A stretch of DNA of 64,000 nt, taken from the NCBI GenBank assembly GCA_016744065.1, contig JADGFA010000021.1, forward strand, positions 4,174 through 68,173. The letters run 5' to 3'. The DNA is from Gammaproteobacteria bacterium. Lineage in GTDB: Bacteria; Pseudomonadota; Gammaproteobacteria; SZUA-229. Shown one piece after another: positions 1-64,000 of this stretch (positions within the stretch are counted from its first letter, which is position 1; every line of letters starts with the position of its first letter). The notes below the pieces were generated by a model. It searched no databases, was not told the origin of the DNA, and saw only the letters and a list, made by a program, of their open reading frames with translations. Both the position numbers and the translations under genes were made by a program.

Positions 1-111
1 TCCATCTGCATACACGCTTATTTCGACCAGTGCTGGTTTTACGATATCAGCCGCGCTATATTTTGCACCGAGCAGGGCTGATATCAGGTATAATGCGATT
101 GCAAATTGCAT
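1..111 (-). CDS. hypothetical exported protein, N-terminal part only (gene runs off the left edge)
   Basis: The minus-strand frame is open from ATG at 111 (alternative ATG at 153) down to base 1. The N-terminus MQFAIALYLISALLGAKYSAA looks like a signal peptide. No family recognised. Confidence 0.35.
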   Translation of the reverse strand, partial: MQFAIALYLISALLGAKYSAADIVKPALVEISVYADG

Positions 112-321
112 TTTGTGAATTGCATTATGAATTGAATGGATATTACTAAGCATTTGAAAAATCAGGAAATAATCTATATTATTAGGCTCACAATTATAAT
201 AAATTAAACGCTTATTACAATATAAATATAATCTCATTATTTCTACCAGGGACTGGAAAGCTTTTATTCAGCAAGACTTAATTTTGTTTTTATATAACCA
301 CCCATACTTACAGGTGAAACT

Positions 322-2262
322 ATGCCATTTTTAAATCGACGTACATTTTTGAAATTAATGGGTGCTACGGCTGCCTCAGTTGCTGTTCCGGCAATAATTA
401 GTTGTTCAGATAAATCCAGCTCATCAGCACCTGCTTCGGTAGCCAAACTTAATGCAATGCCAAAAGGTTTTTATGACTTACCTATAAAAGGTAATGTGCG
501 CATCATACATATTACAGATGTGCATGGTCAGTTAAATCCAGTTTATTTTAGAGAGCCAAATGTCAATCTGGGTGTGGGTGAAGCTTATGGTCGTCCACCG
601 CATATTGTCGGTAATAAATTACTGACAGCGATGGGTTTTAAACCTGCGACGCCCGAGTCATATGCCTATACTTATCTCGATTTTGAAAATGCGGCAAAGA
701 CTTATGGTAAGACAGGTGGTTTTGCTCATATAAAAACACTGGTTAGTAAGTTACGTGATCAGGCTGGTGGTAAGAGCAATACAATTACGATTGATGGTGG
801 TGATTTATGGCAGGGCTCAGGTACATCATTGTGGACACGTGGTGTCGATATGGTAGAGGCTTCAAATATCCTGGGGCTGGATGTAATGGTTGGCCACTGG
901 GAATTCACCTATAAAGAAGAAGAGGTACTGAGTAACGTTGCTTTATTTAAAGGTGATTTTATTGGTCAGAACGTACGGGTTAAAGATGATTCTATGTTTG
1001 GTGATGAGTACCCAACCATGGTTGAAAAATTTGATGGCAGTGGAATATATGATGAGGATACGGGACACGCTTTTCGTCCTTATGTCATTAAAGAAATTAA
1101 TGGTGCGCGTATCTGCATAATCGGACAGGCATTCCCAAGAACAGCTAATGCAAATCCCCAGGAATTTTTCCCTGACTGGTCATTTGGTTTGCGTGAAGAT
1201 GACATGATTGAGCTGGTAAAAAATATTAAAGCCGATGAAAAGCCCGATGCTATTGTGCTGCTATCTCATAATGGTATGGATGTAGATATAAAAATGGCAG
1301 AGCGGGTGCCAGGTTTAAACGCGGTGTTTGGTGGGCATACCCATGATGGTATTCCAAAACCAATAAAGGTTAAAAATGTAGATGGTAGTACCTGTCTGGT
1401 TACTAATGCGGGTTCTAACGGTAAATTTGTTGGTGTAATGGATTTTGATATTCAGGATGGCAAAGTTAAATCCATGGATTATAAAATGCTACCGGTTATT
1501 ACAGACTGGTTAGAAGCCGATAAAGAGATGCAGGCATATTTAGATCAGATGCGTAATACGGTTTATGATAAAAATATTGTTGAAAGTCGCGCACAGAAAT
1601 TTTTCTATAATGAAGGTCGTGTAGGCAAAACTTATAAAGAAATACTCGATGAAAAACTGGCGATTGCTGATCGTTTATTGTATCGCCGTGGTAACTTTAT
1701 GGGTACATGGGATCAGATTTTATGTAATGCCCTGCGCGAAGAGTACAGTGCAGATGTCGCTATGTCAGCAGGTGTGCGCTGGGGCACCACTACATTGAAA
1801 GGCGACTGGATCACCATGGAAGATGTAATGACCCAGTGTGCAATTACATATGGTGAAACCTATGTTAATGAAATGTCAGGGCGTGACTTAATGCGTATTC
1901 TGGAAGGTGTGGCGGATAACCTGTTTGATGTTGACCCATATTTACAGTCGGGTGGTGATATGGTGCGAGTTGGTGGTATGGATTATACGATTGATCCGTC
2001 CAAGCCTTTATATCAGCGCATCACGGATGCAAAACTGGATAATGGTCATTCAATTGAACCGGATCAGATGTATAAAGTAGCCGGTTGGGCAACAGTAAAT
2101 GAAGCCCCAGATGGTCGATTAATGTGGGATGTAGTTCATGACTATATTGTAAAAAATCGTGGTAAGGACAATGTATTGAAATTGCCAAAGATTAATCACC
2201 CTGTATTGGTCGGAATAAAAAATAACCCGGGTATTGCCGATTATCCTGGCAAAATAAGTTAG
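322..2262 (+). CDS. soxB: thiosulfohydrolase SoxB (Tat-exported metallophosphoesterase / 5'-nucleotidase family)
   Basis: 646-aa ORF with a twin-arginine leader (NRRTFLKLMGATAASVA). Metallophosphoesterase motifs HITDVHGQ, GGDLWQGS, GHWEFTY, SHNG and GGHTH are followed by a 5'-nucleotidase-type C-terminal domain. Confidence 0.8.
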   Translation: MPFLNRRTFLKLMGATAASVAVPAIISCSDKSSSSAPASVAKLNAMPKGFYDLPIKGNVRIIHITDVHGQLNPVYFREPNVNLGVGEAYGRPPHIVGNKLLTAMGFKPATPESYAYTYLDFENAAKTYGKTGGFAHIKTLVSKLRDQAGGKSNTITIDGGDLWQGSGTSLWTRGVDMVEASNILGLDVMVGHWEFTYKEEEVLSNVALFKGDFIGQNVRVKDDSMFGDEYPTMVEKFDGSGIYDEDTGHAFRPYVIKEINGARICIIGQAFPRTANANPQEFFPDWSFGLREDDMIELVKNIKADEKPDAIVLLSHNGMDVDIKMAERVPGLNAVFGGHTHDGIPKPIKVKNVDGSTCLVTNAGSNGKFVGVMDFDIQDGKVKSMDYKMLPVITDWLEADKEMQAYLDQMRNTVYDKNIVESRAQKFFYNEGRVGKTYKEILDEKLAIADRLLYRRGNFMGTWDQILCNALREEYSADVAMSAGVRWGTTTLKGDWITMEDVMTQCAITYGETYVNEMSGRDLMRILEGVADNLFDVDPYLQSGGDMVRVGGMDYTIDPSKPLYQRITDAKLDNGHSIEPDQMYKVAGWATVNEAPDGRLMWDVVHDYIVKNRGKDNVLKLPKINHPVLVGIKNNPGIADYPGKIS

Positions 2263-2284
2263 CTAATTTAGCTGCATAATAAAC

Positions 2285-2316
2285 AAAAAAAAGCACCTTT
2301 CAGGTGCTTTTTTTTT
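2285..2316. terminator. rho-independent terminator, bidirectional shape
   Basis: Stem GCACCT (2293-2298) / AGGTGC (2302-2307) with loop TTC, flanked by an A-run and a T-run. It lies directly after the soxB stop. Confidence 0.8.
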
Positions 2317-2493
2317 GTTTACATAAAAATATCAGGTAAAATACATAGGTCTAAATAATCTACCAAAGCACAATTTCTTCAGGTAGAATGCAGTTGAGTT
2401 GTATTTCAGGTTTAATTAAAAGCTAGATGCAATAAACTCGTTGTAAATGTGGTCCGGATGCTTATTGCAATAATAAGATAAAAGGAGTTCATT

Positions 2494-4863
2494 ATGTGCG
2501 TATCGTGTAAATTAACTTCAACTCTCTTTGTGATCAGGTTTCTTGCTTTAATATTTGTTTTATCGGCTTGCCAGGAAGAAAATGCGTCTGTAAATAAAGC
2601 GAATAAAACAGAGCAGATTAACGCTTCACAATCTAAAATATACAAACCCGATAATTCTGATTTTAAAGGTATTATTGCTAAAAACTATAAAAATTCCAGA
2701 GAATGGTGGCCGCAAGAAACCGTACCTATAAAAGATGCACCTAATGTCATTATTTTTTTACTGGATGATGTCGGATTTGCTCAGGTAGAAAGCTTTGGTG
2801 GTTTAATTAAAACACCTAATATTGATAAACTGGCCGCAGGTGGTTTGCGTTATAATAATTTTCATACCACTGCACTTTGCTCGCCTTCACGCGCTTCATT
2901 AATGGCTGGGCGTAACCCTCACTCAATTGGTTTAGGGAGTCATGCGTTAACCGCAATGGGATTCCCAGGTTATAACGCAATAATGCCTGCTTCGGCAAAA
3001 TCGGTTGCTAATTATCTGGGGGAGCACGGTTATATTAACTATGCATTGGGTAAGTGGGATCACACGCCTTTATATGAAGTATCGCAGGTAGGCCCATTTG
3101 ACCGCTGGCCCAGTGGTGAGGGCTTCCAGCATGCCTATACCTTTATGGCGGCAGATGTTCACCAGTTTGTTCCGGTTATGTGGAACGACCATACGCCTGA
3201 GCCCTATCGTAAATCAGAACATCTTGACAAAGATTTAGCCGATCGGGCAATAGAGTGGATTACCGGTCATAAATCCATTAAACCAGATTTACCCTTCATG
3301 ATGTTATGGGCTTCTGGTTCAATGCATTCTCCTCACCATGCGCCAAATGAATATCTGGATAAATACAAAGGTAAGTTTGATAAAGGCTGGGATCATGCCC
3401 GTGAAGAAATTTTAGCTAATCAGAAAAAACTGGGTATTATTCCCGCGGCAACTCAATTAACAGAACGAATTGATCAAATTCCAGCATGGGATACTTTGCC
3501 AGAAGTTGAAAGAAAGCTCTATGCCCGTCAAATGGAAGTGTTTGCAGCACAAATGGAATGGGTCGATCACCAGATCGGACGGGTTGTTAAAGAGTTGACG
3601 CGTATTGGTGAGCTAGATAATACACTGATTTTTGTAACAGCAGATAATGGTGCAAGTGGTGAGGGTGGCCTTGCAGGTACGTTTAATGAAACTTATGTTT
3701 TAAATGGCTTGCAAACACCGTTAGAAGCAAACCTGCGTCACCTGGGTGACTGGGGTAAGGCGAATACCTACCCTCATTATCATGCGGGTTGGGCAATGGC
3801 GGGTAATACGCCTTTCCGTTACTTTAAACAAAGTGAGCATCGTGGTGGTCAGCAGGATCATCTAGTTGTTCATTGGCCTGATGGTATTAAAGATAAAGGT
3901 ACTATTAGAAACCAGTACTCACACATTAGTGATATTGCACCAACCATCATGCAGGCAGCGGGTATTTCGGTGCCTGAAACCTATAATAGTATAGAGCAGC
4001 AACCGATGGACGGTAACTCTCTAATATATACATTTAATGACGCGACCGCAGAAAATCGCAAGCACCGTCAATACTATGAAATGTTTGGCAATCGTGCAAT
4101 CTGGGTTGATGGCTGGAAAGCGGTTACATTGCATGCAGAGCGTATGCCCTGGGAACTGAATAAAGTTGAGCCATTTGAGTTAGATAAATGGGCGCTTTAC
4201 CATGTGGCAGAAGATTTTTCTGAAAGTACAGATTTATCAGAAAAGTTTCCTGAAAAGCTAACGGAGCTTCAGGCCATCTTTGAAGAAGAGGCCTGGAAAT
4301 ATAATGTGTATCCGCTTTATGACGATATGATTCAACGCCTGGGTAAGCAACAAGACAGATTATTTGGTGACCAAAAAGATTTTATATACTTTGCACCGGG
4401 GGCAACACGTATTGCTGAAAAAGCATCGGCTCCAGTTAAAAATAGATCGCATATTATTACCACGATGATAAATTTAAAAGGAGATGAACAAGGTGTCATT
4501 GCGGCCGTGGGTGGAATGACGGGTGGGTATACTCTATTTATCCAGGATCATAGATTGCACTTTGACTATAATTTTCTTGATGGGGTGCATTACAATTTAC
4601 GTTCGGGTGTTTTACCGAAAGGTGTAACTGAGTTAAAGTTTGTTTTCACTAAAACTAAAGAGTTTGGTGGTGATGGTGAATTATATGTGAATGGTAAAAA
4701 AGCCGATGAAGTGCATATGCCACAAATGCATATTGCCACTTATTCCCTGGCGGAGACTTTTGATATTGGGCTGGATACAGGAACCCAGGTTTCACGCCTT
4801 TACACTGACCCTTACCCATTTACGGGTGAGTTAGATCGAGTGTTAATTCGTCTAACAAATTAA
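2494..4863 (+). CDS. arylsulfatase (formylglycine-dependent, Cys-type), probable lipoprotein
   Basis: 789-aa ORF with an AAGGAG RBS upstream of the ATG. Lipobox-like leader FVLSAC, sulfatase signature LCSPSRASLMAGR (C-x-P-x-R), DDVGF metal site, and a long C-terminal domain typical of ~780-aa arylsulfatases. Confidence 0.85.
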   Translation: MCVSCKLTSTLFVIRFLALIFVLSACQEENASVNKANKTEQINASQSKIYKPDNSDFKGIIAKNYKNSREWWPQETVPIKDAPNVIIFLLDDVGFAQVESFGGLIKTPNIDKLAAGGLRYNNFHTTALCSPSRASLMAGRNPHSIGLGSHALTAMGFPGYNAIMPASAKSVANYLGEHGYINYALGKWDHTPLYEVSQVGPFDRWPSGEGFQHAYTFMAADVHQFVPVMWNDHTPEPYRKSEHLDKDLADRAIEWITGHKSIKPDLPFMMLWASGSMHSPHHAPNEYLDKYKGKFDKGWDHAREEILANQKKLGIIPAATQLTERIDQIPAWDTLPEVERKLYARQMEVFAAQMEWVDHQIGRVVKELTRIGELDNTLIFVTADNGASGEGGLAGTFNETYVLNGLQTPLEANLRHLGDWGKANTYPHYHAGWAMAGNTPFRYFKQSEHRGGQQDHLVVHWPDGIKDKGTIRNQYSHISDIAPTIMQAAGISVPETYNSIEQQPMDGNSLIYTFNDATAENRKHRQYYEMFGNRAIWVDGWKAVTLHAERMPWELNKVEPFELDKWALYHVAEDFSESTDLSEKFPEKLTELQAIFEEEAWKYNVYPLYDDMIQRLGKQQDRLFGDQKDFIYFAPGATRIAEKASAPVKNRSHIITTMINLKGDEQGVIAAVGGMTGGYTLFIQDHRLHFDYNFLDGVHYNLRSGVLPKGVTELKFVFTKTKEFGGDGELYVNGKKADEVHMPQMHIATYSLAETFDIGLDTGTQVSRLYTDPYPFTGELDRVLIRLTN

Positions 4864-4941
4864 AAGTAATTATGTGGGGTGAACCCTGATTTCTCCTGCA
4901 TATACTATATTGTATATTAACGTGTATTTATAAAATTTACC

Positions 4942-7233
4942 GTGAATAAAATGACAGAAAAATTACTGTTTTTAGTTTTTTTTGGGTTATTAATTTTTTT
5001 CGTATCAGTTTCTTTAGCTAATGGTAGTGCTCAATTTGTGGGTAGTGCTCAATGTGTTGAGTGTCATCGGCAGCAAACGAAAGCATGGCAAGGTTCACAT
5101 CATGATCTGTCTATGCAACATGCAACCAGCAAAACGGTATTGGGTGATTTTAATCAACAGAAATTTAAATACAATAAAATAACTTCTCGTTTTTTTAAGC
5201 GAGAAGATCAATATTTTGTAAATACGGATGGGCCAAACGGAAAGCTGCAAGATTTTGAAATAAAATATACCTTTGGCTTTGAGCCCTTACAGCAGTACTT
5301 AATTGAATTGCCAGGAGGGCGTCTACAGGCATTGGGTATTGCCTGGGATTCACGATCTAAAAAGCAGGGTGGTCAGCGATGGTATCACCTTTATCCTGAT
5401 GAGAAAGTCACATATAAAGATCGTATTCACTGGACGGGTGCTGATCAGAACTGGAACTTTATGTGTGCAGATTGTCATTCTACCAATTTGCAAAAAAAAT
5501 ATAATATAGATAGTAATAGTTTTAAAACCAGCTGGTCAGAAATTGATGTCGCCTGTGAGGCCTGTCATGGCCCTGCGTCTATTCATATTGGTTGGGCTAA
5601 AAAAACCAGGGGATGGGAATCACAAAATAAAAATAAAGGTTTAGTTATAAATTTTGATGAGCGTTCAGGTGTAAGCTGGGCGCTGGACAAAAAAACAGGT
5701 AACTCGATCCGTAGCAATATCAGCTCAACGAATAAAGAAATAGATACCTGTGCTCGTTGCCATTCCAGGCGTAGTGTTATTAGTGAGAAGTATGCACATG
5801 ATAAACCTTTGCTGGATAATTACCAGCCAGCTCTGTTAAGTGAATTTTTATATCATCCTGATGGGCAGATTAAAGAAGAGGACTATGTTTATGGTTCATT
5901 TGTACAAAGCAAGATGTACCATAGCGGGGTGATCTGTAGTGATTGTCATGAACCGCATAGCTTAGAGTTGCGCTCAGAAGGAAATGGCGTGTGCCTGCAG
6001 TGTCATGCTGCTGAGAAATTTAATAAATCCTCTCATCATTTTCATAAACTGAATGGTAAAGGTGCTAGTTGTGTTGAATGTCATATGCCACAGACAATAT
6101 ATATGGGGGTAGATGGTCGACATGATCATAGTATTCGTATTCCTCGTCCCGATCTTTCATTAGTTATTAAAACGCCCAATGCCTGTAATCAATGCCATAA
6201 AGATAAAACGGCGTTCTGGGCAAATAAAAAAATGCAAAACAGGTATGGTAAAGACTGGGCTCCTGGATGGCATTTTGGAGAAACCTTATTCGAGGCACGA
6301 AACAATATGCCGGGAGCAGGCAGGGATGTCGCTGCTGTTGCAGCAGCATCCCGACTGCCTTCTATTGCGCGTGCAACAGCCGTTGAAATGCTACAGAGTT
6401 TTCCGGGTAAAGTTACTGGTCTAGTTATACAAAAATCATTAAAAGATAAAGATGATCTGGTTCGATTGTCTGCATTGCGTACATTAGATGTTGTTGATGT
6501 TTCAGCTCGTTTTCAGCTCGGCTTTCATTTGTTGTCCGATCCGTTTTTAGCTATACGTATAGAAGCAGCAAGAGTCATGTCTGTGCTGCCGTATACAATG
6601 TTGACATCACAACAGCAGAAAATTTTGAATCAGGCTATTGGTGAATATATTGATGCCCAGCTAGCTAATGCAGACAGGCCTGAAGCACATATTAATCTGG
6701 GGTTGATAAACCTTCGTCAGAAAAAATACTCTGTTGCAATTAAAAATTATCAGAAAGCTTTGAAAATAGATCCGGGTTTTGTGGCTGCATATATTAATCT
6801 GGCAGATTTATACCGAATACAACAGTTGGATGAAAAAGCATTAACAATGTTAAATCATGCGTTACAGAAATCATCTGCCAGTTCATCTGAGGCCGCAGAT
6901 GTGCATCATGCCTTAGGCTTACTGTATATTCGTAATAAACAAATGAAAAAATCGTTAAGTTCATTGTCGAAGGCAGCAAAGTTACAGCCAGGTAACCCAC
7001 GTTATATTTATGTCTATGCGGTTGCACTAAATAATGCAGGTAAAACGAGTCAATCGATTAAGTTACTAAAAAAATTACTTAAAGAGCAGCCAGGAAATAC
7101 AGACAGTATTGTGGCCCTGATTTCATTTTATAAGCAGCAAGGGGATATGCGATCTGCTCAGTTGTATGCTAAAAAAATATTAGAAATATGGCCGGATTAT
7201 GGCACAGTGGAAAATGTATTGAAGTTGTTATAG
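4942..7233 (+). CDS. octahaem c-type cytochrome fused to a C-terminal HEAT/TPR repeat region
   Basis: Signal peptide, then eight CxxCH motifs (CVECH, CADCH, CEACH, CARCH, CSDCH, CLQCH, CVECH, CNQCH) in the first ~430 aa. TPR-like repeats occupy the last ~250 aa. Start may be GTG 4942 or ATG 4951. Confidence 0.8.
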   Translation: MNKMTEKLLFLVFFGLLIFFVSVSLANGSAQFVGSAQCVECHRQQTKAWQGSHHDLSMQHATSKTVLGDFNQQKFKYNKITSRFFKREDQYFVNTDGPNGKLQDFEIKYTFGFEPLQQYLIELPGGRLQALGIAWDSRSKKQGGQRWYHLYPDEKVTYKDRIHWTGADQNWNFMCADCHSTNLQKKYNIDSNSFKTSWSEIDVACEACHGPASIHIGWAKKTRGWESQNKNKGLVINFDERSGVSWALDKKTGNSIRSNISSTNKEIDTCARCHSRRSVISEKYAHDKPLLDNYQPALLSEFLYHPDGQIKEEDYVYGSFVQSKMYHSGVICSDCHEPHSLELRSEGNGVCLQCHAAEKFNKSSHHFHKLNGKGASCVECHMPQTIYMGVDGRHDHSIRIPRPDLSLVIKTPNACNQCHKDKTAFWANKKMQNRYGKDWAPGWHFGETLFEARNNMPGAGRDVAAVAAASRLPSIARATAVEMLQSFPGKVTGLVIQKSLKDKDDLVRLSALRTLDVVDVSARFQLGFHLLSDPFLAIRIEAARVMSVLPYTMLTSQQQKILNQAIGEYIDAQLANADRPEAHINLGLINLRQKKYSVAIKNYQKALKIDPGFVAAYINLADLYRIQQLDEKALTMLNHALQKSSASSSEAADVHHALGLLYIRNKQMKKSLSSLSKAAKLQPGNPRYIYVYAVALNNAGKTSQSIKLLKKLLKEQPGNTDSIVALISFYKQQGDMRSAQLYAKKILEIWPDYGTVENVLKLL

Positions 7234-7384
7234 CTGGAGTAAGTGTCATGTGGTTTTTCGATGTGTCTTATTTAGTATTATAGCTAAGGGGCGATTGTAA
7301 AAAAAAGTTATCGCGCATTGGGCGTCTATATTTCTTATATGTTTTAAAAATGAGTTTCATATTGAACGCCCCCATTATTTTTAC

Positions 7385-7931
7385 GTGAAGGCATTATGCG
7401 CAAAGCCTCTGACTGGCGTATTGAGAAAATATTTTGGTGTAGGTGCAAAGTTAATCAGGGCTTATTTTTATCCTTGTATTTACCTTGATCATAAATTAAT
7501 TGCTAAAAAAGGCCTGAATAAAGCAGAGATAGAAAAAGTGCTTGCGCTTGAGCTAACAAAGCTTGATGGTGTTTTACTTGCTATATCGAGTTCGCAGTTA
7601 ACTGAAAACAGGTTGACAGATAATATGCTGACTCGTGCCATTATTAATAATTATAATGAAAAAACGTTCTGATGATATTTACCAGGTATTTGAGCCAAAT
7701 GTGTTTATAAATGATTTTGATGGTTTAACGGTGGCATCGAGCCATGGTTCACCCTGGAAGTATGATACTTATGTGCCGGTTATTTTTGCAGGAGCAGGGT
7801 TAGATGATAAAAAAGTCACTCGTCAAATATCCCCCTATGATATTGCTCCCACTATAGCTGCATATCTAAATATAAAGCCCCCATCGGGAGCAACCGGAAG
7901 TCTGCTTTCAGAGGTGCTAGTTGATAGATAG
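7385..7931 (+). pseudogene. remnant of an alkaline-phosphatase-superfamily phosphodiesterase/nucleotide pyrophosphatase (C-terminal ~170 aa only, frameshifted)
   Basis: Two adjacent ORFs (7385-7672 and 7635-7931) in different frames together read ...NNYNEK/RSDDIYQVFEPNVFI...SSHGSPWKYDTYVPVIFAGAG...DIAPTIAAYLNIKPPSG. That is the C-terminal end of this family. The frames join at an A6 run (7659-7664), and the N-terminal ~2/3 is absent. Confidence 0.6.
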
Positions 7932-7989
7932 CTGTATTTACAAGTCTATCTGGGGTATTAAATAGTTTCCTGTACGGTATAGGCAGTCT

Positions 7990-8262
7990 TTAGCTATCAG
8001 CACAATAAAAGCTGCATGACTGTTTGGCATTAGACAGGCACTTTTCCAGATCACCTATACATCTTCCACGGCATGATTCCAAATCAATTTTTTTTGAGTA
8101 TAAATTTGCCCGGCAAGTTGCATTACAGGTTTTATTTATTCGGCTACAGTCATATGTTTTTATGCATGATTTGCACCCTTCAGAATCGCTATCAGCAAAT
8201 ATGGCCTGTGAAATGCATATTAAAAACAGGGCTGTTAATGTTTTTATAATATTCCGGATCAT
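7990..8262 (-). CDS. small cysteine-rich secreted protein
   Basis: 90-aa ORF with a signal peptide (cleavage likely after IFA). The ~66-aa mature part carries 10 Cys. No family recognised. Confidence 0.5.
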   Translation of the reverse strand: MIRNIIKTLTALFLICISQAIFADSDSEGCKSCIKTYDCSRINKTCNATCRANLYSKKIDLESCRGRCIGDLEKCLSNAKQSCSFYCADS

Positions 8263-8411
8263 TATTATTTTCCATATTTTACGGATGTTATAGTCGGCTT
8301 TAAAATCATGAATATATAATAGTTCAATATTAAGCAGGTGCTAATAAAATTTCCTGATGTCTTCAGGCTAATCCTGTAAAATGCCTTAATGATCATTATA
8401 ATTAGACGTAA

Positions 8412-9116
8412 ATGAATTTTGATTCGCCTTTAATTAAAGGCAGATTAGTGAAACGTTATAAGCGTTTTCTGGCTGATATTATACTTGATGATGGTTCAGA
8501 AATTACCGCCCATTGTGCTAATACAGGTGCAATGACTGGTTGTATGCCTGAGGGAGCAAATGTCTGGTTAAGTATTTCTGATAACCCTGGGCGCAAATAT
8601 CCTCATAGTTGGCAGCTGGTTGAACTTGAATCCGATGTTATGGCCTGTATTAATACCGGTTTAACGAATAAAGTTGCACATGAAGCATTATTGAAGAATC
8701 AGATTACGGAACTGACTGGATTTGATAGTTGTCGTAGTGAGGTTCCTTATGGAGATGAGGGTAGCCGGGTTGATTTTGTTCTGAGTTTTGACAAACAACA
8801 GGTTTATGTTGAAGTGAAGCATGTTACTCTGAGCCTGAAAGAAGGTCAGGGGAGTTTTCCTGATGCCGTTACAAAACGGGGTCAAAAGCATTTGCGTGAA
8901 TTAATTCAACAGGTTAAATCAGGCGATAGGTCGGTTCTCCTGTTTATAATCATGCGTACTGATGTTAGTCTTATGATGCCGGCGGATTTAATTGATGCCG
9001 AATATGGACGACTGTTGAGAGAAGCCGTTAAGGAGGGGGTGGAAGTAATTGCATACGGGGTAAAAATAGATTTAAAGGGTTTGTCTGTTGACAGGGCTAT
9101 TCCCGTATTGCTTTAG
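8412..9116 (+). CDS. sfsA: sugar fermentation stimulation protein A family (SfsA)
   Basis: The N-terminus SPLIKGRLVKRYKRFLADIILDDGSEITAHCANTGAMTGC closely parallels E. coli SfsA. Length is 234 aa. Confidence 0.85.
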   Translation: MNFDSPLIKGRLVKRYKRFLADIILDDGSEITAHCANTGAMTGCMPEGANVWLSISDNPGRKYPHSWQLVELESDVMACINTGLTNKVAHEALLKNQITELTGFDSCRSEVPYGDEGSRVDFVLSFDKQQVYVEVKHVTLSLKEGQGSFPDAVTKRGQKHLRELIQQVKSGDRSVLLFIIMRTDVSLMMPADLIDAEYGRLLREAVKEGVEVIAYGVKIDLKGLSVDRAIPVLL

Positions 9117-9339
9117 GCGTAACGTCTGACATGTTATTAGAAAACGTTTTAAGGGTATGACGTCATACCAGAACCAGCCCACTATGGGGCATAAAGTCAC
9201 CAGTTATTTATAAAAGGTACTTTTTTATGGTTTTGCTTTGTATTTAATCCGAATGTTTTTAATAATTTGCCAGTTGGTTGCAGAAATATATTGATTAAAA
9301 AAATCAATTTTAATACATAATAAAAGTACCTCTTCAAAT

Positions 9340-10587
9340 ATGTTTAGACCGAAAGAACTTTATATCGGCCTCAGATATACACGCGCCAAGCGTCGTAATG
9401 GTTTTGTATCATTCATCGCATTAATTTCTATGTTAGGCATAGCGCTGGGTGTTGCATCACTCATTGTTGTCCTTTCTGTTATGAATGGCTTTGGTAAAGA
9501 ATTGCGTGAGCGTACATTGGGAATGACGGCCCATGCAACGGTTACCGGGCAAGATGGCAAGCTTGAAGACTGGCAGTCTATTCAGGTAAAAACGGCCATG
9601 CATCCAAATGTAATTGACTCTGCTCCTTTTACACAAAATGAAGCCATGTTGAGTAATCGTAATCGTGTGAGTGGTGCAATCATTCGAGGTGTTATGCCTG
9701 ATCTGGAGCCCAATGTTTCTGAGATCGCTGACAAAATGGTTTCTGGCCGATTATCAGATTTAAAAGCAGGCGAATTTGGTATTATCCTGGGGCGTGAACT
9801 GGCTAATGCGATGGGTGTATTTGAAGGCGAAAAAGTGACTGTTATTACGCCTCAGGCCAATGTGACACCTGTAGGCGTTATGCCTCGCTTAAGGCGCTTT
9901 ACAGTTATGGGTGTGTTTGAGGCGGGAATGCATCAGTTTGATCGTTCCATGGCTTTTATACATATGAAGGATGCACAGAAATTATTTAGCATGGGTATTA
10001 AAGTTGAAGGTGTTCGACTTAAGCTTGATGATATGTTCAGTGCATATGAAGTGACCCATGCGTTAGATAAAACATTGGGTGAAGATTACTGGGTTCGAGA
10101 CTGGACCAAAATGCACAGTAATTTATTTAAAGCATTAAAGACAGAAAAAGTAGTCATGTTTATTATTCTGTTATTAATTGTTGCGGTAGCGGCATTTAAT
10201 ATTATTTCTACGCTGGTGATGACGGTTAATGACAAGCAGGCTGATATTGCTATTTTGCGCACTATTGGAATGACACCTAACAGCCTGATGTGGGTGTTTA
10301 TTGTACAGGGTGTGGTGATTGGTTTAGTGGGTACCATATTAGGTGTGATAATTGGTGTGCCTGTTGCACTATATGTGAATGAAATAGTGGGTTTCATCGA
10401 AGGTTTAATGAATACAAAATTCCTGCCGGCAGATGTTTATTACATTACAGAGCTAAAATCAGATTTACGTTTGTCTGATGTGTTGACCTATACCGCATCT
10501 GCATTTGGCCTGTCCGTACTGGCGACTATTTATCCTGCTTATCGTGCTGCACGAATTCAGCCTGCAGATGCACTGAGGTACGAATGA
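9340..10587 (+). CDS. lolC: lipoprotein-releasing ABC transporter permease (LolC/LolE/LolF family)
   Basis: 415 aa with MacB/FtsX-type topology and a large periplasmic loop. Starts LYIGLRYTRAKRRNGFVSFI and ends AARIQPADALRYE. Its stop overlaps lolD (ATGA). Confidence 0.8.
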   Translation: MFRPKELYIGLRYTRAKRRNGFVSFIALISMLGIALGVASLIVVLSVMNGFGKELRERTLGMTAHATVTGQDGKLEDWQSIQVKTAMHPNVIDSAPFTQNEAMLSNRNRVSGAIIRGVMPDLEPNVSEIADKMVSGRLSDLKAGEFGIILGRELANAMGVFEGEKVTVITPQANVTPVGVMPRLRRFTVMGVFEAGMHQFDRSMAFIHMKDAQKLFSMGIKVEGVRLKLDDMFSAYEVTHALDKTLGEDYWVRDWTKMHSNLFKALKTEKVVMFIILLLIVAVAAFNIISTLVMTVNDKQADIAILRTIGMTPNSLMWVFIVQGVVIGLVGTILGVIIGVPVALYVNEIVGFIEGLMNTKFLPADVYYITELKSDLRLSDVLTYTASAFGLSVLATIYPAYRAARIQPADALRYE

Positions 10588-11321
10588 TGCCTTTAATTGA
10601 TCGGTTTTCAGATTCACAAATGTTTCCAAATGGTACTGGCGCTCCCATTGCTTTAGAAGCAGTGGATTTGTGTATGACTTTTAATGAGGGTGGTGGAAGC
10701 CAGCTGGAGATTTTAAAAAATATAAACCTGACAATAAAGGCGGGTGAAAAAATTGCCATTGTTGGTGCATCCGGTTCCGGTAAAAGCACTTTGCTGCATT
10801 TATTGGGAGGCCTGGATAAACCGACATCGGGACAGGTGTTTGTTGATGAAAAAGACCTGTTTCGTATGTCAGAAAAAGAGCGTTGCCGGGTACGTAATAA
10901 TTACATGGGATTTGTTTATCAGTTTCATCATTTATTAGCTGAATTTAGTGCAGAAGAAAATGTGGCTATGCCTGCATTAGTCCGTGGTACGAGTCCATCA
11001 CAGGCTCTGACTAAAGCAGAAATACTGCTTGAAAAAGTAGGTATGACGGGGCGTTTAAAACATAAGCCTGCAGAGCTTTCAGGAGGTGAACGTCAACGTG
11101 CCGCGATAGCTCGTGCAGTGATTAATGAGCCTCGTTGTATCTGTGCTGATGAGCCAACGGGTAATCTGGATAAAACAACGGCGAATCAGGTGATTCAGGT
11201 GTTATTGCGTTTGAATAAAGAGTTTGATACCAGTTTGATTGTGGTGACGCATGACATGGAACTGGCTAAAAAAATGGATACGATTTATACCATTGAAAGT
11301 GGTCATTTAAAGGCGCTTTAG
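10584..11321 (+). CDS. lolD: lipoprotein-releasing ABC transporter ATP-binding protein LolD
   Basis: Walker A GASGSGKST, ABC signature LSGGERQR and Walker B CICADEPT. Translationally coupled to the permease gene. Confidence 0.85.
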   Translation: MMPLIDRFSDSQMFPNGTGAPIALEAVDLCMTFNEGGGSQLEILKNINLTIKAGEKIAIVGASGSGKSTLLHLLGGLDKPTSGQVFVDEKDLFRMSEKERCRVRNNYMGFVYQFHHLLAEFSAEENVAMPALVRGTSPSQALTKAEILLEKVGMTGRLKHKPAELSGGERQRAAIARAVINEPRCICADEPTGNLDKTTANQVIQVLLRLNKEFDTSLIVVTHDMELAKKMDTIYTIESGHLKAL

Positions 11322-11381
11322 GTGTTACAGCAAAAGATATTAATAAAGCCGCCATTCTGGAATAAATGAGTTAAATTATTA

Positions 11382-12434
11382 ATGGTGAAAAAATCAACAA
11401 CCTCATTAAATGAGCGGTCACAATCTTTATTAAAAGCGCTTATTAATTGTTATGTTGAAGAAGGTTCGCCAGTGGGTTCAAAAACCCTGGCTGAAACCGC
11501 AGGTTTAAGTATTTCTACTGCCACTATTCGAAATGTAATGGCTAATCTCGATTCTATGGGGTTAGTGTCAGCACCTTATACTTCAGCAGGTCGTGTCCCT
11601 ACCAATATGGGGTTTCGTATGTACGTGGATTCCATGCTGGAATTCAGCCCCATAGAAAACGCAATCAAAGAGCGGTTACAACAAGAGCTAAATGCGGATC
11701 AGGATAAAGACACACTGATAAACATGGCGAATAACCTGTTGTCTGATATTACTCAGATGGCAGGGGTTATTACACTGCCTAAAAGTGGGCAGTTAAACTT
11801 GCGCCGTATTGAGTTTCTGCCCCTTCCAGACAAAAAAATACTCGCCATTCTGGTCGTAAATGAACGGGATGTGCAAAACCGAATTGTGCATGTGGATAAA
11901 GATTACACCCAGGACGAATTAATCAAAATCTCTAATTACCTGAATCAGCACTTTATGGGACGAGATATCTTTCAGATTCGGGCGCTTTTGGTAAAAGAAA
12001 TGCAGGGCGCACGTACCCAGGTTGATGATTTAATGGCAGCAGCCGTTAATTTAGCTAATCAGGCATTGGTACCTGATGAAGATAATGAAAGCTATCGGCT
12101 ACAGGGGCAGGCTAATTTAATTCGTTTTAATGAAGACGATAATGCCAGTCAGTTGCAGCAGCTATTTCAGGTGTTTCAAAATAAGCGGGATATGCTAGGG
12201 CTGCTGGATCGTTGTATACAGGCAGAAGATATGCAGGTATTTATAGGGTCAGAAGCGGGCATAGACGGGCTGGAAGATTTTAGCGTGATTTCTGTACCTT
12301 ATGGTACTAAAGATAATATTCTGGGTGTGCTTGGGGTGATTGGGCCAACGCGGATGGAGTATAGCAAAGTAATATCCGCAGTGGATATTACAGCTCGATT
12401 TTTAAGCCTTGCACTGGGTGCTGAGAAAAATTAA
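11382..12434 (+). CDS. hrcA: heat-inducible transcription repressor HrcA
   Basis: 350 aa. The N-terminal winged helix reads LNERSQSLLKALINCYVEEGSPVGSKTLAE. The gene lies upstream of grpE-dnaK-dnaJ. Confidence 0.9.
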   Translation: MVKKSTTSLNERSQSLLKALINCYVEEGSPVGSKTLAETAGLSISTATIRNVMANLDSMGLVSAPYTSAGRVPTNMGFRMYVDSMLEFSPIENAIKERLQQELNADQDKDTLINMANNLLSDITQMAGVITLPKSGQLNLRRIEFLPLPDKKILAILVVNERDVQNRIVHVDKDYTQDELIKISNYLNQHFMGRDIFQIRALLVKEMQGARTQVDDLMAAAVNLANQALVPDEDNESYRLQGQANLIRFNEDDNASQLQQLFQVFQNKRDMLGLLDRCIQAEDMQVFIGSEAGIDGLEDFSVISVPYGTKDNILGVLGVIGPTRMEYSKVISAVDITARFLSLALGAEKN

Positions 12435-12470
12435 AAGCAGCTTAGCTGGCTTTTAGTCTTTTGTTTCTAA

Positions 12471-12503
12471 CCCCTTGAAACCTCAATAGAATATCCCCAT
12501 ATT
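12471..12503 (+). promoter_or_regulatory. sigma32 (RpoH)-type heat-shock promoter for grpE
   Basis: CCCCTTGAAA (12471-12480), 14 nt, then CCCCATAT (12495-12502). This matches the consensus CCCTTGAA-N13-15-CCCCATNT and sits 34 nt before the grpE ATG. Confidence 0.75.
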
Positions 12504-12536
12504 GCTAACAGACTTAAAAATTGATGGAGACTGGCG

Positions 12537-13139
12537 ATGTCAAACGAGGAAATCCTCGATAAGAACCAACAAGATGTGGCTGTAGATGGTGAGCTTTTGT
12601 CTGCTGAAGAAGCAGCCGAAGAAGCACTGGAAGCGGTTAATGAAACTGAAAGTGAAGCTTTTTCACCAGAAGAGATGATTGAACGCCTGGAACAGGCAGA
12701 AAAAAAAGCATCTGAAAACTGGGATCAGTTACTGCGCACCAAAGCAGAGATGGATAATATTCGTCGGCGTACTCAGAAAGACCTGGAAAATGCCCATAAA
12801 TTTGCATTAGAGAAATTTGTTTCTGAAATGCTCGCGGTAAAAGACAGTCTGGAAATGGGCATTGATGCAGCAGGGCAGGAAAACGCAAATGTTGATAATC
12901 TGCGTGAAGGCAGTGAAATGACATTAACCATGTTATCCGGTGTATTCGAAAAATTTAATGTAGTTGAGCTAAACCCTGTGGGTGAAAAGTTTAATGCAGA
13001 ACATCATCAGGCGATGTCAATGCAGCCCAGTGATGAGCATGAGCCAAATATGGTAATAGCAGTGATGCAGAAAGGCTACCTGTTAAACGATCGCCTGGTG
13101 CGTCCAGCGATGGTGATGGTATCAAAAGCAGCTGATTAA
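12537..13139 (+). CDS. grpE: nucleotide exchange factor GrpE
   Basis: 200 aa with an acidic N-terminus, the coiled-coil segment LRTKAEMDNIRRRTQKDLENAHKFALEKF and the C-terminal GYLLNDRLVRPAMVMV. Confidence 0.9.
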   Translation: MSNEEILDKNQQDVAVDGELLSAEEAAEEALEAVNETESEAFSPEEMIERLEQAEKKASENWDQLLRTKAEMDNIRRRTQKDLENAHKFALEKFVSEMLAVKDSLEMGIDAAGQENANVDNLREGSEMTLTMLSGVFEKFNVVELNPVGEKFNAEHHQAMSMQPSDEHEPNMVIAVMQKGYLLNDRLVRPAMVMVSKAAD

Positions 13140-13308
13140 CTGTAACGGCTGGGCTTACCTCTGAGAGGCTTTATGTCTTCGTTGGAAAATGGACACTTAT
13201 ATTTATAATAAGCTCACATTTTTTGCCCTGACCTGAAATCATTAAGGGTGACCTGAGCAATTACAGAAAAAATATACTGGAAAGAAGCGCATAAAACGCT
13301 TTAAACCA

Positions 13309-13335
13309 TTGAAAAATAAAAACCAGCCCTTATCT
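13309..13335 (+). promoter_or_regulatory. probable sigma32-type promoter for dnaK
   Basis: TTGAAA (13309-13314), 13 nt, then CCTTATCT (13328-13335), ~40 nt upstream of the dnaK ATG. A weaker match than the grpE promoter. Confidence 0.5.
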
Positions 13336-13374
13336 AAGGGATAAGTTAAAAATTAAGCATTTTTGGAGCAAAAC

Positions 13375-15312
13375 ATGGCTAAAATTATCGGCATCGACCT
13401 GGGTACAACTAACTCATGTGTCGCAATTATGGATGGTGATGCACCCCGTATCATTGAAAACTCAGAGGGTGATCGTACCACTCCTTCCATCGTAGCATTC
13501 GGTGAAGGTGATGAAGTTATGGTAGGTCAGTCTGCAAAGCGTCAGGCAGTCACTAATCCAGAAAATACATTATTCGCGACTAAGCGTTTGATTGGTCGTC
13601 GTTTTGAAGAAGACGTTGTTCAGCGCGATATCAAGCTTGTACCGTATAACATTATTAAAGCAGACAACGGTGATGCATGGATTGAAGCCCATGGTAACAA
13701 GATGGCTCCACCCGAGGTGGCTGCACGTATTCTTCAGAAAATGAAGAAAACAGCAGAAGAATATCTGGGTGAAGAAGTAACAGAAGCCGTTGTAACGGTG
13801 CCAGCTTACTTCAATGATTCACAGCGTCAGGCAACTAAAGATGCGGGTAAAATTGCCGGTCTTGAAGTTAAACGTATTATTAATGAGCCAACAGCTGCGG
13901 CACTGGCTTATGGAATGGATAAGAAGCTTAAGGGTGATTCTACCATTGCGGTATATGACCTGGGTGGTGGTACATTCGACGTATCCATTATTGAAATTGC
14001 AGAAATTGATGGTGAGCATCAGTTTGAAGTACTGGCAACCAATGGTGATACATTCCTTGGTGGTGAAGACTTCGATATGCGCCTGATTGATTATCTTTCA
14101 GATGAATTTAAGAAAGATACAGGCATGGATCTACATAATGATCCATTGGCTTTACAGCGTTTGAAAGAAGCCGCTGAAAAAGCAAAAATTGAGCTGTCTA
14201 ACAGTCAGCAAACGGACGTGAATCTGCCTTATATTACTGCAGATGCATCGGGGCCAAAACACCTTAATCTTAAACTGACTCGTGCAAAACTGGAGTCACT
14301 GGTTGAAGATCTGGTTGAACGTACAATCGCACCCTGTAAAACAGCATTGTCTGATGCAGGCCTGAGTGTAGGTGAGATTAATGATGTAATACTTGTTGGT
14401 GGTCAGAGTCGTATGCCAATGGTTCAGGAAGCGGTTAAGAACTTTTTTGGTAAAGAAGCGCGTAAGGATGTAAATCCGGATGAAGCTGTTGCGATGGGTG
14501 CATCAATTCAGGGCGGTGTACTGGGTGGTGATGTTAATGACATTCTGTTACTCGACGTAACGCCTCTGTCTCTGGGTATCGAAACCATGGGTGGTGTAAT
14601 GACCAAACTGGTTGAGAAAAATACCACGATTCCAACTAAGGCGTCACAGGTCTTCTCAACAGCGGATGACAATCAGGCAGCGGTAACAGTTCATGTGCTT
14701 CAGGGCGAACGCGAGATGGCGACAGGTAATAAGTCACTGGGTCGTTTTGATCTGGCAGACATTCCACCAGCTGCTCGGGGCGTGCCACAAATTGAAGTAT
14801 CATTCGACATTGATGCAAATGGTATTTTGAATGTGTCGGCGAAAGATAAAGCAACGGGTAAAGAGCAGTCTATTGTGATTAAAGCCTCTTCGGGTCTGTC
14901 GGACGAAGAAGTTGAAAACATGATTAAAGATGCAGAAGCGCACGCTGAAGAAGATCGTAAACAAAAAGAGCTGGTAGAAGTGCGTAATACGGCTGATAAC
15001 CTGATTCATGCATCTGAAAAATCACTAAAAGACCTGGGTGACCAGGTAGAAGAAAGTGAAAAGACTGCAATTGAAGCGGCTGTTACTGAGCTTAAAGAAG
15101 CGGTTGCCGGTAACGATAAAGAACTTATCGAAACTAAAACAGCAGCATTAACTGAAGTGGCGGGCAAAGTAGCTGAAAAAGCGTATGCTCAATCGCAACA
15201 GCAAGATGGTGCAGCAGCAGGTGCAGAAGAAGCCAGTGATGGTTCTAATGCCGCAGATGATGAAGTGGTCGATGCTGAGTTTGAAGAAGTAAAAGAAGAC
15301 GATAAGAAATAA
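13375..15312 (+). CDS. dnaK: molecular chaperone DnaK (Hsp70)
   Basis: [31 protein letters not shown] and the acidic C-terminus are canonical. I prefer ATG 13375 (preceded by GGAG) to the TTG at 13363 in the ORF track. Confidence 0.97.
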
Positions 15313-15344
15313 ATTATTTTCTTAGGCATTTAGCCGTTACAAAG

Positions 15345-15372
15345 TGCCTGGTTTTTTAGCCGGGCATTTTGT
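15345..15372 (+). terminator. probable intrinsic terminator after dnaK
   Basis: Stem TGCCTGG (15345-15351) / CCGGGCA (15360-15366) with one G-U pair, followed by TTTTGTGTGTTT. Confidence 0.45.
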
Positions 15373-15525
15373 GTGTTTAAAAGTTGTTTTCTGTTAATAA
15401 ACAAAAAACACACTAATAAACCTATAATTTAAATTGAGGTGCCAGATGGTGCCACACCTTAAAACACATTCGCGTTCATCTGCTGTAAAAAATAATATAC
15501 AGTTGTAAGAAAGAGACAATTAAGT

Positions 15526-16668
15526 ATGTCAAAACGAGATTATTACGAAATTTTAGGGATATCCAGAGACGCAAATGAAGCGGCTATTAAAAAAGCGTTT
15601 AAGCGTCTGGCGATGAAACATCACCCAGATAGAAATACGGATGATGCTGAAGCAGCGGAAGAAAAATTTAAAGAAGGCAAAGAAGCCTACGATATATTGT
15701 CTGATGCACAAAAGCGTGCAGCTTATGACCAGTATGGCCATGCGGGTGTAGATACATCTGCGGGTGGCGGCCCAGGTTATGGTGCAGGTGCTGGGAATTT
15801 CAGTGATATTTTTGGTGATGTTTTTGGTGATATTTTTGGCGGAAGTGGCGGTGCGGGTGGCCACAGCCGTTCATACCGCGGTTCAGACCTTCGTTATAAT
15901 ATGGAGCTTAGTCTTGAAGAAGCCGTTGCTGGTACAACGATCAAAATTAAAATACCCACACTGGTAGGCTGTAAAACCTGCAATGGCAGTGGAGCTAAAA
16001 AAGGATCATCCCCCACTACCTGTACAACCTGTGGTGGTACCGGACAGGTGCGTATTCAACAGGGTTTTTTCTCAGTTCAGCAAACCTGTCCTCATTGTCA
16101 CGGGCAGGGTAAAACAATATCTGATCCCTGTGGAGATTGTCATGGGCAGGGTAGAATTGAAGAACGTAAGACGCTCTCTGTAAAAGTCCCACCAGGAGTA
16201 GATAATGGTGATCGTATCCGGTTATCAGGTGAAGGTGAAGCGGGAGAAAACGCAGGTCCACCAGGTGATTTATATGTTCAGATTCACGTAAAATCACATG
16301 CAATATTTGAGCGTGATGGTAGTAATCTGTTATGCCAGGTCCCTATTAGCGTTGCTACTGCGGCATTAGGTGGTGATCTTGAGGTGCCAACATTAAATGG
16401 TCGTGTTAAGCTGAAGATACCAGGTGAAACACAAACGGGTAAATTATTCCGTTTAAAAGGAAAGGGTGTTAAGCCTGTTCGTGGTGGTATGGTTGGTGAC
16501 CTGATGTGTAAAGTTGTCATTGAAACGCCGGTTAAATTAACATCTAAACAAAAAGATTTACTGAGAGAGTTTGAAAAAAGCATTCACGGTGATAATAAAA
16601 ATCACAATCCGCAGGGCAGTAACTGGGTGAATGGGGTTAAGAAATTTTTTGATGATATGAAGCTCTAA
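15526..16668 (+). CDS. dnaJ: molecular chaperone DnaJ
   Basis: J domain with HPD, a G/F-rich linker and four CxxCxGxG zinc motifs ([32 protein letters not shown]). Confidence 0.97.
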
Positions 16669-16843
16669 TAGTTTGTTGAAATACACTCACGTAGCATGAT
16701 ATGAGTTAAGATTAGTCTGGAATGTGGTACGAAATGGAAAGTTTCGTACAGATTAAAGCGTGTTGTTTATCTAATTTAATTTGTATTTATCTGAGCATTT
16801 TTAATAAACTGCCAGGGTATCTCTTCAGTACACAGGGGGTCTG

Positions 16844-17326
16844 ATGGTTTCACGTAGACGTTTGCTCACAAGTTTTACTAGCGTTGTAGCTGGTTTTTTT
16901 GCTAGTCGTAATGTAAGTGCATCTGAAGAAACATCAGGTGACGAGTTACGTTTTCCTGGTGACCCTACTGAACATAATGTTGTTTATCAGCTGAATAAAT
17001 CTGATCCATCCTACCATGATGCAATACTGTTCTCAGCCGCTGAAATGCTGCGAAAGTACAATGATAATATAACTATAGTTATAACTGCATTTGGCCCCGG
17101 TATACATACATTAGGCAAAAATCCACAACGTTTCGTTTCTAATCAGGTTAAACAAAAAATAAAAAGCATGGCGAGTTATGGTGTAAAATTTCATGCCTGT
17201 GGTAATACGATGCAGTCATTAGGCTGGGAAAAAGCAGATCTGTATGATTTTGTTGAAGTGGTTCAGGTTGGTGCTGCGGATCTACTTGAGTTGCAGGAAG
17301 AGGGTTACAGCTACATTAGCTGGTAG
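16844..17326 (+). CDS. DsrE/DsrF-like family protein with a Tat-type signal peptide
   Basis: 160 aa. Leader MVSRRRLLTSFTSVVAGFFASRNVSA; core VVYQLN...ITAFGPGIHTL...FHACGNTM resembles COG1416 DsrE-related proteins. Confidence 0.55.
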   Translation: MVSRRRLLTSFTSVVAGFFASRNVSASEETSGDELRFPGDPTEHNVVYQLNKSDPSYHDAILFSAAEMLRKYNDNITIVITAFGPGIHTLGKNPQRFVSNQVKQKIKSMASYGVKFHACGNTMQSLGWEKADLYDFVEVVQVGAADLLELQEEGYSYISW

Positions 17327-17408
17327 GGTAATAAAGTATTTAACCAGTAATGATGTGTATACAGGCAGACGTTATAGAGCAATACGTTGTAATTAAAATT
17401 ATTTTTAG

Positions 17409-18218
<810 letters not shown>

Positions 18219-18375
18219 CTATTTAACTTGTTCCCTGTACAACGGCATGCTGTGTTGAGAAATGGATTTTTACATTTTTCGTCCTGGTCTGAAACTGTGC
18301 AGCAGCAAGCTGAATCGTTGCATAAATATTTATTCTTATTTATTGACAGTGAAAAATATTATCAAAGGTAAAGTT

Positions 18376-19320
18376 ATGAAATTTGCGTGTGTATTTCCGG
18401 GGCAGGGGTCTCAATCTATTGGTATGATGGCTGAACTGGCTGAAGTTTACCCAGTAGTTGATGAACTGTTTTCTAAAGCATCCAAAGTTTTAAAATATGA
18501 TCTGTGGGAACTTATTCAGGAAGGTGAAGCTGAAGAGCTGAACAAAACAGAAGTGACTCAGCCAGCCATGCTGGTTGCGGGCGTTGCGGTTTATGAAATT
18601 TTAAAAAGTAAACTGGAAAAAGAACCTGAAATAATGGCGGGTCATAGTCTGGGTGAATATACGGCGCTGGTTTGTGCGGGTGCGCTTGACTTTGAAGTAG
18701 CCGTTAAACTTGTGGCTAAACGCGGTAAGTTAATGCAGGCGGCCGTGCCCGATGGTGTAGGGGCAATGGCAGCTATCCTGGGCCTGGATGATGATGTCGT
18801 AAAAGAAATTTGTGATATGTGCAGTGATGATAATTTTGCATGTCAGGCGGTTAATTTTAATTCACCAGGCCAGATTGTTATTGCAGGTAATATTCAGGCG
18901 GTGGAAACGGCAATGGCCATTGCAAAAGATAAGGGAGCAAAACGCGCATTAAAACTCCCAGTAAGTGTGCCATCGCATTCCAGATTGATGGAAGGTGCAG
19001 CTAAAAAATTAAATACATACCTGAAAGATATAAAAATAAAAAAAGCCTCAACCATTCCTGTCATTCAGAATGTTGCAGCTAAAAATTATACAAAGCCTGC
19101 AGATGTTAAAAAAAATCTGGTTAAGCAATTACATAACCCTGTTTTGTGGGTTGATAGTATTAATAACATAATTGCTGTAGGTATAGATACCATAGTTGAA
19201 TGTGGCCCGGGTAAAGTATTAATGGGTTTGAATAAACGTATTAATAAAGAAGTAGCGCATTTTACAATTAATGATGTAGAAACATTAGATAAAACGCTTG
19301 AAGAGATAACTTCTAAATAA
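18376..19320 (+). CDS. fabD: ACP S-malonyltransferase
   Basis: MKFACVFPGQGSQS..., the active site GHSLGEY, and its position ahead of fabG-acpP-fabF. I prefer ATG 18376; the upstream 38 codons in the ORF track look non-coding. Confidence 0.93.
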   Translation: MKFACVFPGQGSQSIGMMAELAEVYPVVDELFSKASKVLKYDLWELIQEGEAEELNKTEVTQPAMLVAGVAVYEILKSKLEKEPEIMAGHSLGEYTALVCAGALDFEVAVKLVAKRGKLMQAAVPDGVGAMAAILGLDDDVVKEICDMCSDDNFACQAVNFNSPGQIVIAGNIQAVETAMAIAKDKGAKRALKLPVSVPSHSRLMEGAAKKLNTYLKDIKIKKASTIPVIQNVAAKNYTKPADVKKNLVKQLHNPVLWVDSINNIIAVGIDTIVECGPGKVLMGLNKRINKEVAHFTINDVETLDKTLEEITSK

Positions 19321-19387
19321 ACATTGTTCTTTTGAGTGTAAGTGAAGGAGCTGGTTTGTTGTATAAACAGGTTAAATTATGAAGCAG

Positions 19388-19415
19388 GTTCCTTCGGCTT
19401 CGCTCTGGATGACAG
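19388..19415. repeat. solo half-copy of the palindromic repeat family (one arm only)
   Basis: GGTTCCTTCGGCTTCGCTCTGGATGACAGG resembles the right arm GATCCTTCGCATTCGCTCAGGATGACAGT of the 77-bp element at 27637-27713. Confidence 0.5.
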
Positions 19416-19476
19416 GTTGTATTATTTAAACTGGCTATCAAATTAACTTTGATAGCGAGAATAGAGAGAAAACAAT

Positions 19477-20229
19477 ATGAATTTAGAAAATCAAATTGCA
19501 TTAGTAACCGGTGCCAGTCGTGGTATTGGTAAAGCGATAGCAGAAACATTAGCTGCTGCTGGTGCGACGGTTATTGGTACGGCAACATCTGATGGCGGCG
19601 CAGAAAAAATAACAGAATATCTGTCATGCATATCTGTGAAAGGTGAAACTGGCAAGGGTATGTGCCTTAATGTTGCTGATGATGCATCCATCAAAGATGT
19701 GATGAAAGCGATTAAAGATAATTTCGGTAATATAAGCATACTGGTTAATAACGCGGGCATTACCCGTGACAATCTGTTAATGATTATGAAAGATGATCAA
19801 TGGGATGATATTATCCAGACTAACCTGACATCTATTTTTAAAATGTCTAAAGCTGTAGTGCGTCCAATGATGAAGGCACGTTCAGGGCGTATAATTAATA
19901 TAACATCTGTTGTTGGTTTAACGGGTAACCCGGGACAGACAAATTACTCGGCAGCTAAAGCAGGTATTTTAGGTTTTAGTAAATCACTGGCTCGTGAAAT
20001 TGGCTCACGTAATATTACAGTGAACTCAGTTGCACCGGGTTTTATTGATACAGATATGACACGTGAGTTACCTGATGAGCAGCGGGAAGCATTAGTTTCA
20101 CAGATTCCGTTAAATAAACTGGGTGATCCACAGGATATTGCGAATGCAGTTGCATTTTTAGCTTCACCAGAAGCCGCGTATATTACCGGTGAAACAATTA
20201 ATGTTAACGGCGGCATGCACATGCCTTAA
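19477..20229 (+). CDS. fabG: 3-oxoacyl-ACP reductase
   Basis: TGASRGIGKAIA, NAG and YSAAKAG SDR motifs. 250 aa, in fab cluster context. Confidence 0.95.
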   Translation: MNLENQIALVTGASRGIGKAIAETLAAAGATVIGTATSDGGAEKITEYLSCISVKGETGKGMCLNVADDASIKDVMKAIKDNFGNISILVNNAGITRDNLLMIMKDDQWDDIIQTNLTSIFKMSKAVVRPMMKARSGRIINITSVVGLTGNPGQTNYSAAKAGILGFSKSLAREIGSRNITVNSVAPGFIDTDMTRELPDEQREALVSQIPLNKLGDPQDIANAVAFLASPEAAYITGETINVNGGMHMP

Positions 20230-20511
20230 AGGGCGTAAGCCGTTAAGTGGTATTTTTTTAGCCAGGATTATTAACTAGCTCAATTTGATTAAGAGGTGTA
20301 TTGATGCAGTTAAACAGGATATATCATTAAATTAGTCAGAAAAAGGCTTGATCTGGATTGTTGTATCAGACACTTGTCTGATTTAACTGCTTGATTTAAC
20401 TGACTTTTAATCTAAATCAAATAGATGAAAGAAATCACTGGTAGTCTGTGCCGTTATTCTCTAAAATACCGCGCAGTTCGAACATATTTGTAATTTTAAG
20501 AGGAAACATAC

Positions 20512-20745
20512 ATGAGCAGTGCAGAAGAACGCGTTCGCAAGATTGTTATAGAACAGCTAGGTGTAAAAGAAGATGAAGTAACTAACTCGGCTTCTTTTGT
20601 AGATGATCTGGGTGCTGATTCACTAGATACCGTTGAACTGGTAATGGCTTTGGAAGAGGAATTTGAATGTGAAATTCCTGATGAAGATGCTGAAAAAATT
20701 ACGACAGTTCAGCAAGCATTGGATTACGTTAACGCTAATAGTTAA
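20512..20745 (+). CDS. acpP: acyl carrier protein
   Basis: 77 aa with [19 protein letters not shown] around the phosphopantetheine serine. Confidence 0.97.
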
Positions 20746-20756
20746 TCTGGTCCGTT

Positions 20757-20789
20757 AAAAAGGGCAGGCATAGTGCCTGCCCTTTTTTT
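20757..20789 (+). terminator. rho-independent terminator after acpP
   Basis: Stem GGGCAGGCA (20762-20770) / TGCCTGCCC (20774-20782) with loop TAG, followed by T7. Confidence 0.85.
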
Positions 20790-20876
20790 GTTTCTGGTGT
20801 GTGATTTTTCTTGTCTGTTAACTAAACAATTGTTATTTCTGCACAGTAGAAACTCCCCTAATTAATTTTCTGGAGA

Positions 20877-22121
20877 ATGCTCTTGGCTAAACGTCGTGTT
20901 GTCGTTACCGGTTTAGGTATTGTTTCACCTGTAGGTAATGATCTTAAATCTTCATGGGATAGTATCCTGGCGGGCAAAAGTGGTATTGCACTTATTACTG
21001 ATTTTGATACCAGTGATCAGGCCGTTAAGTTTGCCGGAACAGTGAAAGATTTTGATGCGACTGAGTATATTCCCAAAAAAGACCTGAAAAAAATGGATAC
21101 CTTTATTCATTACGGCATAGCCGCGTCAGATCAGGCAATTAAAGATTCAGGTATTGAAATTACCGATGAAAATGCTGAACGTATTGGTGTTGCAGTTGGT
21201 TCAGGCATTGGTGGTTTACCTCTGATTGAAAAAAATAAAGATGCGATGGAAAAAGGGGGGCCCAGAAGAATTTCACCTTTTCTGATTCCAGGCTCCATTA
21301 TTAATATGATTTCCGGTAACTTATCGATTAAATACGGTATTAAAGGTCCTAATATTGCCCTGGTTACCGCATGTACTACAGGTACCCATAGTATTGGTAT
21401 GGCAGCCCGGATGATTGCCTACGGTGATGCGGATGTAATGATAGCCGGTGGTGCTGAAAAAGCTTCATCGCCTTTAGGTATCGGTGGTTTTGCCGCAGCA
21501 CGTGCTTTATCCCGTAATAATGATAATTTTGAGGCAGCGAGCCGACCATGGGATAAAGATCGTGATGGTTTTGTTCTGGGTGATGGTGCTGGTGTTTTAG
21601 TATTAGAAGAATACGAACATGCAAAGGCTCGCGGAGCAAAAATTTATTGTGAAATGGCCGGTTTTGGTATGAGTGGTGATGCTTACCATATGACCAGCCC
21701 TTCTGAAGGTGGTGAAGGTGCTGCACGTTGCATGATTAATGCAATAAAAGATGCAGGCCTTAATAAAGAAGATATTCAGTTTGTAAATGCGCACGGTACG
21801 TCGACACCTGCAGGTGATGTTGCAGAAACTATGGCAATGAAAGCGGCTTTTGGTGATCATGCTAAAACACTTGCGGTAACATCAACCAAGTCAATGACAG
21901 GTCATTTACTGGGTGCGGCGGGTGGTATTGAAGCTGTATTCAGTGTGATGAGCCTGCATGATCAAATTGCAACGCCAACGATCAATTTAGATAATCAGGA
22001 CCCGGCCTGCGATCTGGATTATGTGCCCAATACCGCACGAGATATGAAAATGGATGTGGTACTTTCTAATTCATTTGGTTTTGGTGGTACTAACGGTACG
22101 GTGCTGTTTAAAAAAATCTAA
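20877..22121 (+). CDS. fabF: beta-ketoacyl-ACP synthase II
   Basis: RRVVVTGLG start, active-site [14 protein letters not shown] and GHLLGAAG motifs. 414 aa. Confidence 0.95.
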
Positions 22122-22296
22122 GCAACTATTTAGCTTACCCTTGTAAACTCATATTTTTCGTCTTGATCTTGAGTCATACAGAGGCAACCAGAACAGTTAC
22201 AGTCGACTGCTTAATTGTTGCAGGTTTAAGCTAAAATTAATTATTATGTTATTCCCGATAGAAGCATTCGGGGATAATAAGTATGTAAAAAAATAA

Positions 22297-23658
22297 ATGC
22301 CCAGCTCATTAATCATTCATACTTTAGAAAACATGCCCGATTTACTAGCACTTCATGCCAGTAACCCCGAACGTTATCCTCATTTATTAACCAGTAACGC
22401 ATCAGCTGAAGAAAATACAGAACTTGCCCGTTACGATATTTTATTTGCCTGTCCACAGCAAACGATAGAAAGTTGTAATGGTGACTTTTTACAACAACTA
22501 GATAATGCATGGAAAGCAGAAAGTTTAAAAACTGAAAAGCAAAAACTAGATCTGCCTTTTACCGGTGGCTGGTTTTTATATTTAGGTTATGAGTTAGCCC
22601 AGCAAATCGAAACAGGTCTGAATTTACCAGAAGCAGAAGATGCATTGCCTGTGGCATTTGCTACCCGCTTTCCCGCTGCTATCATTATCGATTCACATAA
22701 ACAGCAGGCTTACATTGTTTGTGAGTCGGCTTACAGGGACTGTATTGAGCGAGTAACAACTGATTTGCTAAATGATATTAGTTCAAATAAATACAGACAG
22801 TCATTTAAAATATCAGAAATAGGGGAAGATGATGAGGTGGGCTACCTTCGGCAGTTAGATAAACTACACCAGTATATTATTGATGGTGATGTATTTCAGG
22901 TTAACCTGTCTCGCTGCTGGAAAACAGATCTGAATATTTCATCAGAGCAACCGGTTAATCATGCAAGTGTATATCATCAGTTAAGTCAGTCCAATCCCGG
23001 GCCTTTTAATGCGTTAATTACATCAGGTGATAAAGCCGTTATCAGCTCATCACCTGAGCGCCTTATTCAGCTAAAAAATGGCTATTTACAGACACGTCCA
23101 ATTGCAGGTACCCGTCCAAGAGCAGATGATCATCGTACAGATAAAAATCTGTCTAATGAGCTTTTAGTCAATCCCAAAGAGCGTGCTGAGCATATTATGC
23201 TGATTGATCTGGAGCGTAATGATATGGGGCGGGTATGTGAACCAGGCAGTATTAAAGTAAATGAATTGATGGTGCTGGAAAGTTATCAACATGTGCATCA
23301 TATTGTATCCAATGTACAGGGTAAGTTGCGTAGTGATATAACGCCGGGTCAATTGATTGCAGCGGTATTTCCAGGAGGAACTATTACCGGTTGCCCAAAA
23401 GTGCGCTGTATGGAGATACTTGCAGAGTTAGAGCAGGTGGGACGGGGTGCTTATACCGGGTCATCAGGCTATTTAAACCATGATGGCAGTATGGACTTAA
23501 ATATATTAATTCGCACTATTACTCGTAACGGTAATAAGCTGCAATTTAGGGCAGGTGGTGGCATAGTAGTAGACTCAGAACCGCTCAAAGAACTGAGTGA
23601 AACGCGGGCTAAAGCAAAGGGATTAATTCATGCACTACAAACAGGCAATCAATCATAA
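22297..23658 (+). CDS. pabB: aminodeoxychorismate synthase component I
   Basis: Chorismate-binding domain (PGGTITGCPKVRCMEILAELE, GAYTGSSGY). It directly precedes and overlaps pabC. Confidence 0.8.
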   Translation: MPSSLIIHTLENMPDLLALHASNPERYPHLLTSNASAEENTELARYDILFACPQQTIESCNGDFLQQLDNAWKAESLKTEKQKLDLPFTGGWFLYLGYELAQQIETGLNLPEAEDALPVAFATRFPAAIIIDSHKQQAYIVCESAYRDCIERVTTDLLNDISSNKYRQSFKISEIGEDDEVGYLRQLDKLHQYIIDGDVFQVNLSRCWKTDLNISSEQPVNHASVYHQLSQSNPGPFNALITSGDKAVISSSPERLIQLKNGYLQTRPIAGTRPRADDHRTDKNLSNELLVNPKERAEHIMLIDLERNDMGRVCEPGSIKVNELMVLESYQHVHHIVSNVQGKLRSDITPGQLIAAVFPGGTITGCPKVRCMEILAELEQVGRGAYTGSSGYLNHDGSMDLNILIRTITRNGNKLQFRAGGGIVVDSEPLKELSETRAKAKGLIHALQTGNQS

Positions 23659-24454
23659 AGTTCTGGTAAATGGGGTAGAAGAAAGCCGTATCGATGTCCG
23701 TGATCGGGGTTTTCAGTATGGTGATGGCCTGTTTGAAACCATTGCCTATAAAAATAACAAGTTGCAACTCTGGGATGAGCATATGCAGCGTTTACGTAGT
23801 GGCTGTGAGCGTTTGTCATTAGACTGTATTGATGAATCCCTCTGGCTGGATGATATTGAAAAATGTCAATTGAGTCATGATGGTGTGATTAAACTTAGCC
23901 TGAGTCGAGGTGTTTCGGGGCGAGGGTATGCATATACTGAAGGTGATAGTGTTACTCGGGTCACAGCATCTTTTATGATGCCGGATTATCCTGAAAGAAA
24001 TCAACAGGGTATCATTGCCAGGATTTGTAAAACTCCTGTATCAATAAATACGGTATTGGCAGGTATTAAGCATCTAAACAGACTTGATAATGTGCTTGCT
24101 CGAAATGAATGGCAGGGTAATGAGATAGCAGAGGGTTTTATGCTAGATCACCAGGGGCATGTTATTGAAGGCACCATGAGTAATGTGTTCTGTATAATGG
24201 GTGATGAGTTGTATACGCCTTCATTGGCGTTATGTGGTGTAGCAGGTGTGATGCGTCAACAGGTAATTGAACTGGCAACAAAGTTAAAAATACCGGTTAA
24301 TATTGTTGATATTAGTGAGCAAAACTTTTTGCAGATGGATGCTTTGTTTATAACGAATAGTTTGATTGGAATCTGGCCAGTTAAAAAAATTGGCAATATT
24401 GAATTTAGAAAAAATGAATTACTTGAAAAATTACAATATGAGTTTTCTGATTAG
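23630..24454 (+). CDS. pabC: aminodeoxychorismate lyase (class IV aminotransferase fold)
   Basis: DRGFQYGDGLFET motif, 274 aa, conserved position between fabF/pabB and mltG. The exact start is uncertain; the ORF overlaps pabB by 29 nt. Confidence 0.8.
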   Translation: MHYKQAINHKVLVNGVEESRIDVRDRGFQYGDGLFETIAYKNNKLQLWDEHMQRLRSGCERLSLDCIDESLWLDDIEKCQLSHDGVIKLSLSRGVSGRGYAYTEGDSVTRVTASFMMPDYPERNQQGIIARICKTPVSINTVLAGIKHLNRLDNVLARNEWQGNEIAEGFMLDHQGHVIEGTMSNVFCIMGDELYTPSLALCGVAGVMRQQVIELATKLKIPVNIVDISEQNFLQMDALFITNSLIGIWPVKKIGNIEFRKNELLEKLQYEFSD

Positions 24455-24621
24455 CTGATTTAGTTTAGCTGATTTAGTATAGTGCCAGATTAAATTTTGT
24501 ATAGTTAACGATGAAGGAAATAAAAGAAAACACAAATAAACGAAAAAATGCAAATAAACGCTAAAAACAAGCGGTTTTTGTTGAATTTTGACGTTGTTCG
24601 TATGTTGCTTTATTTGATTTA

Positions 24622-25626
24622 ATGATAAAAAAAATACTAGGCCTGAGTTTAATTGTTTTTAGTGCGCTCGCACTTGATTTTTATTTTTTCCTGCAGAAGC
24701 CCCTGGGTATAGAAGCTGAAGAAGTATATAACTTTAAACCGGGTACCAGTGTGTCAGCATTAGCACGTGATCTGGAAAAGAAAAAAATAATTTCAAATCG
24801 TATGTACTTTTCAGTCTGGGCCAGAGTAACCGGCAGTGCCAGAAAACTAAAAGCGGGTGAGTACCAGATTAGCCCTGATTTAAATACCCTGCAATTATTT
24901 ACCTTAATGCAAAAAGGTAAAGTCCGTTTATACAGTATAACGTTGGTGGAGGGGTTGACCTTTAAACAAATGATGAAACGGGTTAATAAATCAGCATATT
25001 TAACGCATCATTTACAGGAATTAAAAGAAAAGCAGATCATGCAAAGAATCGGCCATGCTGGTGAGCATCCTGAAGGTCGTTTTTTTCCTGATACCTATCG
25101 TTTCCCCAAAGGTATGAGTGATATTGATTTATTAAAACAGGCATATAAAGAAATGCAAAAGCGCCTGGATATTGCCTGGCAGCAAAGAAATAAAAAACTG
25201 CCATTACAGTCGTCTTATGAGCTGTTAACACTCGCATCCATCGTTGAAAAAGAAAGTGCCATAGCAGAAGAGCGAACGCGCATAGCCGGTGTTTTTGTAA
25301 ATCGCTTGCGTAAAGGTATGCGCCTACAGACCGATCCAACCGTTATTTACGGTATTGGTGATAAATACACAGGTAATATTCGCTTTAAACATTTACGCAC
25401 CGACACACCTTACAATACCTACACCAGAAAAGGCTTGCCACCAACACCTATCGCCATGCCGGGGCAGGGCGCATTAGATGCGGTGAGTCAGCCTGACAAA
25501 ACGGAATATATATACTTTGTTGCGCTGTCAGACCGATCGGGTCGACATGTGTTTTCCACCACATTAAAAGATCATGAGCATGCTGTAGATATTCATCAAC
25601 GCAAACGAAAAAAGAAAGCAAGATAA
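24622..25626 (+). CDS. mltG: endolytic murein transglycosylase MltG (YceG-like)
   Basis: N-terminal TM helix, YceG motifs LTLASIVEKES and LQTDPTVIYG, and conserved pabC-mltG-tmk order. Confidence 0.9.
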   Translation: MIKKILGLSLIVFSALALDFYFFLQKPLGIEAEEVYNFKPGTSVSALARDLEKKKIISNRMYFSVWARVTGSARKLKAGEYQISPDLNTLQLFTLMQKGKVRLYSITLVEGLTFKQMMKRVNKSAYLTHHLQELKEKQIMQRIGHAGEHPEGRFFPDTYRFPKGMSDIDLLKQAYKEMQKRLDIAWQQRNKKLPLQSSYELLTLASIVEKESAIAEERTRIAGVFVNRLRKGMRLQTDPTVIYGIGDKYTGNIRFKHLRTDTPYNTYTRKGLPPTPIAMPGQGALDAVSQPDKTEYIYFVALSDRSGRHVFSTTLKDHEHAVDIHQRKRKKKAR

Positions 25627-25674
25627 TGAAAAAAAGTACATCTTTAACCTTTGGGTGCTGTAAGGAAAGTATTT

Positions 25675-26298
25675 ATGACTAAGCCGTTGTTCATTACATT
25701 AGAAGGTACTGAAGGTGTGGGAAAAACCTCTAATATGGAATTTATAAAATCCATGCTTAATGATAAAGGCATTGATTTTGTAGAAACCCGTGAGCCTGGA
25801 GGTACGCCATTAGGTGAAACATTACGTGCTATGTTACTCGGTGAAGATTTTAAAGGTATGTCAGATGATAGTGAGCTGATGCTCATGTTTGCTGCTCGTG
25901 CAGAGCATATTGAGCAGGTTATTAAACCCGCATTAGAAAAAGGCCAGTGGGTTTTGTGTGATCGTTTTACAGATGCAACTTATGCTTATCAGGGTGGTGG
26001 TCGTCAATTAAACATAAAGCGCATAGAAGGCCTGGAAAATTGGGTGCTCGGTGATTTACGTCCAGATTTGACACTTTTACTTGATGCACCGATTTCAGTA
26101 GGGCGTGAGCGCGCTGGAAAACGCAGCACCCCCGATCGCTTTGAGCAGGAAAGGGATGGTTTTTTTAATCGAGTAAGAGATACCTACTTATCACGGGCTA
26201 AAGCAGAACCGAATAGAATAAAAGTAATTGATGCATCCGGTGATTTAAATTCAGTACAGCAGCACATAAGCTCAATTATTAACAAGATTATTTTCTGA
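25675..26298 (+). CDS. tmk: dTMP kinase
   Basis: FITLEGTEGVGKTS P-loop and DRF motif. ATG 25675 with an AAGGAAA RBS is preferred to the TTG at 25651. Confidence 0.93.
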   Translation: MTKPLFITLEGTEGVGKTSNMEFIKSMLNDKGIDFVETREPGGTPLGETLRAMLLGEDFKGMSDDSELMLMFAARAEHIEQVIKPALEKGQWVLCDRFTDATYAYQGGGRQLNIKRIEGLENWVLGDLRPDLTLLLDAPISVGRERAGKRSTPDRFEQERDGFFNRVRDTYLSRAKAEPNRIKVIDASGDLNSVQQHISSIINKIIF

Positions 26299-26365
26299 AA
26301 GTAAATAACGCTTATATGTAAGTAGGTTAGATACAAACAGGTATATGCGTTATTTATTTTTAGTT

Positions 26366-27223
26366 TTAATCAATTAAATGCCAGCTATCACCAGGATAGG
26401 ATGAAAAGTATTTTTGAATAATGTCTTTCACAGTGCTTGCTGACATATGTCGATGTTCTTTTGAGTATTTTAATGTGCCGTAGCAGGCTTTAGCCAGAAT
26501 AGCTGAAATTATTTCACCCGCACTGTTGTTATCACTCACACCTAATGCTGTTTGAATGTGCGAAGAAGGTAAATCACAAGCATAAAGGCCCGCTGCAAAT
26601 TTTTGTAATCCAAATACAGGAATATTTTCGAGCTTACCCTCCAGAAGCTCAGATAACTTCGCAGCAAGCGATATTAACTCCGCTGAACCTAACTCACTTG
26701 AACAGTATATTACGGCTGAATCTGGGCCATTGCTACCCAGATCCGGGTTCATTACTTTCCATTTTGTAACGGCTGGTGAGGCGGATGAACATGCCTGTTT
26801 CAGTACTTCATAAAGTGAAATGCCTGCGTAATCCGAGGCAACAACTACGTTGATACGACTCTTTAATGGTTTGTCTCTTACCTTGTGATAGATGGAAATT
26901 ATTTTATCACCCTCAAGCAGTCCTTCCCCCTTTGTAATAAATTTGTTTTGTCCGGCACGATGCAACTGTAATTTTCTGATATCCCAACGTGAGTCAGGGT
27001 TATCAACCGCATTAAATGCATAGGTATTCCATTGTTCCATAGTGTCAGTACTGACCAATGTTTCTGTGCGTGGAACAGCTCGGTAGTAATGTGTGTAAAT
27101 ATGACTTTTTATGCTTAATTGAATATCGTCTTTACAGCGTTTAATATCATGTAATGACTTTGAACTATGCATTCTGAAACATGCATTGAAACAGGTGCTT
27201 ATATTGTTCCAGCTAATATTCAT
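26366..27223 (-). CDS. hypothetical protein (orphan, 285 aa)
   Basis: Long uninterrupted ORF with no signal peptide. The pattern RINVVV ... KWKVMNPDLGSNGPDSAVIYC ... SAGEIISAILAKA only faintly recalls the HopA1 / lanthipeptide-synthetase N-terminal lyase-like family, and I could not verify this. Confidence 0.6.
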   Translation of the reverse strand: MNISWNNISTCFNACFRMHSSKSLHDIKRCKDDIQLSIKSHIYTHYYRAVPRTETLVSTDTMEQWNTYAFNAVDNPDSRWDIRKLQLHRAGQNKFITKGEGLLEGDKIISIYHKVRDKPLKSRINVVVASDYAGISLYEVLKQACSSASPAVTKWKVMNPDLGSNGPDSAVIYCSSELGSAELISLAAKLSELLEGKLENIPVFGLQKFAAGLYACDLPSSHIQTALGVSDNNSAGEIISAILAKACYGTLKYSKEHRHMSASTVKDIIQKYFSSYPGDSWHLID

Positions 27224-27636
27224 TTTTTATCCCTGTGTTATTTTAAGGTGACAGTACCTGTCAATAATATTTAGAATTATAGTAGAAACTATTCTAATTG
27301 CTCAGGGTTAGAGAACAGGTGTTTCTAATATTAAATTCAGCTGTATTCGGGTTTATTTTAAGTCTTAATTTATGAAAGATATGATTTGATTGATAACCGA
27401 AGGTCTTATAATTTACAAGTGTGTTTGTTGAAGAAAAATAATAAAAACCAGTTTTATGTTGTAAGTTCAAGGCATGTTTATTCATTGAATAAATCTATGC
27501 CTTCACAATATCATGTCAAATAGGGTAATAAAACACTTGGACAAATTAATTTTGTTGTGACCTTAAAGCTATTTATTTAAATGTACTAGTAGGGTGCATC
27601 ATGCAATATTGGGCTACAGTGTTGGCCCATACTAGG

Positions 27637-27713
27637 ACTGTCATCCTGAGCGAATGCGAAGGATCTAACTACCCGGGTATTCAAGATCCTTCGCATTCGC
27701 TCAGGATGACAGT
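27637..27713. repeat. 77-bp palindromic repeat element, perfect copy
   Basis: ACTGTCATCCTGAGCGAATGCGAAGGATC, 19 nt (TAACTACCCGGGTATTCAA), then GATCCTTCGCATTCGCTCAGGATGACAGT. The 29-nt arms are perfectly complementary. Related copies are at 34024-34100 and 62082-62157. Confidence 0.9.
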
Positions 27714-27842
27714 TATTTGTATATGTTTCACCTGTGTATTTTTTAAGATTGGTATCTGTTTTATACAGAGGTTTAATCAGTTACCATTATGCACTGGTTT
27801 TATCCCGACAGAATGATAACATCGAGAAAAAAAGGAATAAAA

Positions 27843-28184
27843 ATGAAATTACTCTTAAAAATGAGTGCATTTGTTGTGCTTTTATCTTCTACTACTCTTG
27901 TTCATGCTTATTTAGAGTGTGGTTCTATTCCAGTTACTGGCTTAACTATTCAGGCAAGCAGGGAAAATAGTAGCGCCTTTGAAAATATCATGCGTATTAA
28001 TGTCAGTAGTGGTACATGTCAGGGTGTGATCTATGCTTATTTGAAAAATGATCATCCAGCATATTCTGGTATTTTGTCAGTATTATTAGCTGCTCAGGCG
28101 ACGGATAAAAATATTTTTGTTGTTGTAAAAGAATCGGGAGGAATTGGTACAGGTGCTAAAGAAATTGAATGGGTTTCCAGATAG
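27843..28184 (+). CDS. small secreted protein (113 aa), family shared with 47235-47555
   Basis: ATG 27843 follows AAAGGAATAAAA. Signal peptide MKLLLKMSAFVVLLSSTTLVHA. The mature part has two Cys and the segment HPAYSGILSVLLAAQ, matching KPQYSAALSALMAGK in the 47235 ORF. Confidence 0.6.
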   Translation: MKLLLKMSAFVVLLSSTTLVHAYLECGSIPVTGLTIQASRENSSAFENIMRINVSSGTCQGVIYAYLKNDHPAYSGILSVLLAAQATDKNIFVVVKESGGIGTGAKEIEWVSR

Positions 28185-28287
28185 TTGCTGCAAGCATAAT
28201 ACTTATAATAAGCTATTGTACTTAATTTAATTATTTATCTGTTTTAGGTAATCAAATTTAAACATGACAAAAGAGAGGTAATAATTA

Positions 28288-28626
28288 ATGCCAGTTGCTA
28301 ATTGTATTATTACACCTGCATGTCAGGAAAGGTCCGCTAGCTCAGGTAATTTAATTGAGCTTTGGGCTAATGAGTCTAATAAATCATCAGAGCATATGAC
28401 AATTAATATCGTTGTTAGTAGTGAACAGCTTGGTAATAAATACAGTGTAATGGCTAATTTACAGTTGCCAACTATGTGGTCCAGTGGTGATGTTTCGTTA
28501 CTTCAAACGGGTTTAGCCAGGGCGTTAGAACAGTACTACCAATTGGCTTCAGGTGACGTTCATGTAATCACCAGTCTGGTAAGTTCAGGCCGGGTTGTAG
28601 AGAATGGAAAAGAGATACACTGGTAG
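28288..28626 (+). CDS. possible tautomerase/MIF-superfamily protein (N-terminal Pro-1)
   Basis: 112 aa starting MPVANCIITP. The alternating beta-alpha-beta pattern and length resemble MIF / 4-OT-like proteins. An AGAGAGG RBS lies upstream. Confidence 0.4.
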   Translation: MPVANCIITPACQERSASSGNLIELWANESNKSSEHMTINIVVSSEQLGNKYSVMANLQLPTMWSSGDVSLLQTGLARALEQYYQLASGDVHVITSLVSSGRVVENGKEIHW

Positions 28627-28749
28627 TTTTTGTGTATTGGAAAGTGCCCTGATGGTTATTATTAAGTCTATTTCATTGTTCGCCTGATATGAATGAGTTG
28701 TTTTTAAGGTCATGTCGTAAGGTTTCTAATTAAAATCAGATGCACAAAT

Positions 28750-28779
28750 AAAAAAACACCCTTCCCGGGTGTTTTTTTA
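28750..28779. terminator. bidirectional intrinsic terminator between convergent genes
   Basis: A-run, stem ACACCC (28756-28761) / GGGTGT (28767-28772), then T7. Confidence 0.75.
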
Positions 28780-28804
28780 CTACTACTACGACAATAAAAA
28801 CTTA

Positions 28805-29146
28805 TCAATCATCAGGTTGTGGCATAGGTAAACCAGCTAGTTTGCATACTTCATGGGCTGGATCAGTTGGAAACAGCTTATAAATGTGTTTTTCATATTC
28901 TTTCTGGTTATGAAAATGTTTGTTTTTTGACCCCAGTTCGCGCACAACTTTATGCATGGTTGGGCATACCTGATTTTCTTCATAATAATCTCTAAAATAG
29001 AGAATTAACTCCCAATGGTCATTGTACAGGTCGACACCATCATTTTTTGCCACGGTTTCGGTAAAGTCTTCATTCCAGTCATCAAGGTTGCTAATAAAAC
29101 CCTGTTCATTGGTTTCTATATTTTTACCGGCTATATTTAACATCAT
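28805..29146 (-). CDS. DsrC/TusE-family protein lacking the C-terminal arm cysteine
   Basis: 113 aa. DHWELILYFRDYYEE...KLFPTDPAHEVCKLAGLPMPQPDD is collinear with DsrC/TusE, but the family ending ...AGLPKPTGCV is replaced by PQPDD. Confidence 0.8.
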   Translation of the reverse strand: MMLNIAGKNIETNEQGFISNLDDWNEDFTETVAKNDGVDLYNDHWELILYFRDYYEENQVCPTMHKVVRELGSKNKHFHNQKEYEKHIYKLFPTDPAHEVCKLAGLPMPQPDD

Positions 29147-29391
29147 AACTGAGGCTCCATTTAGTAATATGCCAGAGTGTAATTGGGTTAAATTATTATT
29201 TATTGATCTTATGGGTGGAGTATAGATAGGTATACGTTTTTTTTATATACATATAAATTAATTCTGATCAACGGTATAAGCCCCCTGCATGGCTTATATT
29301 ATTTTTCTGTTAATTTACATGGTGATTTGTTGGCGTAAATAGTAATATTTTATTTTAATATTAAAGAATAAATACAGAGTACGTATTATTT

Positions 29392-30363
29392 ATGGTTTAT
29401 CCCTGGCAACAATTTCAATGGCAAAAGGTTCAGCAACAAAAATCAGGGGCTAAGTTACCCCATGCATTATTAATGATTGGCCCGCAAGGTCTGGGAAAAC
29501 TGGATTTTGCATTAAACCTGGCTAACAGTTTATTGTGTAGTACGCCAGATACTCAGGGACATGCCTGTGGTGAGTGTGTTACCTGTAAATTAGTTGATGC
29601 AGGTACCCATCCCGATTTATATATTTTGCAGGGAGAGGAGCGGGGTAAAACGATTAAGGTTGATGATGTACGTCAGTTATCAGCTAAACTGAACCTTACC
29701 AGTCAGTATGGGGGATATCAGGTTGCTTTGATCGTGGATGCCCATGATATGAATATTAATGCTTCAAATAGTCTGCTGAAAACACTGGAGGAGCCGCCTG
29801 TTGATACCGTATTGATTCTGGTTAGTTCTAATCCTGAGAAACTACCTGTTACCGTTCGTTCTCGCTGTCAGGTTATCAATTTTAATATACCAGAAACACA
29901 AATGGCTTTAAGCTGGTTAGAAGATCAGAATATTCAACAGGCAGGTGCTTTACTTAATCTGGCCCATGGTGCACCTTTGCTGGCAGTTGGTTTACAACAG
30001 GATAATTTGTTAGAGCATCATAAGCAGCTTATAAATGCTTTGCTTGGTGTGGCTAAAAATCAGTCAGTGATAGAGCAGGCGGAGCAGTTACATAAACTAC
30101 CTTTGGGTTACTTACTTAACTGGTTATTTGACTGGGTGCAGGATTTAATTAAACTGCACCAGTGTGGTGATCCAGTGAAACTGGTACATATAGCTCAACA
30201 ATCAGAGCTAAAGCAACTGGTGACTCGTTCAAGTTTACCGGGGCTTTATGACTATCTGGATCAGCTGATAAAAAATAAACAATTGCAATCAATCCCATTG
30301 AATACTCAACTGTTGTGGGAAGATTTGCTATTATCATGGTACAAAACACTAAAACGGGCTTAA
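29392..30363 (+). CDS. holB: DNA polymerase III subunit delta'
   Basis: PHALLMIGPQGLGK, zinc module CGECVTCKL and SRCQ motif. 323 aa. Confidence 0.9.
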   Translation: MVYPWQQFQWQKVQQQKSGAKLPHALLMIGPQGLGKLDFALNLANSLLCSTPDTQGHACGECVTCKLVDAGTHPDLYILQGEERGKTIKVDDVRQLSAKLNLTSQYGGYQVALIVDAHDMNINASNSLLKTLEEPPVDTVLILVSSNPEKLPVTVRSRCQVINFNIPETQMALSWLEDQNIQQAGALLNLAHGAPLLAVGLQQDNLLEHHKQLINALLGVAKNQSVIEQAEQLHKLPLGYLLNWLFDWVQDLIKLHQCGDPVKLVHIAQQSELKQLVTRSSLPGLYDYLDQLIKNKQLQSIPLNTQLLWEDLLLSWYKTLKRA

Positions 30364-30366
30364 AAT

Positions 30367-30720
30367 ATGGCAGCAGGCGGCGCTCCAAGACAAGGTATAC
30401 TTTCATTAACGATTAAAGATAAAGCAGCACTTTATGCCGCTTATATGCCCTTTGTTGAGAATGGAGGGCTGTTTATTCCAACTAATAAATCATATGGGTT
30501 GGGTGAAGAGGTTTTTATGTTATTAACGCTTATGGATAGTAAAGAGCGTTTACCGGTTGCAGGTAAAATTGTCTGGATTACGCCTACCGGTGCCCAGGGT
30601 AATAAATCAACGGGTATTGGTGTGCAGTTTGGGCCACAGGATAATGGTCAGACCAGAACTAAAATAGAAACTTATCTTGCTGGTGCCCTGAAGTCAGATC
30701 GAACCACACATACCATGTAA
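30367..30720 (+). CDS. pilZ: type IV pilus assembly protein PilZ
   Basis: GILSLTIKDKAALYAAYMPFVENGGLFIPTNK...VAGKIVWITPTGAQGN...IETYLAGALKSDRTTHTM is nearly collinear with P. aeruginosa PilZ. The holB-pilZ-tatD order matches Pseudomonas. Confidence 0.9.
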   Translation: MAAGGAPRQGILSLTIKDKAALYAAYMPFVENGGLFIPTNKSYGLGEEVFMLLTLMDSKERLPVAGKIVWITPTGAQGNKSTGIGVQFGPQDNGQTRTKIETYLAGALKSDRTTHTM

Positions 30721-30805
30721 ATAAAATTATTAAATGGTAAATTAAAAGGCTGCTTAGCAGGCACTGCATTTACGCTTTAAGACCTATAATCCAAGACTCT
30801 CTTTT

Positions 30806-31591
30806 ATGTTTTATGATTCCCATTGTCATCTGGATCGCATTGATCTAAAAGATTTTAATAATAACTTTTCAGAACTTCTGGAGACCATACAGCAGGCTAA
30901 GGTTGAGCGCATGCTGTGTGTGTCGATCAGCCTTGATGAATATCCCGCAATGAAATCTCTGGTACAGGATAGAGATTATATTGATATTTCTGTAGGTGTG
31001 CATCCCTGTGATACCCAGAGTAATACCGTTAAACTCCAGCAGTTAATTGAGTTGGGCTCAGACCCTAAAGTTGTTGCTATTGGTGAAACAGGGCTGGATT
31101 ATTATTATTCAAAAGACACACGAGAGCAGCAACTATCCAGTTTTAAAGTACATATGCGGGCAGCGAATGAGCTGAAAAAACCGGTTATTATTCATACCCG
31201 GGATGCACGGCAGGACACGCTGGATATTTTAAAAAAAGAAAACGTGGCTAATTGCGGTGGTGTCCTGCATTGCTTTACAGAAAGCTGGGATATGGCTCGT
31301 CAGGCGCTGGATATGGGGATGTATATATCATTTTCCGGTATTGTTACTTTTGGTAATGCAGACGCGCTTCGGGAAGTCGCCCGGCAGGTGCCAGATGAGC
31401 GGTTTTTGATTGAAACAGATTCACCCTATCTGGCTCCGGTACCACATCGGGGTAAGCAGAATCATCCCGGTTGGGTAGGGCATGTAGCTGAATGCCTGGC
31501 CGAAGTGCGGGGCAGCACGGTAGAGCATATCGCGCAGCAGAGTAAAGTTAATTATCTGCGGCTATTTGACACATCGTTAAGCCGTATTTAA
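30806..31591 (+). CDS. TatD-family metal-dependent DNase/hydrolase
   Basis: DSHCHLD start, GETGLDYY, IHTRDA and ETDSPYL motifs. Confidence 0.9.
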   Translation: MFYDSHCHLDRIDLKDFNNNFSELLETIQQAKVERMLCVSISLDEYPAMKSLVQDRDYIDISVGVHPCDTQSNTVKLQQLIELGSDPKVVAIGETGLDYYYSKDTREQQLSSFKVHMRAANELKKPVIIHTRDARQDTLDILKKENVANCGGVLHCFTESWDMARQALDMGMYISFSGIVTFGNADALREVARQVPDERFLIETDSPYLAPVPHRGKQNHPGWVGHVAECLAEVRGSTVEHIAQQSKVNYLRLFDTSLSRI

Positions 31592-31646
31592 GCATCTATT
31601 AATATGTTACAATCTCCGCCTGTTTGGTTTAACTGGTTAATATAAT

Positions 31647-32147
31647 ATGAAGTTTGATATTTCATCAATAGACATTAAAAAAGCCCGTGTTCCCCATGAA
31701 GTGTTTTTAACAAATTTAATCTTCAATCATGTTCTTGTCTTTGTTGCCATTATGAGTGCGAGCTCTTTAACCCATCTTATTGTTGTTATCCCTGTATTTT
31801 CTGTGATTAGCCTGGTGTATTTGTTCTGGGGCGCGCAGCGAGCTAAAACACGGGCAAGCTGGTATGTGAATGCCCATTGGCAAATTGCGGCACGGCGTAG
31901 TCGTTTCTTTCTTCTAATGCTAACTATTATGGGCAGCATATTTGCAATTATTTATATGTTTTCTGGTGGTGATATGAAGCCCCAGCACTGGGCTTTTGGG
32001 GGCGCAGCCTTTTTACCAACAATGGTTAGCGTGCTTGGCCTGATTATTTTTGAATCCGAATCATTGCATCAGGCAAAAAATGCCATGTTACCCGATTGGG
32101 TTAGTGAGCGCTTTCCTGAAAATGCACCTGAAGCTATCCCTGAGTAA
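31647..32147 (+). CDS. hypothetical integral membrane protein
   Basis: 166 aa with about four hydrophobic helices. No family recognised. Confidence 0.5.
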   Translation: MKFDISSIDIKKARVPHEVFLTNLIFNHVLVFVAIMSASSLTHLIVVIPVFSVISLVYLFWGAQRAKTRASWYVNAHWQIAARRSRFFLLMLTIMGSIFAIIYMFSGGDMKPQHWAFGGAAFLPTMVSVLGLIIFESESLHQAKNAMLPDWVSERFPENAPEAIPE

Positions 32148-32156
32148 ATATAAAAT

Positions 32157-32843
32157 ATGGGTAAGCATGCTTTTTTAAGTGTATTGGGTTTTACGGTTCT
32201 GACTTTGATTCTGGGTGTGTATTTATCCTCTTTTAGTGAAAGGGAAGTTAGCCATAGTGGGCTTCCCTGGCAAATAGAAAATCTGCAATCAGGCCATGTC
32301 CGTGTTTTTAATTTAGTCATCGGCCAGTCTACGCTGGATGATGCGGAACAGTTGTATAAAGAACGATCTGAAATTACATTATTTGCACCACCTGAATCTG
32401 CTGCGGTGATTGAAGCTTTTTTTAGTCAGGTTAAAATAGCCGGTCTTAAATCTAAAATGGTTATGTCGATTGATGTATCGGCAGAAGACATTCAGGCTAT
32501 ATTTGATCGTGGTGCACGTATTTCAACACTAGAAAGTGGTGTACGGCAGGTTACATTATCGGATGAAGATGCAGAGACAGTACGTCAGTCTGTTATTTCA
32601 TCAATAACCTATTTACCCTCGATACACCTGGATGCCGAGTTAATTGTAAATCGCTTTGGCAAGCCAGCTGAAAAGTTACAGGATACAGAAAGTGACGCCA
32701 TTCACTGGATATACCCTGATAAAGGCATCGATATAGCGCTTAGTGCGGCAGAAAAAGAAGTTATACAATATGTGCTGCCTGAAAACTTTAATGGGCTTGT
32801 AGAGCCGCTAAGGGCGAGTGTTAGTAAAAATAATAATAATTGA
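32157..32843 (+). CDS. hypothetical protein with an N-terminal membrane anchor
   Basis: 228-aa ORF starting 10 nt after the preceding stop, with one N-terminal hydrophobic helix. No family recognised. Confidence 0.5.
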   Translation: MGKHAFLSVLGFTVLTLILGVYLSSFSEREVSHSGLPWQIENLQSGHVRVFNLVIGQSTLDDAEQLYKERSEITLFAPPESAAVIEAFFSQVKIAGLKSKMVMSIDVSAEDIQAIFDRGARISTLESGVRQVTLSDEDAETVRQSVISSITYLPSIHLDAELIVNRFGKPAEKLQDTESDAIHWIYPDKGIDIALSAAEKEVIQYVLPENFNGLVEPLRASVSKNNNN

Positions 32844-32965
32844 AATTATAGCGTGTCTTTTTGTCTGTCATCGTTGAATTCAATGAAGGGACTGGCAGAG
32901 TGAAATATCTGAATAGAGTATGACGCCAGGTTCTTCGGTCTGGTTCAGAGTGATATCAACTATAG

Positions 32966-33937
<972 letters not shown>

Positions 33938-34023
33938 GTTTGTTTAAAATGGATGTGGGGCCTTATTAAAATAAAAACAGATGCGGGTAACTGCTATCTG
34001 CAAATAGCTGTTATTTATAAACA

Positions 34024-34100
34024 ACTGTCATCCTGAGCGAATGCGAAGGATCTTCAATACCCGGATAGTTAAATTTTTCGCATTTGCTCAGAATGGCAGT
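34024..34100. repeat. palindromic repeat element, inverted orientation, one arm degenerate
   Basis: ACTGTCATCCTGAGCGAATGCGAAGGATC is identical to the 27637 copy. The centre TTCAATACCCGGATAGTTAA is the reverse complement of that copy's centre, and the far arm has decayed to ATTTTTCGCATTTGCTCAGAATGGCAGT. Confidence 0.8.
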
Positions 34101-34258
34101 TGCAAAGTCAATTAAATGCAGTGGAGTCACACTGTTTGCTTCACACTACTACTCATGTATTTAAATAAATGCTATCAGGTGTTGGTGTAGAACCTGACTC
34201 AGATTCTCTGCTTGTGCTCGCAGATTAGAGTACCAGGGGGACTTTGTTAGATATGCCC

Positions 34259-34552
34259 TTAAGTTAGTTCCGACTGGGTATAAAGTTCAAACCACTCCTC
34301 AAAGCAGGTAAGCATAGCCTGCCATTCCAAGTATGAAAAAACATATTTATTATTATCTATATCAAGAATTAATTCGTTGGTTTTGATTAACGAGTTAGCC
34401 GTTATTAATTGCTGGTAAATATTAATAGCTGAGACTCTATTCTTAAGATGTAAAATGGCAGTTACAGTATCATTTTCATAAAAAACAAGGTCAAGCTTAT
34501 CCCAGCAGTACTGACCGCTACCCATTGCTATAGTTGTTACGTATGAACTCAA
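34259..34552 (-). CDS. hypothetical protein (97 aa)
   Basis: Isolated ORF with no recognisable motifs. Coding status uncertain. Confidence 0.35.
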   Translation of the reverse strand: MSSYVTTIAMGSGQYCWDKLDLVFYENDTVTAILHLKNRVSAINIYQQLITANSLIKTNELILDIDNNKYVFSYLEWQAMLTCFEEWFELYTQSELT

Positions 34553-34833
34553 TGCGTCTTATACCAGTAAGTGTATAGCTATATTATACTAAATTTTTCC
34601 TGGAATACTTCGCTCTGCATAGAGGAAATAGTGGCAAGCTGTAGACCGTTTTCATTGTCATGATTAAAGCCTCTTTTATGCATAGCATCACCTTTATCTG
34701 TTTTTAGTTTATAAGTGCTTTAATCTGTAGGCCTGTTCATCGTTAAAATAAATCAGGTTTAATTCTCTCTGGTGAGGTTGTGGTCATTTCAGGTCCTGTA
34801 AAGTGCGCTATAGAGAGGGCTTGCTTTTTTTTA

Positions 34834-34877
34834 AATATTCTCTATTCTTTCTCTAGTGAGAAAGAATAGAGAATATT
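34834..34877. promoter_or_regulatory. 44-bp perfect palindrome abutting the lexA start codon
   Basis: AATATTCTCTATTCTTTCTC - TAGT - GAGAAAGAATAGAGAATATT. The 20-nt arms are perfectly complementary and end 3 nt before the lexA ATG, so they cover the expected RBS. Confidence 0.7.
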
Positions 34878-34880
34878 GTA

Positions 34881-35474
34881 ATGACCCATAGTCAACAGCG
34901 CACCCTGGATTTTATTCAGGCTTATATTTTGAGAAACAATCATGCACCTACTTACCCTGAAATAGCAGAAGGTATAGGTATACAGTCTCAGGGAACAGCA
35001 CATCGATATGTAAAGGCATTATTAGAAATGGGCTATTTATATAATGAAGAAGGTTCCCATCGTGGTTTGCGTTTGCCTGATAATGAAATGGGGCAGGGTA
35101 TGATGATTCCTTTATTAGGTAAAATTGCCGCGGGTCAGCCAATAGAGGCTATTGCGGGGGATGACAGCATTAATTTAAACCAGATGTTTGGTGGTGACAA
35201 TCGTTATGCCCTTAAAGTCGATGGCGAATCAATGGTTGAGTTGGGTATTTTAGATGGTGATACGGTCATTATCGAGTCATGTAATACGGCCTCAAAAGAT
35301 TCGGTTATTGTGGCACTGATAGACAGTTATGAAGTAACGTTAAAAATTTATCGCCCATTATCACATGGGCGTATTAAATTGATTCCTGCAAACTCAAGCA
35401 TGGAGCCCATGGTCTATGCGGCAGACAGGGTCCAAATACAAGGTGTTTTAGTCGGTACTCTACGGACTTATTAA
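34881..35474 (+). CDS. lexA: LexA-type S24 autopeptidase repressor
   Basis: N-terminal winged HTH (TYPEIAEGIGIQSQGTAHRYVKALLEMGYL), Ala-Gly cleavage site in LLGKIAAGQPIEA, catalytic Ser in DGESMVE and Lys in VTLKIY. 197 aa. Confidence 0.85.
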   Translation: MTHSQQRTLDFIQAYILRNNHAPTYPEIAEGIGIQSQGTAHRYVKALLEMGYLYNEEGSHRGLRLPDNEMGQGMMIPLLGKIAAGQPIEAIAGDDSINLNQMFGGDNRYALKVDGESMVELGILDGDTVIIESCNTASKDSVIVALIDSYEVTLKIYRPLSHGRIKLIPANSSMEPMVYAADRVQIQGVLVGTLRTY

Positions 35475-35538
35475 CCTTAAGCGTTAGCTACCTTACAGGT
35501 TTATAGATTCATCCTGTGGGTGTCTATATAAAAGCAGG

Positions 35539-36063
35539 TTACCTACAAATTAACCGATGAAAATAAGTACCTCTACATTTTGCACAGGGTGGGATATGAC
35601 CTGCTTTATGAAAATGCAGGTTTTCTCCGCATACATCACAAATAAGTACCCCCGGGCCGGTAATTTCACCTGTATGGTAGCGAGCATTTTCAGCATCTGC
35701 TTTGAGTTGTGCTAATTCAACGGTAGTTTGATCTGCCGCCTGTTTAAAGTGTTCATACAGGTAGTTTTCAATGATATCGGCATCAATAGACAGCCATTTC
35801 TGAAAATCCTCACCACTACTGGCCATGTAGTTAGCTGCTTCTTTAAGGTCGCGTTTCAGATAAGTTGATATTTTTTCTGCCTCTTCTTTTGTGAGTTCAT
35901 CCAGCTCTGATAATGTTTCACTGGTTTTATCAATTAGCTTGTGTAACAAGGGCTCCGCTTTCGCCTCAAGCAGTTTAAATTCTTTCATGCTCAGTTTTAA
36001 CAGATTTTCATAGGCTTCGCTCATACCCTCAGTAGGGAATGAAGCGGGGGGGTTCTTTTTCAT
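35539..36063 (-). CDS. zinc-ribbon-containing protein (DUF1451-like)
   Basis: 174 aa with a helical N-terminal part and the C-terminal CDVCGEN...CAKCRG double CxxC motif. Confidence 0.65.
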   Translation of the reverse strand: MKKNPPASFPTEGMSEAYENLLKLSMKEFKLLEAKAEPLLHKLIDKTSETLSELDELTKEEAEKISTYLKRDLKEAANYMASSGEDFQKWLSIDADIIENYLYEHFKQAADQTTVELAQLKADAENARYHTGEITGPGVLICDVCGENLHFHKAGHIPPCAKCRGTYFHRLICR

Positions 36064-36263
36064 GATATTTTCCTCATCTATTCACCCAGATACTATGCTT
36101 GAAATGGGGTTTTATTATTGATATTTAACAACGTTATTCTTAATTACAAGTTACTCTTTATAGGATATTTGCTACAGATCAAAGTAATGCCTGCTAGTGA
36201 TATAGGGCGATATAGAAGGATTATAATTACATATATAAACGACTTTTTATAAGGGGAAAGTAA

Positions 36264-37205
36264 ATGACCAGTGATGCTAATTTCACAATGCCAAAAATTT
36301 CAGCAAACAGGGAAGATCAGACTCTGAATAAATCAGTTAAAAAGCTGGGTAAAGGCAAGATATTCCCGGATGCTAATTATCCATATGATAAAAAAATGCA
36401 GCGAGGTGAATACGAGTTCCTGAAAAAAGAGTTACAGATTGAATTATTAAAAATGCAGAGTTGGGTAAAAGAAACAGGCCAGAAAATATTAATTATGTTT
36501 GAGGGGCGTGATGCAGCAGGTAAAGGAGGAACAATAAAACGTATGATGGAGCATATGAACCCACGTGGTGCACGTATTGTTGCACTGGAAAAACCGACAG
36601 AATTTGAGCAGGGACAGTGGTATTTTCAGCGCTATTTACAGCATATGCCCAGTGCAGGTGAGATAGTGATGTTAGATCGATCCTGGTATAACCGCGCTGG
36701 AGTGGAGCGGGTAATGGGGTTCTGTAAACCAGGGGAGTACCTTGAATTTATGCGTCAGGCCCCGGAGCTGGAACGAATGTTGGTGCGCAGTGGTATTAAG
36801 TTATACAAACTTTGGTTTTCAGTGAGTCGTAATGAACAATTTCGACGTTTTCAGGGGCGTAAGCAGGACCCATTGAAACAATGGAAATTAAGCCCAATTG
36901 ATATGGCATCACTGGATAAGTGGGAGGATTATACTGAGGCAAAGGAAGCTATGTTTTTTTATACAGATACAGCTGATGCGCCATGGACAGTTATAAAATC
37001 TGACTGTAAAAAACGTGCACGTATTAATGCCATGCGTTTTCTGTTAAATAAACTGGATTATCCTAATAAAAACACACTGGTTGCCCAGATACCCGATCCA
37101 TTAATTGTTGGTTCTGCAGAAACAATTTATGAAGCAGGTGAGCATACATTGGAGAAAGCGCCTGTTGTTAAGGACTTTCCAGATCAAATCTTTATGGGGA
37201 AATAG
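36264..37205 (+). CDS. ppk2: polyphosphate kinase 2
   Basis: FEGRDAAGKGGTIKR P-loop, DRSWYNRAGVERV and the lid-region motifs typical of single-domain PPK2. Confidence 0.9.
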   Translation: MTSDANFTMPKISANREDQTLNKSVKKLGKGKIFPDANYPYDKKMQRGEYEFLKKELQIELLKMQSWVKETGQKILIMFEGRDAAGKGGTIKRMMEHMNPRGARIVALEKPTEFEQGQWYFQRYLQHMPSAGEIVMLDRSWYNRAGVERVMGFCKPGEYLEFMRQAPELERMLVRSGIKLYKLWFSVSRNEQFRRFQGRKQDPLKQWKLSPIDMASLDKWEDYTEAKEAMFFYTDTADAPWTVIKSDCKKRARINAMRFLLNKLDYPNKNTLVAQIPDPLIVGSAETIYEAGEHTLEKAPVVKDFPDQIFMGK

Positions 37206-37663
37206 GTATAAATAAAAGGTAATATATCGTTATTATCCTGTTAATTAATGGCTTTAATAAGGCGACTTATGAGGTTATTGGCAGACCTTAAATCAGGCTG
37301 AATTTTGTTGTTTTATGATATTTACTCTCTCTCTGGTATTCAAGATGACTGAGGGTTGGTTTCATGTTTAATCAATGATAATTATGTTTAAATTGATACT
37401 TTATCGATCTAAAATTCAGGTTTATCGTCGAGTATATTAAAAATATGTGAAATATTTTTAATAAGCAGTTTAATGACTCGCTGCTTCATTATTAAGTAAA
37501 AACAATGAAGTATAATCTGTGCTTTCTAGAAAGAGTAAATGCTATAAATTAATTTATAAAGTATGCGCAGGAATCGACTCTTTAAATTAATGAATTATGT
37601 CTTTTGTTATAATCATAAATCTAAGTAAAATCACAATAATTAGCCTTGTTACAGAGTCATAAA

Positions 37664-38050
37664 ATGAAATATAAATTAGCTAAAAAATACCTGTTAGATA
37701 AACCTGAATCTAGAGAAGACTTTCCGTTTGGCCCTGATGTAGCAGTGTTTAAGGTTAAGAGTAAGATGTTTGCAACGCTGTCTATTAATGATAAAACGGC
37801 CAATATGAACCTAAAGTGTGAGCCAAACAGAGCAGCCGCATTGCGTGATGTATTTGAAGCGGTTATACCTGGTTATCATATGAATAAATTACATTGGAAT
37901 ACCATCATTTTAGATGGAAGTATCCCGCAAAACGAAATCAAAAATATGATTGATCATTCTTATGCACTGGTCGTAAAAGGCCTTAAAAAAGCTGAAAAAA
38001 ATGCACTGCTTTTAGCTCATTCTGAAGAAAAAATATTCAAATATCTGTAA
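37664..38050 (+). CDS. MmcQ/YjbR-family protein
   Basis: The pattern FGPDVAVFKVKSKMFATL ... PGYHMNKLHWNTIILDGSIP is typical of the YjbR fold. ATG 37664 preferred to TTG 37646. Confidence 0.75.
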   Translation: MKYKLAKKYLLDKPESREDFPFGPDVAVFKVKSKMFATLSINDKTANMNLKCEPNRAAALRDVFEAVIPGYHMNKLHWNTIILDGSIPQNEIKNMIDHSYALVVKGLKKAEKNALLLAHSEEKIFKYL

Positions 38051-38162
38051 GTTATTTAAATGTTATTTGATAAACTTAAAAAATTAGCTACAATACACAC
38101 AATCATATACCTTTTAATTAAGCGTATGAGATCCAATTTCTCTAACAACCCTGGTGTTTAAA

Positions 38163-38414
38163 ATGGCCGCAAAGAAAAGAAAAGCTAAGAAGAAAGTTGC
38201 TAAGAAGGCAAATCCGCTAGTTGCTTTAAAAGCAAAACTAGCTGAAGTAAAAGAACAGGCAAAAGCTGTTACAGCCGAAGCTAAAGAAACAGGCAAACGT
38301 GCTGATGCATTAGTTAAGAGCATGGGTGGTGCATCAGCCGCTCCTGTTGCAGCTAAAACTGCTAAGAAAAAAACAAAGAAACGTCGTAAGAAGAGTGTTG
38401 CTAAGAAGAAGTAA
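38163..38414 (+). CDS. Lys/Ala-rich histone H1-like basic protein
   Basis: 83 aa, MAAKKRKAKKKVAKK...AKTAKKKTKKRRKKSVAKKK. Extremely basic and low complexity, followed by a strong terminator. Confidence 0.6.
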   Translation: MAAKKRKAKKKVAKKANPLVALKAKLAEVKEQAKAVTAEAKETGKRADALVKSMGGASAAPVAAKTAKKKTKKRRKKSVAKKK

Positions 38415-38430
38415 TAATTAGCAAAACTTA

Positions 38431-38457
38431 AAAAAAGGGCTTTATAGCCCTTTTTTT
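38431..38457 (+). terminator. rho-independent terminator
   Basis: A6, stem AGGGCT (38436-38441) / AGCCCT (38446-38451), then T7. Confidence 0.85.
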
Positions 38458-38724
38458 ATGCCTGTAAAATAGAGGTATTGATAGCAAGTGGTACATAACA
38501 GGTCAGAACATGTTTTATAGCGCTTATTTGGGCTGTTAATACGTACTTTATATGGGTATATGAAAAAGAGTCTTTAGCATCCGGTTTTATTTATTTCTGG
38601 TGCTTTTTTGGCTTTGATTTAGATTGCTCTAGAGAGGCACTTTTATTGCTATAGTGATGGGCCTGTTTAGCGTAAATACCATTCTTGTGAATAGGGAAAA
38701 TATAAGATTAGTCAGGGAGTCATT

Positions 38725-39426
38725 TTAAAATGTTTTAGACAAGCGTCGTAATTGGACATCACGTATATATGAAATTTCACCGGTTTTCTGCATTTTTTTC
38801 AAATGTGGATAAATTAAGGGGATAAGGTGACTATTTTTTTTATGTACAAAATGATACAACTTCATTTTTTTCAATGAAGCACTCACCATTCTGATATTTC
38901 GATATCTTTTTTTGTGGATAATACTCCAGCCGGCCAGTTTAGGAACAACAACAATTTCAACCAGCCCCTTATCCAGGCGCTCAAATGCTTCCTGAGGTGT
39001 TAATACTTTTTCTACAGGTAGTTTTGCTGTCGCTATTTCTATGAATTTTGCACCTTTTATGATGGCTACTTTATGCCCCTGTAAATCATCCCACCTGTCT
39101 ATTATTAAGGAGGGATTGGTGCTGAATGCGACTGCTTCTACGGAAATGACAGAAATCGGAACCTGTCTGAGGTTGGGGTACAGTTGAGTGATTTGCTCTA
39201 TTCGTGCCAGTTCACCATCGGTTATTCCTGCATTTGACTGTTGTAGTGACTCTTCCAGGTTCAGAAAAACGGGTTGTATCTTAATTCCTGCTCTGGAATA
39301 GGCTTTTTCGAGTATTTTAGAAGATATTAACATAGCAATATTTTGCGACCCACCGGAAAACCGATAGGGTTCGGCCTGTAGTGACAGTGACAGTAGTAAT
39401 AATGCTAATATTAGTGTTTTATACAT
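38725..39426 (-). CDS. periplasmic solute-binding protein (family 3 / amino-acid ABC type), orphan
   Basis: 233 aa with a signal peptide. The overall pattern fits SBP_bac_3-like proteins. No adjacent permease or ATPase gene. Confidence 0.5.
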   Translation of the reverse strand: MYKTLILALLLLSLSLQAEPYRFSGGSQNIAMLISSKILEKAYSRAGIKIQPVFLNLEESLQQSNAGITDGELARIEQITQLYPNLRQVPISVISVEAVAFSTNPSLIIDRWDDLQGHKVAIIKGAKFIEIATAKLPVEKVLTPQEAFERLDKGLVEIVVVPKLAGWSIIHKKRYRNIRMVSASLKKMKLYHFVHKKNSHLIPLIYPHLKKMQKTGEISYIRDVQLRRLSKTF

Positions 39427-40096
39427 AAATATAGAATAGCATTTAATCTATGTGGCTGTTTTTCATATATTGGGTAATATGTGAGAGTAGGTTTAGTGAT
39501 AAATAGAAAACCAGCTATGCCCTGTCGAAAATACATGCCAAATACGGGGGATAAGGCATGTCTTTCCGGTTAAGAAAATACCTGTTTAGTGGCCATAAAA
39601 GATCAGTAGTAAAAAACCTGAGTTATTAGAAAATTATTTGTTTTATCCGTTGTGATTTAATCAGTACGTTCTATTTATTATTAAATACATTCAGAAAGTG
39701 ATGTAATCAATATTACCCAGATCAAAATATGAGCGTCATGAAACCTGGGTAGTTTTTATAGACGATTATTCTGTAAAACTATTTTGGAAAATGGCTCTTA
39801 TCAAAAAGTATATGAGTAAGTGAAAAATAGTGAAAAGACGTAAACATGGGTAAAGCATAAACAGCTTTTCAAGCTGTTTGAATACGAAGGGTCTACTCAG
39901 CGCTTCGCTTACTTGTAATTATAATCAATAGAAATGAGCCTGAAAAATTAATTTATAATGAGAGAGGCGCTGAAATGTCTCTATATTAACTTTAGATATT
40001 ATTCGCTGCGTCGTTTTGACGCGCGTCATTTTGCCACTTTTAATGTGAATTTGTCTTATATACGCTCTCAAATCGAGTTTAACTGGCACTATTTAC

Positions 40097-42196
40097 ATGT
40101 TGTTCAAATTAAAAAAGCACTTATATTCTATCGCTATACTACCTACGATCTTTACGCCTGCTCTTTCGGCTGAGGCAGAAAAAATAGCACAGTTTAAGCC
40201 AGGTATTACGGTTACTGGCACCAAAGAGGAGACATTACGGGCAGAGACATCTGAGACAGTTGGCCAGATAAATAAACAGGAAATACACGAAACAAAGCCA
40301 TCTCATCCATCAGAAATTATGCAGCGGGTACCGGGTGTGCATATCAATGTCACAGGCGGTGAAGGGCATATGACCTCTATTCGTCAGCCTATATCAACAA
40401 AACCGCTTTATCTTTATCTGGAAGATGGTATTCCAACCCGTTCGACAGGTTTTTTTAACCACAATGCACTCTATGAAGTAAATGTACCACAGGCATCAGG
40501 GATTGAAATTACCAAAGGCCCCGGAACTTCGTTATATGGCAGTGATGCAATAGGCGGTGTTATTAATGTGATTACCCAGGCTCCACCACTAAAGCCTGAG
40601 CTGGATTTATCACTCGAAGCAGGGGAGTTCGGCTGGCATCGACTGTTAACCAGTGTGGGTAATAGCTGGGATGATGATGGAATACGTGCTGATATTAATA
40701 TTACACACACGGATGGCTGGCGTGATGCGACTGAATATGATCGAGAGAGTGCAACAATACGCTGGGATCATTTTTTGCAAAGTGGCGCCAGTTTAAAAAC
40801 CTTATTGAGTGCATCAAATATTGACCAACAAACAGCAGGCTCTTCTCGAGTATCTGAAGATGATTATCATAATAACCCTACTGAGAACTATACGCCTGTT
40901 TCATATCGTAAAGTAAAGGCCGTACGCCTTTCTACGGCTTACGAAAAAGAAAGCCATAATACATTATTAAGCCTCACTCCTTTTGTCAGGCATAATTTTA
41001 TGGAATACATGCCTAACTGGTCGTTCAGCTATGACCCGAGTATAAAAGAGAGTGAAAGTGATTCAGTTGGTCTTTTAGCAAAATATCGACTGGATTTTGA
41101 TAAGTTCCGAACGCGCCTTATTTTTGGAGCCGATATAGATTACACCCCAGGTAGCCGTTTAGAGCACAGTATTGATGCGCTTAAAACCGGTGATATTTAT
41201 ACCTCATATACAAGGGCTGAGAAAATTTATGATTATGATGTCATTTTTCAGGCCGTATCACCTTATGTTCATGTGGAGACTTCTCCCTGGACAGGCTGGC
41301 GATTTAATGCAGGTTTACGTTATGACAATATGCAATATGATTACACAAATAATATGGCCGATGGCGCATTAGTAGTAAGCCCGACAAGCACCCGGTTTCC
41401 AGTAACCTATAACCACCCGACAGATGCTAAAGTCGATTTTGCACATTTTAGCCCTAAGCTTGGAGCAAGCTACCGTTTTAATAATGCCTTAAATGGATTT
41501 GCTTCTTACCGACATGCATTTCGTGCACCTTCTGAAAGCCAGATATTTCGTCCGGGTAGTAATGATGCATCGCTGAATTTAGAACCGGTGAAAGTAGACA
41601 GTTATGAAATTGGCTTAAGGGGAAAACCTGCCGAGTCTATTGATTATGAAGTATCTGTTTATTACATGACTAAAAAAGATGATCTGGTGACCTATGAAGA
41701 CCCGACCACGGAAGATAGAACTACCGTCAATGCGGGTGAAACGCTACACCGGGGTATTGAATTTGGTTTAAACAGTGAGTTATCAAAAGAATGGAGACTC
41801 AGCCTGAGTTACGCAAGAAATAAACACACATTTGAAAAATGGCTTGAAAAAGGAACCGACTTTAGTGGCAATGAAATACAGTCGGCACCAGAGGAAGTTG
41901 CTAATACAAGGTTAAATTACCGCCCTGCATTACTTAAAGGCGGGCGTATTGAGATGGAATGGGTACATCTTGGCGAGTACTGGATGGATCAGGATAATAC
42001 TGAAAAATACGCTGGGCATGATCTGCTAAATTTACGCCTGAATTACTTTGCAACAAAACACTTCGAAACGTTTGTTAGATTAATGAATGTGGGTGATAAA
42101 ACTTATGCTACCAGTGCATCATTTAGCCGGGGCGAATCAACTTTTGCACCAGGCATGCCGAGAACGTTTTATGCCGGTGCTGAGTATAAATTTTAA
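40097..42196 (+). CDS. TonB-dependent outer-membrane receptor
   Basis: Signal peptide; plug domain (ITVTGTKEE, RVPGVHIN, IEITKGPGTSLYGSDAIGGVINVIT); 22-strand barrel region ending FYAGAEYKF with a terminal Phe. Confidence 0.9.
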   Translation: MLFKLKKHLYSIAILPTIFTPALSAEAEKIAQFKPGITVTGTKEETLRAETSETVGQINKQEIHETKPSHPSEIMQRVPGVHINVTGGEGHMTSIRQPISTKPLYLYLEDGIPTRSTGFFNHNALYEVNVPQASGIEITKGPGTSLYGSDAIGGVINVITQAPPLKPELDLSLEAGEFGWHRLLTSVGNSWDDDGIRADINITHTDGWRDATEYDRESATIRWDHFLQSGASLKTLLSASNIDQQTAGSSRVSEDDYHNNPTENYTPVSYRKVKAVRLSTAYEKESHNTLLSLTPFVRHNFMEYMPNWSFSYDPSIKESESDSVGLLAKYRLDFDKFRTRLIFGADIDYTPGSRLEHSIDALKTGDIYTSYTRAEKIYDYDVIFQAVSPYVHVETSPWTGWRFNAGLRYDNMQYDYTNNMADGALVVSPTSTRFPVTYNHPTDAKVDFAHFSPKLGASYRFNNALNGFASYRHAFRAPSESQIFRPGSNDASLNLEPVKVDSYEIGLRGKPAESIDYEVSVYYMTKKDDLVTYEDPTTEDRTTVNAGETLHRGIEFGLNSELSKEWRLSLSYARNKHTFEKWLEKGTDFSGNEIQSAPEEVANTRLNYRPALLKGGRIEMEWVHLGEYWMDQDNTEKYAGHDLLNLRLNYFATKHFETFVRLMNVGDKTYATSASFSRGESTFAPGMPRTFYAGAEYKF

Positions 42197-43450
42197 ATGA
42201 AAACTTTACTTTTAATATCATATCTATTTATAACGATTGCAACTCCGGGCATAAGTCATGCAACCCATGGTGATAGTGGTGGCGGTGCGGCATCCACTCA
42301 GAATTCAGATGCCTGCCGTAATGTAAATCAATTACCCGAACTTGACTGTGCTTCAGCGCCTGATTCCGTTTTCGCGGATAATGGACGTCTATGGACAGTC
42401 TGGTCATATGCCGGACATGTTTATGTTAATTATTCTGATGATAAGGGGCGCTCTTATAGTAAAGCCGTTACCGTTAATCTTACAGCGGAAAAAATTTCTG
42501 CAAGAGGTGAAAATCGACCTAAAATTGCGCTAAATAATAAAGGAGGAATCTATATATCCTGGACGACACCTCTTGAAAAACGCTTCTCAGGTAATGTGCG
42601 TTTTAGTTATTCAAATAATAATGGGCGTAGCTTTTCTGAACCAGTCACTGTTAATGACAATCTTGATATTACGGGGCATCGCTTTGATGCGTTAACAGTA
42701 GCAGATAATGGTAATATCTATTTAGCCTGGCTGGATAAACGGGATAAGCTAAAAGCAATAAAAGAAGGTAAAAAATATACTGGGGCAGCTGTTTATTATG
42801 CCATGTCGGATGATGGCGGAAAAAGTTTTCATGCAAATAAAAAAATAATTGATAACAGCTGTGAATGTTGTCGTGTCGTTATTGATACAGATAACAGGGA
42901 CCTGCCGGTTATATTCTGGCGTAATATTTATGGTAAAAATACCAGGGATCATGCATTAGTTAATTTCGATTCAGCTAATAAAGCAGCAGAACCGGTGCGA
43001 ATAAGTTATGACAACTGGCAGGTTGATGCATGCCCGCATCATGGGCCTGATATGTCCCTTACACAATCAGGAAACATGCATCTGGTATGGTTTAATAATG
43101 CTGAAAAAAAACATGGGTTATTTTATAAACGTTTGAATAAGGATAATAGCTCCAGTGAAACATTTAGTTTTGGTAACTACAATGCAACCGCTTCTCATCC
43201 TAATGTTTTAAGTGCAGGGAATCGTGTCTGGTTAAGCTGGAAAGAGTTCGATGGAAAACAGGAAACAGCATGGGTGCAGTCTTCTGACAATAATGGTAAT
43301 ACCTGGTCAGATGCAAAAATAATAGCCAGCACGTTAAATGGTTCTGATTACCCTTTTTTGTTAAGCGATAAAAAAACAGTTTACCTTCAGTGGAAAACGA
43401 CTCAGGAAGGCTTTCAGATGCTGGTGGTTGATAAGAGTAAAGAGCGGTGA
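42197..43450 (+). CDS. secreted BNR/Asp-box beta-propeller (sialidase-fold) protein with a Cys/His cluster
   Basis: Signal peptide; four Asp-box motifs (SDDKGRSYS, SNNNGRSFS, SDDGGKSFH, SDNNGNTWS); CECCR and DACPHHGP motifs. The ATG directly abuts the receptor stop (TAAATG). Confidence 0.75.
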   Translation: MKTLLLISYLFITIATPGISHATHGDSGGGAASTQNSDACRNVNQLPELDCASAPDSVFADNGRLWTVWSYAGHVYVNYSDDKGRSYSKAVTVNLTAEKISARGENRPKIALNNKGGIYISWTTPLEKRFSGNVRFSYSNNNGRSFSEPVTVNDNLDITGHRFDALTVADNGNIYLAWLDKRDKLKAIKEGKKYTGAAVYYAMSDDGGKSFHANKKIIDNSCECCRVVIDTDNRDLPVIFWRNIYGKNTRDHALVNFDSANKAAEPVRISYDNWQVDACPHHGPDMSLTQSGNMHLVWFNNAEKKHGLFYKRLNKDNSSSETFSFGNYNATASHPNVLSAGNRVWLSWKEFDGKQETAWVQSSDNNGNTWSDAKIIASTLNGSDYPFLLSDKKTVYLQWKTTQEGFQMLVVDKSKER

Positions 43451-43923
43451 AAATACTCGTGTTAATAGCAGGTCTTTTTATGCCGTTAATAGCAAGTGCA
43501 GGTAATATGCTTATACCGTTTAAAACGGATAGTTATAATAAGCTGTTAATGAATAATGACGAAGCATTTCTAATGGTTATGTGGTCGCTTGATTGCCCAC
43601 CCTGCATTAAAGAACTCAATATGCTGGGTTTGTTGTATAAAAAAAATCCGAACCTGAATCTTGTTCTGGTTTCTACTGACTCAGTATCTCGTAGTAGTGA
43701 AATAAGTGGCTTTTTAAAAGAATCCGGTCTGTCTAATTTAAATAGCTGGATTTTCTCAGATGAATCTGGTCAAAAATTAAGATACTCAATTGATCCGCGG
43801 TGGTATGGCGAACTACCGCGCAGTTACTTTCATAACGATGAAGGTAAGAGCCGATGTTCTGTTTCTGGCCTGTTAGAAACAGATGAAATACTAGCCTGGT
43901 TAAACATTAATTTAGATAGTTGA
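43447..43923 (+). CDS. thioredoxin-fold protein, TlpA/ResA-like (CPPC)
   Basis: Signal peptide and redox motif WSLDCPPC. The GTG start overlaps the upstream stop (GTGA). Confidence 0.7.
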   Translation: MKILVLIAGLFMPLIASAGNMLIPFKTDSYNKLLMNNDEAFLMVMWSLDCPPCIKELNMLGLLYKKNPNLNLVLVSTDSVSRSSEISGFLKESGLSNLNSWIFSDESGQKLRYSIDPRWYGELPRSYFHNDEGKSRCSVSGLLETDEILAWLNINLDS

Positions 43924-43924
43924 A

Positions 43925-44623
43925 ATGACTCGTCATTTAAATATTACAACAGGAATATTATTATCATTTATTGTCCACGTGCTCGCATTTGTAACCTGGC
44001 AATCTAATTTTAAAAGTAATACCTCTTCTATTATTTCCGGTGTAAATAACCAGATAAGCATACAACTGGTTAAATATACTGAACCCGCTTCAAAAGTCAT
44101 AAATAAGGTGTTAGTTAATAAAGAACAGGCACCTGTTAAAAAAATAACTTCACTAGTTGATCGTGAAATGCCTGAACCAGCAGAAAAAGTCGTTGAGGAA
44201 ACGAATCAGGATTTAGATGTAGTACAAGAGGAAGCAGGGGTTGTTGATCATGCTGATGAGTTTACTAATGACTTAAAAAATATGCATCGACCAGCAGATA
44301 AAGCAAACGCCTTAAGCCAACAGATTGAAATGGATCTGGAAAAGCAAAAACAGGCGTATCTGCAACGATTACTGGCCCATATCGAATCATACAAGTTTTA
44401 TCCGGGTGCCGCTCGACGCCGATCGATTGAAGGCAGGTTAGATGTTGCCTTTTTTCTTGATCAGGACGGGGAGGCTTACCAATTGACAATTAACGGTGGA
44501 AGAGCCGTATTGCAACGGGCTGTGCGTCAGGCGCTTAATGATGCACAACCCTTACCCAGACCTCCCGCAAGCTTGAAAATGAATGAACAGATTGCATTTA
44601 GCATGGTTTATGAGCTTGAGTAG
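43925..44623 (+). CDS. TonB-family energy transducer
   Basis: N-terminal TM anchor, a charged/Pro-poor linker, and the C-terminal TonB_C-type domain (YPGAARRRSIEGRLDVAFFLDQDGEAYQLTI...). Starts 1 nt after the preceding stop. Confidence 0.75.
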   Translation: MTRHLNITTGILLSFIVHVLAFVTWQSNFKSNTSSIISGVNNQISIQLVKYTEPASKVINKVLVNKEQAPVKKITSLVDREMPEPAEKVVEETNQDLDVVQEEAGVVDHADEFTNDLKNMHRPADKANALSQQIEMDLEKQKQAYLQRLLAHIESYKFYPGAARRRSIEGRLDVAFFLDQDGEAYQLTINGGRAVLQRAVRQALNDAQPLPRPPASLKMNEQIAFSMVYELE

Positions 44624-44636
44624 GTAAGGGTAAGGT

Positions 44637-45002
44637 CTATTTATCCAGCATACTTTTCAAATCAGCAAACGGGTTATTGGTTGCTTCCTCTTGCTCATTT
44701 TTACCCATAACAATGCCATGTTCAGCTAATTGTTCTTCATAACGCTGGTGTTCATTATCATGGCAATACAGACATAATAACTCCCAGTTGCTTCCATCCG
44801 TCGGGTTATCATCATGGTCATGATTTATATGATGCACGGTTAACTCCTGCAGGTTCGTTCGGTTAAACTCGCGGCAGCAACGACCACATATGTGTGGATA
44901 CATTTTTAAAGCTTGTTCACGGTAGCCATGGCCCCTTATTTCCGCATCTTTACGGGCTTTAGCGACTACTCGATCCAGTTTTTCGTTATCTATCTTTTTC
45001 AT
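44637..45002 (-). CDS. yajD: HNH nuclease family protein YajD
   Basis: GYREQALKMYPHICGRCCREF...LTVHHINHDHDDNPTDGSNWELLCLYCHDNEH...NPFADLKSML is collinear with E. coli YajD. Confidence 0.9.
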   Translation of the reverse strand: MKKIDNEKLDRVVAKARKDAEIRGHGYREQALKMYPHICGRCCREFNRTNLQELTVHHINHDHDDNPTDGSNWELLCLYCHDNEHQRYEEQLAEHGIVMGKNEQEEATNNPFADLKSMLDK

Positions 45003-45190
45003 TAAATTATGGCCTTATCCATACGGGTATTTAAAATATCTCAGTAATATAAATAATATAGGGTTTAGCGATCCTGTTTCAATACATTCTAAGGTTTTAT
45101 ATTTTATCTGAAACATGTCTTTTATGGAGATTATCCTTCACTAATTTAGCCGGTTCTGTGACAATAGCCCACCCAAATCAGGATATTCAT

Positions 45191-45673
45191 GTGACAAATA
45201 ACGACATACTACGCCGAATCCGCTATACCTTTGATTTCGATGACTCGAAAATGATGGGATTATTGAGCCTGGAAGAAGAACCGGTAACCCGGGATCAAAT
45301 GAGCGACTGGTTAAAGAAAGAAGATGACCCGGCGTATCAGGCCATTAATGATAAACATCTGGCGATTTTTCTGAATAATCTGATTGATGAGAATCGGGGC
45401 AAAAAAGAAGGGGCACAGCCCCAGCTTGAAAAACACCTGACCAATAATATTATCTTTAAAAAGTTAAGAATAGCTTTAAACCTCAAGGATGACGATATAC
45501 TGGAAATGATGGAGTCAGCCGGTTTTAGTATTAGCAAACATGAGTTAAGTGCATTGTTCCGTAAAAAGGGCCACAAGCATCACCGTGTATGTAAAGACCA
45601 GATATTGCGTAATTTTTTACAGGGCATGCAGAAAAAATACCGCCCGAAAGATTACTATAAGCAGGAAGAATAA
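45191..45673 (+). CDS. DUF1456 (YehS-like) protein
   Basis: NNDILRRIRYTFDFDD and a second repeat IIFKKLRIALNLKDDD form the two DUF1456 repeats. GTG 45191 fits the family N-terminus better than the upstream start at 45158. Confidence 0.7.
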   Translation: MTNNDILRRIRYTFDFDDSKMMGLLSLEEEPVTRDQMSDWLKKEDDPAYQAINDKHLAIFLNNLIDENRGKKEGAQPQLEKHLTNNIIFKKLRIALNLKDDDILEMMESAGFSISKHELSALFRKKGHKHHRVCKDQILRNFLQGMQKKYRPKDYYKQEE

Positions 45674-45882
45674 TGGAACTGTTTGAGCTTGAAGGCCATG
45701 AATATATTGAGTTAAATAATCTGTTAAAAATAACCGGTTTATGTGAAAGCGGCGGCAGGGCAAAAAGTCTTATTTCAGAAGGTCAGGTTAAGGTTGATGA
45801 TAAGGTTGAACTGCGCAAACGCTGTAAAGTTCGTAAAGGACAGGTTGTCGAGTTTAATGCCCAAAAGGTACAGGTTAGTTAA
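45673..45882 (+). CDS. S4-domain RNA-binding protein (YbcJ-like)
   Basis: 69 aa. LLKITGLCESGGRAKSLISEGQVKVDDKVELRKRCKVRKGQVV parallels E. coli YbcJ. Confidence 0.8.
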   Translation: MELFELEGHEYIELNNLLKITGLCESGGRAKSLISEGQVKVDDKVELRKRCKVRKGQVVEFNAQKVQVS

Positions 45883-45897
45883 ACAGGATTAATCTGT

Positions 45898-46380
45898 ATG
45901 AATAAGCGCCTGTTGATTAAACAGATACTGCAAGAATTAGAACATGTGCATCAGGGAGCCGTAGCTGCGGCTCAAAGAGCCTACGATACGGCTACCGACG
46001 AAGAGAATGAAGCCGAAAATAAATATGACACATTAGGTCTCGAAGCATCATACCTGGCCCATGGGCAATCTAAACGAGTTGCAGAATGTGAAGCAGACCT
46101 GATCACCTTCGGAAAGCTAAAAATAGTTGAGTGTTTGCCCAATAGCTTGTTATCAATTGGTTCACTGGTGAATATTGAAGATGAAGAGGGTGTACAGCAA
46201 TTTGTTTTTTTAAGCCCTGTTGCGGGTGGCCTTAAAATTATTTTTAACCAGAAAGAAATAACCATCGTTACGCCATCAGCACCACTTGGAAAAGCCTTAA
46301 GTGCAAATCGGCTAGGTGATGATATTGAAGTACAAACAGGTAAAGATAAAAAAGTTTATCAAATAACCGCCGTCTACTAA
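45898..46380 (+). CDS. GreA/GreB-family (C-terminal domain) protein
   Basis: 160 aa with an N-terminal coiled coil and the C-terminal pattern GSLVNIEDEEG...SPVAGG...SPLGKALSANRLGD, typical of Gre-factor C-terminal domains. Confidence 0.6.
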   Translation: MNKRLLIKQILQELEHVHQGAVAAAQRAYDTATDEENEAENKYDTLGLEASYLAHGQSKRVAECEADLITFGKLKIVECLPNSLLSIGSLVNIEDEEGVQQFVFLSPVAGGLKIIFNQKEITIVTPSAPLGKALSANRLGDDIEVQTGKDKKVYQITAVY

Positions 46381-46408
46381 TAAAATAAATATAATTATAA
46401 GGTTCTCC

Positions 46409-46651
46409 ATGAAACTATTAATACGTAATCTTGCCCGTACGACCACAGAGCAGGAAGTTAAACAACTGTTTGAACCTTTTGGCGATGTACAATCCTGCGT
46501 TATCGTTATGGATAAAAGCACGGGTGTATCAAAAGGTTTTGGTTTTGTCGAAATGCCTAAAGCCGGTGATGCTAAAGCGGCGATAAAAAGTCTTAATAAT
46601 CAGGAAATAGCGGGTAACAAAATTCGTGTTAAAAAAGCTGATGCTAAATAA
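46409..46651 (+). CDS. RRM-type RNA-binding protein
   Basis: 80 aa with RNP-2 LLIRNL and RNP-1 KGFGFVEM. Confidence 0.85.
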   Translation: MKLLIRNLARTTTEQEVKQLFEPFGDVQSCVIVMDKSTGVSKGFGFVEMPKAGDAKAAIKSLNNQEIAGNKIRVKKADAK

Positions 46652-47002
46652 ATAGTGTAATTGGTTAAAGAAAAACGGTATTATTCAAAGCCTAAATAGA
46701 AAAGGAAAAATGAATGATAATTTTGAAATGGAATTATTCCTCCATTAGCTTAAAGGTGAAAGAACACACGAATACATTCTTCATTGGATTATTTGACAGC
46801 TGATAACTTTGAGGTGATAAAGGGTTGATAATATATATAACAAAGTATGTATTAAAAACTGGGTGGCTTCCAAGCGAAATAACTCATAACCCGTTGCTTC
46901 TGCTTCATAACAAAAAAACAATGATTTACCGATAGAAACGAGTTTACGCAAGGTTTTTTAAAGTTAGTTAATGTACAGTCAATACTACCGTATTGACGTA
47001 TT

Positions 47003-47215
47003 TAACTTCGATTATCATTGATTAATGATAAAACTATAGATTCTTTGTGGACGCCCATGCCGATAAAAAGTATATTAGCATATGTCATGTCGATTTCTGA
47101 GTCTGTTAATGAAGGATTATACTTTCGTATTATGATACTGGCTGCTCTGGTAGCTAACCCACGTTAGGACGGAGATCTGCACCCTGTTTTAAGGCAAGGG
47201 GAAATCATTATGTCT
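47003..47215 (-). mobile_element. IS110-family 5' end remnant, copy A (leader plus first ~28 codons)
   Basis: The reverse complement reads AGACATAATGATTTCCCCTTGCCTT...ATGACATATGCTAATATACTTTTTATCGGCATGGGCGTCCACAAAGAATCT = MTYANILFIGMGVHKESIVLSL..., the IS110 (DEDD) transposase N-terminal motif, followed by a stop. It is roughly 85-90 percent identical by eye to 48757-48970. Confidence 0.7.
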
Positions 47216-47234
47216 ATATTACTAGGAGAAAAAA

Positions 47235-47555
47235 GTGAGAAAAAAATTAATTTCAGCAATTTTTATATTCGGTTTCAGTTCCGTTGCTTATTGTAGCGGT
47301 CATGCAAACTATGATGTAGTAGCTGTTGGTTGTATGCCTAGTGGTACTTGTTATATACAAATATCACCTACCGCTACAAATACAGTCTGTACTCTAAAGG
47401 ACCAAATAAGATTTGATATTACTCTTCCTGGTTCAAAGCCTCAATACTCAGCAGCATTGTCTGCGCTTATGGCTGGTAAACAAATAACTGCAAATTTAAC
47501 TGATGTTTGCATAGATGATTTTCCTGTACCAGATTGGTTACAAGTAAATAAATAA
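47235..47555 (+). CDS. small secreted protein (106 aa), family shared with 27843-28184
   Basis: GGAGAAAAAA RBS, signal peptide, several Cys, and the segment KPQYSAALSALMAGK shared with the 27843 ORF. Confidence 0.55.
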   Translation: MRKKLISAIFIFGFSSVAYCSGHANYDVVAVGCMPSGTCYIQISPTATNTVCTLKDQIRFDITLPGSKPQYSAALSALMAGKQITANLTDVCIDDFPVPDWLQVNK

Positions 47556-47699
47556 AAATATAACAAATAAATCAACTTGACCATAATTAGCTACAATCTA
47601 AAAATTAGGCTGTAGCTAATTACGTCAAATTATTAAAGCATTATAAATAAAAAATATTTCATGATGTATGGGGTCATGCTTTTTTTGTCTTTTTGAATA

Positions 47700-48275
47700 C
47701 TAAGTCGGTTTTTCTTCACTGACAAGCATATCTATGAATTTTTCAAATCGCCTCTGTCTGGTTTCGGGTTTCTTCGCACTTATTAACCCGTGTGCAATAA
47801 CAGAACGACTCGATTTAGTGAGTGTTTCAAAAAACTGCTTCGCCTTCGGCCTGGTCTTTAGAGCTAATAAAAAATCCGCAGGCACTTTCATTTCACTTAC
47901 CATATAGGCGTTTTCCCACCTGCCGTCTGCCCTGGCGGCACGAACGTGTACGAGCCCTGACTCCTTCATTCGACCTTCGCTTATTAAACGCTCGACATGC
48001 TCAGTGTTCCTTTTAGACCAGTTGCTTCGCGTTTTCCGTGGAGTGACCCGCTGGAGATAGGCTTGGTCATCGAACGACTTCTTGACACCATCGATCCAGC
48101 CCTAGCACAAAATCTCAATCACGACATCGTCCCAGGTCACACTCGGAATCCCAGTCTTTTTCTTGAATATCTTCACCCACAGTTCACTTTCGATAAGGTG
48201 ATTGTCCTTGAGCCACTGGCTGAGATCTTTCGACAATGCAAAGGACATGATTTTCGCTGGATCGGGTTTAGGCAT
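47700..48275 (-). pseudogene. YdeI/OmpD-associated family gene with an in-frame TAG
   Basis: The minus strand reads MPKPDPAKIMSF...ELWVKIFKKKTGIPSVTWDDVVIEILC*GWIDGVKKSFDDQAYLQRVTPRKTRSNWSKRNTEHVERLISEGRMKESGL...RRFEKFIDML. The stop (plus-strand CTA at 48102-48104) interrupts the conserved LC-x-GWID motif. Confidence 0.75.
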
Positions 48276-48327
48276 ATGACACCATTATCTTTAGTTAGAT
48301 TTTAGTGTCCACTTTATCGGGGGAAGA

Positions 48328-48708
48328 TCAGCCTTGTGCTTCAAAGTCATCTTCACGTAGTTTTGCCGTGCCGTCAGATTGTATGACCCAAAGCTCTTTA
48401 TGGATAACCCCACTGGCTTTATTCATTTTCCAGCCAGATCTTAATACAGCACTCATTTCATCGAGCACTTCTACAACAGGATCAATGTAATCGACATCTG
48501 AAAAACCATCATCAATTAATTTTTGCCAAAATGCCGTTATTTCATTGGTTCCAGTAAATGTACCGAAAGGTTTTGCGTTCATAACTGCATTTTTTTCGTA
48601 TTGTGCAGCACAGCCCGCAGCATTTCCTGAATTAAATGCCTCTTTCCATTTAGCACTAGAATTACTTACTAAATTTAGGACAGTATTTTTTTGTTCTTCG
48701 CTAATCAT
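48328..48708 (-). CDS. NTF2/SnoaL-like fold protein
   Basis: 126 aa. The pattern KWKEAFNSGNAAGCAAQYEKNAVM...FWQKLIDDGF...VIQSDGTAKLREDDFE is typical of SnoaL/DUF4440-like proteins. Confidence 0.6.
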   Translation of the reverse strand: MISEEQKNTVLNLVSNSSAKWKEAFNSGNAAGCAAQYEKNAVMNAKPFGTFTGTNEITAFWQKLIDDGFSDVDYIDPVVEVLDEMSAVLRSGWKMNKASGVIHKELWVIQSDGTAKLREDDFEAQG

Positions 48709-48756
48709 GATTAATTCTCTAAATGAACTATTTTTTAATATTGTTTTTAAGGGCTA

Positions 48757-48970
48757 GACATAATGATTTCCCCCTGCCTTAAAAAAGGCTGCTGATCTCC
48801 GTCCTAACGTGGGTTAGCTATCAGAGCAGCTAGTAGTGCCATAATATGAAAGTGTAATCCTTCATTAACAGGCTCAGAAATCGACATGACACAATCTAAT
48901 ATACTTTTTATCGGCATGGACGTCTACAAAGAATCTATAGTTGTATCACTAGCCTATGATGATCGAAGAA
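48757..48970 (+). mobile_element. IS110-family 5' end remnant, copy B (inverted relative to copy A)
   Basis: AGACATAATGATTTCCCCCTGCCTT...ATGACACAATCTAATATACTTTTTATCGGCATGGACGTCTACAAAGAATCT = MTQSNILFIGMDVYKESIVVSLAYDDRR.... Similarity to copy A stops at the same point. Confidence 0.7.
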
Positions 48971-49102
48971 TAATTATCAAGACACCTGTTATTTATTTTT
49001 GTACATATTTCTATTTATCCTTCTGCACTATAACGCTGCCTTCAGCGGAGCAGGCGCATTAGCGACTGTGTCTGCTGGAAGGCATTGTTATATTTCGGCT
49101 CA

Positions 49103-50410
49103 TTACTCACGCATAAGTAGATTGTGAATTGCCATTTTGACATTATTAGATGACCAGTCAATTCCGCCGGCAACTGAATAGCGAATAAAACCTTTTTTAT
49201 CAAGTAAATAACTGGTGGGAAATGCAAAGACATTCCATTTTCTTGGTAACCCCTGGTCAGGATCTAGCAATACTGGGAAGTTCACAGGGTGTGTTTTAAG
49301 AAATCTATTTATATCATCAGGGTTCTCGCCTAGATTGATCGCCAAAATTTCAAACGGACTGTCTTTTAATTCCATATTTAAACCGGACATCGACGGCATT
49401 TCATGTACACAGGGAGGGCACCAGCTGGCCCAGAAGTTAACAACAATAACTTTTCCGGTATATTGAGAGAGTGAATGAGAGACGCCATTAATATCGCTGA
49501 GCGTGAAGTCATCAGGGCGAAGTTGTCCTGTATACTTTCGGAGAACCCCAGTTGTTTTTTTGCTTCTTTTACTAAAAGATTTGGTTGTTTTTATAGGTTT
49601 TCTTTGTTTTGCATATGCCGTGGTGAGCTCCATACTACGTATGATTTTATCACTAAAGGTTGATGCCATCCTGCTCTCTAAATCAGTTGCATCCAGCCGA
49701 AAAAAGAATCTGTTTCGTACATTTTCCAGCTTCTGTGCATATACATCACTACCGCCTTCCTCTAACGCGTCAATTGTACTCTTTATACGTAACGAAAGCG
49801 TTGATTTTAATGGCATATAAATAAAGACAGGAAGGTTTGTTGCTTTCGCAATGGCTAGAAATTGGCCACGATTACCAGCATCAGGAGTGTTTTTGAATAG
49901 ATTAGGTGAGACTAGAATAACGCCTGACAACACACTATCAGAGAGCAACTGCCATGTGTGAGCTGCCTCAAGCAAAGTACTAGCGCCATTGTCGTTACTG
50001 AAAAGGTAAATATTCTTATTCGTTTTTTCTGCATGAAGCATTAATTCAGAATAAGCAGATACGGGTATTTCAGCCATGCTTGATTCCACCTCAGGTAGAA
50101 ACCATGTGTCAAAAGGGTTTGCTATCCATGTTTCAATTCCTTTATCGCTTAATTTTTCAGCCAGCCCATTTAGCCCATCTGTTATCCCATGCGATGAAGG
50201 AAAAACAATAAGTAAGGAATCGCCATCCGCTTTATAAACGTTTACTTGAAGTTCAGAACCATCGCGAAGATTCACAGACATTATGTCTACTGCATAGGAT
50301 GTCTGTATGTACATTAGGGTTGCAATAAGGAGTAGTAATTTACTTAGCATAGACTTCTTTATTGAATATAACGATCGGGTTGGGCGACTTGTTATGTGTT
50401 TTTTAACCAT
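49103..50410 (-). CDS. exported two-domain protein: N-terminal alpha/beta-hydrolase-like region fused to a TlpA-type thioredoxin domain
   Basis: 435 aa with a signal/anchor. The C-terminal ~150 aa contain VVNFWASWCPPCVHEMP and the TlpA/ResA pattern. The N-terminal ~270 aa have no catalytic motif that I recognise. Confidence 0.7.
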   Translation of the reverse strand: MVKKHITSRPTRSLYSIKKSMLSKLLLLIATLMYIQTSYAVDIMSVNLRDGSELQVNVYKADGDSLLIVFPSSHGITDGLNGLAEKLSDKGIETWIANPFDTWFLPEVESSMAEIPVSAYSELMLHAEKTNKNIYLFSNDNGASTLLEAAHTWQLLSDSVLSGVILVSPNLFKNTPDAGNRGQFLAIAKATNLPVFIYMPLKSTLSLRIKSTIDALEEGGSDVYAQKLENVRNRFFFRLDATDLESRMASTFSDKIIRSMELTTAYAKQRKPIKTTKSFSKRSKKTTGVLRKYTGQLRPDDFTLSDINGVSHSLSQYTGKVIVVNFWASWCPPCVHEMPSMSGLNMELKDSPFEILAINLGENPDDINRFLKTHPVNFPVLLDPDQGLPRKWNVFAFPTSYLLDKKGFIRYSVAGGIDWSSNNVKMAIHNLLMRE

Positions 50411-50509
50411 AAGTGTGAATTACTGCTTTAGTGTTTTTATTAAATATATCCCTAGCTACTAGTAAAAGTACAGTATTTACTTGGTTGTTACTGTTTTTAA
50501 TTATTTCGC

Positions 50510-50752
50510 TCACGTCACTAGCCGCATAAACCGTACCTTTTGGTGACTTATATCTTTTAATTTTACAAATGCTGCTGTTTTAACGGTGCTCCTTGTTTTT
50601 ATATATTTAAAAATAACTTCGTCTTCAAATGATACTGAGGCAGATGAAAGTGCTCTTATATAATTATTTATTCTTTCTCTCTCGGATTCAAGATTTCTTA
50701 TAAGCTCTGGAATACTGATGTATCTACTTTTTATGGGGCACTCTGGAGTACC
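50510..50752 (-). CDS. hypothetical small protein whose 5' end is replaced by IS3 sequence
   Basis: The ORF 50510-50842 reads through IRL of the IS, so only the part up to ~50743 is native. Rejoining the IS flanks gives a possible GTG-started ~80-aa ORF. Coding status uncertain. Confidence 0.25.
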   Translation of the reverse strand, partial: GTPECPIKSRYISIPELIRNLESERERINNYIRALSSASVSFEDEVIFKYIKTRSTVKTAAFVKLKDISHQKVRFMRLVT

Positions 50753-50803
50753 CCCGCTTTTCCGTACACTCAAAAAGGAGGATAATTCCTCCAGGAGTGT
50801 ACG

Positions 50804-51097
50804 ATGCAAAAACGACAAACATTTAGCAAAGAATTTAAACATGAAGCCGTTAGGCTGCTTGAAACAACAAACAAACCCGCGGCTGATCTTGCAAGAGAAT
50901 TAGGTGTGAGACGCAATCAGCTCTACAAATGGCAAGAACAACTACGCTCTAAGGGTGAAGACGCCTTTCCGGGCAAAGGCCGTCGAACAGAAAAGGATGA
51001 TGAAATAGCTCAATTAAAACGAGAGCTAGAGCGCGTCAAGGAGGAGCGTGACATATTAAAAAAGGCCGCGCTGTACTTTGCAAGGGAAACCGAGTGA
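50804..51097 (+). CDS. IS3-family transposase OrfA (HTH)
   Basis: 97 aa, FSKEFKHEAVRLL...LARELGVRRNQLYKWQ, and a leucine-zipper-like tail ending at the frameshift window ILKKAALYFA. Confidence 0.9.
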   Translation: MQKRQTFSKEFKHEAVRLLETTNKPAADLARELGVRRNQLYKWQEQLRSKGEDAFPGKGRRTEKDDEIAQLKRELERVKEERDILKKAALYFARETE

Positions 51098-51954
51098 AGT
51101 ACCAGTTCATCCTTGATCATCAAGATGAGCATACAACGACCATATTATGTGAAGCGTTAAATATAAAACGCAGTAGTTTTTATGATTGGAAGTTACGTAG
51201 CGAAAGTGAAAGTGATAAACAAAACAGTTACTTACTTAATCGCATCAAAACAATACATAAAGCATCGAGAGAGAATTATGGCGCCGTTAAAACCTGGAAA
51301 GCACTACGAGACTCAGGTGAAAGTTGTGGTTTACATCGAATTGAGCGACTAAGACGTAAACATGGAATAGAAGCCAAACGCATGAGGCTCTTTAGAGCCT
51401 CAAATAGCAGTCGAAATAGTGAGCCAGCAGCAGACAATATACTAAACCGTGAATTTATTGTGCATGCACCTGATCGCGTATGGGTGGGCGATATAACGTT
51501 TATCACAACGCGTAAAGGCGTATTGTTTTTAGCCACGATCATTGATCTGTATTCTCGAAAAATTGTTGGCTGGTCAATGAGCGATAAACAAAACAGGCAT
51601 TTAGTTAAAGATGCTTTGCATATGGCAATAGAAAACAGGAAACCTAAAGCTGGCTTGATACACCATACTGACCAGGGTGTTCAATATACCGCACGTGAAG
51701 ACAAGACAATACTAGAGGCTCATGACATGATTCAAAGTATGAGTCGAAAAGGTAACTGCCATGATAATGCGGTTGCAGAAAGCTTTTTCAGTCATTTAAA
51801 AAATGAACTGATATATCATCGAACCTTTGCAGATCGAGATGAAGCTCGTTCAGCAGTATTTGATTACATTGAAGTATTTTATAACCAGCAACGAACTCAT
51901 CAAACACTCGGCTATAAAACGCCAAATGATTATGAGATGATGAATGTTGCTTAA
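51094..51954 (+). CDS. IS3-family transposase OrfB (DDE integrase core), expressed by -1 frameshift
   Basis: Motifs WVGDITFI, HHTDQGVQYT and NCHDNAVAESFF. The frame is -1 relative to orfA, with the slippery heptamer AAAAAAG at 51058-51064. Confidence 0.9.
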   Translation: MKYQFILDHQDEHTTTILCEALNIKRSSFYDWKLRSESESDKQNSYLLNRIKTIHKASRENYGAVKTWKALRDSGESCGLHRIERLRRKHGIEAKRMRLFRASNSSRNSEPAADNILNREFIVHAPDRVWVGDITFITTRKGVLFLATIIDLYSRKIVGWSMSDKQNRHLVKDALHMAIENRKPKAGLIHHTDQGVQYTAREDKTILEAHDMIQSMSRKGNCHDNAVAESFFSHLKNELIYHRTFADRDEARSAVFDYIEVFYNQQRTHQTLGYKTPNDYEMMNVA

Positions 51955-52043
51955 CTAGGTGTACGGGAAAGCGGGTGTACTCCACTTGGACACTTAACGC
52001 CTTTTAAATATAACGTTTTAATAACCTAGTATTTGTTAGTATA

Positions 52044-52484
52044 TTAATTTATGTAAGACTCTGGACATTTGGCTTCTTTGCTAAAGTTATTTATACTTTC
52101 TATAAACACAACATGAATTTGATCAATTAGCCAATGTCCATTGTTTTCTCTATATTTTAGGCTGAAAATTAATGGCACTTTTTCTTTATCATAGCCATTA
52201 ATCGTTAGACAACCATTTTTATGGTTTATTTTTTCATAGTGTTTATCTACAGAATTCATATGATTTTTAAATAGTAACTGACTGGACGCATCAGGGTTTG
52301 TAACGTAATCATCACCTAAGAATGATTGGGTAAAGTATACTTTAGCAACATCTTTAATGTTATTTTCATTGGCTGATTCGCTATATAATATATATGATTT
52401 AAATAGTGTATATGGTGACTTGTTAGTAGTAGTACAACTTACAAGAAACAGAATAGAAAAAAAACTTAACATTATGCTGTTCAT
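52044..52484 (-). CDS. hypothetical lipoprotein (146 aa)
   Basis: Lipobox FLVSC after a signal peptide. Starts 2 nt after the upstream gene. The ENNGHWLIDQIHVVF tail suggests an NTF2-like fold. Confidence 0.55.
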   Translation of the reverse strand: MNSIMLSFFSILFLVSCTTTNKSPYTLFKSYILYSESANENNIKDVAKVYFTQSFLGDDYVTNPDASSQLLFKNHMNSVDKHYEKINHKNGCLTINGYDKEKVPLIFSLKYRENNGHWLIDQIHVVFIESINNFSKEAKCPESYIN

Positions 52485-52486
52485 TT

Positions 52487-52915
52487 TTAATGCCCCGTGA
52501 TTTTTTGTAATTCCAAATCATAAACATGATGCCTGTCTTTAAGCGCGCGTGCTGCTCTACATAAAAGCCCAGAACATGATATTATTAGCTCTTCCAGGTC
52601 AAAATCCCCCATTACGGTTAATTTCATATATACCAAATCAAAAGTAGCTCTATATCCTATATTCATGCCCCCTTTATTATTAAAAGAGACGCTAACTCGT
52701 TTTATTTTAGCACCAATTCTATCTAGAACTGGTGACCCAGTGAATGTGACAGTTCCTGCCGTTCCTGTAAGTGTGGCTTCACCATTTTGATCTATGGTAA
52801 GTTTTGTGCCTGCTTTATTTGCCATGATTTTTACTGTCATTCCTTTATCCTTTGAATAAGCCAACTCCAAAAACTTTGCAATTGTTATCTTCGCTTCTGT
52901 TCTTGTTAGATCCAT
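52487..52915 (-). CDS. hypothetical cytoplasmic protein (142 aa)
   Basis: ORF with a GGGGAAATC RBS region and no signal peptide. No recognisable family. Confidence 0.5.
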   Translation of the reverse strand: MDLTRTEAKITIAKFLELAYSKDKGMTVKIMANKAGTKLTIDQNGEATLTGTAGTVTFTGSPVLDRIGAKIKRVSVSFNNKGGMNIGYRATFDLVYMKLTVMGDFDLEELIISCSGLLCRAARALKDRHHVYDLELQKITGH

Positions 52916-52949
52916 GATTTCCCCCTGTTTTCTTATTGAATTGCTAACA

Positions 52950-52981
52950 GCTGATAACAGGAACTATTTCCTGTTATCAGC
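52950..52981. promoter_or_regulatory. perfect 14-bp-stem inverted repeat upstream of the 52915 gene
   Basis: GCTGATAACAGGAA - CTAT - TTCCTGTTATCAGC, 35 nt upstream of the start codon. No flanking U-run on either strand, so it is not a typical terminator. Confidence 0.5.
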
Positions 52982-53139
52982 CCTTAAATATTTACCAAAA
53001 ATAACTGCAATTCTTTAAAAATCAACATATTAGTGTTTTTCTGTTCTGTTATTGGGGCTTAAGAGAATAACATATATTGTATTTGTAAAAATATCAACAA
53101 CTTACTAAAGGGGTAAGCCTTAAGAATTGACGAGGTGAA

Positions 53140-53342
53140 CTTTTTATAGAAAATTAGATGGCTCTCGTATGGGAAGCGAAGATACTCAGACAAGATGTCA
53201 TCAATGCTGTGTCTAATATCTGGATTATCGGATAATAACTGTATGTAATCTTTAAGTGCACCAAAGTAATGTTCAGCTTGTTTTGTTCTCAGGTTATCTA
53301 TTGAGTACGAAAGAGTTTTTCAACATCCCTGGCAGCTTCATC
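53140..53342 (-). pseudogene. decayed RelE/ParE-family toxin gene
   Basis: The minus strand reads DEAARDVEKLFR / (frameshift) YSIDNLRTKQAEHYFGALKDYIQLLSDNPDIRHSIDDILSEYLRFPYESHLIFYKK. This is collinear with ParE (A..DL..I..Y....G..QA..Y...L......L...P..G.......YR.F.V.SH.IFY). There is no start codon, a stop upstream and at least one frameshift near 53300. Confidence 0.45.
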
Positions 53343-53463
53343 CGTTTATGTAGGTATTGCATGGCCATATTATGCTTTCCATCCATGGATATTTTATGGT
53401 GCTGAACATAAACAGTATGAAAACTCGAACAGATCGCGTCTTATTAAATTATCTTTATATCTA

Positions 53464-54534
53464 TTAAATATGACACAGGGAAATAGCTTCATCAGCACTT
53501 TCCAGAGCGCCTTCAAGATACCCGCCGTGTTGCTGTGCGACTTCGGTACCCGCCAGTATTAATTGATTATTCCAGAAATGTCTGGGTATATCCGCTGGAT
53601 ACTGGGGATGTTGTATGGGGGAGTTTAAGTCAGTTTCAGTTGTTGTGTTTTCATCCAGGCTCCAGTCTTTTATCTGAACATCCCTGATGTTCTGGCTCTC
53701 ATCACCAAACAGGCGTTGTAGTTGTGCCATACATGACGTTATTAATTGTTCATTGTTTATCTGTTTACGTTGATGTGCATTTAAACCAACGAAAGAGGTA
53801 AGGGCATAAAGCTTTTCATCTTCGGGGGAGCCATCATAAATTTCAGATAATGGTCCGTAATGGCTGAATACTTCACCTGAGAGGTTCTGTTCTCGCCAGA
53901 AAGGTTTGTCATAAATGAATAGAATTTTACAGTGCCCTGACATCCAGGTGGGTATGCTTTTCCAGGTGTTGTTTATCTCTTCTGGAAGCGCAGGGTTAAA
54001 GGTTATATTTTGTTGAATAAGTCTTGGGGGTAATGCAAAAATAATTTTATTTGCGCTATACCGAACAACTTTACCATTTTGTAAGGTGACAATACTTAAA
54101 TCATCTTTATGGATTTTCTGTACAAGTGTATTCAGGTGAATAGATGATTCAGGTAATTTATTCTGTAACGCATTAACCAGGCTCTGGCTGCCACCTTCAA
54201 TTCGATATGATTCACTGTGTGATGACTGACTGTTATATCGTTCAGTCTCATCAGGGTTCTTTTCATATAACATATCACCGGATGTAAATTGTTTAAATAC
54301 ATTTAAATTAAGCTGGCTCATTAACTGATTTAAACGAGGCTGTAACTGAGGCCATACCCAGGCTGGCCCCATATCAAAATGACTCTTATTATATTCGGGT
54401 GATAATATTCGCCCACCGATTCGATCACGTGCTTCCAGTAAAATAACATCCTGGTTTTTCTGTTGTAACTGCCAGGCACAATATAAACCGCTTAAACCCG
54501 CACCTATGATGATAATGTTATGTTGTTCACTCAT
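53464..54534 (-). CDS. FAD-dependent amine-oxidase-family oxidoreductase
   Basis: IIIIGAGLSGLYCAW...LLEARDRIGGR dinucleotide fold and the C-terminal GTEVAQQHGGYLEGALESA motif. Overlaps the upstream gene by 4 nt. Confidence 0.8.
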   Translation of the reverse strand: MSEQHNIIIIGAGLSGLYCAWQLQQKNQDVILLEARDRIGGRILSPEYNKSHFDMGPAWVWPQLQPRLNQLMSQLNLNVFKQFTSGDMLYEKNPDETERYNSQSSHSESYRIEGGSQSLVNALQNKLPESSIHLNTLVQKIHKDDLSIVTLQNGKVVRYSANKIIFALPPRLIQQNITFNPALPEEINNTWKSIPTWMSGHCKILFIYDKPFWREQNLSGEVFSHYGPLSEIYDGSPEDEKLYALTSFVGLNAHQRKQINNEQLITSCMAQLQRLFGDESQNIRDVQIKDWSLDENTTTETDLNSPIQHPQYPADIPRHFWNNQLILAGTEVAQQHGGYLEGALESADEAISLCHI

Positions 54535-55262
54535 TTTGCAGATTCATCTGACATAGGTTTATTTGGCGTGGGCTCATCTGATATGTGCTCATATGAAACA
54601 GGTTCCAGCAGGTGGCCTGTTTTACGTAAAATCAGGCAGTTTTTATTAACTGTAATATTCTGTTTTGAACCCGCTGGTAAACGTAACCAACTGCCGTTAG
54701 AGTAGTTGCCGGTATCATCACTAAAGCTTCCATCGATAACAAAGTATTCAACACCGGCTTCAAAAATAAGGTCAGTAAACTTCATGCCTGCCGTCCAGTG
54801 CATCATGCAGACCGACTCATAATCCGCTTCAAACAGGTGTAATATTTCTCCGAAAGTTTTATCTTTATTCCAGAGGTTTTTATCGTGGGTATTAATCGCT
54901 ATTTGCTTTTGATCATCCGGGTGCATCTGCCATAGTTTAACTAAAATAGTACAGCCTTTATCACTATGGGGTGCATGCCCTGTACCGGTCGGGTTGCGAA
55001 CATAATAACCTTCAGGGTAATCTGCGTGTTGATCTGAGAATATGCCCTGCAACACAAGAAACTCTTCACCGCCATCATGTACGTGACCACTGAATGCGCT
55101 TTGTGGGGCAAAGCGCACCACAGTAGTTACACGTTCAACAGGCGGGTTATCATCATCTGCTTCTAACCTGAGGCGTTGTACACCTGCTGATGGTGAATTC
55201 TCCCATTCAAGACTGTTAATATTGAGGTTTGCCCTTAGTGATAAATCAGCATTGAGTTTCAT
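54531..55262 (-). CDS. ChrR-type cupin domain protein (two cupin repeats, no anti-sigma ZAS domain)
   Basis: GHVHDGGEEFLVLQGIFSDQHADYPEGYYVRNPTGTGHAPHSDKGC matches the ChrR C-terminal cupin pattern. No H-x3-C-x2-C motif is present. Confidence 0.7.
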   Translation of the reverse strand: MKLNADLSLRANLNINSLEWENSPSAGVQRLRLEADDDNPPVERVTTVVRFAPQSAFSGHVHDGGEEFLVLQGIFSDQHADYPEGYYVRNPTGTGHAPHSDKGCTILVKLWQMHPDDQKQIAINTHDKNLWNKDKTFGEILHLFEADYESVCMMHWTAGMKFTDLIFEAGVEYFVIDGSFSDDTGNYSNGSWLRLPAGSKQNITVNKNCLILRKTGHLLEPVSYEHISDEPTPNKPMSDESAK

Positions 55263-55291
55263 ATGGTTTCTAAATTTATAATTTATGGGTT

Positions 55292-56302
55292 TTATAGTTT
55301 GTAAGTTACACCAAATGTAAATGCAACATCAGGGCTATTTTCAAAATTAACAATATTTTCTACTAAACCGGCCTCAAAAAGATACGATTCGGTTCTCCAT
55401 TTATACCCAATATGTATTTCATGGCTGTATTCAGATAGCTCACCTATATCAACAACAACGCCTTCGCTGAATAAATACTGCAATATAAAAGCTTCATCAC
55501 CTTCCATATTAAATTCATAACCTAACATGCCACTAAACTGGTGATCGGTCAGGGGCATGCCTAGAACGTCCTTTGAGCCAAACTCGGTATATGACAGATT
55601 AGCGTATGCGTAACCATTGTTTTTTTTCTGGGCAACACTGAACTGCACGCCATAATCAAAAGCACCATGTTCAATCAGGCCGTCGTGTAACATTTCATAA
55701 CTTATATTAAAGTTCATTGCGATTGCTGGCCAGCCAATACTTTTATCAGCCAGAACTTTCTGCACGCTGATGCCCACAGTTTGTGAGGTCTGACCGCGAG
55801 CTTCTTTACCTAGATTAATCCCGTATTCAGAAATCTGTATATGCGTACCATCTTTAACTGCTTCATCACGGCCATTCTGGTCGATATCAAACAGGTCATG
55901 AAACTCCAGGGTTAACTGATCAAGGTGTGCATTGACTATGCGCCGTTCATTAATGGAAAACTCTGCGGACCAGTTATTAGCAAACCCTCGGTTAATCGCA
56001 AAGCGCGTATCGGTAAAGTGATAATCCAGTACAAACAAATTTTCCTGGCTGCTATAAACACTTGCTGCGGCAATATTAAACTGTAACTCTGTCTGGCCTT
56101 CAGGCAGTCCGTAAGGTGAGCGGGGAACAGGTGAAAGGCGTAGTGACTGAGCTGGTGATAATGAACGAATAGTTAAAGGTCCTAAAGTGCCATTCCAGTA
56201 TTCTTCAGGTTCAGGCTCATATGCATAAGCTCTGTCCTGTGTAATTGCGATGAATATGAATAAAATAAAAAATCTGAAATAAAGCACTGTGAAAACTTTC
56301 AT
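55292..56302 (-). CDS. outer-membrane beta-barrel protein, DUF3187-like
   Basis: Signal peptide, alternating amphipathic strands throughout, and the terminal FTFGVTYKL. Family assignment is from memory of DUF3187 features only. Confidence 0.55.
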   Translation of the reverse strand: MKVFTVLYFRFFILFIFIAITQDRAYAYEPEPEEYWNGTLGPLTIRSLSPAQSLRLSPVPRSPYGLPEGQTELQFNIAAASVYSSQENLFVLDYHFTDTRFAINRGFANNWSAEFSINERRIVNAHLDQLTLEFHDLFDIDQNGRDEAVKDGTHIQISEYGINLGKEARGQTSQTVGISVQKVLADKSIGWPAIAMNFNISYEMLHDGLIEHGAFDYGVQFSVAQKKNNGYAYANLSYTEFGSKDVLGMPLTDHQFSGMLGYEFNMEGDEAFILQYLFSEGVVVDIGELSEYSHEIHIGYKWRTESYLFEAGLVENIVNFENSPDVAFTFGVTYKL

Positions 56303-56364
56303 ATTTAATCCTGAAATCAGTTTATTTAAGCAATAACTATTTGTTTAAAATGTTGATTTTAGAA

Positions 56365-56382
56365 TTGCAGGCTATATGCCAG
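56365..56382 (-). promoter_or_regulatory. sigma54 (-24/-12) promoter P1
   Basis: The minus strand reads CTGGCATATAGCCTGCAA against the consensus YTGGCACGrNNNTTGCW. GG and GC are separated by 10 nt. It lies ~60 nt upstream of the 56302 start. Confidence 0.8.
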
Positions 56383-56397
56383 GTTTGTGTATTTTTG

Positions 56398-56410
56398 TAA
56401 CCGATTGATT
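56398..56410 (-). promoter_or_regulatory. IHF-like site between UAS and P1
   Basis: The minus strand reads AATCAATCGGTTA, matching WATCAANNNNTTR. The offset from the -24 GG is the same as for the site at 60018-60030. Confidence 0.5.
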
Positions 56411-56448
56411 ATTAAGCTAATAGTTTGTATTTTTTATAGATTTGTTTG

Positions 56449-56501
56449 AACGAAATATCGTAACTAACGAATAGTCGTTGATTTTATAACGTTATTACGT
56501 T
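56449..56501. promoter_or_regulatory. upstream activator sequences: three AACGN-N4-NCGTT palindromes
   Basis: AACGAAATATCGTA (56449-56462), AACGAATAGTCGTT (56466-56479) and AACGTTATTACGTT (56488-56501). Their centres lie 76, 93 and 115 nt from the -24 GG of P1. Confidence 0.7.
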
Positions 56502-56543
56502 ATAAAATTATAATGAAATTTACGAAATAATGGATATTACGTC

Positions 56544-58433
56544 ATGAGTGAGATGAAATCGCCTGAGCCATGTATTAGTAGCTTTACCTCGGTTAGTGCA
56601 ATGGGTGAGCTAATACTGGAAGCCGTAGGTGAAGGTATATTTGGTATCGACTGTAACGGCATAACGATCTTTGCTAATCCCGCCGCAGCGCGCATGACAG
56701 GATGGAGTGTTGAGGAATTAACCGGGCAAAAAAGTCATGCCATGTTGCACCATACAAAAATAGATGGCTCTGTTTATCATGCTAATGATTGTCCTGTTCA
56801 TGCATCATTTAAAGATGGAGATGTTCATCATGTAGATGATGAAATATTCTGGCGTAAAGATGGTAGTCATTTCCTGGTTGAATATACAAGCACACCGGTT
56901 AAAAAAGAGGGTCAATTATTAGGTGCAGTGGTGGTCTTTAATGATATAACCGAACGTAAGTGTGAGCAGGAAAAAATTAGAAAAATTTATAATGAAAATC
57001 AGCTTATTTTGCACTCAGCAGGTGAGGGTGTTTACGGCCTGTGCTGTGAAGGTAAAACCACTTTTGTAAATCCTGCCGCTGCCGCGATGCTAGGTTATGA
57101 GGTTGAAGAACTAAAAGGTCAGCCTATGCACAGTCTTTTACATCACACCCATGCCGATGGATCTGATTACCCAAATATAGAGTGTCCTATTTATGCTGCA
57201 TTTAAAGATGGGTCAGTTCATCATGTGGATGATGAAGTGTTCTGGCGTAAAGATGGCAGTAGTTTTCCAGTTGAATACACCAGTACGCCTATAAAACAGG
57301 ATGGTAAACTGTTAGGTGCTGTGGTGGTATTTAATGATGTAACAAAGCGTAAGCAGGCCGAAGAAGAGTTACAGAAAGCTTACGCAGAAGTAGAAAAAAT
57401 GAAGCAGCGGCTGGAAGCTGAAAATACTTACTTACAGGAAGAAATTAGAACTAAGCATAATTTTAAGGAAATTGTTGGTCAGAGTTGTCCAATTAAACAG
57501 GTGTTAAATCAGATTGAGCTGGTTGCGCCTACCATGGCCAATGTATTAATTATTGGTGAGTCTGGCACAGGTAAAGAACTTATCGCCCGTGCAATTCATG
57601 ATAGAAGTGAACGCAGTGATCGACCTTTAATAAGGGTTAACTGCGCAGCAATACCCAATGAGCTGTTTGAGAGTGAATTTTTTGGTCATATGCGTGGTTC
57701 ATTTACCGGTGCTATTAAAAACAGAACAGGCCGATTTGAGCTGGCAGATGGGGGTACCATATTTCTTGATGAAGTAGGTGAAATACCCATTGATTTACAA
57801 AGTAAATTACTACGGGTTTTGCAGGAAGGTCAGTTTGAGCGAGTAGGGGATGAAGCGACACGAACAGTTGATGTGCGTATTATTGCCGCGACGAATCGTG
57901 ACCTGAGAAAAGAAGTTGAAAAGGGAAATTTCAGAGAGGATTTATATTTTCGATTAAATGTTTTTCCAGTGGAAGCGGTGCCATTAAGAGACAGGCTGGA
58001 TGATATACCACTTTTGGCAGAGCATTTTATTACAATCATATGTAAGCGTATTAATAGAGAAATTCCAAAGCTAACCAATGCCAATGTTAAGCAGCTTCAG
58101 ACTTATGCCTGGGGGGGGAATATACGTGAGTTACAGAATGTAATTGAACGGGCGATTATTGTAGGCAAGGGAAACAGACTTATATTTAATTTACCAAAAA
58201 ATAAAAATGAACATATAGACGCTGTGCAGGAAAGTGTTAATTCAACAGATTCTGATTTACCCTATAATGAAATAGAACGGTTAGCGCGTGATAAAATAAA
58301 TATCATAGCGGCATTGACCTATACCAGGGGAAAAATATCTGGTGCGGAAGGTGCAGCGGAGTTACTGGGGATTAAACCTACAACACTCGCTTCAAGAATG
58401 AAATCACTGGGAATTGATAAAAAAGACATATAG
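56544..58433 (+). CDS. sigma54-dependent transcriptional activator, PAS-PAS-AAA+-HTH
   Basis: Two tandem PAS domains, Walker [15 protein letters not shown]-type loop [12 protein letters not shown], Walker [19 protein letters not shown], and the Fis-type [24 protein letters not shown]. Confidence 0.92.
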
Positions 58434-58472
58434 TTTATTTTACAAATAATTGTTTATTAATGTGGCTAAATT

Positions 58473-59084
58473 TTACAGTGATTTAAATTTATTTTTAATA
58501 ATTACATCCTCTAGTGGTAGCTGTCCAGGTCTGGGCCATGCAGGTTTAATTTCTTTACCAATGGCCAGGCACATGGTTATTACATGGTCTTCAGGAAGAT
58601 GTATGACTTTAGCTACCTTATTATAATCAAATCCATCCATAGGGCATGAATCATACCCCATGGACCTGGCGCTTAACATTAAGGTCTGTGCAGCAATACC
58701 ACAGGAGCGCATGGCTTCATCACGTTGTACCTGATGCCTGTTTCGATAATAATTATCCATTGCAGATAACATTATTTCCCTTAACGCTTTAGATGCATTT
58801 CTCCAGTACCGTTGAGTTCCTTTTTCCCAGGATTTTAAATCAGCGCAAAGTACAATGAATAATGAGGCATCCGTTACCTGTGCCTGATCCCATGCATGTG
58901 ATCTGATTTTGTTTCTTATTTCAATATCTTCTATTATTACAAAGCGCCAGTTCTGTTGATTGAAAGCAGTGGGTGATAAAATAGCTAATGAGAGTAACTT
59001 GTTTATTTCCATTTCACTGAAGCTATATAGTGGGTCAAAATGTTTAATTGATCGACGCGTGATAATGGCTTCTTCGGTATTCAT
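58473..59084 (-). CDS. FMN-dependent nitroreductase family protein
   Basis: ITRRSIKHF start motif, PTAFNQQNWRFVII, and ~200 aa length. Confidence 0.85.
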   Translation of the reverse strand: MNTEEAIITRRSIKHFDPLYSFSEMEINKLLSLAILSPTAFNQQNWRFVIIEDIEIRNKIRSHAWDQAQVTDASLFIVLCADLKSWEKGTQRYWRNASKALREIMLSAMDNYYRNRHQVQRDEAMRSCGIAAQTLMLSARSMGYDSCPMDGFDYNKVAKVIHLPEDHVITMCLAIGKEIKPAWPRPGQLPLEDVIIKNKFKSL

Positions 59085-59117
59085 TGGGGTTCCTGTTTGC
59101 TTATGTTAATAGTATTA

Positions 59118-59627
59118 TTAAATTAATTTTTTTGGATAAGTTTTTTTAGATAAAAAATTAATAAAAATAAGTGCAATAATAACCAGAGCGATTGAACCGA
59201 TAAAACTGGGCATCAGTAAAAAAGGCCAGTTTGCATTAGCTAAAAATACGATAATTGGATTTGAGCCCGCAGGTGGGTGAACGGTATCTGTCATAATCAT
59301 TAGACCGAGAGCAACCGATAAAGCTAACGCCATGCTCCACCATTGTGGACCAACAAAATGTAAAAATGCCAAACCGATAAAGGTCGATAATAAATGACCT
59401 GCTATGACATTTTTGGGTTGTGAAAATGGGCTTTCAGGATAGCCAAATAATAATACACATGAAGCTCCAAATGAGCCCATGATAAGTGGGTAACCCGTAT
59501 AGTTAGCGAGAAAAGAAATAATGGCAATAGCACTAAATCCACCGAGTGAAGCAAAGAGCGCCTTGTTCATAAGTGAGTTATTATTAAATAGCTTAAAGTC
59601 GGTGTTTTTCTGTTGAAAAAAATTCAT
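59118..59627 (-). CDS. HPP-family integral membrane protein
   Basis: 169 aa with four to five TM helices and the family signature VHPPAGSNP. Confidence 0.85.
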   Translation of the reverse strand: MNFFQQKNTDFKLFNNNSLMNKALFASLGGFSAIAIISFLANYTGYPLIMGSFGASCVLLFGYPESPFSQPKNVIAGHLLSTFIGLAFLHFVGPQWWSMALALSVALGLMIMTDTVHPPAGSNPIIVFLANANWPFLLMPSFIGSIALVIIALIFINFLSKKTYPKKLI

Positions 59628-59779
59628 ATTAGCTCCGAAATATGTCGTGATTCTGTTTGAGGTTATATAAAGACCAGTATTTTAAATTTTTAAGTGTTGG
59701 TCTTTAAAATATTAATCCCTGGTGATTTGTTTTTAATGATAAATTTGTATTTACCGGATTTTAGCTTCATCATTAGTGT

Positions 59780-59917
59780 TTAAGGGCTGGAGAAATGCCC
59801 AGTCAGGAGTGTCGTTGTTATACCGTTAATGCTTTTCGGTGGGGCGGAAAATGTTAGAGCGGGTATTAGAAATGTAATACCGACGATAAGATTTGAAATA
59901 AGTTTTTTAAGTGTCAT
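59780..59917 (-). CDS. possible small exported peptide (45 aa)
   Basis: AAGGAAAAATC precedes the ATG. The product is MTLKKLISNLIVGITFLIPALTFSA/PPKSINGITTTLLTGHFSSP. It is the first ORF downstream of sigma54 promoter P2 and is too short to be in the ORF track. Confidence 0.35.
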   Translation of the reverse strand: MTLKKLISNLIVGITFLIPALTFSAPPKSINGITTTLLTGHFSSP

Positions 59918-59984
59918 GATTTTTCCTTATCTGGTTAGTTTTTAATAACGACCTGGTTGTTAACTGTCTGGTTCGTTAAGAATG

Positions 59985-60002
59985 GAGCACCAGCCATGCC
60001 AG
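59985..60002 (-). promoter_or_regulatory. sigma54 (-24/-12) promoter P2
   Basis: The minus strand reads CTGGCATGGCTGGTGCTC, with GG-N10-GC spacing and TGGCA / TGCT elements. It faces the small ORF, HPP and nitroreductase genes. Confidence 0.75.
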
Positions 60003-60017
60003 AAATTGTTTTTACTT

Positions 60018-60030
60018 TAACCGCATGATA
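60018..60030 (-). promoter_or_regulatory. IHF-like site between UAS and P2
   Basis: The minus strand reads TATCATGCGGTTA, one mismatch from WATCAANNNNTTR. It starts 18 nt from the -24 GG, exactly as at P1. Confidence 0.4.
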
Positions 60031-60068
60031 TTTAAGGTAATAAATTATATTTCACATGGCTGGAGTAA

Positions 60069-60120
60069 TACGATAATTCGGGTATAACGAATAGTCGGGT
60101 GTATTCAACGATATATCGTT
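60069..60120. promoter_or_regulatory. upstream activator sequences: three AACGN-N4-NCGTT-type palindromes
   Basis: TACGATAATTCGGG (60069-60082), AACGAATAGTCGGG (60086-60099) and AACGATATATCGTT (60107-60120). Their centres lie 76, 93 and 114 nt from the -24 GG of P2. Confidence 0.7.
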
Positions 60121-60199
60121 AAAATAAAACTTGTGAAATAGTGTTAGTTTCATTGGGTGGGTGTATTAATATGAAGTTTATTATTTAGAAGGAATATGA

Positions 60200-60925
60200 A
60201 TGATTACTCTTTATCAGTTTCCTATTTCACATTTTTGTGAAAAGGCTCGTTGGGCACTCGATTATAAAAAAATTACTTATGAAACTAAAAACCTGTTGCC
60301 TGGACCGCATGTAAAGCAGGTGATGTCTATGGCAAAAAGACCAGAAGTACCTGTGCTAAAACATGAAAAAAATATTATTCAAAATTCGAATGAAATTATT
60401 GATTATCTGGATAAAACATTTGCAGATAATGCGTTAACGCCAGAAGATGAAGAGAGTCGAATTAAGGTATTGGAGTGGGAGGCTTTTGTTGATAAAGAAG
60501 TAGGGCCAAACTTACGCACATATTTTTATCATACTTTGTTGGAGCATCCGAAATTGTTAATACCTATTTTTACTTATAAAGGGCCCTGGTATGGAAAAAT
60601 TTTTATGAAGTTTTTTTTCCCTGCTTTGCGAGTGAAAATGCTTAAGTTTATGCGGATTAATAATGAAACTGCTGCTCAGGCGAAACAGGATCTCAGGTGT
60701 GCGATAGATAAGCTTAATCATCGCCTTTCAGAACATGAGTTTCTGGTGGGAGAGCACTTTACTCGAGCTGATCTGGCGGCAGCATCTTTATTGGCACCTT
60801 TAGTGCAGCCAGAAAAATATGGTTTACCCTGGCCGTCACCTTTGCCCCTGCCTTTGCAGCAGACAATTGATGAATGGCAGGATGATCTGGTATGGGTTCG
60901 GCAATTATATGATAAGTACAGGTAA
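60200..60925 (+). CDS. glutathione S-transferase family protein
   Basis: N-terminal thioredoxin-like domain (ITLYQFPISHFCEKARWALDYKKITYE ... VPVLKHE) and a helical C-terminal domain. 241 aa. Confidence 0.8.
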   Translation: MITLYQFPISHFCEKARWALDYKKITYETKNLLPGPHVKQVMSMAKRPEVPVLKHEKNIIQNSNEIIDYLDKTFADNALTPEDEESRIKVLEWEAFVDKEVGPNLRTYFYHTLLEHPKLLIPIFTYKGPWYGKIFMKFFFPALRVKMLKFMRINNETAAQAKQDLRCAIDKLNHRLSEHEFLVGEHFTRADLAAASLLAPLVQPEKYGLPWPSPLPLPLQQTIDEWQDDLVWVRQLYDKYR

Positions 60926-60934
60926 TAAACATTA

Positions 60935-60962
60935 AGCCTGAAACGCGTTTCAGGCTATTTTT
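60935..60962. terminator. bidirectional terminator between GST and the AraC-type gene
   Basis: Perfect 22-nt palindrome AGCCTGAAACGCGTTTCAGGCT followed by ATTTTT. Confidence 0.75.
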
Positions 60963-60981
60963 AAATGCTTATTTAAAATAT

Positions 60982-61854
60982 TTATTTTAATGGTAAATAA
61001 ATATCTGTTTTTAACTCATGTTCCTGAACATCGGTAATGAGTGTCAGATAATGAAAAAAGCAGGGGTAGTCACGTAGTTCCTCACCACTCTCCGGTAGCC
61101 ATTCAGCATACATTCGGCAAACGCTTTCACCCACATTATCAAGGCTGCCGTTATGGCGTAATACGGCACAACGGCCACCTTGAATTTCAGCTGATTTTAT
61201 ACCCTGTGAATTCTCTGCAACGTCATCTTTAATTGAGCCACAAATGTCAAAGCGGAATTCTTCTGGTGCTGTGGTTTCCGGGTTGTCATAAACAATGCCA
61301 TAGGATTGGCTAGTTGCCACAGGGGACTGTTTGCTTTGTTTACGCCACTCAATAAATTTACTAACGGATTCATAAACACGATCTGGTGGCCCTCTGTGTT
61401 CCAGCAGTGCAACTTTAGTTTGTTTGAAATTAACGATTTTAATATCCATAACCTGGCATGCCTCATTTTTAGGTAGTGTAAACTGAACCCGGGTGTGCCA
61501 TTCTGGCCACCTGGGCTCGGCTCTAAATTGAGAGGGCGTTTGCTCAAAAGCATGTTTAAATGCACGGGAAAAAGATTCCGGATTTTCAAACTGAGCTTCT
61601 AATGCAATATCGATAACACGGCTTTCTTTATCAAAAGCCAGGCGATAGGATGCACGCTTTAATCGCATTAACTGAACAAACCGCGTAACACTAATGCCGG
61701 TATAGTCAGAAAATTGTCGATGAAAGTGAAATTTTGAAAAATGCGCAATTTGACACAACAAATCTAATGGCATTTCTTCATCCAGGTGTTGATAAATATA
61801 ATCACACACCCGGTGAATTCGCGCTGCATAGGTGCTGGTCTTAGTTCCGCTCAA
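60982..61854 (-). CDS. AraC-family regulator with a GyrI-like effector-binding domain
   Basis: N-terminal double HTH (FSKFHFHRQFSDYTGISVTRFVQLMRLKRASYRL; FENPESFSRAFKHAFEQTPSQFR) and a C-terminal ~150-aa GyrI-like / SOUL-type domain. Confidence 0.85.
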   Translation of the reverse strand: MSGTKTSTYAARIHRVCDYIYQHLDEEMPLDLLCQIAHFSKFHFHRQFSDYTGISVTRFVQLMRLKRASYRLAFDKESRVIDIALEAQFENPESFSRAFKHAFEQTPSQFRAEPRWPEWHTRVQFTLPKNEACQVMDIKIVNFKQTKVALLEHRGPPDRVYESVSKFIEWRKQSKQSPVATSQSYGIVYDNPETTAPEEFRFDICGSIKDDVAENSQGIKSAEIQGGRCAVLRHNGSLDNVGESVCRMYAEWLPESGEELRDYPCFFHYLTLITDVQEHELKTDIYLPLK

Positions 61855-62081
61855 AGCATTTCCTCCTCAATAGGGGGGAGTCTGTCATGTGCTATGAACA
61901 GAAGCCTGACTGAAATTGCTAAAGTTTGCTGATGAGCCTGTCTGTGAGGAGGGGAACAGTCGTGCATTGTATGAATGAGTATTGAGATTAAGAGTAGATA
62001 TTCTATGTTATTGTGGTTTGGAAAGGGTATTTTATTGTGTTTCAATCTGAAACGGGATGCTGCCTTTTGATCCACACTACA

Positions 62082-62157
62082 ACTGTATTCTGAGTGAAGG
62101 CGAAGGGTCTAACTACCCGGGTATTCAAGATCCTTCGCATTTGCTCAGGATGACAGC
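62082..62157. repeat. palindromic repeat element, left arm degenerate
   Basis: ACTGTATTCTGAGTGAAGGCGAAGGGTC - TAACTACCCGGGTATTCAA - GATCCTTCGCATTTGCTCAGGATGACAG. The centre is identical to the 27637 copy. Confidence 0.8.
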
Positions 62158-62462
62158 CATTCGCAGATGATAATTATTTTAAGATGACGATTATTCACAT
62201 CTATTTTTACTTGTGTATTCTTTTGAGAACAAGTTATACATATGCAGATACTTAAGTAGGTGCTGCTAATTAAGTGATTAATTTTATGTTGGTTGTGTGA
62301 TGTTAACAATATTTTTAAAATTGCCTATAATGACTCAAGCATATATTTTCTGTGCTGGTGTTTTTAGTTTTACACAGCCCAGATTCTTTATTGTTAATAA
62401 TTTATTAGTAATAAAGTAAAATACATTAACTCTTAATTTGTATTGCAGAAAGGGATAATAGC

Positions 62463-63305
62463 ATGTCAGAAATTATATTTTTAAATATGGCCGATGATTT
62501 ACACGTTGACGGACATAAAGCCGTTGAAGCCTTAAAAATAAAACACCCAGATCAGTTTAGTAAGTATCGAAAGAAGCGTAAAAAACAGATTGTTGAGATT
62601 GAAATGGTCCCTTTCTTTCGTGCCTGGAAAGCGGGAACGGGTAATGTGGCTGATCTGGTTAAAATTCGAAAGCAGATAACTGAAGCTAAAACGGTAATGC
62701 TCTCTATTCATGGCCCAATGAATTCGGTTAATTATGGTCTTATTCGTGATCCGCAGGGCGGTGGGGGGGAACAGGTTAGTTATCAACTGTTGGGGAGGTT
62801 AATAAGAGCACTGTTTTCTGCTGGACACTGCCATAACTTTACACTGGTGACCTGTTTTGCTGCCAGAAGTGAAAATTATGCTGCCAATCATAACCTGTTA
62901 GCTAATATAGACTGGACTAATAGCTTTGCATATAAATTATTTAATGAGATAACGCCACAGCGTGAAGTACGTATGACGGCTCGTATTGGAGAACTCAGTT
63001 TTAGTACGACGTCCGGAGAGTCTGAAGTTCAAAGCGAGTTATCTATACAGGGGACTATTGATAATGCTGCGTTGCTGGCTGAGGCTGGCGTTGCGGAAAG
63101 CCAGGTCTGGTGGGAAAAAAATGTTTCTCGGTTAATGACGGGGGATACGCATCAACAGTTTGTCATTGATATGACCATAGCTAAGAATCAAGGTGCAGCC
63201 GGATTAGTGGCACTATGTAGTGGTCTAATAGCACCGGACACTTTAATAAGAGATAATACTAATCAATTATTAAGGTGCCAGAATGAGTCAGAAACGGACA
63301 TATAA
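62463..63305 (+). CDS. hypothetical protein, 3' end apparently replaced by IS3 sequence
   Basis: 280-aa ORF. Roughly the last 30 codons (from ~63216) lie inside the probable left end of the downstream IS. The native part carries TVMLSIHGP ... NFTLVTCFAARS (a His-Gly / Cys pair 48 residues apart). Confidence 0.55.
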   Translation: MSEIIFLNMADDLHVDGHKAVEALKIKHPDQFSKYRKKRKKQIVEIEMVPFFRAWKAGTGNVADLVKIRKQITEAKTVMLSIHGPMNSVNYGLIRDPQGGGGEQVSYQLLGRLIRALFSAGHCHNFTLVTCFAARSENYAANHNLLANIDWTNSFAYKLFNEITPQREVRMTARIGELSFSTTSGESEVQSELSIQGTIDNAALLAEAGVAESQVWWEKNVSRLMTGDTHQQFVIDMTIAKNQGAAGLVALCSGLIAPDTLIRDNTNQLLRCQNESETDI

Positions 63306-63573
63306 ACAGTATTCTAAAGAATATAAAGAAGAAGCGGTAGCGCTCGTTAAAGAACAGGGTTATTCGGTGCCGGAGGCAGCGAAATCACTGGGCATAGCTA
63401 GCAATATGTTATATCGTTGGAAAGAACACATTGAATCTCAGCTCGATGGCAAATCATTATCGGTTGATGAACGTGAAGAATTGAAGCGGCTGCGCAAAGA
63501 AAATAAAAACCTACGGATGGAGAAAGAGATTTTAAAAAAGGCCAGCGCCTTCTTCGCGAAAGAAATGAAGTAA
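63283..63573 (+). CDS. IS3-family transposase OrfA
   Basis: 96 aa. YSKEYKEEAVALV...AAKSLGIASNMLYRWK HTH and a leucine-zipper tail ending EILKKASAFFAKE. Confidence 0.9.
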   Translation: MSQKRTYKQYSKEYKEEAVALVKEQGYSVPEAAKSLGIASNMLYRWKEHIESQLDGKSLSVDEREELKRLRKENKNLRMEKEILKKASAFFAKEMK

Positions 63574-64000
63574 AGTTTGTTTTTATTAGAGATGAGTCTA
63601 GGCATTATCCGATTGTCGTTTTATGTCGGATCATGCAAATCGGTACGTCAGCCTATTATGACTGGAATAAGCGACCAGGCAAGCTGATTAGTGGCGATGT
63701 ATTGCATCTCTATCGACGATTGAAGGCCTTATTTAAACGCAGCCGAGATAGTTTGGGTTCTCGCGAGATGATGAAAAAGTTACGCGAAGAAGGTTTTAAA
63801 ATTGGACGCTACAAAGTTCGCAGCTTGATGGCGAAGTTGAACTTGATCGTTCGTCAACGTGTTGCGTACAAAGTGACGACGAAAAGAAATCATCGTAATG
63901 CAGTGGCACTTAATTTGCTAAATCAAAACTTTAATCCGGTTGCACCGAATCAAGTTTGGGCCGGTGATATTACTTACTTAAAAACAGGTGAAGGCTGGAT
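63567..64000 (+). CDS. IS3-family transposase OrfB, N-terminal part (truncated by the window end)
   Basis: The -1 frame reads ...YPIVVLCRIMQIGTSAYYDWNKRPG...SRDSLGSREMMKKLREEGFKIGRYKVRSLM...PNQVWAGDITYLKTGEGW, a typical IS3 OrfB. The slippery AAAAAAG is at 63534-63540. Confidence 0.85.

Follow-up and report, generated by a model that had tools for sequence, protein, structure and literature searches.

In the IS110 group of insertion sequences (IS), which includes IS621 and ISEc21, the guide RNA is encoded 5' of the gene, whereas in the IS1111 group the guide (seek or bridge) RNA is encoded in a long 3' noncoding region (PMC11187229). Elements of the IS1111 group also follow a rule by which the nucleotides outside their subterminal repeats number 7 (or 6) at the left end and 3 at the right end (PMC11187229). 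An attC-targeting branch, the IS1111-attC group, comprises ISPa21, ISPst6, ISKpn4, and ISPa25, according to what PMC11187229 and PMC3001079 cite from Tetu & Holmes 2008 and Post & Hall 2009. The window, the whole 64-kb stretch of DNA analyzed here, contains a pair of inverted repeats that bears on these distinctions. We conclude, with a probability of roughly 0.85, that the repeats are nonfunctional relics of one lineage of attC-targeting IS1111-group IS. They are two dead, differently truncated left-end stubs, each at the start of a gene cassette, and as such are ordinary genomic debris.

A repeat search recovered the pair as two adjoining arms (47006-47139/48835-48968, 134 nt, 88% identity; 47136-47216/48755-48835, 81 nt, 93% identity), and alignment with MAFFT joined both arms into a single unit of ~211 bp with a 3-nt indel, present at 47006-47216 (-) and 48755-48968 (+) with ~90% identity. 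This bore out the inverted ~210-bp copies at 85 to 90% identity that a first-pass annotation of the DNA had described. A 24-mer taken from the unit had two sites, both of them the window copies, with 0 expected. Each copy consists, as had also been described, of a leader (~127 to 130 nt) and then a transposase ORF start (MTYANILFIGMGVHKESIVLSLINDNRS and a stop in the left copy, MTQSNILFIGMDVYKESIVVSLAYDDRR.. in the right copy), with the fragments facing outwards. The exact beginning of both copies is the left terminus of an IS110-superfamily element (AGACATAATGATTTCCCC...). Homology to the IS halts precisely at IS nucleotide 1 in both, and the adjoining DNA is unrelated (GCCCTTAAAAAC.. versus TATTACTAGGAG..). 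An inner edge at the exact IS terminus with unrelated flanks is most probably a signature of transposition and not of segmental duplication.

The copies differ in how far they extend into the element. An nhmmer profile made from 15 full-length IS copies aligned with the left copy over positions 1-345 (47215->46863, E = 7e-81) and with the right copy over positions 1-201 (48756->48968, E = 8e-62). Compared with full-length relatives, the right copy ends at IS position ~201-212 (codon 27), whereas the left copy stays colinear to IS position ~335-345 (codon ~73, window ~46863-46875), as determined by blastn against L084, pairwise alignment to L182, and nhmmer. The window ORF 46781-46951 (-), "..LRKLVSIGKSLFFCYEAEATGYELFRL", corresponds to transposase residues ~47-73. 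The first-pass annotation had placed the truncation at the same point in both copies; similarity between them stops where it does because the shorter right copy ends there. The region from 46.86 to 49.1 kb contains the following features.

46863-47215 (-): left IS relic, found by nhmmer, by blastn (75 to 81% to the L084 and L182 elements), and by alignment; terminus AGACATA at 47215, subterminal repeat 47195-47208, leader 47089-47215, transposase start 47088
47216-47642 (+): cassette 1, beginning directly at the IS left end; signal-peptide ORF of 106 aa at 47235-47555
47558-47642 (+): attC of cassette 1 (covariance model R1, 26.2 bits, E = 1.3e-3); R'' ATATAAC, degenerate R' (ATT for GTT)
47700-48275 (-): ydeI/OmdA-type pseudogene, from its translation and a match to PF13376 (OmdA, E = 6e-21, C-terminal part)
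48276-48330: 55-nt terminal scrap of an IS3-family element, 87% to L152 770-821
48328-48755 (-): start of cassette 2, with a SnoaL-like ORF at 48328-48708 (PF12680, SnoaL_2, E = 9e-6)
48756-48968 (+): right IS relic, found by nhmmer, by 88% identity to the L182 element over 212 bp, and by alignment; terminus 48756, subterminal repeat 48763-48776, leader 48756-48885, ATG 48886
48969-49031: 63-nt segment from the break point of the right relic to the next attC, with no IS homology
49032-49093 (-): attC of 58 to 62 nt (model R1, 31.6 bits, E = 7.9e-5), the top match in the 64 kb

Both relics are damaged. The left one carries a change of catalytic D12 to G, a TAA at codon 29, a 1-nt deletion with frameshift, and a Shine-Dalgarno sequence altered from GGAG to AGAA. 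The right one keeps codons 1-27 and then breaks off abruptly; its Shine-Dalgarno sequence is likewise AGAA for GGAG, and H14 has become Y.

To place the stubs in a family, we relied on relatives from outside the window. A tblastn search with the 28-aa stub matched the N-termini of annotated IS110-family transposases, among them a 384-aa ORF with PF01548 and PF02371 in P. piscicida L003. Full-length copies with the same left end were recovered 15 times. Twelve of these have an intact, uninterrupted ORF of 371 to 372 aa, on which grounds programmed frameshifting at the A-run after codon ~45 was rejected. The intact element measures ~1.57 kb and encodes a 372-aa transposase; the L182 transposase scored 256 bits against NF033542, "IS110 family RNA-guided transposase" (cutoff, 140). 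No sequence in the plasmid collection exceeded 54% identity to the transposase of this lineage, and among named elements ISSso6 came closest (47%). The window stubs themselves (27 and ~73 decayed codons) had no Pfam or NCBIfam match, yet they align to residues 1-27 of full-length two-domain proteins, which supports membership in the IS110 superfamily by homology of a fragment. Used as queries against Pfam and NCBIfam, stubs of 28 to 38 aa returned no IS family; the protein-database query was the 58-aa read-through ORF. The 211-bp unit had no blastn match among plasmids, the exact leader 22-mer was absent from the genome collection, and neither nhmmer nor blastn found the rest of the IS, including any full-length copy, in the 64-kb window.

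The relatives have the hallmarks of the IS1111 group. About 75 copies end in AGACATA-ATGATTCCCCCTG...CAGGGGGAATCAT-ATC. In full-length copies, the left end reads AGACATA followed by ATGATT(T)CCCCCTG, the right end reads CAGGGGGAATCAT followed by ATC, and the 13-bp subterminal inverted repeats are set 7 nt in from the left terminus and 3 nt in from the right. Both window copies carry the left half of this repeat pair. A junction promoter is predicted in both subfamilies, with TTGACA from the right end, a 17-nt spacer, and CATAAT from the left end. The leader of the full-length relatives is 115 to 127 nt, with the ORF starting at 116-128, and the 3' noncoding region is ~325 nt. Judged by its sequence, the element belongs to the IS1111 group and not to the IS110 group. 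The IS110-type label given earlier therefore holds for the superfamily, in that the copies are DEDD-type 5' ends, but does not extend to the IS110 group, since the subterminal repeats and the 3' noncoding region are those of IS1111.

This placement matters for the proposal that the leaders are orphan bridge-RNA-like loci. Among copies that are only 78 to 84% identical overall, the ~325-nt 3' region is near-invariant. Its consensus fold reaches -55.7 kcal/mol with 7 of 61 pairs compensatory, and its unpaired stretches include the invariant motifs GGCGTTA (target bottom strand, GGCGTT^A) and CCTAGA. We predict that this 3' region is the seekRNA locus of the relatives; nhmmer found no such region in the 64-kb window. 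The leader, at 117 to 130 nt, has a consensus fold of -19.3 kcal/mol, a covariation term of +0.74, and 1 of 27 pairs compensatory, and its sole long-range stem pairs CTCCG with the Shine-Dalgarno sequence CGGAG. It is best read as a short 5' untranslated region (UTR) without covariation. The hairpin CTAAC-GTGG-GTTAG, cited earlier as a conserved part of the leader, does occur in both window copies, but 10 of 13 full-length relatives read CCT-ACG.. instead, and the consensus fold lacks the hairpin. With the predicted guide at the other end of the gene and missing here, and a leader that shows no covariation, the orphan bridge-RNA proposal loses its footing. Rfam at gathering thresholds gave 0 matches on the window, a result that is uninformative because there is no Rfam model for this RNA: the L003 full-length element, with its true 3' region, had no match either.

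We then considered the sites at which the element inserts. All full-length copies lie in the R' core (GTT^RRRY) of an integron attC, antisense to the cassette ORFs. The right flanks (78 distinct) gave the logo AACGCCnnnnTAAGnGGC, with partner arms 84 to 113 nt away that end in TTGTTAGnn/GTTRRRY, and together these mark classic attC sites. Left flanks are variable cassette starts ending in ..CT. Of the junctions of the window copies, only the one toward the cassette is preserved. On the right, the 47-nt 5' leader of cassette 2 abuts the IS left end (..AAGGGCT joined to AGACAT), and this flank fits the ..(G/C)CT pattern that precedes full-length copies; the flank of the left copy (..AATAT) resembles the usual ..GCCT less closely. 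A Klebsiella match (H59) was outside an integron context.

For attC detection we used covariance model R1, which was built here from 31 external attC sites, gives rough E values, and is not IntegronFinder. Over the 64 kb it reported two significant and convergent attC sites, 47558-47642 and 49032-49093; the next match had an E value of 0.5, and 51996-52041 is a marginal third candidate. R1 also detected attC arrays around relics elsewhere. A crude scan for AAC...GTT palindromes found no more than it did in shuffled sequence, and the window attC sites escaped an nhmmer profile made from the 32-nt half-site. At least two attC sites found by a structure-aware model define an integron cassette cluster (CALIN), and R1 found two. 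Precomputed Pfam matches from ~38.4 to ~56.4 kb (about 8 kb on each side) included no Phage_integrase or integron integrase, so that the locus amounts to no more than a small cassette cluster without an integrase.

The 1.5-kb segment between the copies had been taken for cargo bracketed by element ends. That description is reversed: the IS termini face inwards, and the segment is flanking DNA made up of two convergent integron-type cassette fragments, the ydeI pseudogene, and the IS3 scrap. The 106-aa ORF of cassette 1 had no Pfam match, and run X5 diverges from the window at 47569, within the attC of that cassette. The ydeI pseudogene has one in-frame TAG, at codon 58. The IS3 scrap corresponds to an IS end upstream of the transposase start (L152 770-821), is multicopy in run X4, and is squeezed in between the stop codon of the SnoaL ORF and the start of ydeI, where it stands in place of the attC of the SnoaL cassette. 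The attC at 49032-49093 is immediately 3' of a 435-aa redoxin-domain gene (49103-50410, -), and the top strand of the array is there the - strand of the window. In strain X4, an IS3-type IS is inserted at 49068-49071, within this attC. We rejected a history in which the right IS had once resided in that same attC and then suffered an internal deletion; the 63 nt before the attC have no right-end homology. The locus as a whole occupies a variable site downstream of a gene for an RRM protein.

Together, these observations suggest how the relics could have formed. An intact element would have consisted of 7 nt, a 13-bp repeat, a 5' UTR of ~120 nt, the 372-aa gene, a 3' guide-RNA region of ~325 nt, the second repeat, and 3 nt. 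Elements of this kind enter the attC R' core without duplicating the target, separating GTT from RRRY, and lie antisense to the array, an insertion that leaves the IS left end abutting the start of the next cassette. Two such events probably took place beside oppositely oriented cassettes, those of the 106-aa secreted protein (+) and the SnoaL-like protein (-), which would explain the inverted, outward-facing arrangement of the relics. Subsequent deletions would then have cut the left copy back to IS position ~345 and the right copy to ~201-212, so that little of the transposase gene remained and nothing of the guide-RNA region or the right ends. The stubs now differ by ~10% and carry inactivating changes. 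Family behavior and the neighboring attC sites suggest that the window relics, too, were inserted into attC; the attC halves beyond the lost right ends are gone. That the insertions were independent, that the deletions came in this order, and that the cassette fragments became convergent by inversion or another rearrangement all appear plausible. Comparable decay is common elsewhere. Among 126 left-end copies, 17 were full length, 54 were cut by a contig end, and 55 were broken internally, with breaks from IS position 18 to 1514, and right-end-anchored relics also exist. The window stubs do nothing as parts of a mobile element, because they lack the guide RNA, the recombinase, and the right end and, of the junction promoter, have kept just the -10 half.

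Several other histories could produce a similar arrangement. The two window copies share 7 derived states relative to other copies (e.g., CAGAAATCGAC for CGGAGATCGAC), including the Shine-Dalgarno change from GGAG to AGAA, and at 90% identity they are each other's closest match. This pattern would favor the view in the first-pass annotation that the ~210-bp unit of leader plus 28 codons was itself duplicated and that its leaders may be bridge-RNA genes orphaned from an IS110-group element, as the position of the guide RNA 5' of the gene in IS621 and ISEc21 would allow (PMC11187229). The argument for such a duplication rested on identical truncation and falls with the unequal break points (~201-212 versus ~345), while the inner edges coincide with the IS terminus and the flanks are unrelated. 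The bridge-RNA part conflicts with the IS1111 features, with the long, conserved, structured noncoding region 3' of the gene, and with a short leader (-19 kcal/mol, 1 of 27 pairs compensatory) whose hairpin most relatives lack, and we regard the combined account as very improbable. The shared states, loss of the Shine-Dalgarno sequence in both copies included, also fit gene conversion or the duplication of a copy that was already dead. An inverted segmental duplication or conversion of a dead relic of at least 345 bp, with the right copy shortened afterwards, is nevertheless unlikely. Homology ends exactly at IS nucleotide 1 next to unrelated DNA, each copy sits at the 5' edge of its own cassette in the canonical antisense position, only the right relic occurs in strain X4, and the changes in common could equally be lineage-specific variants of the parental IS.

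The remaining alternatives give the stubs a function. A 211-bp inverted repeat at 90% identity could in principle recombine, a possibility behind which no tool result stands. The first-pass annotation noted that the segment 47216-48756, with the secreted-protein gene, the ydeI pseudogene, and the SnoaL-like gene, could be inverted, and reversible inversion of 47216-48755 would amount to a switch acting on all three. We consider this highly unlikely, as independent assemblies cross each copy in the window orientation only. These comprise Logan contigs of 13,957 and 8,218 bp from X1, run SRR11072024, with which ENA scaffold L002 agrees, and short contigs of X2 and X3, one of which (X3, 48056-48264) bridges the middle. 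Contigs of X1 to X5 contained no chimeric or "opposite strands" joint beyond the copies aligning to each other; this single orientation is weak negative evidence, as contigs may miss rare forms. Moreover, a recombinase is absent nearby, and the genes have their own starts, so that flipping would change nothing obvious. A different role would be that of antisense expression signals, by which stubs are retained in an integrase-less cluster without an integron promoter and supply adjacent cassettes with an outward promoter, a Shine-Dalgarno sequence plus ATG, or both. Both copies do have TAGACG-17-TATATT pointing into the cassette (47048-47076, +; 48926-48898, -), the antisense subterminal repeat reads CAGGGGGAAATCATTATG, a Shine-Dalgarno sequence then ATG, and ORF 52487-52915 takes its Shine-Dalgarno sequence and start codon from a third exact copy of the 14-nt repeat (52914-52927). 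If this were true, the stubs would be portable expression signals, of which that third copy would be an example. However, such promoter-like sites are not enriched (10 found versus 8.9 expected), the antisense ATG is out of frame with both adjacent ORFs or stops before them, a proposed outward promoter of ISPst6 tested negative (PMC3001079), and relics elsewhere break anywhere, as neutral decay predicts. We therefore judge a retained expression function improbable and prefer the reading of the repeats as decayed attC-targeting elements.

For the window, that reading removes a false lead, as both the orphan bridge RNAs and the invertible cargo are gone; what is left is IS debris that marks the edges of two convergent cassette fragments. 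For the mining of bridge and seek RNAs, the lesson is that the end at which to look for a guide depends on the group (5' in IS110, 3' in IS1111), and subterminal repeats with 7-nt and 3-nt overhangs offer a quick diagnostic for IS1111. Outside the window, the relatives form a widespread marine lineage of attC-targeting IS1111-type elements, found in Alteromonadales, Colwellia, Shewanella, and metagenomes, and its near-invariant 3' region may interest cataloguers of programmable recombinases.

Compared with known systems, the locus resembles a composite transposon or an invertible segment in having inverted IS copies around ~1.5 kb, but its IS termini point inward, the bracketed DNA is outside both elements, right ends and transposase are missing, and one orientation is seen. 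With IS621 and ISEc21, it shares the superfamily and its RNA-guided DEDD recombinases (NF033542). There, a long 5' noncoding end carries the guide RNA and subterminal repeats are missing, whereas here the long structured noncoding region is 3' in the relatives and absent from the window. Like CALINs and chromosomal cassette arrays, the locus has short ORFs that lack promoters and each precede an imperfect palindrome (RYYYAAC...GTTRRRY), with two model-supported attC sites and a marginal one; IS debris nearby is typical of them as well, and degenerate "footprints" of attC-targeting IS were reportedly found by Tetu and Holmes to be frequent in chromosomal cassette arrays. It differs from them in being very small and degenerate, with cassettes that are convergent rather than co-oriented and one attC whose R' is mutated. 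The IS1111-attC group is among the closest. Although the window holds two left-end stubs only, from a marine lineage and with no integrase nearby, the relatives match that group in their DEDD transposase, in subterminal repeats with 7 and 3 nt outside, in the junction promoter, in a 3' noncoding region with target-matching motifs, and in an insertion that is specific for site and orientation, with the element at one end of attC and antisense to the array.

The inverted ~210-bp repeat that the first-pass annotation had described, a leader plus an outward-facing transposase start, is real. A repeat search of the window recovered two pairs of arms (47006-47139/48835-48968, 134 nt, 88% identity; 47136-47216/48755-48835, 81 nt, 93%), which merged in a MAFFT alignment into a single unit of ~211 bp containing a 3-nt indel. 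A 24-mer of this unit occurs at only two places in the 64 kb (expected, 0). Each copy consists of a leader of ~127 to 130 nt followed by the start of an open reading frame (ORF), and the ORF stubs are directed outwards. The observation is thus confirmed in part. The annotation's interpretation is partly supported, as to family and arrangement; its proposals of unit duplication, bridge RNA, a conserved hairpin, and inversion are not supported. The region is organized as follows.

46863-47215, minus strand: left insertion sequence (IS) stub
47216-47642, plus strand: cassette 1, a 106-aa secreted-protein ORF and an attC with degenerate R'
47643-47699: spacer, 57 nt
47700-48275, minus strand: ydeI/OmdA gene with one in-frame TAG
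48276-48330: end of an IS3-family element, 55 nt, 87% to external sequence L152 (770-821)
48328-48755, minus strand: SnoaL-like ORF and leader
48756-48968, plus strand: right IS stub
48969-49031: 63-nt segment between right stub and attC
49032-49093: attC of a 435-aa redoxin-domain gene, which lies on the minus strand

The 28-aa stub peptides were recognized by neither Pfam nor NCBIfam. In tblastn searches of plasmids, they aligned to residues 1 to 27 of annotated IS110-family transposases. The top match was a 384-aa ORF (PF01548 and PF02371) from Pseudoalteromonas piscicida, and the leader of that element also starts ..AGACATAATGA and includes CGTGGGTTAGC. With the right-copy ORF as query, a search of 5.8 billion proteins gave 22 matches, all of them short N-terminal fragments that share MTQSNILFIGMDVHKESIV.. 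and reach ..RRYGSIGGTLDDFKKLLRKLVSTGKELFFCYEAGPCGYELY... A near-complete element was found on a 137-kb JGI contig (L084), and scanning metagenomes for the 18-nt left end yielded 126 copies. Fifteen full-length copies (1,560 to 1,578 bp) were analyzed, 12 of them with an intact 371- to 372-aa ORF. The nearest, L182, matches the right copy at 88% over 212 bp and the left copy at 81% over 344 bp; its protein scored 256 bits (cutoff, 140) against NF033542, "IS110 family RNA-guided transposase." The transposase of this lineage is at most 54% identical to plasmid-collection entries and 47% identical to ISSso6. The window stubs represent a known kind of ordinary IS debris and come from a marine lineage that is apparently without a name so far.

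A closely related IS of ~1.56 to 1.58 kb, encoding a 384-aa transposase, is widespread in a genome collection (L003 to L083: Pseudoalteromonas, Alteromonas, Glaciecola, Shewanella, Colwellia, Marinomonas, and Neptunomonas), always at the same attC position. It often forms a collapsed contig of ~1.5 kb, which implies many copies per genome. In many metagenomic IS copies, an A-run after codon ~45 ends the ORF (..DDFKK; TTTTAAAAAA(A)TG), as in L084 (4130-4140) and the database proteins P0004 to P0006, P0009, P0010, P0013, and P0014. The L084 run is A6 and requires a -1 shift. Programmed frameshifting is disfavored, since most full-length copies are in frame, and the run looks instead like a mutational hot spot.

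The copies had been thought identically truncated. Measured against L084, L182, and the full-length-copy profile, however, the right copy corresponds to IS positions 1 to ~201-212 (48756-48968) and the left copy positions 1 to ~335-345 (47215 down to ~46863). The left copy stays colinear with the IS beyond the right copy's break (CGAAGTTAAATACGTCAATACGGTAGTATTG.. versus CGAAACGAAATACGCCGATACGGTAGTATCG.. in L182), so the common end point is simply the end of the shorter copy, and ..LRKLVSIGKSLFFCYEAEATGYELFRL is still readable in ORF 46781-46951(-). With its first catalytic D changed to G, a TAA at codon 29, and a 1-nt deletion, the left copy is dead. Both copies have AGAA in place of the Shine-Dalgarno GGAG, and no remaining pieces of the element were found elsewhere in the window. 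Broken stubs of this IS are common and unremarkable: among the 72 left-end copies that had sufficient sequence downstream, 55 are broken, with break points ranging from position 18 to position 1514, and right-end-anchored stubs also exist. Both window stubs carry an identical antisense promoter-like site directed towards the cassette (TAGACG-17-TATATT); promoter-like sites were not enriched (10 found versus 8.9 expected).

In both copies, homology ends precisely at IS nucleotide 1 and the DNA beyond is unrelated, which favors two transposition events over a segmental duplication. Together with the unequal truncations, this boundary leaves the suggested duplication of the 210-bp unit itself unsupported. 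The window copies have seven derived states in common, with 11 and 13 private ones, and we read the shared states as markers of one parental lineage. They would also fit a dead copy that was duplicated or homogenized by gene conversion, but a repeat bounded exactly at IS nucleotide 1 by unrelated DNA makes that improbable. Under two transpositions, the stubs are inverted because the adjoining cassettes are oppositely oriented and the orientation of IS insertion is fixed. Since the IS termini face inwards, the 1.5 kb between them is flanking DNA and not cargo of a composite element.

The two cassette fragments could have converged by inversion or another rearrangement. As for the proposed inversion of the internal segment, the window orientation runs through each copy in two Logan contigs (13,957 and 8,218 bp) from the source sample (X1, SRR11072024), and it recurs in short contigs from runs X2 and X3 (one bridging 48056-48264) and in an ENA scaffold (L002). 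These independent assemblies revealed no chimeric junction, although contigs show presence, not absence. In X1, no further IS copy was seen at 80% identity or more.

A related strain (X4) has flanks ~98% identical to the window and carries the right stub, the SnoaL gene, and the same break; neither the left stub nor cassette 1 is present, and a different island follows the RRM gene. In run X5, cassette 1 is present and the continuation differs from 47569 on, within the attC. The spot downstream of the RRM gene is a variable island (L092 7980-11871, from X4, versus window 46655-49068). Where the window has the left stub and cassette 1, the X4 island encodes a 631-aa oxidoreductase, a DsrE-like protein, and others; attC model R1 (below) found no site in it. 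In an X7 contig, the RRM gene is followed by GTTATAACGCCGTTAAGCGG, an attC-like sequence. In X4, an IS3-family element of the 48276-48330 kind lies at 49068-49071, inside attC 49032-49093, with a 4-bp duplication; it is multicopy there (depth, 44 to 113x versus 17 to 20x). The 55-nt scrap in the window separates the SnoaL stop from the ydeI start.

The target was read from external copies. Their 78 distinct right flanks gave the logo AACGCCnnnnTAAGnGGC, and most of them are followed, 84 to 113 nt on, by a partly complementary arm with the ending TTGTTAG/Tnn, a feature that identifies the right flanks as classic chromosomal attC sites containing bulged bases. The left flanks vary, have ..CT at their end, and often carry a ribosome-binding site and start codon directed away from the IS. 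These patterns place the IS in the R' core, where it separates GTT from RRRY; it runs antisense to the array, and its left end touches the start of the next cassette. A covariance model (R1) built from 31 external attC sites was searched against the window with filters off. Only two matches were significant, 49032-49093 (31.6 bits, E = 8e-5) and, on the opposite strand, 47558-47642 (26.2 bits, E = 1e-3). As a control, R1 found two to four co-oriented sites around relics in external contigs L087, L151, and L209.

The third-ranked match (51996-52041, E = 0.5) is marginal; it lies downstream of ORF 52044-52484 and adjoins an apparently intact IS3-family element at ~50750-52000 (orfA, 50804-51097; orfB, 51094-51954; Pfam families HTH_Tnp_1 and rve). 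The cassette-like region may reach as far as ~53 kb. The IS subterminal repeat has a third copy, also exact, at 52914-52927 (+): ATGATTTCCCCCTG (100 shuffles gave 0 matches). On the minus strand it reads CAGGGGGAAATCATGGATCTAAC, the Shine-Dalgarno and start codon of ORF 52487-52915 (142 aa), which has no Pfam match; its surroundings show no further IS homology. A micro-footprint of the IS that left the stubs is one possible explanation; coincidence is another. A strong imperfect palindrome with AAC...GTT bounds at 34023-34101 (AACTGTCATCCTGAGCGAATGCGA.. and its partner) was unrecognized by R1.

Approximately 75 full-length copies in two subfamilies share one anatomy: AGACATA and a 13-nt repeat, ATGA(C/T)TCCC.., at one end, and its reverse complement and A(T/C)C at the other. 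As read from these copies, this is the IS1111-family signature, in which 7 bp on the left and 3 bp on the right lie outside the subterminal inverted repeats (Siddiquee et al., PMC11187229). Experiments mapped the seekRNA of IS1111-family elements to the downstream region; only the IS110 family has it upstream (PMC11187229). Full-length copies have a leader of 115 to 127 nt and a noncoding part of ~325 nt 3' of the gene, which is almost invariant in copies just 78 to 84% identical as wholes. Its RNAalifold consensus has an energy of -55.7 kcal/mol and 61 pairs, 7 with compensatory changes. Unpaired within it are an invariant GGCGTTA, the target bottom strand over the insertion point (GGCGTT^A), and CCTAGA, the left junction. 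The leader, aligned from 13 relatives and both window copies, folds at -19.3 kcal/mol with a covariation term of +0.74 and compensatory changes in 1 of 27 pairs; its sole long-range stem, CTCCG with the Shine-Dalgarno CGGAG, is lost from both window copies. Given the IS1111 features, the structured 3' region, and the poor leader fold, the idea that the leaders are orphan bridge-RNA-like loci is without support. The CTAAC-GTGG-GTTAG hairpin, described as conserved, occurs in both window copies, L182, and the external element L186; its 5' arm is one base short in the other ten full-length copies, and it is absent from the consensus fold. Joining the right end to the left gives TTGACA, 17 nt, CATAAT, a predicted junction promoter of the kind described for the IS1111 family (PMC11187229), and the insertion position of the relatives agrees with reports on the IS1111-attC group (PMC3001079; PMC11187229).

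Follow-up and report, generated by a model that had tools for sequence, protein, structure and literature searches.

We wanted to establish whether a sigma-54 enhancer-binding protein and the two operons beside it form one regulon, and what such a regulon would be for. The locus lies in a 64-kb stretch of gammaproteobacterial DNA, here called the window. The gene for the PAS-PAS-AAA+-HTH activator (56544-58433, + strand) is bracketed by two minus-strand operons, A and B. We recovered every open reading frame named in the initial annotation, and its placing of the activator between the two operons agrees with coordinates and Pfam assignments. rpoN was not found within the window. IS3-family elements lie on either side of the region (50804-51954 and from 63283).

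The activator has 629 amino acids and matched the Pfam architecture PAS-PAS-Sigma54_activat (E 2e-72). PAS1 (nt 56586-56966) and PAS2 (nt 56979-57368; both Pfam, + strand) are 65% identical. The AAA+ domain (residues 310-476) contains, on the + strand, the Walker A motif GESGTGKE (57555-57578), a GSFTGA loop (57696-57713) instead of the canonical GAFTGA, and the Walker B motif DEVGE (57768-57782). These motifs are conserved family-wide, and a further one at 58350-58403 (+) is conserved across clades. The HTH_8 match in Pfam was marginal (21.6 bits, cutoff 22). The NCBIfam models of FhlA, PrdR and NorR gave strong partial matches over the AAA+/HTH part, all NCBIfam matches being under the curated cutoff (for FhlA, 379 bits against 830). 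In its domains and motifs the protein is a complete enhancer-binding protein. Its PAS subtype is rich in Cys and His, with one Cys conserved at 97% within the subtype. With 6,305 representative clusters at E ≤ 1e-30, the subtype is a generic one and therefore tells little about the signal.

Operon A encodes, in order, an outer-membrane barrel, a bicupin and a flavoprotein, all on the minus strand. The first gene (55292-56302; Pfam DUF3187, E 2e-64) specifies an exported beta-barrel, for which AF2 predicted about 12 long strands (pLDDT 84.9); the best Foldseek match of the model was FapF (5o67, TM 0.55/0.63). This gene is divergent from the activator in relatives (L081-L085, L119, L164). The second product (54531-55262; Pfam Cupin_7 in two stretches, E 1e-37; PDB 3o14, E 3.5e-44) is a bicupin of the ChrR C-terminal type. 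It matched the ChrR model TIGR02451 only over profile positions 98-190 (47.5 bits, cutoff 124.5), which is the C-terminal cupin part, and therefore has no anti-sigma domain. The third (53464-54534, 356 aa; Pfam Amino_oxidase, E 5e-49, and NAD_binding_8) is an FAD amine-oxidase-like flavoprotein. It resembles MAO and putrescine oxidases, but its substrate domain is shorter by about 100 residues; its PDB matches fall in two stretches and skip target residues ~106-225. Orthologues in three relatives (L081, L084, L164) have 354-357 aa.

Operon B, also on the minus strand, ends with a nitroreductase-family flavoprotein (58473-59084, 203 aa; Pfam Nitroreductase, E 6e-36), which among PDB structures comes closest to the YdfN-like 3bem and 3gbh. 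Its orthologues take the same position in the same three relatives and in L082. Upstream of it stands an HPP-family membrane protein (59118-59627, 169 aa; Pfam TM_HPP, E 3e-48), which recurs as a target among relatives, preceded by dyads in each of three arrangements. The first gene of the operon had been annotated, with doubt, as a 45-aa exported peptide (59780-59917). We rejected this candidate. In tblastn, the 125-aa exported proteins of L081 and L082 aligned with the window at 59% and 53% identity, through the in-frame stop at 59780-59782 and ending near codon 67. The gene is a pseudogene remnant (59723-59917, -) whose last ~58 codons are deleted. The other assignments for the two operons, namely DUF3187, ChrR-type cupin, amine oxidase, HPP and nitroreductase, were borne out by Pfam.

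Each operon is headed by a -24/-12 promoter, as had been noted, and we located both by pattern. Promoter A, TGGCATATAGCCTGCA, lies at 56366-56381 (-) and keeps its position in six assemblies; promoter B, TGGCATGGCTGGTGCT, lies at 59986-60001 (-). The pattern TGGCAY-N6-TGCW has four matches in the window, where 0.87 would be expected. Upstream of each -24 element we observed an IHF-like box (AATCAATCGGTTA, 56398-56410, -, for A; TATCATGCGGTTA, 60018-60030, -, for B) and, beyond it, three dyads with the consensus ACGA-N4-TCGT. The initial annotation had not noticed the dyads. The predicted activator sites of operon A (56450-56500) are ACGATATTTCGT (56450-56461), ACGACTATTCGT (56467-56478) and ACGTAATAACGT (56489-56500), at 80, 97 and 119 nt from the T of TGG; the distal one is a conserved variant, ACGT-N4-ACGT. 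Those of operon B (60070-60119) are CCGAATTATCGT (60070-60081), CCGACTATTCGT (60087-60098) and ACGATATATCGT (60108-60119), at the matching offsets of 80, 97 and 118 nt. Downstream of the -12, in the 5' leader of operon B, there is a degenerate dyad copy, AACGAACCAGACAGTT (59962-59977, -); relatives have AACGA-N6-TCGTT at this site, and their operon C, described below, has a perfect ACGAATAATCGT.

The composite of dyad and -24/-12 promoter was found exactly twice in the 64 kb, both times at the predicted places, and in none of 400 Markov-simulated windows. Offsets of approximately 80, 97 and 118 nt are common to 14 promoters of operons A, B and C in six assemblies, including a Galathealinum symbiont, and nearly all 14 carry a WATCAA-N4-TTR box at the equal place. 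A strict regular expression, which misses further dyad-bearing promoters with -12 variants, detected composites in 26 of 79 family loci, located either beside the regulator or at the operon distal to it. Composites also turned up in six loci chosen as controls; each of these has a regulator further away that can be aligned as far as the C-terminal HTH, and the composite is no more than ~750 bp from it. Among the 79 family loci and the control loci, no composite was seen where such a regulator was missing.

Independent metagenome contigs and the endosymbiont of Galathealinum brachiosum retain the neighbourhood, with activators 87-92% identical. Uniqueness to this strain, part of a refuting outcome named in the initial annotation, is thereby ruled out. 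The closest relatives have a third regulated operon, C, encoding a DsrE-like protein and an FAD/NAD/2Fe-2S reductase, which was absent from the whole 64-kb window. The two-operon unit originally described is in this respect incomplete: judged from the relatives, the ancestral unit is a three-operon module, one operon of which has been lost in the window genome. A glutathione S-transferase gene (GST; 60200-60925, +; Pfam GST_N_3/GST_C) is divergent from operon B, 80 bp off its distal dyad. It is syntenic with the module, at an equal position in L081, L084 and L164, and has no -24/-12 match on its strand.

We compared the activator with described regulators. By sequence it is a paralogue of CynF from a sister clade; CynF activates the cyanate operon cynABDS in a sigma-54-dependent manner. 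In Pseudomonas pseudoalcaligenes CECT5344, cyanate-induced expression of cynABDS genetically requires CynF (PMC6627978). Relatives divergent from operons for an NrtA-like ABC transporter and cyanase are 49-57% identical to the window activator over PAS2, linker, AAA+ and HTH, and the HTH recognition region is conserved. The cynF-cynA intergenic region in Figure S1 of PMC6627978 contains ACGATATCTCGT, ACGAAATCTCGT and ACGAGATTTTCGT, spaced 23 and 17 nt, upstream of TGGTACAGCTCCTGCA. Both systems thus have a regulator divergent from a sigma-54-driven operon and three ACGA-N4-TCGT dyads at each promoter, 17 and 21-23 nt apart. They differ in that the window module has neither cyanase nor ABC transporter, that activators of its clade drive two to three operons of unrelated content, and that the loop is GSFTGA and not GAFTGA. 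Moreover, the N-terminal PAS of CynF, whose printed N-terminus matches only the cyn-linked clade, is replaced in the window clade by a duplicate of PAS2; therefore the signal probably differs from that of CynF. The initial annotation took a regulon of this composition to be undescribed. The gene composition does appear to be undescribed, but the regulator has a described relative with a common operator.

Taken together, the best explanation, to which we give a probability of about 70%, is a CynF-sister sigma-54 regulon running operons A and B. Because operator, spacing, IHF-like box and sigma-54 promoter agree between the two, their co-regulation by the adjoining activator, as first proposed, is very likely on sequence grounds. 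The conserved C-terminal HTH would bind the three dyads ~80, 97 and 118 nt upstream of each -24, and three dimer sites would suffice to nucleate one AAA+ hexamer. IHF may bind at the IHF-like boxes and bend the DNA between dyads and promoter, so that the GSFTGA loop of the ring could remodel the sigma-54 holoenzyme at TGGCA-N6-TGC. Both operons would then be switched on together, with input presumably through the Cys/His-rich PAS subtype. Since the A-side dyads also lie 44-94 bp upstream of the activator start codon, autoregulation would be possible. Generic enhancer-binding proteins whose sensor domain is N-terminal (NorR, FhlA, PrdR and NifA types) share the AAA+ sigma-54 domain, upstream dyads between about -80 and -120, -24/-12 elements and an IHF-like box; they differ in their targets and in having a GAF sensor where the window activator has PAS-PAS.

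The kinship with CynF raises the possibility of nitrogen-oxyanion handling, that is, a cyanate/nitrite-type response in which HPP is a channel for small anions (nitrite or cyanate) and N-oxy or nitro compounds are substrates of the flavoenzymes. PAS2, HTH and operator are common to the activator and the cyn-linked activators. A link between HPP proteins and nitrite transport, stated in the initial annotation, is made in a passage of PMC7438415 citing Maeda 2014, and nitrate/nitrite transporters may take up cyanate in P. pseudoalcaligenes (PMC6627978). Two single-PAS clade members (L001, L093) adjoin NrtA-like ABC transporters, but the transporter promoter there has no dyads. Neither the window nor the conserved module has a cyanase, an NrtA/CynA transporter or a nitrite or nitrate reductase, the N-terminal PAS of CynF is absent, and the majority of the remaining targets (GST, OYE, glyoxalase, hydrolases, PagL) do not belong to nitrogen assimilation. 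We consider this reading unlikely.

In the reading of the initial annotation, a photo-oxidative (singlet-oxygen) gene set that ECF sigmaE-ChrR normally controls has been rewired to a sigma-54/PAS sensor. The RpoE-ChrR regulon of Rhodobacter sphaeroides and relatives does share the ChrR-type cupin fold and combines envelope-directed genes with redox enzymes; its amine-oxidase-like genes, also named in the annotation, are confirmed in PMC5507510. In some clade members (L005, L106) an ECF sigma gene is driven from a dyad-bearing sigma-54 promoter. However, these sigma genes have no adjacent ChrR-type partner, and the regulator class differs, being ECF sigma plus anti-sigma. The likeness is one of analogy; the cupin covers just the C-terminal part of ChrR. 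Neither the module nor its flanks showed the other hallmark genes that PMC5507510 lists, namely phrB (photolyase), cfaS (cyclopropane-fatty-acid synthase), rpoE and chrR. The best alignments of the truncated flavoprotein are with MAO/putrescine oxidases, and most of the hosts are bacteria of sediments or seeps, or symbionts. Such rewiring seems quite improbable.

The module may be undergoing decay in the window genome, with a pseudogene heading operon B, a degenerate dyad downstream of promoter B and no third operon. That it is already a relic and no longer a working unit is a further reading, to which the flanking IS3-family elements could be added. Yet neither the activator nor any of the five target genes left is damaged, and all are of orthologue length except for a cupin C-terminus 18 residues longer; the two promoters, the two IHF-like boxes and the six dyads are likewise kept at exact spacing. 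We find a dead module hardly probable. Least credible of all is that the dyads are operators of another transcription factor, the activator acting elsewhere or through other sites: the variant distal dyad of promoter A would suit this, but the dyads accompany this type of regulator in Gamma-, Beta- and Alphaproteobacteria and in further groups, in every case at enhancer distance from a sigma-54 promoter, the HTH is conserved together with them, and CynF is required at a dyad-carrying promoter (PMC6627978).

For the CynF-sister regulon, we judged the role from what members of the clade control, that is, from the family names of variable target genes. These targets are DUF3187-cupin-amine oxidase; the 125-aa protein-HPP-nitroreductase; DsrE-like protein with FAD/NAD/2Fe-2S reductase; OYE; alpha/beta-hydrolase-DUF1348-CMD-DUF2798-GST; HPP-GST-reductase; glyoxalase-HPP; PagL; and isochorismatase-like protein with ECF sigma. 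GSTs occur near clade members in four arrangements, and the outer-membrane barrel varies between DUF3187 and PagL. In the HrpR/HrpS-HrpL cascade, enhancer-binding proteins likewise drive an ECF sigma gene, as do L005, L087 and L106 from a dyad-bearing sigma-54 promoter; the window itself has no such arrangement, and sigma family and function are unrelated. The electrophile and quinone regulons of NemR (E. coli) and YodB/MhqR (B. subtilis) depend on small Cys-based repressors at sigma-70 promoters. Their gene content (OYE, nitroreductases, glyoxalase-fold proteins, alpha/beta-hydrolases, GST, AhpD-like CMD) recurs across the window clade, and the conserved Cys of their sensor domain has a counterpart in the PAS subtype of the activator. 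The window regulator differs in being an ATP-dependent sigma-54 activator and in adding DUF3187/PagL barrels and HPP.

In summary, regulon members occur in marine bacteria and a tubeworm symbiont, and we tentatively suggest that their likeliest role may be a combined outer-membrane and detoxification response to thiol-reactive electrophiles or oxidants, rather than nitrogen assimilation.

The ORF list and Pfam scan placed one minus-strand operon on each side of the activator, a 629-aa PAS-PAS-Sigma54_activat protein (56544-58433, + strand). Operon A comprises a DUF3187 protein (55292-56302), a ChrR-type cupin with two Cupin_7 stretches (54531-55262) and an amine-oxidase-like flavoprotein (53464-54534). 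In operon B a gene remnant is followed by an HPP membrane protein (59118-59627) and a nitroreductase (58473-59084). Pattern matches on the minus strand identified a -24/-12 element for operon A (TGGCATATAGCCTGCA, 56366-56381) and for operon B (TGGCATGGCTGGTGCT, 59986-60001). The arrangement proposed in the initial annotation, two operons around the activator with such a promoter each, was thus confirmed. None of the seven products matched an NCBIfam equivalog. TM_HPP (PF04982) covered 146/169 residues of the HPP protein (E 2.6e-48), and the best solved relatives of the flavoprotein were MAO and putrescine oxidase. The DUF3187 model was an outer-membrane barrel of approximately 12 strands (pLDDT 84.9), with FapF as the nearest solved fold (TM 0.55-0.65). 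We rejected a general linkage of DUF3187 with this activator, since the partner of a paralogue at 57-59% is a LysR regulator; the linkage is therefore specific to the orthologue.

The AAA+ sigma-54 interaction domain of the activator (PF00158, E 1.6e-72, residues 310-476) contains Walker A GESGTGKE at residues 338-345 and Walker B DEVGE at 409-413. Its sigma-54 contact loop (residues 385-390) is GSFTGA. This variant is conserved in the two-PAS clade, whereas GAFTGA itself occurs in the single-PAS and cyn-linked clades. The putative C-terminal Fis-type HTH scored 21.6 bits against the HTH_8 cutoff of 22 in Pfam, and this segment was conserved in all clades compared. We did not find rpoN in the 64-kb window. 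No Rfam match was obtained for 52-62 kb at E<=0.1, which indicates that the leaders hold no riboswitch or sRNA. Scans for sigma-70 promoters and terminators were at or below chance and uninformative on the activator's own promoter and the operon ends. The remaining window contains ordinary chromosomal genes (DnaK, TonB-dependent receptor, sulfatase), together with a 763-aa protein with multihaem cytochrome c motifs and TPR repeats (4942-7233, +) and a 435-aa exported protein with a C-terminal AhpC/TSA-thioredoxin-like domain (49103-50410, -).

We found more than 120 full-length relatives of the activator at 60-90% identity. The neighbourhood was conserved in metagenome contigs and in the Galathealinum brachiosum endosymbiont, with activators at 87-92%, in the order flavoprotein, cupin, DUF3187, divergent activator, nitroreductase, HPP, 125-aa gene and divergent GST. 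It was complete on contig Ga0209345_10000073 (fetched as loci L081 and L085; activator 87%), on Ga0316204_10000619 (L084; 90%) and in the endosymbiont (GCA_003349885.1, L164; 92%), and partial in locus L119 (88%). Locus L082 (79%) retained DUF3187 and operon B, and L083 (70%) retained DUF3187 and had an OYE reductase added. In the endosymbiont a 273-aa HisKA/HATPase_c protein (6582-7403) is inserted in operon A between DUF3187 and the cupin. The activator gene there was called with a product of only 519 aa, and the 570 bp upstream of it hold no called gene; a frameshift or a wrongly called start may be the reason.

The palindrome ACGA-N4-TCGT, which had escaped the initial annotation, occurs in both control regions. 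Three dyads lie upstream of either promoter, at distances of 80, 97 and 118-119 nt from the T of TGG. Those of promoter A lie at 56450-56461, 56467-56478 and, as the variant ACGTAATAACGT, at 56489-56500; those of promoter B lie at 60070-60081, 60087-60098 and 60108-60119. Between the dyads and the -24 element there is an IHF-like box, AATCAATCGGTTA in promoter A and TATCATGCGGTTA in promoter B. The -24/-12 pattern had 4 matches in the window, against 0.87 expected. We defined a composite as a -24/-12 match preceded, at a distance of 55-135 nt, by one or more perfect dyads, and exactly two were detected in the 64 kb, namely promoters A and B, while none of 400 Markov-simulated windows contained one. 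When 14 promoters from six assemblies were stacked, the three dyads, the IHF-like box and the -24/-12 element occupied fixed positions; this architecture and its conservation are direct observations. The two other -24/-12 matches, TGGCACTTAATTTGCT near an IS element (63904-63919, +) and TGGCACCTTTAGTGCA inside the GST gene (60792-60807, +), had no dyads upstream, and are therefore probably due to chance or unrelated.

The distal dyad of promoter A departs from the canonical form in the window and in L081, L082, L084, L119 and L164. Its left half is ACGT, ACGC or ACGG, and its right half changes to ACGT in the window, L081, L082, L084 and L119. The departure is consistent among the assemblies, and it may mark a site that is deliberately weaker or read in another way. 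We also observed extra dyads downstream of -12 in operon B and in a third operon of relatives (operon C), which hint at a further control layer; the window's copy in operon B is degenerate.

As a negative control we used activator loci considered unrelated. Six composites were detected there, each within approximately 750 bp of a distant family member that shares the HTH. Although this contaminated the control, the outcome remains informative. In these loci (L033, L045, L053, L068, L129 and L133) the composite lies within approximately 750 bp of the activator's own gene, and the activators are 43-54% identical over the linker, AAA+ and HTH with other sensor regions. They come from Phycisphaeraceae, Polyangium, Woeseiaceae and others. 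The predicted pairing of operator and HTH reaches beyond the PAS-PAS clade.

The 45-aa exported peptide tentatively assigned to operon B in the initial annotation proved to be a pseudogene remnant of the operon's first gene, which encodes a 125-aa exported protein in relatives. The first 67 codons align with that protein at 53-59% identity (tblastn) across an in-frame stop at 59780-59782, and the last ~58 codons are missing. The closest relatives additionally have the third operon, encoding a DsrE-like 124-aa protein and an approximately 630-aa reductase with FAD_binding_6, NAD_binding_1 and Fer2 domains, whose N-terminal half is unassigned and faintly PNPOx-like. It has its own dyads and sigma-54 promoter in L081 (1880-4337), L084 (~3340) and L164 (1663-4092), as well as a perfect dyad, ACGAATAATCGT, downstream of -12. 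This operon was absent from the entire 64-kb window. Its place is taken by two minus-strand ORFs of 146 and 142 aa (52044-52915), without counterparts in any fetched locus, and an IS3-family element whose orfA (50804-51097) overlaps orfB (51094-51954). The 142-aa product had no Pfam match. A different IS3-family orfA begins at 63283 on the other side of the region (63283-64000). The flanking IS3 genes, the pseudogene and the missing operon together suggest local rearrangement or genome erosion, and the module is partly eroded in the source genome.

We then compared the system with those described in the literature. The initial annotation had viewed the operons as sigmaE-controlled genes rewired under sigma-54. 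The background statements behind this view, which concern HPP proteins in nitrite transport and amine-oxidase-like genes in sigmaE clusters, are correct according to the literature, but the view itself is an analogy only, as the cupin has no anti-sigma domain. ChrR of the RpoE-ChrR photo-oxidative stress system is an anti-sigma factor that pairs with an ECF sigma and carries an N-terminal zinc anti-sigma domain. The window cupin, by contrast, matches TIGR02451 only at profile positions 98-190, with 47.5 bits against a cutoff of 124.5. No ECF sigma gene was present among the annotated ORFs of 53-62 kb. Nitrite transport by HPP proteins is reported, in a passage of PMC7438415 citing Maeda 2014, for cyanobacterial and chloroplast members distant from the window protein.

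A closer relationship was observed with CynF of Pseudomonas pseudoalcaligenes CECT5344, a sigma-54-dependent activator divergent from cynABDS (PMC6627978). Full-length relatives of our activator at 49-57% identity, from Halomonas/Vreelandella, Candidatus Thiodiazotropha, Sedimenticolaceae, Terasakiella, Nitrosovibrio and Acetobacteraceae, are divergent from genes for an NMT1_2 binding protein, an ABC permease, an ABC ATPase and cyanase, i.e. the cynABDS operon, and this layout is the one described for CynF. The cynF-cynA intergenic sequence is printed in Supplementary Figure S1 of PMC6627978, where the authors mark sigma-54 and sigma-70 promoters only. In this figure ACGATATCTCGT, ACGAAATCTCGT and ACGAGATTTTCGT, with spacings of 23 and 17 nt, precede the marked sigma-54 promoter CTGGTACAGCTCCTGCA. 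Two of them are perfect ACGA-N4-TCGT dyads and the third has N5. Their offsets to the promoter were 108, 85 and 68 nt in the text extracted from the figure, 12-15 nt shorter than at other loci. The operator and promoter layout of the window promoters therefore matches the characterised cynA promoter. Since the HTH is conserved in all clades and the same dyads and sigma-54 promoter occur in the cynF-cynA region, the window protein belongs to the CynF family with respect to predicted DNA recognition and the architecture of its promoters.

The sensor region and the targets differ from those of CynF. The printed N-terminus of CynF matches the cyn-linked clade only. The first PAS of the window protein is 65% identical to its own second PAS and approximately 23% identical to the N-terminal PAS of the cyn clade, and in the window clade it is a duplicate of the second. 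Many clade members of ~500 aa have a single PAS only. Homologues of cynA, cynB and cynS were absent from the window, where only a generic ABC ATPase (32% identity) was detected, and from the conserved module of L081, L084 and L164. The window clade would have lost CynF's cyanate specificity if this resides in the N-terminal PAS of CynF. The literature yielded no sigma-54 regulon of such composition and nothing useful on DUF3187. The initial claim of an undescribed regulon thus stands for its composition, but the regulator family is known. The novelty lies in the exchange of the first sensor domain and in a new set of targets, which is variable; the system as such is not of a new type.

The second PAS is conserved family-wide. 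Its subtype, with the signature H…HH…DG.YP…C (Cys 97% conserved), comprises 6,305 representative clusters at E<=1e-30, often as tandem arrays and in histidine kinases. Among solved structures a single-sequence search gave the RbdA PAS as the best match (E 3e-9), and a profile search gave CitA PASc, RbdA, DosP and WalK (E 1e-8 to 1e-11). We dropped ligand inference from these structures because none was close and none shared the Cys/His signature. An AF2 model from a two-sequence alignment had a pLDDT of 42.8, too low for a fold search.

We listed the targets of the clade by the dyad signature, admitting -12 variants where needed. Besides DUF3187-cupin-flavoprotein, 125-aa protein-HPP-nitroreductase and the DsrE-like protein with its reductase, they include OYE (L083), alpha/beta-hydrolase-DUF1348-CMD-DUF2798-GST (L005), alpha/beta-hydrolases (L086, L098), HPP-GST-reductase (L001), GST (L002), PagL (L167, L168), and glyoxalase-HPP and DsrE/PNPOx-like operons with dyad clusters in front (L170). 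In L106 (1338-2961, promoter confirmed) the target is a gene for an exported isochorismatase-like protein followed by an ECF sigma gene, a pair also present in L087, and in L005 (5276-5952) a lone ECF sigma gene. No anti-sigma gene was found adjacent to the ECF sigma genes of L005, L087 and L106. Some single-PAS relatives are thus predicted to head an activator-to-ECF-sigma cascade. An NrtA-like ABC transporter beside single-PAS relatives was rejected as a target, since its sigma-54 promoter has no dyads. A Rob-like AraC/GyrI-domain regulator, which adjoins the GST outside the conserved module (60982-61854, -), was rejected as a recurrent partner: its similarly placed counterpart in L167 is only 23% identical, a coincidence.

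An outer-membrane barrel recurred in combination with flavin reductases, GSTs, glyoxalase-fold proteins and hydrolases. Judging from family names, this set is possibly closer to electrophile/oxidant detoxification regulons than to nitrogen assimilation, although we hold this view tentatively. We give a probability of roughly one in five to the broader reading, in which the window clade would represent a sigma-54 stress regulon that is so far undescribed and is widespread in marine Gammaproteobacteria and chemosynthetic symbionts. The Cys/His-rich PAS would directly sense a small molecule that reacts with thiols (for example an isocyanate/cyanate-like electrophile, a quinone, sulfane sulfur or an oxidant), and the activator would co-activate DUF3187 or PagL barrels, which would remodel the outer membrane, with detoxifying flavoenzymes, GSTs and HPP.

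By analogy with the established mechanism of enhancer-binding proteins and with CynF genetics, three activator dimers would occupy the three dyads, IHF would bend the DNA between them and the promoter, and a hexameric AAA+ ring, nucleated at the dyads, would contact the sigma-54 holoenzyme at -24/-12 through the loop and open the promoter. Operons A and B would then fire together, ancestrally with the third operon, and at the level of sequence their predicted co-regulation holds. Autoregulation is also plausible, given a distance of 44-94 bp between the A-side dyads and the start codon of the activator.

In summary, an anonymous gene cluster becomes a defined regulon whose predicted operator, ACGA-N4-TCGT, occurs three times per promoter in fixed phase and can be used to find more targets in any genome, and the regulon is tied to CynF, the only studied relative. 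The results suggest that the activator kept its DNA binding and promoter geometry while the first sensor domain and the target genes were swapped. DUF3187, the ChrR-type bicupin, bacterial HPP and the 125-aa exported protein are brought into one predicted co-regulated context with recognisable detoxification enzymes, which provides concrete hypotheses for all four. As a symbiont of a siboglinid tubeworm has kept the module, it may matter for life at oxic-sulfidic interfaces. As the PAS subtype occurs in more than 6,000 clusters without a solved structure or known ligand, identification of the signal here and in CynF would give a very large sensor family a function.

Follow-up and report, generated by a model that had tools for sequence, protein, structure and literature searches.

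Among the described systems closest to the locus analyzed here is that of CynF from Pseudomonas pseudoalcaligenes CECT5344, which is likewise sigma-54-dependent and whose gene and target operon are divergent. Expression of cynABDS requires CynF, as shown genetically, and is induced by cyanate (PMC6627978). In the norR-norVW system of Escherichia coli, none of the three GT-N7-AC dyads is dispensable, as they jointly stabilize the active oligomer of NorR (PMC2831303). For PexR of Myxococcus xanthus, three tandem CACCG-N6-CGGTG repeats lie upstream of sigma-54 promoters, and the same repeats overlap an embedded sigma-A (housekeeping-sigma) promoter that PexR represses (PMC12754779).

Here, we analyzed two control regions within a window of 64 kb, by which we mean the whole stretch of DNA under study. 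The gene of an enhancer-binding protein of 629 amino acids (56544-58433, plus strand) sits between the two control regions and is divergent from region 1. Operon 1 (53464-56302, minus strand), placed under the region 1 promoter, contains genes for a DUF3187 outer-membrane-type protein (55292-56302), a ChrR-like cupin (54531-55262), and a flavin amine oxidase (53464-54534), all on the minus strand. Operon 2 (58473-59917, minus strand), placed under the region 2 promoter, starts with a pseudogene of a 125-amino-acid secreted protein (homology at 59723-59917), followed by the genes of an HPP-family membrane protein (59118-59627) and a nitroreductase (58473-59084), again all on the minus strand. 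We estimate a probability of roughly 0.8 that this activator controls one small regulon through regions 1 and 2, acting as enhancer-dependent sigma-54 promoters. The layout shared by both regions almost certainly serves the activator gene lying between them.

In region 1, the sigma-54 promoter TGGCATATAGCCTGC (56367-56381, minus strand) carries the -24 GG and the -12 GC. Upstream of it, the IHF-like site AATCAATCGGTTA (56398-56410, minus strand) perfectly matches WATCAANNNNTTR. Three dyads, to which no strand is assigned, follow as enhancer sites: the proximal site 1, AACGAAATATCGTA (56449-56462), centered 75.5 nt from the GG; the middle site 2, AACGAATAGTCGTT (56466-56479), 17 bp from site 1; and the distal site 3, AACGTTATTACGTT (56488-56501), 22 bp from site 2. 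Region 2 is built in the same manner. Its sigma-54 promoter TGGCATGGCTGGTGC (59987-60001, minus strand) is invariant in relatives, and its IHF-like site TATCATGCGGTTA (60018-60030, minus strand), with one mismatch to WATCAANNNNTTR, occupies the same -30 position as in region 1. The dyads of region 2, likewise without strand, are site 1, TACGATAATTCGGG (60069-60082), and site 2, AACGAATAGTCGGG (60086-60099), in each of which one half is degenerate with CGG for CGT, and site 3, AACGATATATCGTT (60107-60120), which is perfect and lies 21 bp from site 2. Both promoters conform to TGGCA-N7-TGC; they read TGGCATATAGCCTGCA and TGGCATGGCTGGTGCT, and their GG and GC elements are 10 bp apart, fitting TGGCAC-N5-TTGCW.

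All elements that the initial annotation had described were found at their positions in both regions. The dyad centers, given there as 76/93/115 nt for region 1 and 76/93/114 nt for region 2, measured 75.5/92.5/114.5 and 75.5/92.5/113.5 nt, counted upstream from the first G of the -24 GG. For the IHF-like site, there placed at +18 from the GG, the end is indeed 18 nt and the start 30 nt from the first G in both regions, and the sequence said to be shared by the middle dyads, TAACGAATAGTCG, is common to both without exception. The description of the dyads as AACGN-N4-NCGTT palindromes held only in part: there are three dyads per region, but only three of the six are perfect AACG-N6-CGTT palindromes and four of the six are perfect for ACG-N6-CGT. 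Identity of the two regions outside the elements is 47% compared with the 34% expected from composition, so that calling the sequence between the sites loosely similar was a fair description.

The activator consists of two PAS domains, an AAA+ sigma-54 interaction domain, and an FhlA-like C-terminal HTH. The AAA+ domain was matched by Pfam PF00158 (E = 1.6e-72) and the two PAS domains were also matched; the HTH scored 21.6 bits with HTH_8, just under the 22-bit cut-off, and the C-terminal region aligns residue by residue with the DNA-binding end of FhlA. Walker A is intact and the loop reads GSFTGA, with G385, F387, T388, G389, and A390 invariant in 36 homologues. Further invariant residues are C83 in the first PAS domain and H196, H200, H201, and C214 in the second, a cluster that suggests a metal or cofactor site. 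A search of solved structures with the PAS-PAS region returned generic PAS domains only (best match 5xgb, E = 2.8e-9), and thus gave no clue to the ligand. NCBIfam held no equivalog for the activator, every match being far under its cut-off. Thousands of homologues, as a lower bound set by a limit of 8000 scored candidates, were found; the best 120 of them are 58-100% identical to the activator and are mostly metagenomic. A megablast of 55200-60300 for plasmids gave no match. The system was not described in the literature searched for DUF3187, or for a PAS-type sigma-54 activator together with nitroreductase, old yellow enzyme, or AhpD.

The closest characterized DNA-binding end is that of E. 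coli FhlA, which is 49% identical over the AAA+ domain and HTH and contains the stretch KRTTLLSRMKRLGIDK. Unlike the window activator, FhlA is a formate sensor with two GAF domains. When the hycA-hypA intergenic region, a target of FhlA, was read directly, repeats of the TCGACA/TGTCGA type were seen and no ACG-N6-CGT triplet; the literature on the FhlA consensus yielded no usable motif.

The comparison with NorR showed a similar overall plan, as NorR is also encoded divergently, acts through three dyads, and belongs to the AAA+/HTH class (PMC2831303). Moreover, norVW has IHF between the enhancer and the sigma-54 promoter, where the window has its IHF-like site. However, the NorR dyad is GT-N7-AC, with centers 21 and 24 bp apart as derived from the quoted 66-bp oligonucleotide, whereas that of the window is ACGA-N4-TCGT. 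The sensor of NorR is an iron-containing GAF domain, in contrast to the tandem PAS domains of the window activator, and NorR targets NO-detoxifying enzymes. Assignment to NorR was thus not retained: the window has the NorR-like layout of three sites plus IHF, but neither the GT-N7-AC dyad nor the GAF domain. The three tandem repeats of PexR share the CG-N6-CG core with the window dyads, and its embedded promoter parallels a putative embedded promoter of the window activator gene. In contrast, PexR has a GAF (Zn/Fe) sensor, another half-site, and ahpC and katB as targets, and no IHF is mentioned for it (PMC12754779). Membership in the PexR group was rejected on account of the GAF sensor and the different half-site. 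The window architecture is real and widely conserved, yet it is ordinary in kind: a sigma-54 promoter is combined with an IHF-like site and an upstream activating sequence of three sites, as for NorR and PexR.

The CynF system shares features of both gene arrangement and DNA with the window. Halomonas/Vreelandella relatives of the window activator, which are 53-59% identical to it, adjoin an NrtA/CynA-type ABC transporter, and a cyanase gene comes after this transporter in two loci (L016 and L020). The layout of the Halomonas/Vreelandella loci is that of cynFABDS in P. pseudoalcaligenes. The CynF-dependent PcynA promoter (PMC6627978, Figure S1) has the same three sites as the window enhancer, namely the ACG-N6-CGT dyads ACGATATCTCGT, ACGAAATCTCGT, and ACGAGATTTCGT, separated by 23 bp and 17 bp in this order; this sequence was machine-read from the figure with small disagreements between strands, such that the third site has N6 or N7 depending on the strand. 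As in the window, an IHF-like sequence, TTTCAATCGCTTA, lies between the dyads and the promoter, and the proximal dyad center is ~63.5 nt from the GG compared to 76 in the window. A term search of the main text of PMC6627978 found no mention of palindromes, nor did the literature searched beyond it yield a description of these sites. As judged from the Halomonas/Vreelandella loci and from PcynA, the activator family would include CynF. In contrast to CynF, the window regulon has no cyn genes downstream of either promoter; genes for DUF3187, cupin, amine oxidase, HPP, and nitroreductase are found there instead.

Next, we considered the state of region 2. Since two of its three sites are imperfect and the first gene of operon 2 is a pseudogene, region 2 may be weak or inactive. 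A further-reaching alternative is that region 2 is a decaying relic, which inherited the promoter design but lost the activator-dependent function in this genome. The halves carrying CGG for CGT in sites 1 and 2 are in line with such decay, as the counterparts of L081 are perfect at these sites and that of L082 at site 1. The pseudogene points in the same direction: its reading frame is closed by an in-frame stop following codon 45 and its C-terminal half is deleted, while the intact order of the 125-amino-acid protein, HPP, and nitroreductase genes is present in L081, L082, L083, and L086. Also, a palindrome located at the start site in relatives is stretched here from N8 to N23. However, the -24/-12 elements and every spacing are intact, the distal site is perfect, and the IHF-like site is at its exact position. 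The HPP and nitroreductase frames are likewise intact and, at 169 and 203 amino acids, have the full length seen in relatives. Furthermore, natural regions with one or two imperfect dyads occur elsewhere, for example in L082 and L086. We therefore regard complete loss of function in region 2 as unlikely, although it keeps more weight than any other alternative considered below, and we retain region 2 as a second, weakened promoter of the regulon.

The conservation of region 1 pointed to an additional element. A putative sigma-70-type promoter of the activator gene (56478-56506, plus strand) was placed by conservation, with TTGATT at 56478-56483 and TATAAA at 56501-56506 separated by 17 bp, and dyad site 3 of region 1 falls in its spacer. 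In all eight divergent region-1-type regions, the CAACG flank of site 2 (TTG on the plus strand) and the ATAACG flank of site 3 (TAT) are invariant, whereas these flanks were not invariant in the five aligned region-2-type regions. The TTG-17 bp-TAT flanks would accordingly represent the activator's own sigma-70-type promoter. A consensus sigma-70 scan did not call TTGATT/TATAAA, and sigma-70 and terminator scans of both intergenic regions and of 52000-53600 gave nothing exceeding the shuffled background, so that it is conservation that argues for this promoter. Such an embedded promoter predicts negative autoregulation of the activator gene, and it would explain why the spacing between sites 2 and 3 is 22 bp in the divergent regions and 21 bp elsewhere.

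Comparison with relatives showed which parts of the two regions are kept. Seven contigs with activators 70-90% identical to that of the window retain synteny. When eight region-1-type and five region-2-type orthologous regions were aligned, essentially only the ACG/CGT cores of the dyads, the TCA..TTA core of the IHF-like site, and the -24/-12 elements were invariant. The spacing is similarly constrained over a wider range: in 32 control regions from Gammaproteobacteria, Verrucomicrobia, and Planctomycetes, the first two dyads are 17 (rarely 18) bp apart and the next step is 20-24 bp, being 21-23 bp in all but one region, which has 20 bp. The proximal dyad of these 32 regions is 69.5-80.5 nt from the GG, the informative core of the pooled dyads is ACGA-N4-TCGT, and the IHF-like site is exactly at -30 in most gammaproteobacterial relatives. 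The gene order of operon 1 is found behind a matching promoter in L081, L082, L084, and L085, and in the same four loci a third or alternative promoter of this design precedes a DsrE-like gene beside the same activator. In L087, such a promoter, likewise beside the activator, precedes a gene for an N-ethylmaleimide-reductase-type flavoenzyme. Distant lineages have the same design before genes for alpha/beta-hydrolase, AhpD-like CMD, thioredoxin, PNPOx-like, and NrtA/CynA-type ABC transporter proteins.

A metagenome scan was then made with the triplet of dyads alone as the pattern, the promoter not being included, and it returned 80 loci. In 60 of the 80, a TGGYA-N7-TGY sequence lay no more than 140 nt away on the side expected from the 17/22 asymmetry, compared with ~0.7 expected by chance in a rough estimate that assumes uniform base frequencies. 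On the mirror side of the same 80 loci, no promoter was present at a comparable distance. A homologue of the activator was encoded within ~1.3 kb of the triplet in 59 of the 80 loci, and the remainder were mostly contigs of 1-2 kb. The promoter distances in the scan cluster near 55, 65, and 76 nt; the 55-nt class accompanies a one-PAS sister group, whose IHF-like sequence TAAGTnATTGTTTT is in the opposite orientation.

The triplet was also related to the predicted recognition helix of the activator. Among loci found through the protein, a KPTTLxSR-type helix tracks the triplet (counts 24/9/2/41; Fisher p = 2e-10, a value that ignores shared ancestry), the triplet not being found in the surrounding DNA covered for nine loci with this helix. 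The closest relatives in the genome collection (L001-L003) had no triplet in the DNA covered, and a sister group with a KPSTLxYR helix shows another upstream pattern; therefore, the design is not universal in the wider family. As judged from the sequences, the elements and their geometry are conserved and are linked exclusively to sigma-54 promoters and to this activator family.

These observations bear on whether the dyads are operators of another protein, such as a repressor encoded elsewhere, with the activator working from solution or elsewhere on the DNA. Many regulator families indeed typically have dyads of such a size. Nevertheless, the triplet travels with the activator family across phyla, tracks its recognition helix, and was always placed at fixed distances from a sigma-54 promoter, on its enhancer side, with the homologue beside the triplet in most of the scanned loci. 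In addition, the orthologue alignments contained no other conserved candidate for enhancer dyads, and no second regulator gene is conserved in the syntenic loci. We consider it very improbable that another protein owns these sites; the activator encoded between the two regions is the preferred candidate for binding them.

The frequency of the elements was analyzed in the 64-kb window. Taken singly, none of them was enriched: ACG-N6-CGT occurred 8 times against 4.3 expected, the IHF pattern WATCAANNNNTTR 8 times against 6.6, and TGGCA-N7-TGC 6 times against 2.9. Equal density of the motif throughout this AT-rich DNA, which the initial annotation had named as a refutation of its reading, was not seen within the window: the perfect AACG-N6-CGTT was present 3 times in 64 kb and all three copies were inside regions 1 and 2. 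For this purpose, a triplet was a set of three dyads spaced by 16-18 and 20-24 bp, in which no dyad had more than one core mismatch and the whole set no more than two. Among 300 sequences simulated from the window by a first-order Markov model, only 2 contained such a triplet (mean 0.0067 per 64 kb), compared with two observed, both of which are equally distant from a sigma-54 promoter. It is the arrangement, rather than any single motif, that is improbable by chance. Thus, even though the single motifs are not enriched and identity between the elements is somewhat over that of composition, the notion that regions 1 and 2 resemble each other by chance or by a recent local duplication without selected function is ruled out by the simulation (~0.007 triplets expected, two present), by the orthologue alignments, in which the elements and not the spacers are kept next to activators only 70-90% identical and also in other phyla, and by the metagenome scan. 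The initial annotation had proposed that functional elements are conserved in both regions for a common activator, and this proposal is supported, on the level of sequence, by comparative footprinting, geometry, the metagenome scan, and motif density.

On this basis, we propose how the activator would operate the two promoters. Binding of three dimers, templating of a hexamer, use of IHF, and autoregulation are proposed here by analogy with NorR, PexR, and CynF. The FhlA-like HTH of the activator would recognize the dyad ACGA-N4-TCGT, so that three activator dimers may occupy the dyads, which, counted from the start site, lie at about -100, -117, and -139, positions that fall within the 80-150 bp upstream range of upstream activating sequences. 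An IHF-type bend at about -54 to -42 would bring these dimers to the closed complex of the sigma-54 holoenzyme. When triggered, the tandem PAS sensor may free the AAA+ domains, whereupon the three dimers would assemble into a hexamer that contacts sigma-54 via its loop, and ATP hydrolysis by the hexamer would open the promoter. In region 1, the dyads overlap the putative sigma-70-type promoter of the activator gene, and the activator is probably self-repressing; in region 2, the same design would operate in a form weakened in this genome. From the regulated genes and from the cyanate-responsive relative CynF, we speculate that the signal might be a small nitrogen-containing, redox-active, or electrophilic compound. 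One point against this mechanism is that the 17-bp step turns dimers 1 and 2 to different faces of the helix, an orientation not accounted for in a planar hexamer.

A wider reading, less probable than not and offered here tentatively, is that sigma-54 activators of several phyla share one rigid enhancer design, which in this genome wires a response that has gone unrecognized. On the protein side, such activators would combine an FhlA-like helix with one PAS domain or two, in which His/Cys clusters are invariant, and on the DNA side, they would use three ACGA-N4-TCGT dyads at a step of 17 bp followed by one of 21-23 bp. Promoter distances of about 55, 65, and 76 nt appear to differ by whole helical turns, although this apparent stepping is not independent evidence because the distance classes follow lineages. 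One branch of this family would then be the genetically studied system of CynF and cyanate. The same half-sites, which relatives carry at another spacing over the operon 2 start site, would reflect a second, repressive binding mode. The response genes of the present genome would be those of DUF3187, the ChrR-like cupin, the amine oxidase, the HPP nitrite-channel-like protein, and the nitroreductase, and the response would concern a small nitrogen-containing, redox-active, or electrophilic compound.

These results provide a predicted recognition motif and an enhancer layout for a large and mostly unannotated group of PAS-type sigma-54 activators that would include CynF. Since a search with nothing but the triplet led to the right promoters at 60 of the 80 metagenome loci, the triplet is usable to predict the regulons of this family in genomes and metagenomes. 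The enhancers also form a second natural series of the three-site type beside those of NorR and PexR, with a fixed 17/22-bp geometry and stepped promoter distances, and this series would help to study how a hexamer is templated by three dimers on DNA. In the genome analyzed here, the DUF3187 protein, the ChrR-like cupin, the HPP protein, and the nitroreductase are tied into one predicted regulon.

The operon downstream of region 2, one of the two collinear minus-strand sigma-54 promoters, begins with a pseudogene (59723-59917, minus strand) of a conserved 125-aa secreted protein that has no Pfam family. An in-frame stop follows codon 45, and the C-terminal half is gone. Divergent from region 2 is a glutathione S-transferase gene (60200-60925, plus strand), which lies just 80 bp from site 3, the distal dyad of the enhancer, and is kept in synteny in two relatives (L081 and L082). 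Because of this synteny, we consider that the glutathione S-transferase gene may be co-regulated, or repressed, from the region-2 sites. Farther along are a putative AraC/GyrI-like regulator (60982-61854, minus strand), labeled by eye from its sequence, and orfA of an IS3-family transposase (63283-63573, plus strand). An extra TGGCACTTAATTTGC match was found near this orfA at 63904-63918 on the plus strand, with no dyads upstream of it.

A third promoter of the region-1/2 design was observed in four of the syntenic relatives, where it precedes a DsrE-like gene (approximately 2340-2460 in L081, 2337-2455 in L082, 1343-1462 in L084, and 1347-1466 in L085), and a DmmA-like/ferredoxin-reductase gene comes next. 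The corresponding place in the window (52044-52915) holds two unrelated reading frames that gave no Pfam match.

In the region-2-type promoters of L081, L082, L083, and L086, a fourth palindrome covers the expected transcription start. Its half-sites are those of the enhancer dyads with a longer spacer, AACG-N8-CGTT (N11 in one locus). Its counterpart in the window (59947-59977) has a stretched spacer, AACG-N23-CGTT, with an AACCAG repeat inside. This palindrome could represent a second binding mode, an operator, or a 5' hairpin.

Among the metagenome triplet-scan hits (L088-L167), enhancer-promoter distances were grouped near 55, 65, and 76 nt, steps of approximately one helical turn, and each class went with a lineage and a target type. 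Promoters of the 55-nt class are followed by a ~90-aa secreted protein. Those of the 65-nt class (L145, L146, L149, and L155) are followed by a gene of 457-470 aa, which matches the CynA-type binding protein in size. Furthermore, five Verrucomicrobia loci (L043, L046, L049, L051, and L052) share a common CCAATGATTCGATGGTTTC where Gammaproteobacteria carry the IHF-like site, and it is perhaps the site for a different bending protein.

The activator (gene at 56544-58433) has a conserved HH…C-P…H pattern in both PAS domains (residues 65-90 and 196-226), and C83, H196, H200, H201, and C214 were invariant across 36 homologues, which suggests from sequence that these His and Cys residues form a metal or cofactor site. 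No solved structure with this PAS pattern was found. Finally, L104, L147, and L156 each carry a sigma-54-like promoter pointing at the activator gene, 10.5-11.5 nt past the distal dyad, hinting that some members of the activator family are themselves transcribed by sigma-54.
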